A stretch of 64,000 nt of DNA from Mayamaea pseudoterrestris. Its lineage: Eukaryota. The first letter of the stretch is position 1; each line of letters begins with the position of its first letter. This document shows, one piece after another, positions 1 through 64,000 of this stretch. A program made the translations under genes and the position numbers. The notes below the pieces were generated by a model. That model was not told where the DNA came from. It worked only from the letters and a program-made list of their open reading frames with translations, and searched no databases. Location of the stretch: positions 310,001 to 374,000 of the forward strand of contig BROI01000004.1 in assembly GCA_027923505.1 (NCBI GenBank), in the 5' to 3' direction.

Positions 1-1662
1 CGGCCTCATTCCTCCTGATGATATCACATTTGACTACTTGAAAGGTCGTCCCATGTCGCCGTCCAACGAAGAATGGGACGCGGCTGTGAAATACTGGAGA
101 TCGCTCCGGTCTGACGAGGGTGCATTCTACGACGAGACGGTATTGATTGATGCGGACGATATCGCGCCAACAATTACCTGGGGCACAAGCCCGCAGGACG
201 TTGCTCCCATCACGGGAACTGTGCCATTAATCGCTTCCGTCGACAATCCAGCGCGACAGGTACGTTTACATGATCGATGATATGGACTGGGTTGTTCTGC
301 CAATTCGCAACTGACATTTTATTTACCCACTTGCTTTTTCAGGCCGCCATGAAACGATCACTTGAATACATTGGACTCGAGGAAGGGCAGAAACTGGAAG
401 GAGAGCCTATTGAAAAGGTTTTTATTGGATCATGCACGAACGGCCGTATTGAGGATCTTCGCGAGGTTGCTGCGATTGCCATGGGCCGCAAGGTTGCAAA
501 GGGAGTACATGCCATGGTTGTTCCTGGATCTGGCCTTGTGAAGAAGCAAGCCGAAGACGAGGGTCTTGACAAGATTCTAATGGAGGCTGGATTCGATTGG
601 CGCGAGCCTGGATGCTCCATGTGCTTGGCCATGAACCCCGACAAGCTCAAACCACAGGAGCGATGTGCATCCACATCGAACCGCAACTTTGAGGGCCGAC
701 AGGGTAATGGCGGACGAACACATCTCATGTCTCCCGCCATGGCGGCCGCTGCAGCGTGCAGTGGAACTCTGGCAGATGTCCGCAAGTTTCCGTATTTGGG
801 TGATCCATCCGCCGATCCTCGTGTAGTGGGCATCGAGCAGAGTCGGGCATTTACTACGGAATCGTACAAGAATCCGGGGCCAATCATCTCACCCATCCCT
901 CCGTATTTGGAGAAGAGCGGAGCTTCTACAGGCGGAGCGGCTGGACTTCCCAAATTCACGTCGCTCACTGGCGTTGCTGCGCCGCTGGACATTCAGAATA
1001 TTGACACTGACATGATTATTCCCAAGGAATTTTTGAAAACGATTCAACGCGCTGGACTAGGTTTTGCTGCCTTTGCTGAGCTTAGGTATGAAAACCCTGA
1101 AGAAGTTGCAACGATCGGCGAGGAGGTTGCCAGACCCCGAAGCGATTTCGTTTTGAACAAGGACGGTTACCGAGGCAAAACTCAGATTCTTGTTGCTGGG
1201 GACAATTTCGGCTGTGGGTCTAGTCGCGAGCATGCTCCCTGGTCCATTAACGATATGGGTATCAAGTGCATCATTAGCACATCGTTCGCCGATATATTTT
1301 ACAACAATTGCTTCAACAACGGCATGCTGCCCGTGACCCTGCCGCGCGAACAAGTAGAAGTCTTGCTCGCAGACGCAGCGTCTCCAGGAACGGAAATTAC
1401 GGTCGACTTGATTAACCAAAAGGTTGTTCGACCAAATGGCGAAGAATTTTCATTTGAGATTGATGCATTCCGCAAGGACTGCCTCGCGAACGGACTCGAC
1501 AAGATTGGCTTGACACTTGCCAAGGCGGACAAGATCTCCGTGTTCGAAAAGACGAGAACGGAGAAGTACCCCTGGCTGGATGGCGCTACATACAAGGTTC
1601 CTGACGTTGTCCCAATGTATCCGGATGCAGGTTACTGGGCCAAGGAGGCTGTCACTGCCTAA
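1..1662 (+). CDS. LEU1: 3-isopropylmalate dehydratase, fused LeuC+LeuD (5' end outside window); intron 260-342
   Basis: Large-subunit motifs [18 protein letters not shown] and [12 protein letters not shown]; small-subunit motifs [10 protein letters not shown] and [18 protein letters not shown] intron at 260-342 joins NPARQ|AAMKRS in frame. The reading frame is open from the window start ([17 protein letters not shown]). Confidence 0.96.
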
Positions 1663-1783
1663 AAAGCAGAAAATGATATCCTGTGCTGCTTGCATTTTTT
1701 GCGTCAATTATGAAAGCTACTCTTGCCACAAACAAAGTAAACCTTAACATGGGTAGCATTAAAGAAACTTTACACGTCACTAC

Positions 1784-3142
1784 TTATATTTTTGCCGCTT
1801 TATCCTTGTGCTCAGCGGCAAGACTCCTCGCTTCAGCCGCTCTCGCATGTCCCTCCAAGCCTTCCAAGCGAGCCATGACGATGCTGTCATCTACCATTGG
1901 CTGACTCGCCAGCTTGTCATCCACCCGCATCCACGTGCGAATTCGTAAAAAGTTAAACACGCTTAATCCTCCCGTGTATCGCCCTGTTCCGCCCGTGGGC
2001 AGCGTGTGATTGGGACCGGCACCATAGTCGCCCAAGACTTCAGCGGCATGCTCACCGACAAACAAGCCACCGTAGTTCTTGCACTTCATGCCAACATCCA
2101 TGGCATCCTTTGTTTGAATCTCCAAGTGCTCCGGCGCAATGTCGTCGGAGAGTTGGATACACTGGTCAATGCTTTCGCAGTGAACGGCAAAGCTTTGCTT
2201 CAAGGCTTCTCCCGCCGTCGACTTGTTTGGCTCGGGCAAGGCCTCGACCTGACGCGCAACACTTTCATCGATTTGATCAATCAAATCCGCACTTGTGCAT
2301 AACAAAATGGCTCTCGCCACAACATCATGTTCGGCCTGCGCAATCAAGTCGGCAGCGACAACGTCCGCATTGGCAGTCTCGTCGCAAATGACCAAAACTT
2401 CCGACGGTCCCGCCAGCATGTCAATACCACAATGTCCATTCACCAAACTCTTGGCAGCCGTGACCCACTGGTTACCTGGTCCGCAGATGACGTCGCATCT
2501 GCCTAACACTTCCTTCTTGTCGCTGTCGACAATTCCATACGCCATGCTGCAAATGGCCTGCGCGCCACCGACGCACAAGAAGGCATCAACGCCCGAAATA
2601 TGCGCGGCTGCCAGTGTAATGGTAGCCGGCTTGGGGCTTGCCAAAACGACGCGATCGCATCCCGCAGCCCGAGCCGTAACAGCCGTCATAATGACGCTGC
2701 TTGGCAATGGGTAGCGTCCACCTGGCGCGTAGCAACCAGCAGCGCGGCAGGCGGAAACGGTATGACCAGCCTGACCGCCTGGAATGTCCATCGTCATGTC
2801 TTTGATACTCGCCCGTTGCTGCTCGGCGAAGCGTTTGACGCGATCATGAATGTTTGTCAGGGCGGTGCGTTGATGTTCTTCGAGAGAGTCAAAGGCCTTT
2901 TTGCAATCCTCGGCGCTCACCAAGAATGTGTTAGCGTCTCCGGAGACATCTCCAAATTTTTGTGCGACTTGCAGTAGCTTGGTACCATCCACTGCGCCAG
3001 CATCGTTTCGAAGGTCGGCAAAGATTGCCTTGGCTTGACCAAGCGCCGTCGGATCGACGGGGTCCTTGATTTCAAGCTGCACTTCTGCCGCTGAAATGTG
3101 GTTCAAAATGTTTTTCTTTGCGCTGCTGCTACCGTTTGACAT
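1784..3142 (-). CDS. hisD: Histidinol dehydrogenase (monofunctional)
   Basis: Motifs YAPGGRYPLPSS, GGAQAI, GPGNQWVTAAK, IDMLAGPSE, QAEHD, APEHLE and GDYGAGPNHTLPT. Start placed at ATG 3142 (MSNGSS); the ORF track extends to 3277. Confidence 0.95.
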   Translation of the reverse strand: MSNGSSSAKKNILNHISAAEVQLEIKDPVDPTALGQAKAIFADLRNDAGAVDGTKLLQVAQKFGDVSGDANTFLVSAEDCKKAFDSLEEHQRTALTNIHDRVKRFAEQQRASIKDMTMDIPGGQAGHTVSACRAAGCYAPGGRYPLPSSVIMTAVTARAAGCDRVVLASPKPATITLAAAHISGVDAFLCVGGAQAICSMAYGIVDSDKKEVLGRCDVICGPGNQWVTAAKSLVNGHCGIDMLAGPSEVLVICDETANADVVAADLIAQAEHDVVARAILLCTSADLIDQIDESVARQVEALPEPNKSTAGEALKQSFAVHCESIDQCIQLSDDIAPEHLEIQTKDAMDVGMKCKNYGGLFVGEHAAEVLGDYGAGPNHTLPTGGTGRYTGGLSVFNFLRIRTWMRVDDKLASQPMVDDSIVMARLEGLEGHARAAEARSLAAEHKDKAAKI

Positions 3143-3516
3143 GATAAAGGATTGTACAAATGTTGCTGCAAAAGATATATAAAAGAGGAGACGAACTAGC
3201 AAGGTGATCATGCAAAGAATGAGGCGCACGTTTCGACGAGAGCGAAGACGAATGACGAGGCAGTATTGGTGCGACATTTTAAGCTTTCGTGGTGCTCGAA
3301 CCCCAACCGACGACGCGCGGACGTTGCGTGGCTACAAAGCTACTTGTTTTGCTTGCTACCGGTAGCTATGCGCTGGCCTTGTTTGTGAATCATTTTGATC
3401 TAGGAGTAGACACTATCAAGTATGTTGAGTTTTATAGTCTTTAACGATACGATAACAGAAAGTAAGCCGCTATAAAAAAAGCAGCCGACAACGATGGACG
3501 CAATCGACCCAGCCGC

Positions 3517-5277
3517 TTACGCAGATCCATCCGCCTTGTTCATGTTCTCCGCAGCCTCGCGACGACGAGCATAAAACTCGTCCAAAGTCTTCTTGGGAAT
3601 CTTCTTGAGCAGCTCCTTGGGGAAGGCGCGCAAAATGCTCCACGCCAAGTCCAAAGACTCGAAAATACTGCGCGCCTCATATGGACCTTGGGCAACAAAC
3701 TTGCCTTCGAATCGCTCCAAAAAGCTCAAGTACAAGTGATCCTCCATCGACAAGGCTTCCTCTCCAACAACAGCCTTCATGGCAACCACATCCTTACCCA
3801 TGGCGTACGAAGCGTACAACTGATTCGAAACAGCGCCATGGTCAGATCGGGTCATACCTTCACCAATCGCCGACTTCATCAGACGCGACAAGGACGGAAG
3901 CACATTAATTGGCGGGAAGATTCCGCGCGTGTGCAACTGACGGTCCAAGTAGATCTGCCCTTCGGTAATGTAACCGGTCAAGTCAGGAATCGGGTGAGTA
4001 ATGTCGTCGTTTGGCATGGTCAAAATCGGCAACTGCGTAATGGAACCATTGCGGCCAACGACACGACCAGCTCGCTCGTAAATGGTCGAAAGATCCGTGT
4101 ACATGTAACCGGGGTAACCACGACGTCCAGGCACTTCCTCGCGCGCCGCTGAAACCTCACGAAGAGCGTCGGCATACGACGACATGTCCGTAAGAATGAC
4201 CAAGACGTGAAGGTCGCGCTCATAAGCCAAATACTCTGCCGTGGTGAGAGCAAGACGAGGCGTGATAATACGCTCAATCGTTGGGTCATTGGCCAAGTTG
4301 AGAAACAAGGCCGTACGTTCCATGGCGCCACTCTCCTCGAAATCAGAACGGAAGAAGCGGGCAGTCTCCATGTTGACTCCCATGGCTCCAAAAACAATGG
4401 CAAAGTTCTCCTCATGGCTATCTTGCGTGTCCTTAAGCTTGACCAAGGAGGCTTGGCGAGCAATCTGAGCCGCCACTTCATTGTGAGGAAGACCAGCGGC
4501 GGAGAAAATGGGAATCTTTTGTCCTCGCGCAATCGAATTCATGACATCAATGGCTGAAATACCAGTCTGGATCATGGCCTTGGGGTAATCACGCGACGAT
4601 GGGTTGATAGGCTGTCCGTTAATGTCCAAGTAAGCCTCGGGAAGAACCTTGGGAGCTTGATCAATAACCTTTCCTGATCCGTTAAAGGATCGTCCAAGCA
4701 TCTCCTCCGAGACTCCCATCTTGAGAACATCACCAGTAAACTCGCACTTGGTCTTGCGATTGTCGATACCGGCAGTTCCTTCAAAGACTTGCACAACGGC
4801 GCGGCTTCCCGCAACTTCAAGCACTTGACCTGATCGCGTGGTTCCATCTCCAAGAGTCAAATTGACAATCTCAGCGTACTTGGGGAGCTTGACATTATCC
4901 AAAATAACAAGAGGACCATTGACTCCGGCAATAGTACTGTAATGATAATTCGAAGGGTTTGAAATAGCATGTGTTAGATTGAATTTGAAATAGCGACAGC
5001 GTGGAAAATTAAACCCTCACGAGGAGCAAAAAGTTTGGAATCGATCAAGGAAGACTCAGCCAGCGACAAGGCCACTTAAGCAGCCCTTTCTTTCACGCAA
5101 TATTCCACAATGATTGCGCATATCGAATGAACAATTGATGCAGCATTGAGCGCACGGAATTAGAGAGAAAACTCACCGATACTCGAGGCGAGGAACCACC
5201 GCATAATCCTTCACAAGCGACCTTTGGTCCAAAACCTTTCGCTCCGGAATGAATCGTTCATCTTCATGTGCAGTCAT
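3517..5277 (-). CDS. VMA2: V-type H+-ATPase subunit B; exons 5277-5177 and 4936-3517
   Basis: Motifs [25 protein letters not shown] and [15 protein letters not shown] phase-2 GT..AG intron at 4937-5176 restores the conserved [16 protein letters not shown]. Confidence 0.97.
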
Positions 5278-5696
5278 GATGCAAACAGTTTAATAGTAAA
5301 TAACAGTAGAGGAAGCGAGTAGATAGCAGTGCTGACAAAGACTCCTTGCTGCGATGCGTCCAACGACTCTTTTGGCAGCATCGCTCGGTGGCGAGCATCC
5401 GGTCGCCTGCCCGCTCTTCGGCGATCAGCGAAGGAATCCTAGGGTTAAGGTTCAGATGAGGGGCCATAGTAATCTCAAACCGGATCCATTTGCCGTTGAC
5501 TAATCGTGTGAGTCGCTTACATGCGGAACGCCACGCGCGCTCAGCGGCCAACGACTGATCGCCGTGCTATTTAATTTTGGAGTCGCACGCCGCCACAAAA
5601 TCCACCCTCCCACGGAACAAATTGCGACGCGCCCCACATTTGGACACAATCATTAGCTCCACTTCCATCAACGCATCTTCCATCATAAACAGCATT

Positions 5697-6281
5697 ATGA
5701 ACATGATTCAACAGGAGAACATTGACATCTTGGGAACGTTTTCCTCGCAACGACTCGATCTTGACGCGTCCCTATCGGATGGCGCCTTGTCAGAGTCGAT
5801 TGTGACATCTACCATCTTTCGAAGCAGTCTTGGAGACGAGCAGCCACACCATGGATCCATTCGCTTGGCCAATCCAATTAAGGAGCGCTTCAACAGCTTT
5901 GACGAGTCGCAAGAGCTTCTCTGTCTGCGAGATTCGACGGCTCAACATGTTTCCGTTTCGTCCAACCACGACTCGCTTTTATCATCAACACCCATGATGC
6001 TCAAGCCACTAGGATGCAGTTCAAACTATGCGACTATCACGAGGACACCACCAACGGCAACTCACTCGCTTGTATCAGCCGCTCCGCATATTGACTTTGC
6101 CCGATACTTTCAAGACTTTTCGTCCGTGGCCATTGCCAATGGCGAAGCAGATCAACTTGCTGGCGTCGCAGAGGACGACGACTTTTCCTTTTCGGCCAAC
6201 TCCATTCTGACGAGCGATGAAGAAGGCAGTGTATTTGGATTGTATCAAGGCTCCTTTTCATGGAACTCACAGGATGAGTAA
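5697..6281 (+). CDS. Hypothetical Ser-rich low-complexity protein
   Basis: Open frame 5577-6281, first ATG at 5697, followed by AT-rich 3' sequence. No recognisable domain. Confidence 0.5.
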   Translation: MNMIQQENIDILGTFSSQRLDLDASLSDGALSESIVTSTIFRSSLGDEQPHHGSIRLANPIKERFNSFDESQELLCLRDSTAQHVSVSSNHDSLLSSTPMMLKPLGCSSNYATITRTPPTATHSLVSAAPHIDFARYFQDFSSVAIANGEADQLAGVAEDDDFSFSANSILTSDEEGSVFGLYQGSFSWNSQDE

Positions 6282-7070
6282 TGAATGGGCGATTTTCAGT
6301 ATCCATACACTCGACAACCCTCCTCCATCTGTACTTGAGATTGCTTGAAAGCGTCTATAATAATATATGTAAAATTTAACGTAGCAGTATATCATCAGTT
6401 CACTGTAGTATACATTCTGTCTGCCGGTTCCTAATGATAGCTAGTCTCATTGAAGCGATACATGCAATCGCAGCTAACCTGTTGCCAAATATTCCAATTT
6501 TCCCAGCTCTATCAATGTATATTGGCGGGTTTGATTGTATTGCAGCACTTTAAGCTTACAGTCAATTGCAGACCCGCACATTGGCAACACGGATGAAGCT
6601 GCTACACGGCTAGAACTGGAAAAAGATACTTGGGTCGTCCTCTTTCCCGAGTCTAATCACTCCACCTTACGCTGGCGTACCTGCCTGCTTGCTACGAGTG
6701 GCTCAAATGTTGCATTGCGCTGGCGAAGTAAATGATGTAGAACTACAGAACAAGTAATGACTTTCAAGGATGAATGGATAGCGACAAGCAAAGCTACGCT
6801 AGCAGAGCCTAGGTCGCGAAGTTAAGCAGTCAAATTCGCTCTTTCAATATATGTTCCGTCACTTTGAGTATTAGGTTGTGCGTCTTCTATTTTGCAGGTT
6901 AGTGGGAGTGAGTGAAAATGTTTCCTCGCGGCTCATCATGGTCGCAGCGATCCGATTCGTCCCGCAGCCGAAAATAAAAAGCTAAACTTTTCGCAAACAT
7001 ATCCGTTGAAGGATTCAAAAATCTCGAGCAGCCGAAACGTCCCAACACAAAAACGCCGATCGTTTCGACC

Positions 7071-8202
7071 ATGACGAATCATTCCACCAACGCGTCTTCT
7101 GGCGGCCTTTCGCCTCGCTTTACAACATGGGTCGCCTTTTTCATCTTCTCCATCATTGTTCTTGGATCTAGTATTGAAATTGTGAGTGCAAGAACGGCTG
7201 GCTGTGCTAGGTGAATGGTATTGAACGACGGATCATGCAACGATTGAGCTGCTTCCGAACATTGCAATTAATTTGTCGATCAATCTTATTAACATTGTTC
7301 TACTATTACTTCACTTGACACAGAAAAAGTCTCAATCTGATCCAACTCCAGCCGCAAAATGGTCCGTGACCTGCAGCATTCTCACCGTTTGCATGTCGAC
7401 GCTAGTCTTGGCGTCGCACTTTGTCGCCATGCTTTCCAGCGTTTTGGTTGGCACCAAGGTGGAAGGCGTAGTGATTGGGATTCTGGTAGTTCTGTGGGCG
7501 TCGATTGTTTCCATTGTCACGGACACGAACAATCACTTGGCTGTCATTTCCATTGACACTACGAATGGACAAACTGATCCAACGGCAGCTGTTTCCTTGA
7601 ATGGCAACTTGTACTACTTTTCTTGGGCTGGTTTTGTCACGAGCATCTTGCTGATTGTCTCCTACTTGCGGGAAGCCTTTGGAGTGGACGTCGTTGGAAG
7701 TGTACGCAATCGCGCTGCTCGACTGGAAGTCTGGGCGGGTCTTTTGGCAAGCGCCATGGTGGTGATGGGATCCAGTGTCAGAGTCTACAAGGATCAACTT
7801 TGCGGATCCGACGAGACTCTTTTTTGCGAGCGAACCACTTTCGCCGTGGCGGTTGGATCGCTCGGAGTCATATTGTCGTTGGGGACGGTCGGCATGAAGC
7901 TGCTGACGACGACGGCCCCGTTTGCCATTGAGTTTGGCATTTCTACCTTTTTGTGTATTCTCAACACGTTCGGAGTCTCCTACATTACATCTCCAACTGG
8001 TCCAGGCTCAAACATTGGCAATCTATACTATTTTAGCTGGATCTCGTTCATGTGCGGCGCCATGCTCATGGCTGACTGTTTCAACCAGTACTCGGAGGGA
8101 TCTGCGCTGCGGGCTGTCCAAGAGTCGGAGCGAAACGACGACCTGAATTTAAAGGGTGACATTCCAATCGAAGAGACTGATACCTATGACGAAGAGGCGT
8201 AG
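7071..8202 (+). CDS. Multi-pass (~8 TM) membrane protein with internal duplication; exons 7071-7181 and 7324-8202
   Basis: ATG 7071, GTGAGT donor at 7182, CAG acceptor ending 7323, phase 0. Many hydrophobic segments. Motif GNLYYFSW occurs twice. Confidence 0.8.
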
Positions 8203-8340
8203 ACGTTGACTGGTAAGAGTCTAATCTCCTTGTACAACCCAGCACGATAAACAAAGTAGCAAACGCTTGTTCTTGTCCTACGACTCGGTCGAAGAAGTAT
8301 GGACGCATGTAGAATGTAGCCTGCCCCTATTCTCTATAGT

Positions 8341-9426
8341 TTACAGTAATTTATTCTTGTCCGACTTTGTCGAAGATGCATTAATGTATACACTCAACAC
8401 GTAGGTCCAAACACTCGTCACAACCAGCACCAAAATGCTGGTGTAAAACTCCGAGCTTGGCGCTTCATCTCGTCGCGACGGCATGTGTGAAAACGTGAAA
8501 TTGTCGCGTATGTATTCCTCAATGCGATTGTTGAAATCCTTATAGTCACAATATGCCGTCAAGGCCGACCCAATGGCCATGGCGGTCAAACCAATCGGAT
8601 AGTTACTGGCGAGTGACTGAATGTACTTTTCGGGCCACCCAAAGACGAGAAGACTTAGCATCAAATGTCCAATGGGAATGTACAAAAAGTAGACAATGCT
8701 GTAAATGGTTGATGGCGTGAATTGTTGTTCAAAATAGAAGACCGCAAGGTTATATACAATCATGAAGAAAATATTGGAAAGGAAACCGACAAAGCCGAAT
8801 CGAAACTGAAGGGGAATCTTTCGTAGGATTCTGAGAAAAAAGGAGGTTTGTGAGCGCAGCGTCATGACTCCCGACTGTAGAATGTGACCGTCGTACATGT
8901 CAAAACGATAATCATATCAACTTCCTTCTTGTACTTACGGATGCAGTAGAAAAACATCCATCGTTTGACCTTGCAGCAGCTGCTGCTGACTTGCCGGCAA
9001 ACTCGTGCTGCTGCTGTTTGCCGGAGGTGCCAGAGATGGCTTGCCGCCGCTGCCGTGATGATTGTTGACTTGCTGATGAAATAAACCGGCCAACGAGACG
9101 GGTGCTGCTGCATGAACATGTAGATTGCTGCTCGACAAGCCCGAATTGTTCAAACTGAGGATACTATTGCTACATGTTCCTAGCGGCTCATTGTGATCCG
9201 AGCTGCTGGAATGGTCCTGCTGCTCCAGAGGCGCATGCCGTCGTTGATGAAGGGCCGTGTCATCCCGAGAGGATGTTTGCCTTGGAACGCCTCGATGTGG
9301 CGGACTCGCGATTTCGACATCGTCGTGGAGGGAAAGATGCTGGCTTTGTTGGCTCTTTGGTGATGGCTTTGGGGGAGATCGAAAATAGTACATGATGGAA
9401 GTTAGCGGTGCCTTGAGGGTCGCCAT
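8341..9426 (-). CDS. GtrA-like membrane protein with low-complexity N-terminus; intron 8831-8938
   Basis: GTAAGT donor at 8938 and TTTTTCTCAG acceptor at 8831 join FLLHP|ILRKIP in frame. QFRFGFVGFLSN followed by about 4 hydrophobic helices resembles GtrA family N-termini. Confidence 0.6.
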
Positions 9427-9665
9427 GGTGACCCTTGTGGAAGCTCGATCGTTCTTCGATCAACGTCAACGTGGAATGTGAGTCATGGTGCGACTCAAAA
9501 GCAAGCGTGAACCACAATGAGTCACGAATCGAGTTCCGGGTATTTACCGCGTGCCGCTTTACTAAACCGCGCCTCGTCCGCAGGTCGCTCACCAGCAGCA
9601 TCACTCGGTTATCGTTGCTTGTACGGTCGACTGATTAACCTAACCAGCGGTTCTTTTACTTCATC

Positions 9666-10636
9666 ATGGCTGTCGTAAGTATACAAGAGTGTCGGACGAA
9701 TTTTAAGCAGGCGATTGTAAAGATGAGATGGTGGCATTGATGAAATGATCAATGTCGTCATGCCTCTGTCTTCTTTCAGAGTAGCCTCGCATCCGATGGT
9801 TTATTGCTGGCTAAGTAATATTCATTTTCTTACGCTTCAATTTTGCCGTCTTGTAACAACAGGGAAAGAATAAACGACTTACAAAGAGCAAGAAGGGAGG
9901 CCGCAAAAAGGCGACTGACCCTTTCTTGAAGAAGGAATGGTACAAGCTTGTCGCTCCTTCCATTTTCGCCGTCAAGGATGCCGGCCGCACCCTCATCACC
10001 AAGACGCAGGGAACCAAAATTGCTTCGGATGGCCTCAAGGGACGCGTCTTTGAGATGAACCTTGCTGACTTGAACAAGAACGAGGCGCTCGCCTTCCGAA
10101 AGATCCGACTCTGCATTGAGGATGTTCAGGGTTACAATTGTCTCATGAACTTTCATGGCATGGACATGACTCGCGATAAGCTTTGCAGTTTGATCCGAAA
10201 GAAGCAGTCCATCATTGAAGGAAGCGTTGACTGCAGAACGACGGATGGCTACACTGTTCGCATGTTTTGCATTGCCTTTACGCGACCACAGGAGAACCAA
10301 ATCAAGAGCACTTGCTATGCACAGTCAGCGCAGATCAAGGCCATTCGCGCAAAGATGGTTGCCGTCATGACCGAGGTTGGAACCAAGGGCGACCTCAAGT
10401 CTCTTGTCAAGGAGCTTATCTCGGCGCCCATTGGTGACCAAATTGCACGTGAAGCAACTTGCATCTTCCCTATTAAGGACTGCTACATCCGCAAGGTTAA
10501 GGTCCTCAAGAAGCCCAAGTTTGATGTTACGGAGCTGATGGAATGGCACAGTGCTGATGAAAAGACAGCTGATACTGGCAAGCCAGTGGAGGCGGCCAAG
10601 GAGGAAGGCCTTGCTGGAAGTGGTGGTCGCTTGTAA
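9666..10636 (+). CDS. RPS3A: 40S ribosomal protein eS1 (S3a); exons 9666-9674 and 9863-10636
   Basis: Spliced N-terminus MAV|GKNKRL..KKG..KK..DPF.KKEWY; motifs KTQGTKIASDGLKGRVFE, FHGMDMTRDKL and RKVKVLKKPKFD. Confidence 0.98.
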
Positions 10637-10810
10637 AGTGCATTAATTGTAGACAGCCTAAACTTAAATAGCACTTGCAAAACTAGACAAGTACTTGCTG
10701 TTGTTCGTTGTATGTAGCTTGTCGCTTGAGAAAGCGTCGCTTATAATATTATATTAGCATCTAACGTACGATGGTAGCGGTTGTGAACATCCAAGTAACG
10801 AAGACGTAGA

Positions 10811-11788
10811 TTACCGATTATTTCTGGTACGCGACTTGGTTTTGGGCTTGACTACGACTGGTCTATGGCGAGGCTGCGTCCATCGTTGCTTTTGAAGCTC
10901 CTTCATGGTTTCGTCCCAGTCTCTTGACAAGTATACATTGTAATCGTCAGGAACAGGATTCTCGGCAATGTACGCTTCCACTGCTTCCTCGTCCTGCGCA
11001 TCAACTCGTCGCAAAGTGTCCGATCCAAACCAGAGAGCCTCCAGGTTGACTGCCTTGCGCGTCTTGGAATTCTGCAAATGGACGACATAGTTGCCGGCAT
11101 CCACAACGAGCCACGTTTCATTGGGATCGTTTGCTCCTTCCACGCCAAATTCGGCTCCAACGACTCCCATGAGATGCAAGTCACGGTTCCGTAAATGCCG
11201 CACCAACGTTTCGGCCATGGAGCGAAGTGTGTGGTTCGTATTTGCCGTGACTAGCATGTAACCAGCGGATCCTGGCTCCGATGCTTGGGCAACAACAATG
11301 TCGCGGCCACCAAGCGACTCCAAGGACGTCTTTATTTCCAAGCTCGACATGAACATGCCCTTTTTGACATCAATATCACTCGAATCATTAATTCCAGATG
11401 TTAGTTTGGAACGTCTCGTGGCCAGCCAATCGACTGATTGGGTTGCCGTCGTGCTGGAAAACGGCGTATGCTCCACTTGGTTGAGTCGCTCCAACTCCCG
11501 CTCAATTCGCTGGAGCTCGAGCTCCTCACTCTCCGGCTCAATCGATGCATCTTCATTTGTGCTAGTGTATAAATGTGACTGACCCAAGTCTCCAACGAGG
11601 GGTCGATTCGGAGCAATCCAATCCGATGTAGGTGCAGCGACATGCTCAACGTCAATCTTTGCCGTTTCTTCCTTCTCGTCAGGCGGTCCAGTGGAACTAA
11701 AGCATCGCGTCAAGTGACAGCATTGCGTCTTCAATGTCGTTTGCCCACGGGGACGACTCAGTGAACGAACGAATATGATTGATCTCAT
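10811..11788 (-). CDS. Ribosome silencing factor RsfS/Iojap (MALSU1-like), probably mitochondrial
   Basis: WLVVDAGNYVVHLQ...R...NLEALW matches the RsfS C-terminal signature. The Arg/Ser-rich N-terminus from ATG 11788 looks like a mitochondrial presequence. Confidence 0.8.
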   Translation of the reverse strand: MRSIIFVRSLSRPRGQTTLKTQCCHLTRCFSSTGPPDEKEETAKIDVEHVAAPTSDWIAPNRPLVGDLGQSHLYTSTNEDASIEPESEELELQRIERELERLNQVEHTPFSSTTATQSVDWLATRRSKLTSGINDSSDIDVKKGMFMSSLEIKTSLESLGGRDIVVAQASEPGSAGYMLVTANTNHTLRSMAETLVRHLRNRDLHLMGVVGAEFGVEGANDPNETWLVVDAGNYVVHLQNSKTRKAVNLEALWFGSDTLRRVDAQDEEAVEAYIAENPVPDDYNVYLSRDWDETMKELQKQRWTQPRHRPVVVKPKTKSRTRNNR

Positions 11789-12030
11789 GGTGGCGACGAA
11801 GAAAAATGAAGCGTGCGTCGTCGCGCCAGACGCATTCGGTACCGGTACGACTAGCGTTTTTGAGTGACGTAGCGACACGGCGTGACATCCACATCCGAAC
11901 GAAGGTTTGTGGATCTGCTTTCTCATCCGACCGATCATCAATCAATTTGATCAACCTGTAAACGCATGTAACTCCATTTAGCCACTCCTCTGTTTTATAG
12001 TTCAGCCTTGAAAGCGTTGTGATTCCGAAG

Positions 12031-13875
12031 ATGGCTCGAACAAAGTTCTTTTCAGTGGCAGCAGCAACAATGCTTTTCCTCTTGATGATGGAGCCATTTC
12101 AAACGTCGGCATTCTCGGCTATTTCCGGCACCAAAGATGCTAGTCGATCTCAAACTAAACCTCGCGTGATACCAATTACAATATTGTCAGGATTTTTGGG
12201 ATGCGGAAAAACGACTTTGCTTCAGCATTTACTACAGAATAACGAAGGCTCTCGCATTGCAGTGATTGTCAATGACGTTGCCAGCATGAACATTGACAGC
12301 AAACTCGTTTCCGCGCAGCAGCAACAAAATGGAGGAGCTGCAGGCATTGTTCAATTACAAAATGGCTGTGCCTGCTGCTCACTATCGGATGAGCTACTCG
12401 GCAGCGTTTCAGAACTAGTCACGCTCAGTGACTTGCGTATGCATGACGATGAAGACGCGGGCTTTGACCACATTGTCATTGAACTGTCAGGCTTGGCTGA
12501 CCCGCGCAGCGTTCGCGCCAAGTTTCAGGAAGCAGTCCTGTATGACATGCCACTCATGGAGCGGGTGCGACTGGATACCATGGTGTCTCTCGTCGACTGC
12601 AGCGTGTTTTTAAATCAACTGGCCAGCTCCAAAATGGCGTCGCCCGATGAGACGCCAGAGCTCTTCTATCGTGATGGAGTGAAACCGAATGAACCCGACT
12701 TTGACGACGATGATATGCCACCTGGACTTTTGGAGGCGCTCATGGCTGGCGAACAAGCGTACGGGTCTTCAGAAGGCACTGGGATGGAGCAGGATGCTGC
12801 CGTCGTTGAGCTGTTGGTCTCTCAGTGCGAAATCGCGGACGTTGTCTTGCTCAACAAGAAGGATTTGGCCACGACGCAGGTCATGGATCGGGTTGAAACA
12901 GTGGTGCGAGCGTTGAATCCGCGTGCGACTGTCATTTCAAGCGAGTACGGTCGACAACCACTGTCGCAGATTCTTGCCGTCGCCAAGGGACTAGGAGTAA
13001 CTCAAGCTGGATTGGTTGACGACCACAAGGACTTTGTGCAAGCCGCAGTAGCAAGCATCGCTGAGTCACATTCGCATGCCTCTGTACATTCTGTAGACGA
13101 AATAGAAAAGACTACCGCTGATCAGGCCAAGTCGCACGTCCACTCACACGAGCATGATGATGCGTGCCATGACCCACAATGCACAGACTCTAGTCATGTG
13201 CACGATCACTCTCACAGTGTAAATGCTCAATGCGACGATCCAGAATGTAATGATTCGAGTCACTCGCATTCGCATGACCACTTTGCGCACGGAAACATGG
13301 GAACTTTTGTATATCGCTCAAGGCGACCATTTCATCCGGACAGGCTTGTCAGTTTCTTACGACACCTATCGTTGACGCGTGGATTACCTGAGGCCCAGGG
13401 CTCATCAGCTGAAATTAATAAACATATACGGATACCAGACGACGGAAGGAGTCTGCTCAAAGGCATCTTACGGAGTAAGGGCTTCGTATGGTGTGCTGAT
13501 TCCGACGAGGCAGCCATGTTTTGGAGTCATGCCGGAACATCTTTCGAATTGAGCTGTTTAGGAAGATGGTGGGCCACGCTGGATCGTGCGCAGTGGCCTT
13601 CAGAAGCAGTTCAATCAATTCTGCAAGACTTCGACAGTGCCGAACACGATGAGAATGATTCGTCGTTCGTAACAGTCGGCGACCGACGACAAGAAGTTGT
13701 TTTTATCGGTCCAAACATGGGGAGCTCTATGAACCAGTGTTTACTGGCTGAGACCCTCGATCAGTGCTTACTACAGGACGACGAGTGGGCGCTATACTTT
13801 AAAAAGCGAAAGGATACACCAGCCTTGCGTGCCACATATGCGAATCCTTTTCAGGTCAGGATGGTGACCTATTAA
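12031..13875 (+). CDS. COG0523/CobW-family G3E GTPase metallochaperone, predicted plastid-targeted
   Basis: GFLGCGKT (G1), GCACC (CxCC), ELSG (G3), NKKD (G4), a His-rich linker and CobW_C motifs RRPFHP, RSKG and DRRQEVVFIG. Hydrophobic signal peptide ending TSA-F. Confidence 0.92.
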   Translation: MARTKFFSVAAATMLFLLMMEPFQTSAFSAISGTKDASRSQTKPRVIPITILSGFLGCGKTTLLQHLLQNNEGSRIAVIVNDVASMNIDSKLVSAQQQQNGGAAGIVQLQNGCACCSLSDELLGSVSELVTLSDLRMHDDEDAGFDHIVIELSGLADPRSVRAKFQEAVLYDMPLMERVRLDTMVSLVDCSVFLNQLASSKMASPDETPELFYRDGVKPNEPDFDDDDMPPGLLEALMAGEQAYGSSEGTGMEQDAAVVELLVSQCEIADVVLLNKKDLATTQVMDRVETVVRALNPRATVISSEYGRQPLSQILAVAKGLGVTQAGLVDDHKDFVQAAVASIAESHSHASVHSVDEIEKTTADQAKSHVHSHEHDDACHDPQCTDSSHVHDHSHSVNAQCDDPECNDSSHSHSHDHFAHGNMGTFVYRSRRPFHPDRLVSFLRHLSLTRGLPEAQGSSAEINKHIRIPDDGRSLLKGILRSKGFVWCADSDEAAMFWSHAGTSFELSCLGRWWATLDRAQWPSEAVQSILQDFDSAEHDENDSSFVTVGDRRQEVVFIGPNMGSSMNQCLLAETLDQCLLQDDEWALYFKKRKDTPALRATYANPFQVRMVTY

Positions 13876-13942
13876 TCTTATATTGCTAGCTATTCATGTT
13901 GTCGATCGACCTTGCTATCAATCCAGTGCATCGTTCAAGGTT

Positions 13943-15688
13943 CTACTTGAAGCAAAATGCCGCTGCTTCCTGTAGTTGTACAAGGCTTTCGTCTTCGTCC
14001 TCGTTCAAAATGGTAAACTCAAAAATACCACAGGAAATACCATATTCAATCTCCTGAACAATCTCGCGAGTTCTTGCACGCATCAAGCTTTCAGCAGTTT
14101 CGCCTTCGGGTATATCATCGTCCAACACCATCCTCTTTTTGAAGCTTTCCAAGTCTTTCAAGCCAACCCAGACTGAAACGAGACGAAGTCCTGATATCTT
14201 GACTAGTTGCTTGACCAATGGAACGTCCGCATCAATCACAACCACGGAATCGGGACCAGTCGCTCTCGCGGACTGTAAAATTCCTTCTTTGGTCGTGCCA
14301 TACCTTCCTGATGAATCAAGAATCAAAAACTCGTCACGCTGCAGTAACCTATCAAAATTGGCTGGATCTGCCACCTTGTCAACTGGCCTCGGCGCAACAA
14401 AGCGACCATTACCTTCTTGTATCAATCGCTGCACCAGCTTGGGCCGTCCCGTCGCCTGAGGACCAGATACCAAAAGCACAGTGGGTAGATCAGTCTCATC
14501 CGTGGCAAGATTCGCATTGGCGCTTGCTGCACCTTGCGACTCTCGAGCTTCTTTGACGAGCGAAAGAGCGATTCCAGCGCTTCCTGGCAGCAACGATTCA
14601 CCGTCACTAGTATCTCTTAGTGCGTCGCCAATTTGCGTGAGAAATAATGGAACGCGGTACGTCAAGAAGCCAAGGGTTGCGGCTCCAAACTGTTCCGGTG
14701 TGACAAACTCGAGCAGCCCATGACCATTGACGAGGCTCGCGTCGCCCAGGTTGGCATTGTACCAAGCAACGGCACCTACGACGACGAGCGGCAGCACGAA
14801 GCGAAAGCTTGCAATGTTCTTTCCAAGTCCAGCTTTATCGGATGCAATGGTATCCGTCTTGACTGACAGAAGAAACAAGTAACCCAAACTGGCGGCTGCA
14901 CCGGCTGCGTAAATGACGGCATCCTCAGTTCCCTTGACCAAATCTGCCACCAGTGTACCCGCCAAGCCGGCAAGAGCCGCATATCGGAACAGTTTGGATT
15001 TTAGCGCATCGTAAATGAGTGCGTCTTGCTCGACAACATCTTGATTAATGGCGTTAATGCCGGAGAACGGTCCCTCGTATCCTTCTATATCGTAGCGTTC
15101 CACTTTTGGTTTTGGTACTCCTGCCGGATCGCGAGGTATTTTAAAGGCGTTTTCGGCTCGCACGAAACTAGCAGTCACTGGACTAACGCTTGCCAAGTCG
15201 CGCGTCGTCTTTTTGGAAGCTCGCTGCCGGGCCGAGTAATCGGCGAAAAAGCCATCGCCCAAATCTTCCAGCTCGGCAATATCCAGCGTCCAGCCGCTGC
15301 CTTCGTTTCCAATGTTTCGTTGAATGAACGAAATCTTGCCAAGGAACCATTGTCCGTCCGTTTTTCCGCCATCCAAATCGTAGTATTTGACAATGTCGCC
15401 CGCCGTGGGGTAGAAACGTTTCAATTGCTTGGCAGCGAGCACAGGGTCTTCCTCGCCAGTTTGAGGAATGTAAGCTCCAAAGCCTTTAATTTCTTGCAAA
15501 TGAACGTTTTGAAAAGAATGGCGAGGAAAATATGCTGTATTTGATGACATGGTCGGCCTCAATTGCTGATTGCAGCGTATTCTGTGATTCACGACAAAGG
15601 CTTGACAGCTTTTTAAGCAACATGAGAGTAACAAAAGGGCTGAAATTTGTAGTATCGTTACTACATCTCGTATATATGTCATCCTCAT
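13943..15688 (-). CDS. Predicted plastid protein: AtpI/CGL160-like membrane domain plus C-terminal guanylate-kinase-like domain
   Basis: Signal peptide ending CQA-F. Central 4-TM region ending LGFLTYR, like the LGFLTYK of Atp1/CGL160. C-terminal LLVSGPQATGR, YGT, VVVIDADV and FEFTILNED resemble a guanylate kinase fold. Confidence 0.7.
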   Translation of the reverse strand: MRMTYIRDVVTILQISALLLLSCCLKSCQAFVVNHRIRCNQQLRPTMSSNTAYFPRHSFQNVHLQEIKGFGAYIPQTGEEDPVLAAKQLKRFYPTAGDIVKYYDLDGGKTDGQWFLGKISFIQRNIGNEGSGWTLDIAELEDLGDGFFADYSARQRASKKTTRDLASVSPVTASFVRAENAFKIPRDPAGVPKPKVERYDIEGYEGPFSGINAINQDVVEQDALIYDALKSKLFRYAALAGLAGTLVADLVKGTEDAVIYAAGAAASLGYLFLLSVKTDTIASDKAGLGKNIASFRFVLPLVVVGAVAWYNANLGDASLVNGHGLLEFVTPEQFGAATLGFLTYRVPLFLTQIGDALRDTSDGESLLPGSAGIALSLVKEARESQGAASANANLATDETDLPTVLLVSGPQATGRPKLVQRLIQEGNGRFVAPRPVDKVADPANFDRLLQRDEFLILDSSGRYGTTKEGILQSARATGPDSVVVIDADVPLVKQLVKISGLRLVSVWVGLKDLESFKKRMVLDDDIPEGETAESLMRARTREIVQEIEYGISCGIFEFTILNEDEDESLVQLQEAAAFCFK

Positions 15689-15910
15689 TGAATAATTGTC
15701 AATCAGGACAGCGCAACAAGGGAGAGTAATGGGAGAATGACAGTGAGTTGCGACAAAAGATCGATCAATCTTCTTGGCTGTCGCAGTGGTTCTTCTGCGC
15801 GCGCCGCGCGCGACAAAAATGTGCTGGACCGCGCCAGACTATCACTGTTTTCTTTCCACTACTACTTCTACAATCTACAACTACTTCCACTTGCTTGCTT
15901 GCTTGAAAAC

Positions 15911-17041
15911 ATGAGCGTCTCGTCCGAAGGCAGCGCGAGAGGCATGTCCAATGTACTCAATGGCGATGATAGTAGAACAGATGCTGCTGCTTTGAACAGC
16001 AGGAAACGCACCTTTGCAAGCGATGACCCACCGGACCAGCAATTGTCACTGACGGAAAAGAAGCTTCGCCGCCTCGAGAAGAATCGTATTAGTGCAAGGG
16101 AATGTCGCAGACGCAAACGCGAGGCGACGGAGCAAAAGCTTCGACAAATCAATCTTTTGGAAGCTGAAAATTTGCGTCTCCGCCTACAGCTGGAAATTGG
16201 ACAGCAAGGCGAAAGCCCTTCAGGTGCTGCCGGAGAAGAGTCGTCCTCCAAGCAACAAAATACAATCATGCAGGAACTAGATGATTTACTGACAAGTGGA
16301 GCCTCCGAAGCTGATATTTACGATAAACTGGAAGATTACAAGAACAAATATTCAGATTATGGGACGAGTCGCCGCTCCTCCATTGAATCGCACTTGCGGC
16401 AGATTGAGCGCCTTTTAATGCCGACGCAAACTACTTCAGTCGTCATGACGGCGATTCAAGCTGGTCCATTCGATATTGACTTGACGACAGCCAAGATGCT
16501 GCCAGCGATAGATGGACAATCTATATTAGTGTCATCACCATTGGGAACCAGCAGTGTTACAACCGCAACAACTCAAACCACCGAGCTTACTAACCTCACC
16601 GACGCACCAACGCTGCAGTCCAATGAAGCACCCACTGCCTCCAAACAAAACATAGAATCGAAGGCACTCTTTCATCATCTCGTTAATTACTTGCAAGTTA
16701 CTCCGCAGCAAGCTGCAGCGTTAAAGGACAGTCGCTTTGTTGCCAAGGAACTTGACGAATGCTTGGAAAAGGCGCTGGAGGTGCTGCAGGAGCTTCGAAC
16801 ACGACTCGCGAAGACGGGAGAAGACTTGGCCAATGAGTTTGACCAGGTTCGCAAAACGTTGACACCAACGCAAGCTGCCAAGTTTTTAGTTTGGGTTGTC
16901 AACAACAAGGCGTGCATACACATGCTAAATGAGCTATGGGATCGAGTGTATCCCAATCAAAACATTTTTCAGGACGATGTTGTTCAGGCAAATGCTGCTG
17001 AAACTATAAAGATTCCATCAGCTAACAATGGTAATAAATAA
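15911..17041 (+). CDS. bZIP transcription factor
   Basis: Basic region KKLRRLEKNRISARECRRRK with a leucine zipper; C-terminal helical domain with LTPTQAAKFLVWV. First plausible ATG at 15911. Confidence 0.88.
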   Translation: MSVSSEGSARGMSNVLNGDDSRTDAAALNSRKRTFASDDPPDQQLSLTEKKLRRLEKNRISARECRRRKREATEQKLRQINLLEAENLRLRLQLEIGQQGESPSGAAGEESSSKQQNTIMQELDDLLTSGASEADIYDKLEDYKNKYSDYGTSRRSSIESHLRQIERLLMPTQTTSVVMTAIQAGPFDIDLTTAKMLPAIDGQSILVSSPLGTSSVTTATTQTTELTNLTDAPTLQSNEAPTASKQNIESKALFHHLVNYLQVTPQQAAALKDSRFVAKELDECLEKALEVLQELRTRLAKTGEDLANEFDQVRKTLTPTQAAKFLVWVVNNKACIHMLNELWDRVYPNQNIFQDDVVQANAAETIKIPSANNGNK

Positions 17042-17124
17042 TAGTGTTTCTACTTTACAGCAAAGCTAATACTAATACCTTTTTCCTATGCTAACTTCAA
17101 AAACAAACGAGTTCTCGAAATATT

Positions 17125-20100
17125 TCATCGCCGAGGTCCGCCGAAGGGGCTTGCCCCAAACGGACTGGCTTGAGGTTGAAACGTAGAACCAAAGTTACTA
17201 GCACCTAATGTGCTTTGTGTTCCACCAAAGCTGCTGCCACCACCACTTATGTCATGCGAAAATTTGCAATTGTCGCCAAATCGGCACTGGCCCTTGGCAA
17301 AGAACTTGCAGGGTGTCTTGCTTTTGCCGGAGAACCCACCACCGGCTTGCGATGCGTTAAATCCACTACCGATAGTAGACTGCTTTTGCTGCTGGCCAAA
17401 ACCAGTGCTCATGCCACTTCCACCAAAAACGCTATTGGAGGAATTACTAGACATTCCAAACGGCGTCGATGAGCTTGCGCCACCTCCAAACGGCGCTGAT
17501 ACGTTGGGACCTTGGCCAAACGGTGTCGAGCTGGACGCACCGCTACCGCCAAAAGGCGTTGATGGAATTCCTCCGCCGAAAGGAGTTGTGGAAGGCCCAC
17601 TAAATGGAGTCGACGAGATTCCTCCAAATGGAGTAGGTGCCGGCGCATTTAAGCCAAACGAGGTTGTGCTTACTCCACCACTAAAAGGTGTACCGGTAGG
17701 CGTCGGCGCTGCTGCTCCACCAAAAGAAGTCGATGTAGGCGCATTGGTGCCAAACAAATTGAAGCTTGCTCCACCACTAAATGGTGTGGGTGCATTTACT
17801 GGTGCTCCACCAAAGGAGGTTGATGAAGGTGCATTATGGCCATTGGTAGTGGAGTATACTCCGCCGCCAAATGGTGTCGGTGCCGGTGCCGTTGCTCCGC
17901 CAAATGGAGTAGATGACGTCCCTCCACCGAAAGCCGCAGGGGGCTGGCTTTGATTTACATTCTGAGCGCCGAAAGGCGACGACATTGCTGGCTGCGTGTT
18001 TGTAGGAGTTGACAATCCAAACCCAAAACTAGTGTTTGCTGAGGGAGAGCTAAACGTGCTAATGGTTGCATTGGTGGTAGCTTGGTTTACACTGGTACCG
18101 AAAGGCGAAGCGAAGGTGGCTGTCGTCTGGGTACCAGTCTGTCCGGAGGGCGCTGGAGCAGCACCAAATGGCGATGGTGAAGTCAGCGCGCCACCTCCAA
18201 ATGAGACCGGAGTTGCGGATTGTTGCACAGAGGTTCCCAAATTGTCAGTATTCATACTATCTGTGCCTTGATTCTGAGGTTGAGGAAAGGGGGATGGTGC
18301 CGGTGCTGCATTAAAAGGCGACGAAGCTGGAGCAAACGACGACTGCGTCCCGAAAGAAGGCACGCTTGGACCACCAAAAGGGTTGCCAAGTGAAGGCGTT
18401 TGGATCGCTCGTCCTCCACCGAGTGATAAATTCAGGTTTGGTCCATTCGCCGGACTGTTAAATGGGTTCTTTTGCTGTTGGCTGATACCAAAACTCGTGC
18501 CAGGCCCAGATGATCCACCAGCACCTCCCATGTACAATTCCGCTAGAGCTTTTGATGGCAGGTTTCGTTTGAAACCATCAAAGCCTTCGCGCACGGTTTT
18601 CTTGAGTCGTGTGGCCGACGGGGCGCCAATCGAACCTTCGTCAAGGCGGTGTAGAATATCCGTCATGATGCTATCCAAAAGCGGCCGAAACGCAGATTCA
18701 TGTCGATTAGCAAGCATATGACCAGCGCCGGTCAAGAAGGCATCGAGGATTGGAGCTGTAAGTAAGGGAAGCGGCGCTGTTGGTGCATCTGGGAGCGAAA
18801 AGAGGAAACGCTTCAGCCAGACAACAGCAGCCTCGTGACCACCAAGAAGCGTATGGTTGTCCGGTCTTGATGACATAATGTCTGCTACTAGCGAAATAAT
18901 CGACTCTGTTCTGCCTAGAAACTGTTTAAATGTCTCGGAAGTTCCATCTGGATTTTGTTTCATGCCAAGCGATGTCATTAACTCCTCCTCCGTGGCAGCC
19001 GGATCGACAACTGGCAATCGAGGAATAGCAGTTGGACACTCCGTGTAAATATGAGCCTCGAGAACTAGTGCAAAATCCTTATGATCGACGGAAACAATCG
19101 AAATCATATTGGCAAGCGGAAAGCCGTCACCACGCGGTCCGTTAAATCCGTCCGACTGCACGCGCACCATTACCTTACTGCACAAAAGATCCACCAAGTA
19201 ACGCTTGCCGCGGCCCATTTCGGGTGTCACACTGCCATCGCCGGCTTGAAGTCTCTCCTTAATGGCTTTGTCCTCACTGCGCGCGGTTGTAATCGCCTGG
19301 GAAACGTCTGCAGCCACGGACCGAATCTTGTCGGCATTTTCAGCGAGCGTGTTCACTCGGCCGCCGACAAGTTTCTTCATTTGTAATCGACGCGACTTGA
19401 CGATTGGATTTGTTGATGCTTCAAAGGTTGACGCTTCGGCTCTTACTTGCTTCAGTTGCGACATGAGTCCTTCTGCTCGAGTAATATATTCCATTTCTTT
19501 GGCAGCAGCTGCCTTTTCAGCCTGCTCCTGCGCAGCCAGGGCTTCTTGCTGCGCACGAGTTTGCTCACGCTTATCAGTATCATCCTTTTGCTGCTTGAGA
19601 CGATTTGCTTCATCTTTTTGTCGTTGGTCCTCTAGCTTGCGCTGCTCGTTTTCCTTTTCCTCATGAGCTGCCGCATCAATGCGCGCCTGCTCGGCGAGAA
19701 CCTTGTCAGCGGCCTCTTCCTCCTTCCTTATCAGTTCTTTGAAAGCTTGCACTGTGGCCTGGTAATTACGAGCCATTTTTGATCGCTCATGTTCCATTTC
19801 TTGCTCAATACGACGGTCACCAGCTCGCATCAACTCGTACGGTTGTCTGATGGACTCAATGGAAACAGTGCTCGGCAGCACTTCGACTGCTTTTTTACTG
19901 GACACGCTGGTAGTAAGCAAAAGTTCTGTTAAAGTTTCCATCTCGTCTCTATATTCTGTTTTAGCAGTAGCATTAGCGTATTGTATCAAGTCTCTAGGTG
20001 GAATCACGTTTCCGTCAATGTAAGTTGTAAGTGGCGGCCACTCTTGTATCTTCGGAATATGCTCGCGAATAATTGATTCAGAATCTCCATCATATGGATA

Positions 20101-20310
20101 TAAAAATTTCTCCAAGCTGTCTCTTGGTCTTCGAATGCGAAAATCGTCGCCGTAAAAATCATTATCCATCAATCCGAATCGGCAGCTGGAAAAGCCGAGT
20201 GGGTGTGGCGGTACTTCCTCGTCGATGTCGCCTTCATCGCTACTGTATTCGAGCTCATCATCGTTATTCTGTGATTCTTCATCAGCAATATATAGACCGA
20301 ATCGAGTCAT
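17125..20310 (-). CDS. GLE1: mRNA export factor Gle1 with C-terminal PFG-repeat tail and CCCH zinc finger
   Basis: Coiled-coil region followed by a Gle1-like domain (KKLVGGRVNTL, CPTAIP, GHEAAVVWL, FLTGAGHML, PSATRL), more than 25 FG/PFG repeats and CKFFAKGQCRFGDNCKFSH. Start at ATG 20310 is inferred. Confidence 0.8.
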   Translation of the reverse strand: MTRFGLYIADEESQNNDDELEYSSDEGDIDEEVPPHPLGFSSCRFGLMDNDFYGDDFRIRRPRDSLEKFLYPYDGDSESIIREHIPKIQEWPPLTTYIDGNVIPPRDLIQYANATAKTEYRDEMETLTELLLTTSVSSKKAVEVLPSTVSIESIRQPYELMRAGDRRIEQEMEHERSKMARNYQATVQAFKELIRKEEEAADKVLAEQARIDAAAHEEKENEQRKLEDQRQKDEANRLKQQKDDTDKREQTRAQQEALAAQEQAEKAAAAKEMEYITRAEGLMSQLKQVRAEASTFEASTNPIVKSRRLQMKKLVGGRVNTLAENADKIRSVAADVSQAITTARSEDKAIKERLQAGDGSVTPEMGRGKRYLVDLLCSKVMVRVQSDGFNGPRGDGFPLANMISIVSVDHKDFALVLEAHIYTECPTAIPRLPVVDPAATEEELMTSLGMKQNPDGTSETFKQFLGRTESIISLVADIMSSRPDNHTLLGGHEAAVVWLKRFLFSLPDAPTAPLPLLTAPILDAFLTGAGHMLANRHESAFRPLLDSIMTDILHRLDEGSIGAPSATRLKKTVREGFDGFKRNLPSKALAELYMGGAGGSSGPGTSFGISQQQKNPFNSPANGPNLNLSLGGGRAIQTPSLGNPFGGPSVPSFGTQSSFAPASSPFNAAPAPSPFPQPQNQGTDSMNTDNLGTSVQQSATPVSFGGGALTSPSPFGAAPAPSGQTGTQTTATFASPFGTSVNQATTNATISTFSSPSANTSFGFGLSTPTNTQPAMSSPFGAQNVNQSQPPAAFGGGTSSTPFGGATAPAPTPFGGGVYSTTNGHNAPSSTSFGGAPVNAPTPFSGGASFNLFGTNAPTSTSFGGAAAPTPTGTPFSGGVSTTSFGLNAPAPTPFGGISSTPFSGPSTTPFGGGIPSTPFGGSGASSSTPFGQGPNVSAPFGGGASSSTPFGMSSNSSNSVFGGSGMSTGFGQQQKQSTIGSGFNASQAGGGFSGKSKTPCKFFAKGQCRFGDNCKFSHDISGGGSSFGGTQSTLGASNFGSTFQPQASPFGASPFGGPRR

Positions 20311-20721
20311 AGTTGACGCCTTTGTAGTAGTTGGACTACAGCACGACTGGCGGCTGCATTTTGTGATTCTCCATGGCCGAGATGGTCGGGGCTGAGATTG
20401 ACCGACCCTGAGTGATGGTGTGACATCTTTATAAACTACCGGGACTCGATCAATATGTCGACGGTAGCAGCTCCTGTCATATATCTTACATACATATACC
20501 AACATAGCAACAGTGGTTTGAGTTATGAAAGATGCAAGAGCTTTTCCAGTTCTACTGCTGTTGTTGGCACCAAGTGCCACCTTGTGAGCAGCCGTAGAGT
20601 ACATTCATTTTGAATGACAGCTACAAGATGTTACTACGAATAGGAAAATAAAAGGAGGTAGGCTCTAAGCGACTAAAAGGTTTATCTGGCCCGTTGCTTG
20701 CAAATGAAGCGAAGAAAGTAC

Positions 20722-21704
20722 CTATTGTTGGTCAGAATGGTTCTTCGAGGCTGCGATCACAAATTTGGGTGGCATGTTGTTGGTGCCACCCACATCCGAT
20801 CGCGTTCCAAAGGACGTCACATGGAAGCGCCGCGCCGATAGGTAGTGGTTTTGTTCAATGTCCGCCACCATGGACCAATACTCTTCGGCAATAGAATCAG
20901 CGATGCAAACATCCTTGTAGTCGATAATCGCGTGGACCTTGTTGTCAGGTGCCTTGTTCTCCATGATCGTGCCAATGACAGCTTCCTTGATGGCTTGGAC
21001 ATCTTCATAGTTCATAATGTGTAAACCACGAAAGTGGAGACGAAGTGTATTGGACTTTGAATGATATGAAATGAGCTTGAAGACATTCTCCTTTGTAATA
21101 AGGAAGCGTTCCGGAGAACGAAGCGGCGCCAGTCCCGGAAGAACGCTTCGACCGTACTCCTCGTTAATAATTTCGGCCATGCCAGTATACAGAGCCATAA
21201 TGGCCGCGGCAAATCCAAAGACACCAGCCGCCTTTTGTACCGAGTCGCTGCCAGTGCCATACGCGATGGCCTCGAGGAAAAAGAGCGCAATCACAGCAGA
21301 GAATATTGCACTCAAGCAGACATTCTTACGCAGCGCCACGACGAAAAAGCAGGTCGAAAGGATGCCCCAGAGAATTGAATTGGCTGTCTTGCCTCGTGAA
21401 TACTCGTAGTCAATCAGCTCCGAGTTAGTTCGATGCGACTCCTGATAAGACAATCCCCATGCCAGCCAATAGGCACCGTAGGAACCAAATACTGCAAATG
21501 AAAAGGTTGAACCTCTGAGGAGTTCAAAGATCCCAACAAGTAGCTGGCATACGCCTCCGTAGAAAAATGCATAAGCGAAGAAAAGGCCTTGAAATTCCGG
21601 TTCAACCCAGCCCAGGTTGACCCACATCATCATGGCAGTCTGGCAGTCGTCATTCCAAAGGCGAGGAGGCCTAGAGGGGCAGGATTACCAATGGTTACCG
21701 CCAT
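20722..21704 (-). pseudogene. GPR1/FUN34/SatP(YaaH) acetate channel with extra C-terminal domain, frameshifted by an 8-bp duplication
   Basis: ATG 21704 encodes MAVTIGNPAPLGLLAFGMTTA (family signature), then GACTGCCA is duplicated (21633-21648) and the frame stops at 21632-21630. The downstream ORF has YGGVCQLLVG and FGSYGAYW. Confidence 0.8.
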
Positions 21705-22062
21705 GACACTTTGCGTGGAGGAGACGTTTCAACTTATCTGATTGTCAGTTTTACTAAAGGTGCTTGGATCTTTGCTTCGTCGTGAAACGCCGTCATCGGC
21801 TTGGTAGGCCACCTCGAACCTTGAGCGAAAGCGAATTCTCCGTGGTTCGTTTTTAAAACTCGCGACAGGATTTGTGTCGCATCGTTTTACAATCACGTCG
21901 CCCGACGAACGGACGAAGAATGAGTGACATCCGGGTCTCTCGGATCGCACATCGCGCGCCTCGTCGAGCGTGGACGACACAAAATCAAGTTTCGGTTCCT
22001 TGCCTTCAGCTGACTTTCAACGAGACGTACAAACAAAGCCACTCTTTAATCGACTACTTAAA

Positions 22063-23493
22063 ATGGCAATGTCCTCGGCGAACGAACCTTCCGCCGAACC
22101 GGAAGTGGAGACGACAGAGACCGTGACTGACAAGGCTGCAGCTCCGTCAAAACCAGTTGACAGTCAAGTCCCCTTGACATATTTTGGAAGTATTGAATCG
22201 TCGGCATACAAGTACGGCTGGGAATGTCTACAGGCCGGCGCCTTTGACGATGGCCTTGAAGCAGCAGAAATGGGTCTGCAGGAAACCAAGGCTCGGGTGT
22301 TGGACTTGTTCCAAACAAACGCGGAAACCATGGATATGGACAAGGTGGAGTTGCACGAATCAATGGCTCCCTTCTTTTATTTATACGGAACGACGCTATT
22401 GTATTCCGTCGAGGAGCAGTCAAGCGAGCAGCTGGCGGCGCTGACAATGAATGATGCTCCACCGGAAGCCGCGTCGGCGAATGCTCACGATAGTGATGAA
22501 AGTGAAGCGAGCGCTGCGGCAGAGCAAGTCAAGGAAGACTACGCGGACGACTTGGAGATTGCTTGGGAGAATTTGGAAATTGCTCGAACAACCTTGGAGA
22601 TTATGTTGCAGCAAGTCGAGTCATCGGAAACCATGACCGTCAAGAAGGAAAAGATTCAGTTGGATCTTGCGCAGGTTTGCTTGCGCGCAGCGGACCTTCA
22701 GCGCATGAATGGGCAATACGAAAACGCCGTTCGAGACTTTGAACATTCTCTCCAGCTTCGATTGGAAACGCCGCTACTTGGACCGTACGATCGCAAGATT
22801 GCTGACGTTTACATGAACCTTGGCGCTACTTACTTTGTCCTGGTGTCCTCGACTACAACGGCTGACTCAGAAAATCCTGTACCAGCAATGGATCCAAAAG
22901 AATTGGAGAAGAAACTTGCTATTTGGCGTAATCGGGGCTTTTACAATACATTCATGGCCGGCAAGACGCTCTGTGGCCAGCTGGCTATGATGTGTGGCGT
23001 TGACCCGACACAATTCTTCCAAAAGGCCGAGCAGAACGTTGCAAGCTTCAAGTCGACGGGCTTGGAAAAGCATGAGGAGGAAATGGAGCATCCGACGACG
23101 CTCAGTTTGAAGCTCAAATCGCTTCGAGAGCATGCCGGCAAGATGGAGCCTCTCCATGGTCAAAAGGATCTTTTCGATGAAATTAGCGAGATGCTTGTCG
23201 AAATACAGGAAACGATTGATGAAGGCGAAGCTGGAGAGGAAGGCGTTCACAAGGTTCAGCAGATGAAGGCAGATATTGCTGCTGCGATGGCAGCAGAACA
23301 GGATTTGGAGGATCACGCGAACGAGGGAAGCGCGACTACGATTGGATTTGGATCTGCTGCCGCCGCGGCGACGACTGCGACGGCGCAGCCCATGGCGGCA
23401 ATGATGGTCAAGAAGAAAAAGAAGCGCGAGGATCTGGAGAACGTTTTGGAGACGGAACCAGTAGCCAAGCAGATGAAGACTGCGACGGAGTAG
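22063..23493 (+). CDS. NASP: NASP/Sim3/Hif1-family SHNi-TPR histone chaperone
   Basis: APFFYLYGTTL, an acidic insert, DDLEIAWENLEIAR, further TPR helices, TTIGFG and a basic C-terminal NLS (VKKKKKR). Confidence 0.85.
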   Translation: MAMSSANEPSAEPEVETTETVTDKAAAPSKPVDSQVPLTYFGSIESSAYKYGWECLQAGAFDDGLEAAEMGLQETKARVLDLFQTNAETMDMDKVELHESMAPFFYLYGTTLLYSVEEQSSEQLAALTMNDAPPEAASANAHDSDESEASAAAEQVKEDYADDLEIAWENLEIARTTLEIMLQQVESSETMTVKKEKIQLDLAQVCLRAADLQRMNGQYENAVRDFEHSLQLRLETPLLGPYDRKIADVYMNLGATYFVLVSSTTTADSENPVPAMDPKELEKKLAIWRNRGFYNTFMAGKTLCGQLAMMCGVDPTQFFQKAEQNVASFKSTGLEKHEEEMEHPTTLSLKLKSLREHAGKMEPLHGQKDLFDEISEMLVEIQETIDEGEAGEEGVHKVQQMKADIAAAMAAEQDLEDHANEGSATTIGFGSAAAAATTATAQPMAAMMVKKKKKREDLENVLETEPVAKQMKTATE

Positions 23494-23553
23494 TTGGCAC
23501 GTAACGGCTACCGGTAGAGTGATGACGGCTATCAAAAGTAACGAATGCTTTGT

Positions 23554-26070
23554 TTATGTACTAGGTATGTCTCTATATCTCACAACATGATCCAGAAGCG
23601 CTTCTATGCCGATATCACGGTAGGCTGCAGCCGCGCAGCGATAGCCCTCTCCAAAGACGTCACTTTCCTCTCGCTCAATGCAATACTGAAAGTATTGACG
23701 TAACTTCTCGTCAGATGGCCCCACATCCACTGCGTCGTTTGAATGAAAAGGATCGAGACCTTCACTCAAAAGTAACATTGACATTAGCTGCGCACATCCT
23801 TCCTCCACTTTGGGAGGTAATGGCTTGCGGTAATCGTACTTTGGATGGAGCTTCAGCCAAGCATGGGTAGCTTCATGAGCCAAAACACTAGCGGTCAAGT
23901 CGCTTGGAAGCCCAGATAAGCAAAGGATGGCATGCACTTGCGAATTGGAGTTTCCTTTGGATTCGATAGGCATCTCAAAATATGTAAAACCTCCATCATC
24001 GGCGTCAATGCTGCGAAAACTCAAGCTACTTCTTTCAAACCGCAGTGAAGGCGCTCTTGCCAGCCGACCACTACTAGAGTCAAAATTTGTCAGAGAACAT
24101 CCGCGAGTTACATTCTGTGAGTGGCCCTTGTGCGGTGACTTGCTTTGAATTATCGCTTCTTCCATCTCCGCAGATCGGACGACAACGAGAGGAATGTTCC
24201 TCATCGCATCCCACACTGGTAAATTTAAGTGTTTTTCAAAGAAATGCATGATTTTAACCCACAATGGATTAATGTCAGCGCTATCGACAATCACGGACCG
24301 ACAACATGCGTAGCAAACACATCGGCCATTGTCGTTCAAATCTGCAAATGGCGCATTGTCGGGCTCGAATCGCTGGCACCCCGTGCACCGCCTTCCAGGA
24401 TTGTCGGCATGTCGGAGGCACATAACTTCATTTTCAAAGAAAGGATGTTTGACAAAAGGGACTATGCCATCAGTAGTAGCAGGAATTTGATCGTCGCAGA
24501 CGGTGCAACGTAACGCGGAAATGTCAGCATAACAGTGAGGATGATGAGCGCGCTTTTGGCCACTTTCAGTTGTGGTAGTAACAAACGGCGTCGACGGGTC
24601 AATGTGCTGCCTGCAGGTACCGCAGCGAAAGCAGTGTGGATGGTATGGCCGGTCCATTGCAACAATAAAAGCTCCCTGCATTTGTCCGCAAGAGGTGCAC
24701 ACCATGTCTCTGCTCCGAGTTGCAGCAATGGCCGATTTGCTATACGAATCCGATGTAGTAGCATGATTCGGCAGCGGGATCTGCTCCGGAACAGTGTTAA
24801 TTGTCGCGTTCGTCGCCGTGCTTCTCTTCTCTCGTTTTGGAGAGCGAGGTAGCCAAGACCTGCTTGTCCCACCATGCGGTCGCGGAGACACCTGCACCGC
24901 TCTCGGAGTTGTTTGGCCAAAGTTGGCCCCATTCGTCGTACCGAGCGAGCTAAACGATGAATGAGCATCTGGTGGAGGGATATCGCCAATGTCCATGGCG
25001 GCCATGGCAATCTTTGCGGCGTCTGCAGCACTCGCCTTTTTACTGCCAAATCGTAGAAAGCTGCCACGCTTCTTTCGCGCGCTCCTCGGCTTCCCACTCT
25101 CCGCATCCACTGAGTCAACCGTATATAATGGATCAAGCGTCGGTAGCCCATACCCATTGACATGGCCAGTAGGAATGGCAGATGCTGAGAGTGGAGCTGT
25201 GTGTGTTGTGGCGTTCGTGGCTCGCAAATGTGGTTGCACCCGCGGCCGGTGATCGCAGGAAGGTTTTGCGCTCTGAGTGAGTCGGGCATTCCTTAACCTG
25301 TCGCGGGACGCGGCGAGTTTCGCAGAAATGACAGGAACCTTTGCAGAAATCATAGGCGAGGTAGTAGTACTTGATGGCGGAGTCACATGCATTCGCGTGA
25401 AAGCGATCTGTCGATCGATAGTTTCGAGCGTGTTTGTCGACCCCTGCATTGTTGCGCGAGAACTCGGCGTGCCTTCGTAAATGGCGCTGAAATCAGCAGC
25501 AGAAAGGTCTTTCATGCTTGTACCAGTTGTTTCCAAATGTCGAGCAAGCCGTTCGTCGTCCCGTGTAATCTTGATGGAACCGGAAGACGCCGAGGCAGAA
25601 GTTGAGCCACTTCGCAAATCGTCCGGATTAATGCCTGCAAATATGCCGCTCCTTTGATATCCAAAATCAAACTTGCTACTCCCATTGTTACTTGCACTTA
25701 TTTCCAATTCTTGCATTTTCCATGCAAGTTCCATGTCAGAAGCTTCCAGAGCATTTGAATCTGGTGAGCCCCTAGCAGAGCGCTGGTCATCGAGATTATG
25801 GAATGCCTGCTCCTGGAGCTGCCTTACGTACGCCAACGTATCTTGCATGGACTCTGGTCCATTCGCTGCTGCTCGAAGGGACGATCTCTGCTTTCCTCGT
25901 CTTGCCTCCAATGACATTTCAGGTGGAGAAACATCAAAAGATCGAGTTCGCTGTCGCATCGAATCACGTGAATCAAAGTTGAATGATGAAACGGACGCAT
26001 GTTCCTGATATTGTAGCATGCGAGCCAGTTCCTCGTCCTCTTGGAGACTATGTCTTCGTGGTTGAGACAT
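23554..26070 (-). CDS. DA1-like protein (UIMs + LIM + LIM-like + zinc peptidase)
   Basis: UIM-like EDEELARMLQ and DDERLARHL; LIM C..C...HPHCFRC..C; HPFF..CLRH..RRCTGCQRFE; SVLAHEATHAWL (HExxH) and VEEGCAQ. Confidence 0.88.
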   Translation of the reverse strand: MSQPRRHSLQEDEELARMLQYQEHASVSSFNFDSRDSMRQRTRSFDVSPPEMSLEARRGKQRSSLRAAANGPESMQDTLAYVRQLQEQAFHNLDDQRSARGSPDSNALEASDMELAWKMQELEISASNNGSSKFDFGYQRSGIFAGINPDDLRSGSTSASASSGSIKITRDDERLARHLETTGTSMKDLSAADFSAIYEGTPSSRATMQGSTNTLETIDRQIAFTRMHVTPPSSTTTSPMISAKVPVISAKLAASRDRLRNARLTQSAKPSCDHRPRVQPHLRATNATTHTAPLSASAIPTGHVNGYGLPTLDPLYTVDSVDAESGKPRSARKKRGSFLRFGSKKASAADAAKIAMAAMDIGDIPPPDAHSSFSSLGTTNGANFGQTTPRAVQVSPRPHGGTSRSWLPRSPKREKRSTATNATINTVPEQIPLPNHATTSDSYSKSAIAATRSRDMVCTSCGQMQGAFIVAMDRPYHPHCFRCGTCRQHIDPSTPFVTTTTESGQKRAHHPHCYADISALRCTVCDDQIPATTDGIVPFVKHPFFENEVMCLRHADNPGRRCTGCQRFEPDNAPFADLNDNGRCVCYACCRSVIVDSADINPLWVKIMHFFEKHLNLPVWDAMRNIPLVVVRSAEMEEAIIQSKSPHKGHSQNVTRGCSLTNFDSSSGRLARAPSLRFERSSLSFRSIDADDGGFTYFEMPIESKGNSNSQVHAILCLSGLPSDLTASVLAHEATHAWLKLHPKYDYRKPLPPKVEEGCAQLMSMLLLSEGLDPFHSNDAVDVGPSDEKLRQYFQYCIEREESDVFGEGYRCAAAAYRDIGIEALLDHVVRYRDIPST

Positions 26071-26433
26071 TTTTGTTCAAGTAGCTAAGCTAAATACACC
26101 AAGCGCTTGTCTTTCATCGGAAGGAATGACCTTGTTCTTTTGACAGCTCAACAAGCAGTCGGCCGTAGTCGATAGGATGTGCGAGCCTATGAGATAATAG
26201 TACTCTTGGTGCAGTTCAGGCCGATTTGCAAATGCATGTGTCGTCTTGCTTTCGCATACTTGAAAGGTATTGCTCACTGCTAACTGTCACTTGTTAGTTT
26301 CAATCGTCATGCCAAGTTCCATTGACGCCGCGCCTCGTCGCATCTACAAAAAAGGTCGTACCGGTTGTCACAAAAGTAGTCGTATCGGTACTCAAAGCTT
26401 GCATCTCGACGGCAAAACGAAAGGGATCTGGCC

Positions 26434-27618
26434 ATGTTACCGGTAGGAAACTTCCGCTTGTGCTGCGGAATGAAGCTGGTTATTTTGCTGCTGTTTAGCA
26501 ATATAGCATCAGGTCTATGTCTAGCTAGATTTTCTGCGACATGTTCGAAGACTCGGCGACATTTGACGCGTCTAAATTCTCTTCGGCAAGCACAAACTCG
26601 GCCAACCTTGTCCTACGAACCCAACAATCTGCAGCAAAATCAGATTGAACTCAAATCTTCTGGGTTAACCATGCAAATTATCTTCGCGGAACCAGAGCGA
26701 TTAAGTCCCAAGCCGCTTTTGTTGTTTCTGCATGGAAGCTTCCATGGAGCATGGTGCTGGTCCGAGCATTGGATGCCGTACTTGAACGACATGGGATATC
26801 CAGTCGCAGCCATTAGCTGGAGAGGCACCGCGGGAACCTTTGCGGGAGATGGGGTCAAAAAGGTTAAAATTATGGATCACGTGCAAGATCTCATGGATGT
26901 ATTAGACGCCTTGCCAAACATGATGAGCGGTGCGCAGGAAGTGGCACGGAGACCAATCCTCGTCGCACACTCATTTGGAGGAATAGCCGTGATGAAACTG
27001 CTGGAAGAGCATCCTGACAGTGTCAATAGACTATCTGCAGTTGTAACGATATGCTCGGTACCGCCATCTGGCAATGGTAAGATGACCATGCGATTCCTGA
27101 AACGCTCCCTTTCGATCAGTTGGAAGATTACTGCTGGTTTAGCAATGAAGCAATGTCTCACTTCAACGGACCTTTGTCGCCAGCTGTTCTTTGGCGGATC
27201 TAAACGCGCCCTTCCAGACGGAACAGTCGAAGACTATGGATTGTCAGACGATGATGTATTGCGATATCAGACGAGGTTCGTGCGCGACTCAGTTGCTACA
27301 GTCGATCTGCTCGACTTGGCAAAAAAGTTGCCTTCTTTTAACGCTGACGAGAATGGAAAAGCACTCTTTGCCAATAATAATATACCATGTTTAGTCATGG
27401 GAGCCCAGCATGACTTTTTGGTGGACCGAGAAGGCTTAGACGAGACTGCCACTTTCTTTGGGCTTGATCAACCTTTGATCGTTGATTCTCCGCATGATGT
27501 CATGCTAGGCGCAACGTGGCGAAATGGTGCCGACGCGATAGACAAATGGGTTTCGTCAGTCGTCGTGAAGGACAATAGAGAATCAGAACGAGCAGTAATG
27601 GCTCACAGGGCGAGCTAG
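26434..27618 (+). CDS. Alpha/beta-fold hydrolase with N-terminal targeting peptide
   Basis: LLFLHGSFHGAWCW, nucleophile elbow AHSFGG, Asp in HDFLVD and His in PHDVML. The start may be ATG 26470. Confidence 0.88.
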   Translation: MLPVGNFRLCCGMKLVILLLFSNIASGLCLARFSATCSKTRRHLTRLNSLRQAQTRPTLSYEPNNLQQNQIELKSSGLTMQIIFAEPERLSPKPLLLFLHGSFHGAWCWSEHWMPYLNDMGYPVAAISWRGTAGTFAGDGVKKVKIMDHVQDLMDVLDALPNMMSGAQEVARRPILVAHSFGGIAVMKLLEEHPDSVNRLSAVVTICSVPPSGNGKMTMRFLKRSLSISWKITAGLAMKQCLTSTDLCRQLFFGGSKRALPDGTVEDYGLSDDDVLRYQTRFVRDSVATVDLLDLAKKLPSFNADENGKALFANNNIPCLVMGAQHDFLVDREGLDETATFFGLDQPLIVDSPHDVMLGATWRNGADAIDKWVSSVVVKDNRESERAVMAHRAS

Positions 27619-27829
27619 CGCTTGATGAAAAGGCGCAGCGGGTGTAAGGAAGGATGCAGCTCCTGAATAAATATTGAGCAGCACATAGTGTCAACTGATT
27701 ACCAGTATCTCATACAACTTTATAACTTAAAAACTATGCCTTTAATATAAAATGCCTGGTGCTCTTTGTCTTACGCACACCGACTGCAAACAAAGCTTTT
27801 TTGTTGTCACAAGTAAGGAAAACTGATGT

Positions 27830-28160
27830 CCATACTCAGAGCCATGTCCATAATTAAAAGATATCCAGATGGTGTCAACATACCTGGCTGGAACCTCATG
27901 ACAATGCAAGAAGATTGTAAAAGATTTGCTTCAAAACCCAGCTGGTGGGGGGGGGGGGCACAACTTGCTGAAGTCCATAATCAAAGCTGTGTCCATGACC
28001 AATAGACACCACAATGGTGGCAACATCCTTTTTCAGGCTGCTCTACAAAAAAACCTGGATGGTGACTCATGATGCTGCAATGCCATTGGTGAGAACTACT
28101 CACCAGTCCCAGCCAGTAGCTGCCATGACTTTTGACAGCCCATTCGTAGTGCCATGTCTA
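27830..28160. repeat. Degenerate ~150-bp repeat, left flank of the satellite array
   Basis: Shares GGCTGCTCTACAA (28036) and an exact 23-mer AACTACTCACCAGTCCCAGCCAG (28094-28116) with the right-flank repeats. Confidence 0.7.
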
Positions 28161-31100
28161 TGTCCAGCGGTGTACCCTGTTTGGTCAGTTGCACCCATTC
28201 CAATCTCCACCACCATGTATGTCATGGTGAGACTCAGCAGATCCAACAACTTGTGGGATCTGCTAGCAGCGCACCTCAAGTGACACTTCAGACTGCCAGA
28301 ATAACCTGCCAGTTATAAAATACAAAAAAAACATACATTCCTTAAGTGATTAATACACGAAGGCTTGTCACCTTGGGTGTGAAACCCATCCCTTTGCCAT
28401 GAGACTCCGCACATGTAACCAATCATTGATTGTGCCAGCCGTGCACCCTTTTTGGCTACACGAACCATCATTGTTGCCTGTTGAGCCCCCCAATCCATTT
28501 CAATTCATGTTGGGTGTCATGATGGGCCAATGCTTGGGTCAGTTGCACCCACCCATTCCAGTCTCCACCACCATGTATGTCATGGTGAGACTCGGCAGAT
28601 CCAATATTTTGTTGTATCTGTTAGCAGTGCACCTCAAGTGGCACTTCAGACTGCCAGAAGAACCTGCCAGTTCTGGAATACAAAGAACATACATTTTCTG
28701 AGTGATTAATACGCGAAAGCTTGTCGCCTTGGGTGTGAAACCCATCCCTTTGCCATGAGACTCCGCACATTCAACCAATCATTCAATGTGCGCCAGCCGT
28801 GCACCCTTTTTGGCTTCACGAACCATCATTGTTGCCAGTTGAGCCCTCCAATCCATTTTAATTCATGCTGAATGTCATGATGGGCCAATGCTTAAGTCAG
28901 TTGCACTGACCTGTTCCAGTCTCCATCACCATGTATGTCATGGTGAGACTCGGCAGATCCAACAACATGTTGTATCTGTTAGCAGCGCACCTCAAGTGGC
29001 ACTTTAGACTGCCAGAATAACCTGCCAGTTCTGGAATACAAAGAACATACATTTTTTAAGTGAATAGAGCGCAAAGGTTTGTCACCTTGGGTGTGAAACC
29101 CATCCCTTTGCCATGAGACTCCGCACATTCAACCAATCATTCAATGTGCGCCAGCCGTGCACCCTTTTTGGCTTCACGAACCATCATTGTTGCCAGTTGA
29201 GCCCTCCAATCCATTTTAATTCATGCTGAATGTCATGATGGGCCAATGCTTAAGTCAGTTGCACTGACCTGTTCCAGTCTCCATCATTATGTATGTCATG
29301 GTGAGACTCGGCAGATCCAACAACATGTTGTATCTGTTAGCAGCGCACCTCAAGTGGCACTTTAGACTGCCAGAATAACCTGCCAGTTCTGGAATACAAA
29401 GAACATACATTTTCTGAGTGATTAATACGCGAAGGCTTGTCACCTTGGGTGTGAAACCCATCCCTTTGCCATGAGACTCCACACATTCAACCAATCATTG
29501 AATGTGCCAGCCGTGCACCCTTTTTGGCTGCATGAACCATCATTATTGCCAGTTGGGCCCTCCAATCCAATTTAAGTCATGTTGGGTGTCATGATGGGCC
29601 ATTGCCTAGGTCAGTTGCACTGACCCATTCCAGTCTCCATCACCATGTATGTCATGGTGAGAACTTGGCAGGTCCAACAACTTGTTGGATCTGTTAGCAG
29701 CACACCTCAAGTGGCACACCAGACTTCCAGAATGGCCTGCCAATTCTGGAATACAAAGAAAATACATTTTTTAGTGATTAGAGCGCAAAGGCTTGTCACC
29801 TTGGGTGTGAAACCCATCCCTTTGCCATGAGACTCCGCACATTCAACCAATCATTGAATGTGCCAGCCGTGCACCCTTTTTGGCTGCACGAACCATCATT
29901 GTTGCCAGTTGAGCCCTCCAATCCATTTCAGTTCATGTTGGGTGTCATGATGGGCCAATGCTTAAGTCCGTTGCACTGACCCGTTCCAGTCTCCATCACC
30001 ATGTATATCATGGTGAGAACTTGGCAGATCCAACAACATGTTGGATCTGCTAGCAGTGCACCTCAAGTGGCACTTCAGACTGCCAGAATAACCTGCCAGT
30101 TCTGGAATACAAAGCAAATACATTTTCTAAGTGATTAGAGCACAAAGGCTTGTCACCTTGGGTGTGAAACCCATCCCTTTTAAATGAGACTCCGCACATT
30201 CAACCAATCATTGAATGTGCCAGCCGTGCACCCTTTTTGGCTACACAAACCACCATTGTTGACTGTTGAGCCCCCCAATCCATCTCAATTCATGTTTGAT
30301 GTCATGTTGGGCCATGCTTAAGTCAGTTGCAACCATCCATTCCAGTTTCCACCACCATGCATGTCATGGTGAGTCTTGGCAGATCCAACAATTTGTTGCA
30401 TCTGTTAGCAGCGCACCTCAAGTGGCATTCCAGACTGCCAGAATAACCTGCCAGTTCTGGAATACAAAGAACATACATTTTGCAAGTGATAAGAGCACAA
30501 AGGCTTGTCACCTTGGGTGTGAAACCCATCCCTTTGCCATGAGACTCCGCACATTCAACCAATCATTGAATGTGCCAGCCGTGCACCCTTTTTGGCTACA
30601 CGAACCATCATTGTTGCCACTTGAGCCCTCCAATCCATTTTAATTCATGTTGGGTGTCATGATGGGCCATTGCCTAGGTCAGTTGCACTGACCCATTCCA
30701 GTCTCCATCACCATGTATGTCATGGTGAGAACTTGGCAGGTCCAACAACTTGTTGGATCTGTTAGCAGTGCCCCTCAAGTGGCACTTCAGACTGCCAGAA
30801 TAACCTGCCTGTTCTGGTATACAAGAATCATTTGTTTTTCAAGTGAATAGAGTGCAAAGGCTTGTCATCTTGGGTGTGAAATCCATCTATTTGCCATAGA
30901 CTCCGCACATTCAACAAATGGTTGAATGTGCCAGCCGTGCACCCTTTTTGGCTACACGAACCATCATTGTTGCCACTTGAGCCCTCCAATCCATTTTAAT
31001 TCATGTTGGGTGTCATGATGGGCCAATACTTGGGTCAGTTGCACCCACCCGTTCCAGTCTCCACCACCATGTATGTCATGGTGAGAACTTAGAAGTTCCA

Positions 31101-34100
31101 ACATCATGTTGGATCAGCTAGCACTGCACCTCAAGTGGCACTTTAGACTGCCAGAATGGCCTGCCAGTTCTGGAATACAGAGAACATACATTTTCTAAGT
31201 GATTAGAGCGCAAAGGCTTGTCACCTTGGGTGTGAAACCCATCCATTTGCCATGAGACTCCGCACATTCAACCAATCATTGAATGTGCCAGCCGTGCACC
31301 CTTTTTGGCTACATGACCATCATTGTTGCCAGTTGAGCCCTCCAATCCATTTTAATTCATGTTGGGTGTCATGATGGGCCAATGTTTACATCAGTTGCAC
31401 TGACCCGTTCCAGTCTCCATCACCATGTATGTCATGGTGAGACTCGGAGGATCCATCAACATGTTGTATCTGTTAGCAGTGCACCTCAAGTGGCACTTCA
31501 GACTGCCAGAATAACCTGCCAGTTCTGGAATACAAAGAAATTACATTTTTTAAGTGATTAGAGCGCAAAGGTTTGTCACCTTGGGTGTGAACCCATCCCT
31601 TTGCCATGAGACTCCGCACATTCAACCAATCATTGAATGTGCCAGCCGTGCACCCTTTTTGGCTACACGAACCATCATTGTTGCCAGTTGAGCCCTCCAA
31701 TCCATTTTAATTCATGTTGGGTGTCATGATGGGCCAATGCTTAAGTCCGTTGCACTGACCCGTTCCAGTCTCCATCACCATGTATGTCATGGTGAGAACT
31801 TGGCAGATCCAACAACATGTTGGATCTGCTAGCAGTGCACCTCAAGTGGCACTTCAGACTACCAGAATAACATGCCAGTTCTGGAATACAAAGAACATAC
31901 ATTTTTTAAGTGATTAGAGCGCAAAGGTTTGTCACCTTGGGTGTGAAACCCATCCCTTTGCCATGAGACTCCGCACATTCAACCAATCATTGAATGTGCC
32001 AGCCGTGCACCCTTTTTGGCTACACGAACCATCATGTTTGCCTGTTGAGCCCTCCAATTCTTTCCATTTCATGTTTGGTGTTATGATGGGCCAATACTTA
32101 GGCCAGTTGCACTGACCCGTTCCAGTCTCCATCACCATGTATGTCATGGTGAGACTCGGAGGATCCAACAATATGTGGGATCTGCTAGCAGCGCACCGCA
32201 AGTGGCAATCTAGACTGCCAGAATAACATGCCAGATCTGGAATACAAAGAACATACATTTTTTAAGTGATTAGAGCGCAAAGGTTTGTCACCTTTGGTGT
32301 GAACCCATCCCTTTGCCATGAGACTCCGCACATTCAACCAATCATTGAATGTGCCAGCCGTGCACCCTTTTTGGCTACACGAACCATCATTGTTGCCTGT
32401 TGAGCCCCCCAAACCATTTCAATTCATGTTGGGTGTCATGATGGGCCAATACTTGGGTCAGTTGCACCCACCCGTTCCAGTCTTTACCACCATGTATGTC
32501 ATGGTGAGACTCAGAGGATCCAACAACTTGTTGGATCTGCTAGCAGCACACCGCAAGTGGCAATCTAGACTGCCAGAATAACATGCCAGATCTGGATTTT
32601 AAGCAGACATAAGGCTTGTCATTTTGACCTTGGGTGTGAAACCCATCCCTTTGCCATCCCTCTTTTTGTGCCAGCCGTGCACCCTTTTGGTCATGCCAGT
32701 TGAGCCCCCCAATCCATTTCCATTCATATTGGGTGTCATGATGGGCCAATATTTAGGTCAGTTGCACCCAGCCGTTCCAGTCTTTACCACCATGTATATC
32801 ATGGTGAGACTTTGCAGATCCAGCATCATGTTGGATCTGTAGCAGCGCACCTCAAGTGGCAATCTAGACTGCCAGAATGGCCTGCCATTTCTGGAATACA
32901 AAGAACATACATTTTCTAAGTGATTAGAGCGCAAAGGCTTGTCACCTTGGGTGTGAAATCCATCTATATGCCATGAGACTCCGCACATTCAACCAATCAT
33001 TGAATGTGCCAGCCGTGCACCCTTTTTGGCTACACGAACCATCATTGTTGCCAGTTAAGCCCTCCAATCAATTTAATTTCATGTTGGGTGTCATGATGGG
33101 CCAATGCTTAAATCTGTTGCACTGACCCGTTCCAGTCTCCATCACCATGTATGTCATGGTGAGAACTTGGCAGATCCAACAACATGTTGGATTTGCTAGC
33201 AGTGCACCTCAAGTGGCACTTCAGACTGCCAGAATAACCTGCCAGTTCTGGAATACAAAGAAATGACATTTTTTAAGTGATTAGAGCGCAAAGGCTTGTC
33301 ACCTTGGGTGTGAAACCCATCCCTTTGCCATGAGACTCCGCACATTCAACCAATCATTGAATGTGCCAGCCGTGCACCCTTTTTGGCTGCACGAACCATC
33401 ATTGTTGCCAGTTGAGCCCTCCAATCCATTTTAATTCATGTTGGGTGTCATGATGGGCCAATATTTAGGTCAGTTGCACTGACCCGTTCCAGTCTCCATC
33501 ACCATGTATGTCATGGTGAGAACTTGGCAGATCCAACAACATGTTGGATTTGCTAGCAGTGCACCTCAAGTGGCACTTCAGACTGCCAGAATAACCTGCC
33601 AGTTCTGGAATACAAAGAACATACATTTTTTAAGTGAATAGAGCGCAAAGGTTTGTCACCTTGGGTGTGAAACCCATCCCTTTGCCATGAGACTCCGCAC
33701 ATTCAACCAATCATTGAATGTGCCAGCCGTGCACCCTTTTTGGCTACACAAACCATCAGCTTTGCCAGTTGAGCCTTCCAATCCATTTCCATTCATGTTG
33801 GGTGTCATGATGGGCCAATACTTGGGTCAGTTGCACCCACCCGTTCCAGTCTTTACCACCATGTATGTCATGGTGAGACTCGGAGAATCCAACAACTTGT
33901 TGGATCTGCTAGCAGCGCACCTCAAGTGGCAATCTAGACTGCCAGAATGGCCTGCCAATTCTGGAATACAAAGAAAATACATTTTTTAGTGATTAGAGCG
34001 CAAAGGCTTGTCACCTTGGGTGTGAAACCCATCCCTTTGCCATGAGACTCCGTACATTCAACCAATCATTGAATGTGCCACCCGTGCACCCTTTTTGGCT

Positions 34101-37100
34101 ACACGAACCACCATTGTTGACTGTTGAGCCCCCCAATCCATTTCCATTCATGTTTGGTGTCATGATGCGCCAATGCTTAAGTCAGTTGCACCCAACCAAT
34201 CCAGTCTCCCCCACCATGTATGTCATGGTGAGAACTTGGCAGATCCAACAACATGTTGGATCTGCTAGCAGTGCACCTCAAGTGGCACTTCAGACTTCCA
34301 GAATAACCTGCCAGTTCTGGAATACAAAGCAAATACATTTTCTAAGTGATTAGAGCGCAAAGGCTTGTCACCTTGGGTGTGAAACCCATCCCTTTGCCAT
34401 GAGACTCCGCACATTCAACCAATCATTGAATGTGCCAGCCGTGCACCCTTTTTGGCTACACGAACCATCATTGTTGCCAGTTGAGCCCTCCAATCCATTT
34501 CAGTTCATGTTGGGTGTCATGATGGGCCAATGCTTAAATCTGTTGCACTGACCCGTTCCAGTCTCCATCACCTCATGGTGAGAACTTGGCAGATCCAACA
34601 ACATGTTGGATCTGCTAGCAGTGAACCTCAAGTGGCACTGCAGACTACCAGAATAACCTGCCAGTTCTGGAATACAAAGAACATACATTTTTTAAGTGAT
34701 TAGAACGCAAAGGTTTGTCACCTTGGGTGTGAAACCCATCCCTTTGCCATGAGACTCCGCACATTCAACCAATCATTGAATGTGCCAGCCGTGCACCCTT
34801 TTTGGCTACACGAACCATCATTGTTGCCTGTTGAGCCCCCCAATCCATTTCAATTCATGTTGGGTGTCATGATGGGCCAATACTTGGGTCAGTTGCACCC
34901 ACCCGTTCCAGTCTCCACCACCATGTATGTCATGGTGAGAACTTGGCAGATCCAACAACTTGTTGGATCTGCTAGCAGCACACCTCAAGTGGCACTTCAG
35001 ACTTCCAGAATAACCTGCCATTTCTGGAATACAAAGAACATACATTTTCTAAGTGATTAGAGCGCAAAGGCTTGTCACCTTGGGTGTGAAACCCATCCCT
35101 TTGCCATGAGACTCCGCACATTCAACCAATCATTGAATGTGCCAGCCGTGCACCCTTTTTGGCTGCACGAACCATCATTGTTGCCAGTTGAGCCCTCCAA
35201 TCAATTTTAATTCATGTTGAATGTCATGATGGGCCAATGCTTAAATCCGTTGCACTGACCCATTCCAGTCTCCATCACCATGTATGTCATGGTGAGAACT
35301 TGGCAGATCCAACAACATGTTGGATCTGCTAGCAGTGCACCTCAAGTGGCACTTCAGACTGCCAGAATAACCTGCCAGTTCTGGAATACAAAGCAAATAC
35401 ATTTTCTAAGTGATTAGAGCGCAAAGGCTTGTCACCTTGGGTGTGAAACCCATCCCTTTGCCATGAGACTCCGCACATTCAACCAATCATTGAATGTGCC
35501 AGCCGTGCACCCTTTTTGGCTGCACGAACCATCATTGTTGCCAGTTGAGCCCTCCAATCCATTTTAATTCATGTTGGGTGTCATGATGGGCCAATGCTTG
35601 GGTCAGTTACAACCACCCATTCCAGTCTCCACCACCATGTATGTCATGGTGAGAACTTGGCAGATCCAACAACATGTTGGATTTGCTAGCAGTGCACCTC
35701 AAGTGGCACTTCAGACTGCCAGAATAACCTGCCAGTTCTGGAATACAAAGAACATACATTTTTTAAGTGATTAGAGCACAAAGGTTTGTCACCTTTTTGT
35801 GAACCCATCCCTTTGCCATGAGACTCCGCACATTCAACCAATCATTGAATGTGCCAGCCGTGCACCCTTTTTGGCTACACAAACCATCATTGTTGCCTGT
35901 TGAGCCCCCCAATCCATTTCCATTCATGTTGGGTGTCATGATGGGCCAATACTTGAGTCGGTTGCACCCACCCATTCCAGTCTTTACCACCATGTATGTC
36001 ATGGTGAGAACTTGGCAGGTCCAACAACTTGTTGGATTTGTTAGCAGTGCCCCTCAAGTGGCACTTCAGACTGCCAGAATAACCTGCCAGTTCTGGAATA
36101 CAAAGCAAATACATTTTCTAAGTGATTAGAGCGCAAAGGCTTGTCACCTTGGGTGTGAAACCCATCCCTTTGCCATGAGACTCCGCACATTCAACCAATC
36201 ATTGAATGTGCCAGCCGTGCACCCTTTTTGGCTACACGAACCATCATTGTTGCCAGTTGAGCCCTCCAATCAATTATAATTCATGATGGGTGTCATGATG
36301 GTCCAATGCTTAAATCCGTTGCACTGACCCATTCCAGTCTCCATCACCATGTATGTCATGGTGAGAACTTGGCAGATCCAACAACATGTTGGATTTGCTA
36401 GCAGTGCACCTCAAGTGGCACTTCAGACTTCCAGAATATCCTGCCAGTTCTGGAATACAAAGCAAATACATTTTTTAAGTGAACAATACGCGAGGCTTGT
36501 CACCTTGGGTGTGAAACCCATCCCTTTGCCATGAGACTCCGCACATTTAACCAATCATTGAATGTGCCAGCCGTGCACCCTTTTTTGGCTGCACGAACCA
36601 TCATTGTTGCCAGTTGAGCCCTCCAATCCATTTTAATTCATGTTGGGTGTCATGATGGGCCAATGCCTAGGTCCGTTGCACTGACCCATTCCAGTCTCCA
36701 TCACCATGTATGTCATGGTGAGAACTTGGCAGGTCCAACAACTTGTTGGATTTGTTAGCAGTGCCCCTCAAGTGGCACTTCAGACTGCCAGAATAACCTG
36801 CCATTTCTGGAATACAAAGAACATACATTTTATAAGTGATTAGAGCGCAAAGGCTTGTCACCTTGGGTGTGAAACCCATCCCTTTGCCATGAGACTCCGC
36901 ACATTCAACCAATCATTGAATGTGCCAGCCGTGCACCCTTTTTGGCTACACGAACCATCATTGTTGCCACTTGAGCCCTCCAATCCATTTTAATTCATGT
37001 TTGGTGTCATGATGCGCCAATGCTTAAGTCAGTTGCACCCAACCAATCCAGTCTCCCCCACCATGTATGTCATGGTGAGAACTTAGAAGTTCCAACATCA

Positions 37101-40100
37101 TGTTGGATCAGCTAGCACTGCACCTCAAGTGGCACTTTAGACTGCCAGAATGGCCTGCCAGTTCTGCAATACAGAGAACATAGATTTTTTAAGCGATTAG
37201 ACCGCAAGGGCTTGTCATCTTGGGTGTGAAACCCATCCATTTGCCATGAGACTCTGCACATTCAACCAATCATTGAATGTGCCAGCCGTGCACCCTTTTT
37301 GGCTACATGACCATCATTGTTGCCAGTTGAGCCCTCCAATCCATTTTAATTCATGTTGGGTGTCATGATGGGCCAATGTTTACATCAGTTGCACTAACCC
37401 GTTCCAGTCTCCATCACCATGTATGTCATGGTGAGAACTTGGCAGGTCCAACAACTTGTTGGATCTGTTAGCAGTGCCCCTCAAGTGGCACTTTAGACTG
37501 CCAGAATGGCCTGCCAGTTCTGGAATACAGCGAACATACATTTTTAAGTGATTAGAGCGCAAAGGCTTGTCACCTTGGGTGTGAAACCCATCCCTTTGCC
37601 ATGAGACTCCGCACATTCAACCAATCATTGAATGTGCCAGCCGTGCACCCTTTTTGGCTGCACGAACCATCATTGTTGCCAGTTGAGCCCTCCAATCCAT
37701 TTTAATTCATGTTGGGTGTCAGGATGGGCCAATACTAGTCAGTTGCACCTGCCAGTTCTGACATGTATGTCATGGTGAGACTCGGAAAATGGGATCGTTG
37801 CACCTCAGTGGCACTTTAGACAGCCAGAATGGCCTGCCAATTCTGGAATACCAGGAAAATACATTTCTTAACTGATTAGAGCGCAAAGGCTTGTCACCTT
37901 GGGTGTGAAACCCATCCATTTGCCATGAGACTCCGCACATTCAACCAATCATTGAATGTGCCAGCCGTGCACCCTTTTTGGCTACATGACCATCATTGTT
38001 GCCAGTTGAGCCCTCCAATCCATTTTAATTCATGTTGGGTGTCATGATGGGCCAATGCTTAAGTCCGTTGCACTGACCCGTTCCAGTCTCCATCACCATG
38101 TATGTCATGGTGAGAACTTGGCAGATCCAACAACATGTTGGATCTGCTAGCAGTTACCTCAAGTGGCACTGCAGACTACCAGAATAACATGCCAGTTCTG
38201 GAATACAAAGAACATACATTTTTTAAGTGATTAGAACGCAAAGGTTTGTCACCTTGGGTGTGAACCCATCCCTTTGCCATGAGACTCCGCACATTCAACC
38301 AATCATTGAATGTGCCAGCCGTGCACCCTTTTTGGCTACACGAACCATCATTGTTGCCTGTTGAGCCCCCCAATCCATTTCCATTCATGTTGGGTGTCAT
38401 GATGGGCCAATACTTGGGTCAGTTGCACCCACCCGTTCCAGTCTTTACCACCATGTATATCATGGTGAGACTCGGAGGCTCCAACAACTTGTTGGATCTG
38501 CTAGCAGCACACCTCAAGTGGCACTTCAGACTTCCAGAATAACCTGCCAGTTCTGGAATACAAAGCAAATACATTTTCTAAGTGATTAGAGCGCAAAGGC
38601 TTGTCACCTTGGGTGTGAAACCCATCCCTTTGCCATGAGACTCCGCACATTCAACCAATCATTGAATGTGCCAGCCGTGCACCCTTTTTGGCTACACGAA
38701 CCATTCAAGTGGCACTTCAGACTTCCAGAATAACCTGCCAGTTCTGGAATACAAAGCAAATACATTTTCTAAGTGATTAGAGCGCAAAGGCTTGTCACCT
38801 TGGGTGTGAAACCCATCCCTTTGCCATGAGACTCCGCACATTCAACCAATCATTGAATGTGCCAGCCGTGCACCCTTTTTGGCTACGTGAACATCATTGT
38901 TGCCAGCTGAGCCCTCCAATTCTTTCCATTTCATGTTTGATGTCATGATGGGCCAATGCTTAAATCTGTTGCACTGACCCATTCCAGTCTCCATCACCAT
39001 GTATGTCATGGTGAGAACTTGGCAGATCCAACAACTTGTTCAGCGCACCTCAAGTGGCACACCAGACTTCCCGAATGGCCTGCCAATTCTGGAATACAAA
39101 GAAAATACATTTTTCAAGTGATTAAAGCGCAAAGGCTTGTCACCTTGGGTATGAAACCCATCCCTTTGCCATGAGACTCCGCACATTCAACCAATAACTG
39201 AATGTGCCAGCCGTGCACCCATTTTGGCTACATGAACCATCATTGTTGCCACTTGAGCCCTCCAATCCATTTTATTTCATGTTGGGTGTCATGATGGGCC
39301 ATTGCCTAGGTCAGTTGCACTGACCCATTCCAGTCTCCATCACCATGTATGTCATGGTGAGAACTTGGCAGATCCAAGAACATGTTGGATCTGCTAGCAG
39401 CGCACCTCAAGTGGCACTTCAGACTGCCAGAATAACCTGCCTGTTCTGGTATACAAGAATCATTTGTTTTTCAAGTGAATAGAGTGCAAAGGCTTGTCAT
39501 CTTGGGTGTGAAATCCATCTATTTGCCATAGACTCCGCACATTCAACAAATGGTTGAATGTGCCAGCCGTGCACCCTTTTTGGCTACACGAACCATCATA
39601 TTTGCCTGTTGAGCCCTCCAATTCTTTCCATTTCATGTTTGATGTCATGATGGGCCAATGCTTAAGTCAGTTGCAGCCACCCATTCCAGTCTCCACCACC
39701 ATGTATGTCATGGTGAGAACTTAGAAGTTCCAACATCATGTTGGATCAGCTAGCACTGCACCTCAAGTGGCACTTTAGACTGCCAGAATGGCCTGCCAGT
39801 TCTGGAATACAGAGAACATACATTTTTAAGCAATTATACCGCAAGGGCTTGTCACCTTGGGTGTGAAACCCATCCATTTGCCATGAGACTCCGCACATTC
39901 AACCAATCATTGAATGTGCCAGCCGTGCACCCTTTTTGGCTACATGACCATCATTGTTGCCAGTTGAGCCCTCCAATCCATTTTAATTCATGTTGGGTGT
40001 CATGATGGGCCAATGTTTACATCAGTTGCACTAACCCGTTCCAGTCTCCATCACCATGTATGTCATGGTGAGAACTTGGCAAATCCAACAACTTGTTCAG

Positions 40101-43100
40101 CGCACCTCAAGTGGCACACCAGACTTCCAGAATGGCCTGCCAATTCTGGAAAACAAAAAAAATACATTTTTTAAGTGATTAAAGCGCAAAGGCTTGTCAC
40201 CTTGGGTGTGAAACCCATCCCTTTGCCATGAGACTCCGCACATTCAACCAATCATTGAATGTGCCAGCCGTGCACCCTTTTTGGCTACACGAACCATCAT
40301 TGTTGCCTGTTAAACCCCCCCAATCCATTTTAATTCATGTTCGGTGTCATGATGGGCCAATACTGGGGTCAGTTGCACCCACCCGTTCCAGTCTCTACCA
40401 CCATGTATGTCATGGAGAGACTCAGCAGATCCAACAACATGTTGGATCTGCTAGCAGTGCACCTCAAGTGGCAATCTAGACTGCCAGAATGGCCTGCCAA
40501 TTCTGGATTACAAAGAAAATACCTTTTTTAACTGATTAGAGCGCAAAGGCTTGTCACCTTGGGTGTGAAACCCATCCCTTTGCCATGAGATTCCGTACAT
40601 TCAACCAATCATTGAATGTGCCAGCCGTGCACCCTTTTTGGCTGCATGAACCATCATTATTGCCAGTTGGGCCCTCCAATCCAATTTAATTCATGTTGGG
40701 TGTCATGATGGGCCAATACTTAGGTCAGTTGCACCCACCCGTTCCAGTCTTTACCACCATGTATGTCATGGTGAGACTCAGCAGATCCAACAACTTGCTG
40801 GATCTGCTAGCAGCGCACCTCAAGTGGCAATCTATACTAACAAAATGGCCTGCCAATTCTGGAATTCAAAAAATCATTTTTTAAGTGATTAATAGGCAAT
40901 GGTTTGTCACCATGGGCATGAAACCCATCCCTTTGCCAAGAGACTCCGCACATTCAACCAATCATTGGATGTGCCAGTTGGCACCCTTTTTGGCTACACA
41001 AACCATCATTGTTGCCTGTTGAGCCCCCCAATCCATTTCCATTCATGTTGGGTGTCATGATGGGCCAATATTTAGGTCAGTTGCACCCACCCGTTCCAGT
41101 CTTTACCACCATGTATATCATGGTGAGACTTGGCAGATCCAACAACTTGTTGGATCTGTAGCAGCGCACCTCAAATGGCAATCTAGACTGCCAAATTGGC
41201 CTGCCATTTCTGGAATACAAAGAACATACATTTTCTAAGTGATTAGAGCGCAAAGGCTTGTCACCATGGGTGTGAAATCCATCTATATACCATGAGACTC
41301 CACACATTCAACCAATCATTGAATGTGCCAGCCGTGCACCCTTTTTGGCTACACAAACCATCATTGTTGCCTGTTGTGCCCCCCCAAACCATTTCAATTC
41401 ATGTTGGGTGTCATGATGGGCCAATACTTGGGTCAGTTGCACCCACCCGTTCCAGTCTTTACCACCATGTATATCATGGTGAGACTCGGAGGCTCCAACA
41501 ACTTGTTGGATCTGCTAGCAGCACACCTCAAGTGGCACTTCAGACTTCCAGAATAACCTGCCAGTTCTGGAATACAAAGCAAATACATTTTCTAAGTGAT
41601 TAGAGCGCAAAGGCTTGTCACCTTGGGTGTGAAACCCATCCCTTTGCCATGAGACTCCGCACATTCCACCAATCATTGAATGTGCCAGTTGTGCACCCTT
41701 TTTGGCTGCACGAACCATCATTGTTGCCAGTTGAGCCCTCCGATCCATTTCAGTTCATGTTGGGTGTCATGATGGGCCAATGTTTAGGTCAGTTGCTCCC
41801 ACCCGTTCCAGTCTTTACCACCATGTATATCATGGTGAGACTTGGCAGATCCAACAACTTGTTGGATCTGTAGCAGCGCACCTCAAGTGGCAATCTAGAC
41901 TGCCAGAATGGCCTGCCATTTCTGGAATACAAAGAACATACATTTTCTAAGTGATTAGAGCGCAAAGGCTTGTCACCATGGGTGTGAAATCCATCTATAT
42001 ACCATGAGACTCCACACATTCAACCAATCATTGAATGTGCCAGCCGTGCACCCTTTTTGGCTACACAACCATCATTGTTGCCTGTTGAGCCCCCCAATCC
42101 ATTTCCATTCATGTTGGGTGTCATGATGGGCCAATACTTGGGTCAGTTGCACCCACCCGTTCCAGTCTTTACCACCATGTATATCATGGTGAGACTCGGA
42201 GGCTCCAACAACTTGTTGGGTCTGCTAGCAGCACACCTCAAGTGGAACTTCAGACTTCCAGAATAACCTGCCAGTTCTGGAATACAAAGCAAATACATTT
42301 TCTAAGTGATTAGAGCGCAAAGGCTTGTCACCTTGGGTGTGAAACCCATCCCTTTGCCATGAGACTCCGCACATTCCACCAATCATTGAATGTGCCAGCT
42401 GTGCACCCTTTTTGGCTGCCGTTTCTTTTTTATCCTTTTCCTCTCATCTTATCTCATGCTCCTTGTTGATCTCACACTTCAGACTGCAAGAATAACCTGC
42501 CTGTGTTCTGTATACAAGAATCATTTGTTTTTTTTTAGTGAATAAAAGTGCAAAGCTTGTCATCTTGAGTTGTGAAATCCATCTATTTGCCATAGACTCC
42601 GCTGTTCAACAAATGGTTGAATGTGTACTGCAACACCTTTTTGGCTACTCGAATGTTGTTTGCCTGTTGAGCCCTCCAATTCTTTCCATTTCATGTTTGG
42701 TGTTATGATGGGCCAATACTTAGGCCCCTGTCTCTCAAAGTAATCGGAAGAGATCAACAATTTTGGGATCTGCTACTGCACCGAATGGCACTAGACTGCC
42801 AGAATACCTGCCAGACTACAATCATTCATTTTTCGTGTTGAGCGCGTTTGTCACCTTGGGTGTGGAACCATCCCTTTGCCATGAGACTCCGCACATTCAA
42901 CCTTTGAATGTGCCACATCCCTTTTTGGCTACCACACGCCCTGCTGAGCCCAACTTTCCATTTCATGTTTGGTGTCATGATGGGCCAATGCTTTGGTCAG
43001 TTGCGCCACCCATTCGTCTCACACATTTCTTGAAACTCAAATCCAACATTTGTTGGATCTGCTACAGGCACCTCAATCTGACTCATGCCTAAATACTTTG

Positions 43101-46100
43101 TTTCCAATTTGGCTTGTCACCTTGGTGTGGAACCCATCCCTTGGCCACGAGACTCCACATTCAACCTTTGAGCACACCCTTTTTGGCTACAGGGACCATC
43201 AGCGTCCTTTGACCGAACCTTATGTTTGGTGTCATGATGGGCCCTTTCAGTTGCACCCTCGTCTCCACCACATCAGACCTTGCAGATCAACAACTTGTTG
43301 GATCTGTTACAATGCCCCTCAAGTGGCACTTCAGACTGCCAGAATGGCCTCCTTTCTACAACATTGTGTTTCAGTGATTAGGACTCAACTTGTCACCTTG
43401 TGTGAAACCCTCTTTGGCCATAACTCCCACATTCAACAAATGTTGAATGTGCCACCTGCACACCCCTTTCTACAGCTGCCCTGAGCCCCGAATCCTTTTC
43501 AATTCATGTTGGGTGTCATGATGGGCCATATGTGGTCAGTTGCACCCCATTCCAGTCTCCACCACCATGTATGTCATGGTGAGACTCAGAAGATCCAACA
43601 ACTTGTTGGATCTGCTAGCAGTGCACCTCAAGTGGCAGCTTCAGACTGCCAGAATAACATGCCAGTTCTGGAATACAAAGAACATACATTTTTAAGTGAT
43701 TAGAGCGCAAAGGTTTGTCACTTGGGTGTGAAACCCATCCCTTTGCCATGAGACTCCGCACATTCCACCAATCATTGAATGTGCCAGCTGTGCACCCTTT
43801 TTGGCTCAACAAACCATCACTGCCTTTGAGCCCCCATCCATTTCCATTCATGTTGGGTGTCATGATGGGCCAATACTTGGGTCAGTTGCACCCACCCGTT
43901 CCAGTCTTTCACACCATGTATATCATGGTGAGACTCAGAATCAACAACTTGTTGGATCTGCTGCAGTACACCTCAATGCACTTCAGACTGCCAGAATCCT
44001 GCCTTCTGGAATACAATGCATTGTGTTCAAGATTTGGCGCAACTTGTCACCTTGGGTGTGGAACCCACCCTTGGCCATGAGACTCCAACTTGTCGGATTT
44101 TCTGACCCTCTGACCATCCATTTTTTGGTGTCATGATGGGCAATGTTGTCAGTTGCGCACCATTCCGTCTCCACCACCTGTATGCATGTGAGCTCACTTG
44201 TGCAAACTTGTTGGCATGGCACTTCACTGCCAATCCTCCATACAGAACATTGTGTTTCAATTGATTTGGACGCAAGGCTTGTCACCTTCGGTGTGGAACC
44301 CATCCCTTTGCCATGAGACTCCGCACATTCAACCAATGGTTGAATGTGCCACCGTACACCCTTTTTGGCTGACAAGGACCGTCACTGTGCCTTCTGAGCC
44401 CTCCAATCCATTTTCCAATTCATGTTTGGTGTCATGATGGGCCAATGCTTTAGTCCGTTGCACTGACCCGTTCAGTCTCCATCACCATGTATGTCATGGT
44501 GAGAACTTGCTTGCAGATCCAACAACATGTTGGATCTGCTAGCAGTAACCTCAAGTGGCACTTCAGACTACCAGAATAACCTGCCAGGATACAAAGAATC
44601 AATGATTAGACTCAAAGGCTTGTCACCTTGGGTGTGAACCCATCCCTTTGCCATGAGACTCCGCACATTCAACCAATGGATGTGCCAGCGCCCCGGCGGT
44701 CGGCTCCTCTGGCCCGACCTTCTCTGTTTGGTTCATGATGGGCCAATTTGGTCAGTTCGTCACCCATTCGTCTCCACACCGTGTATGCCATGGTGAGACT
44801 CAGCTGCAGATCCAACAACTTGTTGGATCTGCTAGCAGTCACCTCAAGTGGCACTTCAGACTGCCAGAATGGCCTGCCATTAAGGACTACAATTGAGCAT
44901 TGTGTTTCCAGATTTGGACTGACTTGTCACCTTGGGTGTGGAACCCATCCCTTGGCCATGAGCTCCGCACATTCAACCAATGTTGAATGTGCCAGCAGTG
45001 CACCCTTTTTGGCTACAGGGACCATCAGCGCTGCCTTCTGAGCCCTGAAATCCTTTCAAGTCATGTTTGGTGTCATGATGGGCCAATGATTTAGTCAGTT
45101 GCGCCCATTCCAGTCTCTACCACCATGTATGCCATGGTGAGACTCAGCTTGCAGATCCGACAACTTGATGGATCTGCTAGCAGTGCACCTCAAGTGGCAC
45201 TTCAGACTGCCAGAATGGCCTGCCAATAAAGGAATACAATGAGCATTGTGTTTCCATTTGATTTGGACTCAAAGGCTTGTCACCTTGGGTGTGGAATCCA
45301 TCCCTCTGCCATGAGAACCCGCACATTCAACCAATGGTTCAATGTGCCAGCAGTGCACCCTTTTTGGCTACAGGGATCATCAGCGCAGCCTTCTGAGCCC
45401 TGAAACCCTTTTCATTTATTTTTGGTGTTATGATGGGCCAATGATTTGGTCCGTTGCACCCCATTCCAGTCTCCATCACCATGTATGCCATGGTGAGATC
45501 GGCTTGCAGATCCAACAACTTGTTGGATCTGCTGGCAGTACACCTCAAGTGGCACTTCAGACTGCCAGAATGGCCTGCCACAATACAAAAAGCATTTTGT
45601 GTTTCAATCTGATTGGACTCAAGGCTTGTCACCTTGGGTGGGAACCCATCCCTTGCCATGAGGACTCCGCACATTCAACCAATGGTTCAATGTGCCAGCA
45701 GTGCACCCTTTTTGGCTACAGGGATCATCAGCGCAGCCTTCTGAGCCCTGAAACCCTTTTAATTCATGTTTGGTGTCATGATGGGCCAATGATTTGGTCA
45801 GTTGCGCCCATTCCAGTCTCCACCACCATGTATGCCATGGTGAGACTCAGCTTGCAGATCCAACAACTTGTTGGATCTGCTAGCAGTGCACCTCAAGTGG
45901 CACTTCAGACTGCCAGAATGGCCTGCCAGTACAGGAATACAATGAGCATTATGTTTCAATCTGATTTGGACTCAAAGGCTTGTCACCTTGGGTGTCGAAC
46001 CCAACCCTTTGCCATGAGACTCCGCACATTCAACCAATGGTTGAATGTGCCAGCGGTGCACACTTTTGGCTACAGGGATCATCAGCGCTGCCTTCTGAGC

Positions 46101-49100
46101 CCTGAAATCCTTTCCAATTCATGATTGGTGTCATGATGGGCCAATGATTTAGTCAATTGCACCCATTCCAGTCTCCAGCACCATGTATGCCATGGTGAGA
46201 CTCAGTGGATCCAACAACTTGTTGGATCTGCTAGCAGTGCACCTCAAGTGGCACTTCAGACTGCCAGAATGGCCTGACAATTTTGGAATACAATGACTAG
46301 ATTGTGTTTCAGCGATTTGGACTCAAAGGCTTGTCACCTTGGGTGTGAAACCCATCCTTTTGCCATGAGACTCCACACATTCAACCAATGGTTGAATGTG
46401 CCAGCAGTGCACCCTTTTTGGCTACAGAACATCATGTGCGCAGCCTTCTGAGCCCCGAAATCCATTTCAATTCATGTTTGGTGTCATGATGGGCCAATGA
46501 TTTGGTCAGTTGCGCCACCCATTCCAGTCTCCATCACCATGTATGCCATGGTGAGACTCACTTGCAGATCCAACAACTTGTTGGATCTGCTAGCAGTGCA
46601 CCTCAAGTGGCACTTCAGACTGCCAGAATGGCCTGCCAATCTAAGGAATACAAAGAACATCATTTTCTAATTGATTTGGACTCAAAGGCTTGTCACCTTG
46701 GGTGTGGAACCCATCCCTTGGCCATGAGACTCCGCACATTCAACCAATCGTTGAATGTGCCAGCCGTGGCACCCTTTTTTGGCTACACGAACCATCAGCG
46801 CTGCCTTCGAGCCCTCAAATCCTTTTAATTCATGTTTGGTGTCAGGATGGGCCAATGATTTAGTCAGTTGCACCCATTCCAGTCTCCACCACCATGTATG
46901 CCATGGTGAGTCTCAGCTTGCAGATTCAACAACTTGTTGGATCTGCTAGCAGTGCACCTCAAGTGGCACTTCAGACTGCCAGAATGACCTGCCAGTACTG
47001 GAATACAATGCAGCATTGTGTTTCAAGCTGATTTGGACTCAAAGGCTTGTCTCCCTGGGTGAGAAACCCATCCTTTTGCCATGAGACTCCGCACATTCAA
47101 CCAATGGTGGAATGTGCCAGCTCGCACCCTTTTTGGCTACACGAATCATCAGCCTGCTTTGAGCCCCAAATCCTTTCAATTCATGTTTGGTGTCATGATG
47201 GGCCAATGATTTAGGTCAGTTGCACCCCATTCCAGTCTCCACCACCAGGTATGCCATGGTGAGACTAGCTTGGCAGATCCAACAACTTGTTGGGATATGC
47301 TAGCAGTGCACCTCAAGTGGCACTTTAGACTGCCAGAATGGCCTGCCAATACGGAATACAAGAGAACATTGTGTTTCTTTAAGCGATTAGACCGCAAGGG
47401 CTTGTCACCTTGGGTGTGAAACCCATCCCTTTGCCATGAGACTCTGCACATTCAACCAATCATTGAATGTGCCAGCCGTGCACCCTTTTTGGCTACATGA
47501 CCATCATTGTTGCCAGTTGAGCCCTCCAATCCATTTTAATTCATGTTGGGTGTCATGATGGGCCAATGTTTACATCAGTTGCACTGACCCGTTCCAGTCT
47601 CCATCACAATGTATGTCATGGTGAGACTCGGAGGATCCATCAACATGTTGTATCTGTTAGCAGTGCACCTCAAGTGGCACTTCAGACTGCCAGAATAACC
47701 TGCCTGTTCTGGTATACAAGAATCATTTGTTTTTCAAGTGAATAGAGTGCAAAGGCTTGTCATCTTGGGTGTGAAATCCATCTATTTGCCATAGACTCCG
47801 CACATTCAACAAATGGTTGAATGTGCCAGCCGTGCACCCTTTTTGGCTACACGAACCATCACTGTTGCCAGTTGAGCCCTGCGATCCATTTTAATTCATG
47901 TTGGGTGTCATGATGGGCCAATGCTTAAGTCCGTTGCACTGACCCGTTCCAGTCTCCATCACCATGTATGTCATGGTGAGAACTTAGAAGTTCCAACATC
48001 ATGTTGGATCAGCTAGCACTGCACCTCAAGTGGCACTTCAGACTACCAGAATAACATGCCAGTTCTGGAATACAAAGAACATACATTTTTTAAGTGATTA
48101 GAGCGCAAAGGTTTGTCACCATGGGCGTGAAACCCATCCCTTTGCCATGAGACTCCGCACATTCAACCAATCATTGAATGTGCCAGCCCTGCACCCTTTT
48201 TGGCTACATGACCATCATTGTTGCCAGTTGAGCCCTCCAATCCATTTTAATTCATGTTGGGTGTCATGATGGGCCAATGCTTGGGTCAGTTACAACCACC
48301 CATTCCAGTCTCCATCACCATGTATGTCATGGTGAGAACTTGGCAGGTCCAACAACTTGTTGGATTTGTCAGCAGTGCCCCTCAAGTGGCACTTCAGACT
48401 GCCAGAATAACCTGCCATTTCTGGAATACAAAGAACATACATTTTCTAAGTGATTAGAGCGCAAAGGCTTGTCACCTTGGGTGTGAAACCCATCCCTTTG
48501 CCATGAGACTCCGCACATTCAACCAATCATTGAATGTGCCAGCCGTGCACCCTTTTTGGCTGCACGAACCATCATTGTTGCCAGTTGAGCCCTCCAATCC
48601 ATTTTAATTCATGTTGGGTGTCAGGATGGGCCAATATTTAGGTCAGTTGCACCCACTCGTTCCAGTCTTTACCACCATGTATGTCATGGTGAGACTTGGC
48701 AGATCAAACAACATGTTGGAACTGCTAGCAGTGCACCTCAAGTGGCACTTCAGACTGCCAGAATAACCTGCCAGTTCTGGAATACAAAGAACATTTTCTA
48801 AGTGATTGGAGCACAAAGGCTTGTCACCTTGGGTGTGAAACCCATCCCTTTGCCATGAGACTCCGCACATTCAACCAATCATTGAATGTGCCAGCAGTGC
48901 ACCCTTTTTTGGCTACAGGAATCATCAGTGTTGCCCGTGGAGCCCACCAATCCATTTCAATTCATGTTTGGTGTCATGATGGGCTATTGCATTGGTCAGT
49001 TGCACCCATTCCAATCTCCACCACCATGTATGACATGGTGAGACTCTGCATATCCAACAACTTGTTAAATCTGCCAGCACTGCACCTCAAGTGGCACTTC

Positions 49101-52100
49101 CGACTACCAGAATGGCCTGCCAATTCTGGAATACAAAAAACCTTATGTTTTATAATGGATTAGGATGCAAAGGCGTGTCACTTGGGGTGTGGAACCCATT
49201 CCTTTGCCATGAGACTCCGCACATTCAACAAATGGTTGAATGTGCCAGTGGTGCACCCTTTTTGGCTACAGGATTCATCAGTGTTGCCCGCGGAGCCCAC
49301 CAATCCATTTCATTTCATGTTAGGTGTCATGATGGGCCAATGATTAAGTCAGTTGCACCCACCGTTCCAGTCTCCATCACCATGTATGCCATGGTGAGAC
49401 TTAGCGGATCCAACAACTTGTTGGATCTGCTAGCAGTGCACCTCAAGTGGCACTTCAGACTGCCAGAATGGCCTGCCAATCCTGGAATACAAAGCTCATT
49501 GTGTTTCAATCTGATTTGGACGCAAAGGCTTGTCACCTTGGGTGTGAAACCCATCACTTGGCCATGAGACTCCGCACATTCAACCATTGAATGTGCCAGC
49601 CACCCTTTTTTGGCTGCCAGGACCATCAGCGCTGCCTTCTGAGCCCCTGAAATCCTCAATTCATGTTTGGGTCATGATGGGCCAATGATTTAGTCCGTTG
49701 CACTCCATTCCAGTCTCCACCACCATGTATGCCATGGTGAGAACTCAGCTTGGCAGATCAACAACTTGTTGGATCTGCTAGCAGTGAACCTCAAGTGGCA
49801 CTTTAGACTGCCAGAATGGCCTGCCAGTTCTGGAATACAATGAATCATTTGTTTTTCAAGTGATTAGACTCAAAGGCTTGTCACCTTGGGTGTGGAACCC
49901 ATCCATTTGCCATGAGACTCCGCACATTCAGCAAATGGTTGAATGTGCCAGCCGTGCACCCTTTTTGGCTACACGAACCATCATCATGCGCTGCTTGAGC
50001 CCTGCCAATCCTTTCCATTTCATGTTTGGTGTCATGATGGGCCAATGATTTGGTCAGTTACACCCATTCCAGTCTCCAACACCACGTATGCCATGGTGAG
50101 ACTCAGCTTGCAGATTCAACAACTTGTTGGATCTGCTAGCAGTGCACCTCAAGCGGCACTTCCGACTGCCAGAACGGCCTGCCAATTCTGGAATACAAAG
50201 AACATTATGTTACAAATTCAAAAGGACTCAAAGGCTTGTCACCTTGGGTGTGAAACCCATCCTTTTGCCATGAGACTCCGCACATTCAACCTATGGTTGA
50301 TTGTGCCAGCAGTGCACCCTTTTTGGCTACAGGAATCATCAGCGCTGCCTTCTGAGCCCTGAAATCCTTTCTGATTCATTTTGTTGGTGTCATGATGGGC
50401 CAATGATTTGGTCAGTTGCACCCATTCCAGTCTCCACCACCACGTATGTCATGGTGAGACTCGGAGGATCCATCAACATGTTGTATCTGTTAGCAGTGCA
50501 CCTCAAGTGGCACTTCAGACTGCCAGAATAACCTGCCTGTTCTGGTATACAAGAATCATTTGTTTTTCAAGTGAATAGAGTGCAAAGGCTTGTCATCTTG
50601 GGTGTGAAATCCATCTATTTGCCATAGACTCCGCACATTCAACAAATGGTTGAATGTGCCAGCCGTGCACCCTTTTTGGCTACACGAACCATCACTGTTG
50701 CCATTTGAGCCCTGCGATCCATTTTAATTCATGTTGGGTGTCATGATGGGCCAATGCTTAAGTCCCTTGCACTGACCCGTTCCAGTCTCCATCACCATGT
50801 ATGTCATGGTGAGAACTTGGCAGATCCAACAACATGTTGGATCTGCTAGCAGTGCACCTCAAGTGGCACTTCAGACTACCAGAATAACATGCCAGTTCTG
50901 GAATACAAAGAACATACATTTTTTAAGTGATTAGAGCACAAAGGTTTGTCACCTTTTTGTGAACCCATCCCTTTGCCATGAGACTCCGCACATTCAACCA
51001 ATCATTGAATGTGCCAGCTGTGCACCCTTTTTGGCTACACGAACCATCATTGTTGCCAGTTGAGCCCTCCAATCCATTTCAGTTCATGTTGGGCGTCATG
51101 ATGGGCCAATGCTTATGTCCGTTGTATAACCCGTTCCAGTCTCCATCACCATGTATATCATGGTGAGAACTTGGCAGATCCAACAACATGTTGGAACTGC
51201 TAGCAGTGCACCTCAAGTGGCACTTCAGACTGCCAGAATAACCTGCCAGTTCTGGAATACAAAGCAAATACATTTTCTAAGTGATTGGAGCACAAAGGCT
51301 TGTCACCTTGGGTGTGAAACCCATCCCTTTGAAATGAGACTCCGCACATTCAACCAATCATTGAATGTGCCAACCGTGCACCCTTTTTGGCTACACGAAC
51401 CACCATTGTTGACTGTTGAGCCCCCCAATCCATTTCAATTCATGTTTGGTGTTATGATGGGCCAATATTTAGGTCAGTTGCACTGACCCGTTCCAGTCTC
51501 CATCACCATGTATGTCATGGTGAGAACTTGGCAGATCCAACAATATGTGGGATCTGCTAGCAGCGCACCGCAAGTGGCAATCTAGACTGCCAGAATAACA
51601 TGCCAGATCTGGAATACAAAGAACATACACTTTTTAAGTGATTAGAGCGCAAAGGTTTGTCACCTTGGGTGTGAACCCATCCCTTTGCCATGAGACTCCG
51701 CACATTCAACCAATCATTGAATGTGCCAGCCATGCACCCTTTTTGGCTACACAAACCATCATTGTTGCCTGTTGAGCCCCCCAATCCATTTCCATTAATA
51801 TTGGGTGTCATGATGGGCCAATACTTGAGTCGGTTGCACCCACCCGTTCCAGTCTTTACCACCATGTATATCATGGTGAGACCCGGAGGCTCCAAAAACT
51901 TGTTGGATCTGCTAGCAGCACACCTCAAGTGGAACTTCAGACTTCCAGAATAACCTGCCAGTTCTGGAATACAAAGCAAATACATTTTCTAAGTGATAAG
52001 AGCGCAAAGGCTTGTCACCTTGGGTGTGAAACCCATCCCATTGCCATGAGACTCCGCACATTCAACCAATCATTGAATGTGCCAGCCGTGCACCCTTTTT

Positions 52101-55100
52101 GGCTGCACGAACCATCATTGTTGCCAGTTGAGCTCTCCAATCCATTTCAGTTCATGTTGGGTGTCATGATGGCCAATGCTTAAGTCAGTTGCACTGACCC
52201 GTTCCAGTCTCCATCACCATGTATATCATGGTGAGAACTTGGCAGATCCAACAACATGTTGGATCTGCTAGCAGTGCACCTCAAGTGGCACTTCAGACTG
52301 CCAGAATAACCTGCCAGTTCTGGCATACAAAGCAAATACATATTCTAAGTGATTAGAGCGCAAAGGCTTGTCACCTTGGGTGTGGAACCCATCCCTTTGC
52401 CATGAGACTCCGCGCATTTAACCAATCATTGACAGTGAATGTGCCAGCCGTGCACCCTTTTTGGCTACACAAACCATCATTGTTGCCTGTTGAGCCCCCC
52501 AATCCATTTCAATTCATGTTTGATGTCAGGATGGGCCAATATTTAGGTCAGTTGCACCCACCCGTTCCAGTCTTTACCACCATGTATGTCATGGTGAGAC
52601 TTGGCAGATCCAACAACTTGTTGGATCTGTAGCAGCGCACCTCAAGTGGCAATCTAGACTGCGAGAATGGCCTGCCATTTCTGGAATACAAAGAACATAC
52701 ATTTTCCAAGTGATTAGAGCGCAAAGGCTTGTCACCTTGGGTGTGAAATCCATCTATATGCCATGAGACTCCGCACATTCAACCAATCATTGAATGTGCC
52801 AGCCATGCACCCTTTTTGGCTACACGAACCATCATTGTTGCCAGTTGAGCCCTCCAATCAATTTTAATTCATGTTGAATGTCATGATGGGCCAATGCTTA
52901 AATCCGTTGCACTGACCCATTCCATTCTCCATCACCAAGTATGTCATGATGAGAACTTGGCAGATCCAACAACATGTTGGATTTGCTAGCAGTGCACCTC
53001 AATTGGACTACAGACTGTTAGAATATCCTGCCAGTTCTGGAATACAAAGAACATACATTTTCTAAGTGATTAGAGCGCAAAGGCTTGTCACCTTGGGTGT
53101 GAAACCCATCCCTTTGCCATGAGACTCCGCACATTCAACCAATCATTGAATGTGCCAGCCGTGCACCCTTTTTGGCTACACAAACCATCAGTTTTGCCAC
53201 TTGAGCCCTTTAATCCATTTTAATTTATGTTCGGTGTCATGATGGGCCAACACTGGGGTCAGTTGCACCCACCCGTTCCAGTCTTTACCACCATGGATGT
53301 CATGGTATGGCTCCCTGGATCCAACAACTTGTTGGATCTGCTAGCAGCGCACCTCAAGTGGCAGTCTAGACTGCCAGAATGGCCTGCCAATTCTGGAATA
53401 CAAAAAAATACATTTTCTAAGTGATTGGAGCACAAAGGCTTGTCACCTTGGGTGTGAAACCCATCCCTTTGCCATGAGACTCCGCACATTCAACCAATCA
53501 TTGAATGTGCCAGCCGTGCACCCTTTTTGGCTACACGAACCATCATTGTTGCCTGTTGAGCCCCCCAATCCATTTCCATTCATGTTGGGTGTCATGATGG
53601 GCCAATGCTTAAGTCAGTTGCACTGACCTGTTCCAGTCTCCATCACCATGTATGTCATGGTGAGAACGTGGCAGATCCAAGAACATGTTGGATCTGCTAG
53701 CAGTGCACCTCAAGTGGCACTTCAGACTGCAAGAATGGCCTAACAATTCTGGAATACAAAGCCAACACATTTTCTAAGTGAATAATATGCGAAGGCTTGT
53801 CACCTTGGGTGTGAAACCCATCCCTTTGCCATGAGACTCCGCACATATAATCAATCATTGAATGTGCCAGCTGTGCACCCTTTTTGGCTACACAAACCAT
53901 CATGGTTGCCAGTTGAGCCCTCCAATCCATTTTAATTCATGTTGGGTGTCATGATGGGCCAATAGTGGGGTCAGTTGCACCCAACCATTCCAGTCTTTAC
54001 CACCATGTATGTCATGGTGAGAACTTGGCAGATCCAACAACATGTTGGATCTGCTAGCAGTGCACCTCAAGTGGAACTTCAGACTTCCAGAATAACCTGC
54101 CAGTTCTGGAATACAAAGCAAATACATTTTCTAAGTGATAAGAGCGCAAAGGCTTGTATTTTGGGTGTGAATCCCATCCCTTTGCCAAGAGACTCCGCAC
54201 ATTCAACCAATCATTGAATGTGCCAGCCGTGCACCCTTTTTGGCTACACAAACCATCAGTTTTGCCAGTTGAGCCCTCCAATCCATTTTCATTTATGTTG
54301 GGTGTCATGATGGGCGAATACTGGGGCCAGTTGCACCCACACATTCCAGTCTTTACCACCATGTATGTCATGGTGAGAACTTGGCAGATCCAACAACATG
54401 TTGGATCTGCTAGCAGTGCACCTCAAGTGGCAATCTAGAATGCCAGAATGGCCCGACAATTCTGGAATACAAAGGAAATACATTTCTAAGTGAATAGAGC
54501 GCAAAGGTTTGTCACCTTGGGTGTGAATCCCATCCCTTTGCCATGAGACTCCGCACATTCAACCAATCATTGAATGTGCCAGTCGTGCAACCTTTTTGGC
54601 TACACGAACCATCATTGTTGCCTGTTGAGCCCCCCAATCCATTTCCATTCATATTGGGTGTCATGATGGGCCAATGCTTAAGTCAGTTGCACTGACCCGT
54701 TCCAGTCTCCATCACCATGTATGTCATGGTGAGAACTTGGCAGATCCAAGAACATGTTGGATCTGCTAGCAGCGCACCTCAAGTGGCACTTCCCAGACTA
54801 CCAGAATAACATGCCAGTTATGGTTACAAAGAACATACATTTTTTAAGTGATTAATACGCAAAGGTTTGTCACCATGGGCGTGAAACCCATCCCTTTGCC
54901 ATGAGACTCCGCACATTCAACCAATCATTGAATGTGCCAGCCGTGCACCCTTTTTGGCTACACGAACCATCATTGTTGCCTGTTGTGCCCCCCAATCCAT
55001 TTCCATTCATATTGGGTGTCATGATGCGCCAATGCTTAAGTCAGTTGCACTGACCCGTTCCAGTCTCCATCACCATGTATGTCATGGTGAGAACTTGGCA

Positions 55101-55500
55101 GATCCAAGAACATGTTGGATCTGCTAGCAGCGCACCTCAAGTGGCACTCCAGACTGCCAGAATAACCTGCCAGCTCTGGAATACAAAGAACAAACATTTT
55201 TCAAGTGATTAATACGCGAAGGCTTGTCATCTTGGGTGTGAAACCCATCTCTTTGCCATGAGACTCCGCACATTCAACCAATCATTGAATGTGCCAGCCG
55301 TGCACCCTTTTTGGCTACACGAACCATCATTGTTGCCTGTTGTGCCCCCCAATCCATTTCAATTCATGTTTGGTGTCATGATGCGCCAATGCTTAAGTCA
55401 GTTGCACCCAACCAATCCAGTCTCCCCCACCATGTATGTCATGGTGAGACTCGGCAGATCCAACATCTTGGGGGATCTGCTAGCAGCGCACCTCAAGTAG
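28160..55500. repeat. Tandem satellite array, ~356-bp monomer, ~75-80 copies, single orientation; candidate centromere
   Basis: The anchor CATGAGACTCCGCACATTCAACC recurs every ~355-358 bp (e.g. 33686, 34041, 34398, 34748). The region contains no genes. Confidence 0.98.
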
Positions 55501-55559
55501 CAATTTAATATGCAAAAATGGAATGAAGACACCAGAATATATGAGGATGGTGTTAAATG

Positions 55560-55890
55560 CTTATTAAGGCTGCCCTACAAATGGAATGCCTGGCTGGTGC
55601 CATATGATGCTGTGCCATAGGTGATAACATCTCATCGGTCCCAGCCAGCAGCATCCATGACTTTCAACGGCCCATTCTCAGAGTCGTGTCCATTACTAAT
55701 AGACACCAGGATGTCCTTATCCCGGCTGCCCTACAAGATTAAAAGCCTTGCTATTGCCTCATGATGCATTTTCATTGGTTTTTAACTACTCACCAGTCCC
55801 AGCCAGCAGCAGCCTTGACTTTCAACAGCCCAATCTCATAGCCCATGTCCATGAACAAACAACCTAATTCAGGCTGCTCTACAAGATTAA
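55560..55890. repeat. Degenerate ~150-bp tandem repeat (2+ copies), right flank of the satellite array
   Basis: GGCTGC(C/T)CTACAA at 55568, 55724 and 55872 (periods 156 and 148). GTCCCAGCCAGCAGCA..TGACTTTCAAC.GCCCA occurs twice. Confidence 0.8.
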
Positions 55891-56368
55891 AGTTATGTGT
55901 TACGCTTTTGGTTGGTATTTGAGATTTCCTTCTCTTTTATTCATCAAATGATCTATTTATAGACATCCACAGCTTTGATAGAGATATAATAGCTAGAATA
56001 CTCCATTTCCATCAGACGTTGTACTGCTATGTGTCAGCCCAATTGCTTCCCTATTGGATGAGTAAAAAGGCAGGATATATGGAGATGTGTCAATTTGGAT
56101 CTTTGATGCCATTCAAATGAAGGCGTGCAATGCAGTATGGTCCTTCCTTGGAGCCACCGGCTTACGATGGATGCCTCCTTTGCGCATCAACTATGCGAGA
56201 CTATGATATTTCATTATAGAACAAAGCTACAAATATTTGTGTCTTTGAGTTGGTCAACCTTGGCCTTCTCGCAACATCTTTTTAAGGGGATGCGCGACAA
56301 AAAATCTCAAAAACGTTGGTGTGTCTTCCGTGTCTTCCGATACCTACGACATATAATCGATCAAAAGA

Positions 56369-58863
56369 TCAAATTTTATGGGCACATGCCAAGAGTTTTT
56401 TAAATTGCTGATATGCACCTTCCGCATTCTGCACGCCAACAACGGCTATCTTGATGCTCTTACCAATGGCCTTGCCCAGAGCCCGTTTGTTAAATTCAAA
56501 GAATATGGGTACATCATTCGTTTGACAAAGATCAATGGTTTCTTGGAGCTTCTCATCGATAACACCATACTCGTCAAGGTTGTTTGCCATAAGTACCATT
56601 TTTACTTTGTGCGACCGTATACCTCGAGCAACTTCACGAAGTCCCATTACTAGATGACGGCGAACTTTGGTGTTCTGCTCCTCAACAGCGCGCTTCTGCA
56701 AGCGCATTAATTCGCCGACCATCTCAATGAGGAGAGCTTTAACATTAGGGTCGTCTGTAACAACAGCGTAGTGACGCGGAACACCTTTGTTTGCATTTTC
56801 GGCACCCGCTTGCATTCGGCAAACCGGTCAGGAATCCTCTTGTCCCCTGAGAATAGTTGACCAGTTGCCTCTTCGCCATGCAGGGCTTGAACAAATGTTT
56901 CGTTCTTGACATGTTTTTCCAATATTGAAACATTGTTGCCACCAATTTGCATCCCACAAAAACCAAGCATCCCAGCTTGTTTGTCTTCGGCCGAGGCATA
57001 CGTGATCCGCACGGCCTTTTCGCCATCAGAAGGAGAACGGCAAACTTCAAGCACAACACCATAACGACCGGCAAGCTCTCGAATATCATTTAGACTTTCT
57101 TCAAGACAGTCTTCGTCCTCCAAGTCATCGTACGTCAGAACGTCTTCAATAATGACAGCGTTGAAATCATCTGCACCAACTAGCTCGGCGCGTATGGTTG
57201 CTCCACTTATGACTGTGTTGTTGAGTTTGGTAATTGCCTGCCGTACACATGGCATGCCCCCCTTGTACGTTATGATTACCCGCGGAGCTGGATCCTTTTC
57301 GACACGAATGGCAGACACTGGGCCGTGTAGCTCGGCAATAGCGCGTATATCAGCAAGACACTCGTCCAAACAATCCTCATCATCGAAATCATCCTCTGCT
57401 AAGATGTTGAGAACAGCAACTTCAATAATATCGCATTCTGCAGGCGTTGCAGACGGAATCTTTGTCTGCGACCAAGTTGACTTCAAACAAAACAAGCGCC
57501 AATCTTCCTCATTGTCCGGTGAGCCCGCCTTCGTGATAGTCTCGAGCGTGTCGCCCCCTACTACCATGCCATTCCAACATGCCATCGCGGCGGCTGCATC
57601 CTTGCTATTGATAAACTCAATGAAGCATGGATGCAAGTCGTTTGCCCAATCCACCTTCTCACGTGGAATGTGGACGAATTTGACACTACCGACTTTAGCG
57701 GCAAGATCCTGCAAATCCGTCACAAACTCCTCGTATTCCTCGTCATCTGCAACTTCATCTATACTCACAAAGTGGAAAACGCATACCGCTGTCGCGGCAA
57801 CTTTAATTGCGCCATCTCCATCCAACACATTGTTTGTGGCATCCGCAGCAGGGGACGCATCGGCTGGATGCAAGTCACGCCACTGCTTGAGTCGCTCCTG
57901 CAATACTCGCTTTTTTAAAGTCGTGAACTTTTTCTTTCGTGGACGTATTCGCTGTCGCCCCTTGCCGGTGACTGTCATTTTGCCATCCTGTAAAAGCCGT
58001 AGCAAAGCATGTTCGTCGCCAGTCAAGTCGCGAGGTTGTTCAGAGACGGAGACCGAGGCGCTTTCTTTAGGTTTTAGCTTGGCATGGCCCAGGGACAATT
58101 TGTCTGGTATTGGTTTATTGCTCGATTTGTTAATTTGAGTCACCTTTGGAAGGACATCTCCTAAGCTCATATTCTTCAAAGTAGGTCTATGTTTCTTTGT
58201 CTTTTGTTTCGAAGGCTGGTTCGACTCTCGCTTGATCGCTAATATGTCTTCTTGATTCGATTGATTAGCAGTATATTCAGGTCCAGGTTTCTTCTGTAGA
58301 CTCTCGGCAGTCGAATCGATCACTGGTCCGTCGTAAATTGGACGAGTAGGCACCTGTGCGGGCGCTCGAGTAGCTTCGGTTGCAGGTAGACTAGGCCACT
58401 CTGTTCCGTTTAGTTCACGTATCCTATCATCACTATCTCTTTTGTAATGCGACGGGTAATTTCGTTGTTGTGCTGGTCCCCTTCCCCTGCCTCTGTTCCT
58501 GCTCGCAGCGCCCTCGTCAAACGCAGATCGTCCACCACGTGGATTGAACAAGCCACGACCAGACTGTGACGACCTCCCACCACGGCTCTGATTTCCGTGG
58601 TAGAACGTTCCTTTAACATGATCATGTTGTTGAAACGAAGGCGATGCCCTACAATTGTCATGTCCTCGAGCATAGTTGTCGCTCTGGCTGTATCTGTCGT
58701 TGCCGTGCCCTTGTCCATGCTCTTCATAATACCTTCCAGTCATTCGTTGTCCGTGACCTCGATGCTCTCTTCCCCGACCTATTCCAGCAGCATATCGACT
58801 GTGATGATACTCTGTATTCCTATCGTTCGACAAGTCTCGATGGTTCGCTCGCTGATTGCTCAT
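56369..58863 (-). CDS. SECISBP2: SECIS-binding protein 2 (SBP2) with three inserted UHM/RRM-like domains; 1-nt frameshift near 56795
   Basis: SID K-rich motif KGRQRIRPRKKKFTTLKKRVLQER in ORF 56707-58863. L7Ae domain RRHLVMGLREV..KRALGKAIGKSIKIAVVGV in overlapping ORF 56369-56815. Confidence 0.85.
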
Positions 58864-59183
58864 CTCGCAAGGTCAAGGTCGTAAAAGAAATCGGATTAAG
58901 ATGGCTAAGTTCTCTGCTTCGGATGCGCCTATGACTGACTGTAGATAACGCAGCAAGTTTAGAAAATCAAGCAGTTTATTATTAAATAGCAGCAGAACAT
59001 GCAACTGTTCCACAGTTGATGCTCGTCGTCAGCACGATGTTGATTCCAGGCGCAAACATCACATCAAGCCGCCGCGCCAATGGCGCGCCACAACTTGAGA
59101 ACCGAAGCGACATGATCGCGCAGTAACTGCAGTCGACTGGTAGGTAGTACTGTTCGGCCCAACGTGTTCTGTTCATTCTCACC

Positions 59184-60312
59184 ATGGCTTTTACCACGGA
59201 GCAAGCAGCCGTAAATGCGGCGTTGGAGGCTGCCTTGAATGATCTTGATAGCGACAACGAAAGTAGCGACGATGATGCGAAACCCGAAGCCGCCGTTTCT
59301 TGTATTCCATCGCATCATGGCGCCGCCGCCACTGCCACGGAACAAATTGGTGACGGCAGCACCAGCAATCTTCCGTCTGACAATGTTTGCGGCATTGCAA
59401 GCAGTCAAGAACGAGTCGTCTTTGGTCCACCAAGACCTCCACCGGAAATTCCCGATGACTTTCCTTCCGATGAGAAACTTTTGTGTGATCTCATGAAACA
59501 GTTGCTTCCAAGCGATGGTTTAAACGGTGACATTGACGCTGATGATGTCGATCCTGACCAGATCTTGAATCGTGTGTTACAGGAGATGCAGTCTCAGTTA
59601 GAATCGTTTGAAACCAATGAGCCTGTTGCACCGACGCAAGCATCAAAGGGGCAAGAAGCTAAAGCTGCTCCAAGCAACGACTTGGACGCCGCCATTGAAA
59701 ATCTGGCCCAAGGCGTGGCTAGTCAAGTCACAATGCTTGACATCCAAGCACCTCCTAAAACCAAAGCTCCAAATTTGAATGATCCTACATCATCATCACT
59801 GCCCGGCTTGCTCAAGGGCTTGACTGGGAATTGGTCGGACGACAATGCAGACGCACTCATGGACGGAATGATGGAGCAGCTTCTCTCTAAGGAGTTAATG
59901 TACGAACCCATGAAGCAGGTAGCAGATCAGTTTCCCCAGTGGCTCCAAGATAATCAAATGTACATCTCGCAACAGGAATATGACGAGTAAGTGCTTGTCG
60001 ACCCTGTTTTATCATATGGAGCGCATGCACATTCAAGGCAGTGCCCTCTTACTCTCGTACACTTACAATGTGCCACTGTTTCGCAGTCGACGAAAGCAAG
60101 CAGAATGTTTTCGCCGGCTAGTCCACGCATACGAAACGCAGCCTACCAACACCAAGCTCTACATGGAACTCATGCAGGAGGCGCAAGAGTTTGGTCAGCC
60201 TCCTTCTGATTTACTAAAAGAAATTGCTCCAGATCTAGAGCTTGACGATAACGGCATGCCCAAGCTTGATGGTATGGCATTTCCAACTGACGAAGAGTGT
60301 AGAATCATGTGA
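59184..60312 (+). CDS. PEX19: Peroxin 19; exons 59184-59986 and 60087-60312
   Basis: MMEQLLSKELMYEPMK..FPQWL, MQEAQEFGQPP and C-terminal CaaX CRIM. A phase-2 GTAAGT..CAG intron at 59987-60086 joins the two ORFs. Confidence 0.93.
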
Positions 60313-60379
60313 CTTAAGAAGTGCCGCGCTGGTTAACAGTGTAGTTGATGATTATTATTGATTTTCGCATTGTTTACTA

Positions 60380-61483
60380 TTACGCCTCGGATGTAGCTTC
60401 GTTTCTAATTTCCAGCTTCCACAAGTCGTCCAGACGTTGGGGATTCTTGTCATCGCCCGCCAAGCCGGCAAATATGTAGAAGTCTCCAGTTCCGTCCCCA
60501 TGGTCGATAGTTGCTGCGTCGGACCAACCTCGTTCGTCTGGCCAGTCTTCGCTATCATTCTCTTTCACAACGCTTTCAATGAACGCACCAGTCGTTTCGT
60601 CCATTATACAAACATCGTTTGCAAATCCACCAGCTCCCTCATGTCCTCGATCGGACGGGTTCACTTCACCACCAAAAATGATTGACACTGATGCTGAAGG
60701 AAATGATCCACTGACGCATACACTCCTCGGACGCATATCTTTTAGCTCGGTTGCCATGAGACCATCCTTGGACGTCCACGACCTGTTTTCAATGTCATAC
60801 ACTTGTCCATCGTTGGTCTCCTCGCCGGCAAATCCGGCAATGACTCCCAACTTGCGCCCGCCACTTAAAGGCACCAAATTTGGTCCACCTCGTCCTTTGA
60901 GCGACGACTCGGGCAAGCATTCCCACGTCAATGTCAATAGATCAAACTTGTGCAAGTCGTTCAATCGACCTGCCTGTCCACACCCTCCAAAGACAAAGAG
61001 TGCATCATCGATACAAACCATGCGATGAAAGGATCGCGCGCATGGCGTCGACTGTGACGATTCCTTCGCAATCACTTGCGTCCAAGCTCCATCATTGCCG
61101 TCGTAGCACCAAAGATCGTTCAACGCTTGTTCCCCCATGAGAATTCCGGCGCGGCCGCCAAAAATGTAAACCTTGTTGGTGGCTGCATGAACTGCTTGCG
61201 CGTGCGCAATGCGAGGCGGAGGACCATGTGAACAGTCAATCTTGCGCCATTGCAGTGATGTTTCATCTTGCAAGTCGACTTCCCAGGCAGCCTGGTCGGG
61301 TGCAATCGGCGTCCGCGCCTCATGCTCACCGCCGTAGACGAATAGACGGCGGGGATTCTGCAGGAGAGAGACGCCGTGCGAGCTGCGAGCGAGTGGCTTG
61401 TCACCCGTTTGAGGGTCGACGCTCGGAGTGAGTCTAGTCCATTTCATAGATACTCGAGGGGAAGTCTTAGCAGTCGTCGCCAT
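60380..61483 (-). CDS. Kelch beta-propeller protein, nitrile-specifier-protein-like
   Basis: Repeated Kelch blades (ARSSH..VYGGE, PRIAH..IFGGR, ARSFH..VFGGC, GRGG..AGF), IFGGEVNPSDRGHEGAGGF and ERGW. Confidence 0.8.
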   Translation of the reverse strand: MATTAKTSPRVSMKWTRLTPSVDPQTGDKPLARSSHGVSLLQNPRRLFVYGGEHEARTPIAPDQAAWEVDLQDETSLQWRKIDCSHGPPPRIAHAQAVHAATNKVYIFGGRAGILMGEQALNDLWCYDGNDGAWTQVIAKESSQSTPCARSFHRMVCIDDALFVFGGCGQAGRLNDLHKFDLLTLTWECLPESSLKGRGGPNLVPLSGGRKLGVIAGFAGEETNDGQVYDIENRSWTSKDGLMATELKDMRPRSVCVSGSFPSASVSIIFGGEVNPSDRGHEGAGGFANDVCIMDETTGAFIESVVKENDSEDWPDERGWSDAATIDHGDGTGDFYIFAGLAGDDKNPQRLDDLWKLEIRNEATSEA

Positions 61484-61862
61484 TGGTGCAGGTAAGGATT
61501 CACAGTTTATCGAGAAACGGAGGCAGAATTTGTGGCCGATTTCTTGCAAGGAGTTAAAGGTCGTTGCGGTTCTCAGTGCGACACCTTCAACCACTCATCT
61601 TGTTCCAGCACGCAGCGCGCAGGGTGCAACTGCAAGCACGATTCGCGATGGCCTCTGTAGGCTTTGCCGGACACTTAATCGTAGAATGTAACGGCGTGTA
61701 TGCGGTGCATGAAGCGTCGTTTTGTTTTAACCACAAAGGTTAGCCCGTCCTTCGCTAAGAAGTCGCAGCGTAGCAAATGAGTCGACCGATTGGGCTTTGA
61801 CTAGAAAGATGTACACGTTATATATATGAAAGAATACAACATTGCATGTATATTCGCCGCGT

Positions 61863-62870
61863 TCAAAAGCTATAGACGGTGCGTTTCCGAGTGCCATTAC
61901 CTGCCGCCTCGCCACCCTCACCTTCCTGAAGCAACTGCGCAATCATGGCGCTGGATTCAGCCTCATCCTCCTGCTCATCCGAAATTGTCTGCTGCTGCTG
62001 CTGCTCGCGAGTGGATTGCTGCTCCTTTGCTTGCGAGTCCAGCCCTTGCTTTTGCAGCAACTCTTGCAGTTGCAATTGATCAAGTTGCTCCTGCGACAAA
62101 CCAGCCTTGCCCGTTCGTCGCAGAAAGTCGTCCTGCATGATTCGTGTCAGCTTGTGAATGAGAGTACTGTTGTCGCTGCTGCTGCTGGCGTCTGTAAAGT
62201 CGTCGTCTGTATTGACAATTTCGTCATGCACATCATCATACTCGTCGTCGGCAATTTGCATCGCACTGCTCCTAGGTCTCATAATGGTCGGCAGCCAGTT
62301 CCATGCGCTGCTCCGACTCTTACTCAGCCTTTCGGTTTCATTGTCATGTTCTCTTACAGTTTGCAACATGTTCATGGCTAAATGTCGCATGGCATGGTCA
62401 TCGCGCGTCAAATGCCGCAGTACTTCTTGGTGTTCGTCCAGCTCCATGCGCGTCGCTTGCAGTGTGCGTTCCATTTTGCGCTTCTCCTGGGCATTCTTGA
62501 GTGACTGCGCCGAAACCAATACTAGTATAAAGGCCAGGGCCGACTGCATGGCGCCGTGCTTGACGCGCTGCTGGTGTAAGAGTGCTTTTGTAGTCGTTGC
62601 AGCTGCTGCAGATGGTGATGCAGTTGCTGATGCTGCATTGGAAAATATAGCAGGCTCCGTCTTTTTGCCTAGCGTACTCTTCAAAGCTTCATGTCGTACT
62701 TGAGCTTGCTCTGTTGATGCGTTGGAATAGTATCGACTGAAGGATGCATGGAATTGCTTGTGCTCGAAACGAAACGAGTGCAGCGATGGTGCTAGTTGCG
62801 ATCGTCGCTCGATGCCGCCGAATCGAGGCAGTAAAGCAGCGCAGCCCTTTACACCTATGGATCGTTGCAT
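61863..62870 (-). CDS. Hypothetical single-TM coiled-coil protein, probably mitochondrial
   Basis: 340-aa ORF with an Arg/Ser-rich N-terminus, one hydrophobic helix (SALAFILVLVSA), a coiled coil and an acidic/Gln-rich tail. Confidence 0.65.
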   Translation of the reverse strand: MQRSIGVKGCAALLPRFGGIERRSQLAPSLHSFRFEHKQFHASFSRYYSNASTEQAQVRHEALKSTLGKKTEPAIFSNAASATASPSAAAATTTKALLHQQRVKHGAMQSALAFILVLVSAQSLKNAQEKRKMERTLQATRMELDEHQEVLRHLTRDDHAMRHLAMNMLQTVREHDNETERLSKSRSSAWNWLPTIMRPRSSAMQIADDEYDDVHDEIVNTDDDFTDASSSSDNSTLIHKLTRIMQDDFLRRTGKAGLSQEQLDQLQLQELLQKQGLDSQAKEQQSTREQQQQQTISDEQEDEAESSAMIAQLLQEGEGGEAAGNGTRKRTVYSF

Positions 62871-63170
62871 GATTGAAAGAGTCAATATTTGCTATCGGGT
62901 TTGTTTTCTACATCGCGCACAGCCGACCGTTTTCCATGGCCATGGTTGAGACGGAAGGTTGTTGTGATGGAGCGTCTCGCACCGGTTATCGTTACATGAT
63001 ACGTACCTGTCGCACCACGAGTGATGTCACCTGCTTTTCCTTCGCCGAACGACAAACAACGGCCTCATCAATCAGCACAGCAAAAGCCTCGTCGTCGATC
63101 AATCCAGCGAGCGACATCACACCATTATATTGCCTGCATTGGTCATTTGTATACTAAAGAAAAAGTAAAT

Positions 63171-64000
63171 ATGTCGGCTGCTCAAATAGCAAACGCTGCC
63201 GAACTAGTAGCAACCAAGGGAGGCAAGCATTGGCCGCACAAGAGCCCGGCTCTCTCGGTAAGATCTTCTTGCTCCTAAGTTTGGTCGCTTTGCGTATCTT
63301 TTGCTTGAGATTGTTAGGCTTGATCATTACACGAATCTGATCCTTTCATTCCATTCCTCATTCAATTGTAACAGAAGGCAGTTGAGAATGCGTCAAAGCT
63401 CACCATAAGTCCAGAGCACGACGAACCCATGGGCTCTTGGAGCTCGGAGCAGATTCGTGATGCCACAAGCTCCTCCGTCATGCTCACTTGGGCGCCCGGC
63501 AAGGCTCGCCATTCGACTCCAATCATTACTCACGGCGAAGGAGTCTACTTGTTTGACGACAAGGGCAACAAATATTTGGATTGGACGTCGCAAGCAGTCT
63601 GCTCCAACATTGGCTACACCATGCCGCAGTCTGTCTTGGATGCCACGTTGCAGCAAATGAAGAATTGTGCCTTTGTCTATGGCGGCCTTGGCATTGTTGA
63701 AGTTCGCGCTCGATTGTCGAAACTCATGACGGAACTACTACCTGGAGATTTGCAGGGAATGGTCTTTCCATCGAGCGGGTCGGAAGCAAATGAAGCGGCA
63801 ATCATGATGGCGCGTCGATACACTGGCAAGTACAAGGTTATCAACTGGTATCGTAGCTACCATGGAGGAACTACCAACAGTCAGCAAGCGACTGGAGACT
63901 TTCGTCGCTGGTATGGAGGCGATCATGTACCTGGTTTTGTCAAGGCATTTAGTCCCTTTCCACTCTTTTGGGACTATGCGGGCGATGATGAGGCGGAACG
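63171..64000 (+). CDS. Class-III PLP aminotransferase (omega-amino acid/taurine-type), runs off window; intron 63258-63374
   Basis: The spliced frame gives HGEGVYLFDDKGNKYLDWTSQAVCSNIGY, FPSSGSEANEAAIMMARRYTG and YRSYHGGT. GTAAGA donor and ACAG acceptor, phase 0. Confidence 0.9.

Follow-up and report, generated by a model that had tools for sequence, protein, structure and literature searches.

The window, a stretch of 64,000 nucleotides, carries at positions 28180..55526 (plus strand) a satellite array of ~77 head-to-tail monomers with a 356/357-bp unit. The array is 27.3 kb long, and TRF periods across it are 356/357. The 82 nhmmer matches to the monomer, 74 of them nearly full-length, are all on the plus strand and form a contiguous series between 28180 and 55526. 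Mean pairwise monomer identity is 0.875, and we found no higher-order repeat, as identity is 0.891 at lag 1 and declines smoothly, reaching 0.872 by lag 15, with no lag periodicity. The array has 46–47% G+C and is depleted of CpG (observed/expected 0.26 vs. 1.06 and 1.01 in the flanks, with TpG/CpA at 1.71 in the array), a depletion that probably reflects methylation. Housekeeping genes lie on both sides, in a genome that is compact, intron-poor and probably diatom-like; as a lead, a GLE1 plus CCCH protein architecture points to Bacillariophyta (score 0.96). One part of the array, 42420..44303 (plus strand), starts with a 55-bp T-rich non-satellite piece and holds older, shortened and diverged monomers of ~265–340 bp (nhmmer, 40–295 bits vs. 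~400 elsewhere). Long head-to-tail arrangement and a non-coding monomer of constant length are the marks of satellite DNA, and the finding described below lies in one monomer of an ordinary-looking, well-structured satellite.

Both edges of the array are bordered by another repeat that differs from the satellite: ~2.3 copies of ~145–171 bp on the left (27823..28170, plus strand) and ~2.3 copies of ~157 bp in the same orientation on the right (55530..55890, plus strand). The two align locally with a score of 124 across ~190 bp, and a 19-mer core of this flank repeat is present only at 28098, 55630 and 55788. We considered the flank repeat (~157 bp) as a relative of the satellite and rejected it: the alignment score was reached by 6/500 shuffles for the left copy and by 248/500 for the right, and nhmmer gave no match between flank repeat and satellite at E up to 10. 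No Rfam family was matched anywhere in the window.

The monomer of interest spans 29818..30174 (plus strand, 357 bp, profile columns 1–357, nhmmer 441 bits) and contains two paralogous boxes of ~48–52 bp delimited by alignment, profile and contig depth, box A at 29824..29875 and box B at 30011..30062 (both plus strand), box A being made up of a left flank, a central dyad and a right flank. Their local alignment scores 31, which exceeds the highest score among 1000 shuffles (30; z 5.9), and comparison of profile with profile yields E-values of 8e-10 and 5e-8. Both variants of the left flank, GAGACTCG and GAGAACTTG, are present. A first-pass annotation of this DNA had gone further and described the whole monomer as a hidden ~178-bp dimer. 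We found that homology stops at the ~48-bp block round each dyad and that the other 135 + 118 bp are dissimilar, the global score of the halves outside the boxes being reached by 110/1000 shuffles and the local score by 400/1000, with best profile E-values of 0.47 and 0.97. The additional words that the halves were said to share fare no better: outside the boxes the best local match is TGCCAGTT, at chance level (its score is the one that 400/1000 shuffles reach), and the remaining two yield no alignment beyond it. The monomer is therefore not a demonstrable dimer, and only the 48-bp boxes are paralogous. The regular spacing that had been described did hold, with centre-to-centre medians of 187 bp from A to B (mode 187, in 27 cases) and 170 bp from B to A (mode 170, in 31 cases), and the palindromes thus recur once per 170–187 bp.

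The dyads at the centre of the boxes read as annotated: dyad A (29837..29863) is GCACATTCAA-CCAATCA-TTGAATGTGC, and dyad B (30024..30050) is GCAGATCCAA-CAACATG-TTGGATCTGC. Exact 10-N7-10 patterns occur in the window 48 times for A and 21 times for B. The annotation had further held that the 7-nt spacer is kept while its sequence changes, and this part did not survive inspection, since dyad B pairs as 12-3-12 locally and, in the array consensus, where its centre is CAACTTG, as 13-1-13. Dyad A is 10-7-10 locally and 13-1-13 if its central 29852–29853 are GG, and the 13-1-13 form was seen in 2/69 indel-free copies in the window. The majority letters of public contigs turn both dyads into perfect 13-1-13 palindromes, through 29852 C>G (87% of depth in contig set X1 and 94% in X2), 29853 A>G (96% and 99.8%) and 30038 A>T (97% and 98%). 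The 10-7-10 arrangement with its 7-nt spacer is a local derived state.

Enumeration on the consensus added a third dyad just upstream of box B (29996..30016, 8-5-8, TCACCATG-N5-CATGGTGA) and a fourth at 30083..30105 (6-11-6, CCAGAA-N11-TTCTGG). That the symmetry exceeds chance was borne out: arms of at least 10 nt arose in 4/500 dinucleotide shuffles of the consensus, and the summed arm length of the monomer is 37 vs. 9.3 ± 8.2, a value reached by 3/500 shuffles. As DNA hairpins, dyad A folds at a predicted -9.2 kcal/mol (z -3.2), its perfect variant at 44323 at -12.6 kcal/mol, dyad B at -13.2 kcal/mol (z -4.4), and the third dyad and dyad B as a joint fold at -21.1 kcal/mol (z -6.4); equally stable hairpins were found in 0/200 shuffles. 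Symmetry above that of shuffles combined with stable predicted hairpins is what characterises dyad-symmetry or non-B-DNA satellites, and this monomer shows both. Deletions are not concentrated at the dyads (8 and 11 distinct ones touch them, vs. an average of 12.1 for windows of 27 columns), and there is thus no sign of hairpin-driven instability in the array.

We confirmed that the four positions at which the arms of A and B differ resolve into two exactly compensated pairs, one C:G to G:C and the other T:A to C:G. When the arms are taken at their full 13 nt, A and B differ by three compensated pairs, each difference being mirrored in the opposite arm, with 10/13 arm positions identical. It follows that the property common to both palindromes is their twofold symmetry, not their sequence. 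Under independent substitution in the two arms, such mirroring would have a chance of 1 in 405 for two pairs in 10-nt arms and of 1 in 7722 for three pairs in 13-nt arms. Counted over distinct rows, pair 4 has 39 GC and 37 CG, pair 7 has 36 CG and 35 UA, and pair 12 has 48 AU and 7 CG; these counts represent inherited copies rather than independent events. Five pairs show two-sided change, which amounts essentially to 2–3 A-vs.-B events plus one within the array, and the same count was reached by 218/500 shuffles. The one series within the array concerns pair 13 of B (AT 37, AA 30 and TA 4 of 74); all other arm variants within the array break a pair. The two central letters of dyad A also co-vary, as CA in 52 copies and GG in 14 with a single intermediate in 1, and this linked CA/GG change looks like a templated multi-base change. 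Symmetry was kept through the divergence of A and B, but the evidence for the earlier statement that the dyads are conserved by compensatory changes consists of only 2–3 events between classes, not many independent ones.

Conservation within the array is similarly divided. The first-pass annotation had named arm-breaking changes as frequent as elsewhere as grounds for its own refutation; these grounds apply to the arms of dyad B, which vary at background (0.095 vs. 0.106), and not to those of dyad A (0.028). Unbroken 10-nt arms were retained in 49/74 copies of A and 21/74 copies of B, 53/74 B copies being broken. The non-palindromic neighbours of A vary as little as its arms (left flank 0.025, columns 59–68 0.016, columns 128–141 0.023), so the conservation of dyad A is not specific to its symmetry. 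Among the degenerate monomers, some keep the A arms round a shortened centre (10-3-10 near 42890 and 11-2-11 near 43428) and other copies are broken; near 44068–44121 lies an apparent recombinant monomer with the left part of A and the right part of B.

Public contigs extend this comparison. On one monomer we placed 1622 of the 555,133 X1 contigs and 692 of the 182,933 X2 contigs; contig depth does not equal copy number. In X1, depth is 415,000–737,000 over box A and 318,000–665,000 over box B vs. 39,000–146,000 between the boxes (bins 29900–30019); the boxes carry 5–15 times the contig depth of the remaining monomer, a figure that in part reflects the ease of placing short variant contigs. 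The depth peak at 30032–30079 recurs in X1, X2 and X7, and the palindromes do sit in the monomer parts with the greatest contig depth. None of the 29 variants listed for X1 at a share of at least 10% (29 of 49) falls within the 40 outer arm positions, vs. ~3.3 expected by length. A junction of 29845 with 30039 occurs in one X1 contig. The contig set richest in the repeat may derive from the window's own source organism, and X6 and X7, in which the repeat occurs at low depth, have variant shares near those of X1 (e.g. 29848 C>A, 36% vs. 37%) and so offer no independent cross-species evidence. Scanned against metagenomes, the non-palindromic flanks of box A returned 17 loci, all unrelated chance matches, and the monomer profile matched 0/17 of them. 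In a text search of the literature, the box A 13-mers and the flank 13-mers had no match, and the box B 13-mer (2 papers) and an 11-mer (15 papers) matched only primers and sequences that are unrelated judging by titles. Among the papers retrieved on satellites and centromeric repeats of diatoms, none describes this repeat, a search that a consensus printed only in supplements would escape.

We reasoned that the palindromes are best explained, with a probability that we would place a little short of even, as conserved boxes of a CpG-depleted satellite whose symmetry is maintained by self-templated correction, to which weak selection for DNA in hairpin or cruciform form probably adds. Intra-palindrome template switching or hairpin-templated repair would carry a change over from one arm to the other, and such arm-to-arm copying would produce a ‘compensated’ pair in one step. 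In the accessible parts of the relevant reports, template switching both creates and maintains perfect stems (PMC8794818, PMC8604942). Array turnover would favour monomer variants with intact boxes, because the boxes would act as symmetric DNA; their likeliest action would be hairpin or cruciform extrusion (stems of 12, 3-nt loops) about once per nucleosome-length unit, in a setting of heterochromatic, possibly centromeric, chromatin.

As template switching can make compensations in single steps, a neutral alternative, which the first-pass annotation had itself named, has to be weighed, in which the palindromes are functionless by-products of inverted duplication or template switching, made once or repeatedly and carried along by satellite amplification, with mirrored differences following automatically from arm-to-arm copying. 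The compensated events number only 2–3, the B arms decay at the background rate with 53/74 copies broken, the conservation of dyad A is not arm-specific, the linked CA/GG change at the A centre resembles a templated multi-base mutation, and the mechanism itself is documented in other genomes, as far as the accessible text of the reports goes (PMC8794818, PMC5453318, PMC8604942). However, unbiased arm copying would leave the substitution rate unlowered, yet the boxes stand at 5–15 times the depth of the remaining monomer and the variants listed for X1 at a share of at least 10% (29 of 49) avoid the outer arms; neither the enrichment of dyad symmetry across the whole monomer, with its four dyads, nor the survival of the A arms through centre deletions in degenerate monomers is what a mere by-product would lead one to expect. 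We consider this explanation a serious competitor that is nonetheless rather doubtful.

Two further explanations assign the boxes to proteins. The boxes may be putative sites of a sequence-specific dimeric protein (a CENP-B-box analogue or the site of a domesticated transposase) that would recognise the half-site GCAnATnCAAC, shared by the two boxes, once in each nucleosome-length unit; this would suit the 10/13 arm positions that are the same in A and B, the conserved non-palindromic box flanks (as for a larger footprint), the regular 187/170-bp spacing, and the rank of the boxes as the most conserved parts genome-wide in public contigs. Notwithstanding these points, one dimeric protein that reads the sequence is a poorer fit than hairpin or cruciform extrusion, as diverged positions, if uncontacted, need not stay paired: positions 4, 7 and 12 do stay paired, and if contacted would require different proteins for A and B. 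The 36.6 kb of flanks moreover hold no isolated half-sites or TIR-like copies (at most 2 mismatches) beyond 4 chance-level matches, and we regard such sites as unlikely. A site derived from a recombinase or transposon, either a tyrosine-recombinase-type core with a 6–8-bp spacer or the abutted TIRs of a mobile element from which the satellite arose, is very improbable. The local majority form of A is indeed 10-7-10, and the A-left/B-right recombinant monomer near 44068–44121 and the X1 contig joining 29845 to 30039 suggest exchange between boxes, but this is what ordinary unequal recombination already predicts for paralogous boxes of 48 bp. The first-pass annotation's proposal of a recombinase-like core with a 7-bp spacer has to give way to an ancestral and majority form with a 1-nt centre, as seen in both the genome-majority letters and the array consensus; spacer length varies in degenerate copies (2–3 nt in old ones), no recombinase or transposase domain was detected in the 18 flank ORFs scanned, and no solo half-sites lie outside the array.

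The array illustrates cleanly how the conserved islands of a satellite can be perfect palindromes, with two paralogous copies that diverged in sequence and not in symmetry, and is a convenient natural test case for separating selection on non-B DNA from self-templated palindrome correction. If the neutral explanation holds, this is ordinary satellite DNA. A more ambitious proposal, which we regard as quite improbable, is that the array is a satellite-based centromere or the centromere-proximal heterochromatin of a diatom-like alga, in which the two paralogous palindromes, by forming cruciforms or by binding a dimer, would phase two nucleosomes in each 356-bp unit, and selection would have held their symmetry through at least three compensated changes. 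Should the host be a diatom in which the repeat marks centromeres or major heterochromatin, the picture of chromosome architecture in this group would be widened and the boxes would be usable for episome and artificial-chromosome work. A satellite with two symmetric palindromic boxes is tidy but not unusual among satellite DNA.

Several known systems offer points of comparison. Tyrosine-recombinase core sites consist of inverted arms round a 6–8-bp spacer. The likeness lies in the 13-nt inverted arms and in the local A variant, which resembles them as 10-7-10; the difference is that the majority dyad form here has a 1-nt centre and that no recombinase occurs among the 18 flank ORFs. The CENP-B box is asymmetric, whereas the boxes of the 356/357-bp satellite are palindromic, and any analogy between them is functional only. 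Alpha-satellite dimers with one CENP-B box per dimer, as described in the accessible part of PMC4410388, likewise have a ~340–360-bp unit of two nucleosome-length parts with short conserved boxes at a fixed phase and many copies in which the box is degraded, as here; unlike in those dimers, the halves here are homologous only in the 48-bp boxes.

The broad host group is probably the same as that of the known diatom centromeres (10.1101/096016, 10.1101/2021.11.10.468027), which, in the accessible parts of the latter report, are short, low in G+C and without highly repeated elements. Unlike the centromeres of that description, the array extends over 27 kb, has 46–47% G+C and is tandemly repeated. 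In no 3 kb of the window does more than one 100-bp bin lie at 32% G+C or below, and its lowest 500-bp G+C is 0.396; a diatom-type centromere, taken from the accessible text as a cluster of such low-G+C bins without repeats (10.1101/2021.11.10.468027), does not match these bin counts or the repeats.

Template-switch hairpins show, in the accessible sections of their descriptions, mirrored arm changes and perfect beside near-perfect forms, to which the linked two-base centre change seen here is likewise akin (PMC8794818, PMC8604942, PMC5453318). The published cases are, as far as those sections go, single-copy loci or RNA genes placed on phylogenies, whereas the changes in the satellite lack outgroup polarity, and the spacer inversion that they include is absent among the spacer variants here. 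Finally, the dyad-rich centromeric satellites of Kasinathan and Henikoff 2018 (PMC5889037) resemble this one in that both monomers are enriched in short dyad symmetries with predicted hairpins or cruciforms, and in that neither they, within the accessible text, nor the repeat described here carry a sequence-specific box recognisable as one from a known family. The dyads given there are under 10 bp, whereas the main ones of the present repeat have perfect 13-nt arms and occur in two paralogous copies per monomer.

We found both palindromes exactly where the first-pass annotation had placed them and with the sequence it had given: dyad A (29837-29863) reads GCACATTCAA-CCAATCA-TTGAATGTGC, and dyad B (30024-30050) reads GCAGATCCAA-CAACATG-TTGGATCTGC. 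Both lie in one monomer (29818-30174) of a tandem satellite with a period of 356/357 bp, for which a profile of 54 clean monomers gave 82 plus-strand matches that tile 28180-55526 without gaps (74/82 near full length). Since mean identity between monomers was 87.5% and a higher-order period was absent, its many variants are more than repeated copies of a few higher-order units. Profile search and sequence reading placed older, shortened, and diverged monomers (~265-340 bp) at 42420-44303, a block that opens with a 55-bp T-rich non-satellite piece (42420-42474). At ~44068-44121, an apparent monomer passes from the box A left flank into the right arm of box B (boxes being the ~48-bp blocks around the dyads), and a similar A/B joint, from 29845 to 30039, occurs in one contig of the public sequencing run X1. 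Elsewhere (38514-38886), two repeats of a 191-bp segment with 100% identity create a monomer junction from profile column 79 to 246, the mark of a local and recent event within the array, either a duplication or a deletion.

The palindromes extend into what had been described as a spacer with a kept length of 7 nt. For B, the array consensus is GCAGATCCAACAA-C-TTGTTGGATCTGC, which forms a perfect 13-1-13 palindrome (arm-center-arm lengths in nt), and the B copy at 30024 pairs 12-3-12; among B copies, 5/66 are perfect and 21/66 pair 12/13. A is 13-1-13 when its center is CCAATGG, as in 2/69 indel-free A copies, and a further 10 pair 12/13. When one monomer (29780-30130) was aligned with contigs of four public runs (X1, X2, X6, and X7), the majority letters in X1 and X2 departed from this monomer exactly at the palindrome centers (29852 C>G, 87% of contig depth in X1 and 94% in X2; 29853 A>G, 96% and 99.8%; 30038 A>T, 97% and 98%), and these letters render both palindromes perfect. 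Another change, 29848 C>A, is common (37% in X1) and disrupts pair 12 of A. In old monomers, the center is shortened to 3 or 2 nt with the arms retained. The majority forms of both boxes are thus perfect 13-1-13 palindromes, and the 10-7-10 arrangement, predominant in this array, is a derived state; the property retained is not the length of the spacer. The A center is CA in 52/74 A copies of the array; the local majority center, AACCAATCA (29847-29853 and equivalents), includes the word CCAAT and, in a shifted register, a small 4-1-4 palindrome (CAAT-C-ATTG).

The monomer had also been read as a hidden ~178-bp dimer. The spacing of dyad centers is very regular (187 and 170 bp); however, the similarity of the two halves is limited to the box itself (TGAG(A)ACT.., the palindrome, and.AGC.GTGCACC), which scored 31 locally vs. 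16.7 ± 2.4 in 1000 dinucleotide shuffles (max 30) and matched profile against profile with E values of 8e-10 and 5e-8. Once the box was excluded, the 135 and 118 bp left over showed no similarity beyond shuffle level (global score matched by 110/1000 shuffles; best profile E 0.47 and 0.97), and the supposedly shared word TGCCAGTT proved to be only the best local match outside the box, reached by chance in 400/1000 shuffles. The monomer holds two paralogous boxes, its halves are dissimilar outside them, and this falls short of a full dimer; it may descend from an ancient one that has since decayed everywhere but in the boxes.

What distinguishes the perfect forms of A and B is three arm positions (4, 7, and 12), all of them with a mirrored change in the opposite arm. 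Across 148 boxes (89 distinct rows), pair 4 was GC in 39 distinct rows and CG in 37, pair 7 was CG in 36 and UA in 35, and pair 12 was AU in 48 and CG in 7. Paired cells made up 88.8% overall vs. 81.7% with partners shuffled (0/500 shuffles reached the observed value) and at most 34% with partners slid. Under independent arm substitution, full mirroring would have a probability of 1 in 405 if 10-nt arms with two changes are considered and of 1 in 7722 if 13-nt arms with three are. These mirrored differences uphold the compensatory changes reported in the first-pass annotation, but conservation by compensation is less secure, as the A/B pattern is two to three historical events passed on to many copies, and 218/500 shuffles reached the observed number of pairs with two-sided change (n=5). 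Within the array, a further compensated series occurs at pair 13 of B (AT 37, AA 30, and TA 4 of 74), and all other arm variants break pairs. Arm identity between A and B (10/13) is not above that of the right flank (10/12), and the retained property appears to be symmetry, not sequence.

Mean column variability in this array was 0.101 over all columns. The B arms changed at the background rate (0.095 vs. 0.106 in non-dyad columns) and the A arms well below it (0.028), so that arm-breaking substitutions are as frequent as outside the dyads in B but not in A; unbroken 10-nt arms were retained in 21/74 B copies and 49/74 A copies. The low variability of the A arms is common to their non-palindromic neighbors; the A left flank stood at 0.025, columns 59-68 at 0.016, and columns 128-141 at 0.023. 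Contig depth differs from copy number, and short variant contigs are harder to align. In X1, this depth was 415,000-737,000 over box A and 318,000-665,000 in the right portion of box B vs. 39,000-146,000 between the boxes (bins 29900-30019); X2 had a similar shape, X7 peaked at both boxes, and X6 peaked at box A only. X1 could be the very source of the window, and X6 and X7 represent no independent lineage, since their variant shares nearly equal those of X1. None of the X1 variants of at least 10% fell in the 40 outer arm positions among 29 of 49 rows (~3.3 expected). The genome-wide data are thus kinder to the boxes than this array is: judged by contig depth, no other part of the monomer is as well kept.

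Besides A and B, the consensus monomer carries an 8-5-8 dyad immediately upstream of B and a 6-11-6 dyad, which makes four with arms of at least 6 nt and a summed arm length of 37 vs. 9.3 ± 8.2 in shuffles (37 reached in 3/500). Modeled as single-stranded DNA, the boxes form hairpins that 0/200 shuffles equaled in stability, with predicted free energies of -9.2 kcal/mol for the local A hairpin, -12.6 kcal/mol for perfect A, -13.2 kcal/mol for B, and -21.1 kcal/mol for B with its upstream dyad. Deletions within array monomers formed no hotspots at the dyads.

The array has a G+C content of 46-47% with a C-rich plus strand, and its CpG observed/expected ratio is 0.26 vs. 1.06 and 1.01 in the flanks (array TpG/CpA 1.71), a depletion that suggests long-term cytosine methylation of the repeat. 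A ~157-bp repeat (~145-171 bp; ~2.3 copies each side) abuts the array in the same orientation at 27823-28170 and 55530-55890, its two sides ~80% alike across ~190 bp; comparison with the 356-bp satellite found no significant relation, and the arrangement suggests expansion of the array within an older short repeat. Just upstream of the array, the left flank repeat contains a run of ~11 G (27945-27960).

Beyond these repeats, densely packed long open frames encode housekeeping proteins (aconitase, histidinol dehydrogenase, V-ATPase B, a CobW-like GTPase, GLE1 with a CCCH finger, a DA1-like protein, Pex19, and a Kelch protein), and the host is a compact, intron-poor eukaryote. The V-ATPase B frame (3517-5016, minus strand) spans 499 aa between stops, but translation from its first ATG would leave only 400 aa and lose the N-terminal domain; this gene perhaps starts further upstream or contains a small intron. 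The CobW-like GTPase (12031-13875, plus strand) and a weak CGL160-like protein (13943-15688, minus strand), both predicted to be plastid-related, carry an N-terminal signal peptide and then Ala-Phe (...TSAF/SA and ...CQAF/VV). Such starts are typical of complex-plastid targeting, with which these two sequences are compatible. Together with a lead, and a lead only, from the GLE1-CCCH protein, whose nearest Atlas cluster is commonest in Bacillariophyta (score 0.96), they suggest a diatom-like host.

Each monomer of this CpG-depleted array carries a pair of paralogous palindromic boxes, spaced on a nucleosome scale, that have diverged symmetrically. Our tentative preference, held at somewhat under even chances, is that the boxes are symmetric DNA under weak selection: template switching within a palindrome would produce mirrored changes in a single step, and array turnover would favor monomers with intact boxes owing, we propose, to a role of the boxes as symmetric DNA, for which extrusion of a hairpin or cruciform is the simplest form. 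Template switching is documented to create and maintain perfect stems (PMC8794818, PMC8604942, and PMC5453318), and the linked CA/GG change at the A center is consistent with it; palindromes that template themselves neutrally are a less likely alternative. We consider it unlikely that the boxes are a site for a single dimeric protein reading the shared half-site, which accounts less well for continued pairing at diverged positions. A recombinase or mobile-element site is very improbable; the perfect majority form has a 1-nt center in place of a recombinase core with a spacer of kept length.

Diatom centromeres have been predicted from low-G+C clusters (10.1101/2021.11.10.468027), and the window, lacking such a cluster, does not belong to this described type. 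Across the article main texts searched, there was no match to the box A 13-mers, and searches for diatom satellites or centromeric repeats yielded no description of this repeat. The alpha-satellite ~340-bp dimer with phased boxes offers a functional analogy only. If the repeat proved centromeric in a diatom, the finding would be of greater interest; the closest described kind is a dyad-symmetry-rich satellite proposed to mark centromeres via non-B DNA (PMC5889037).
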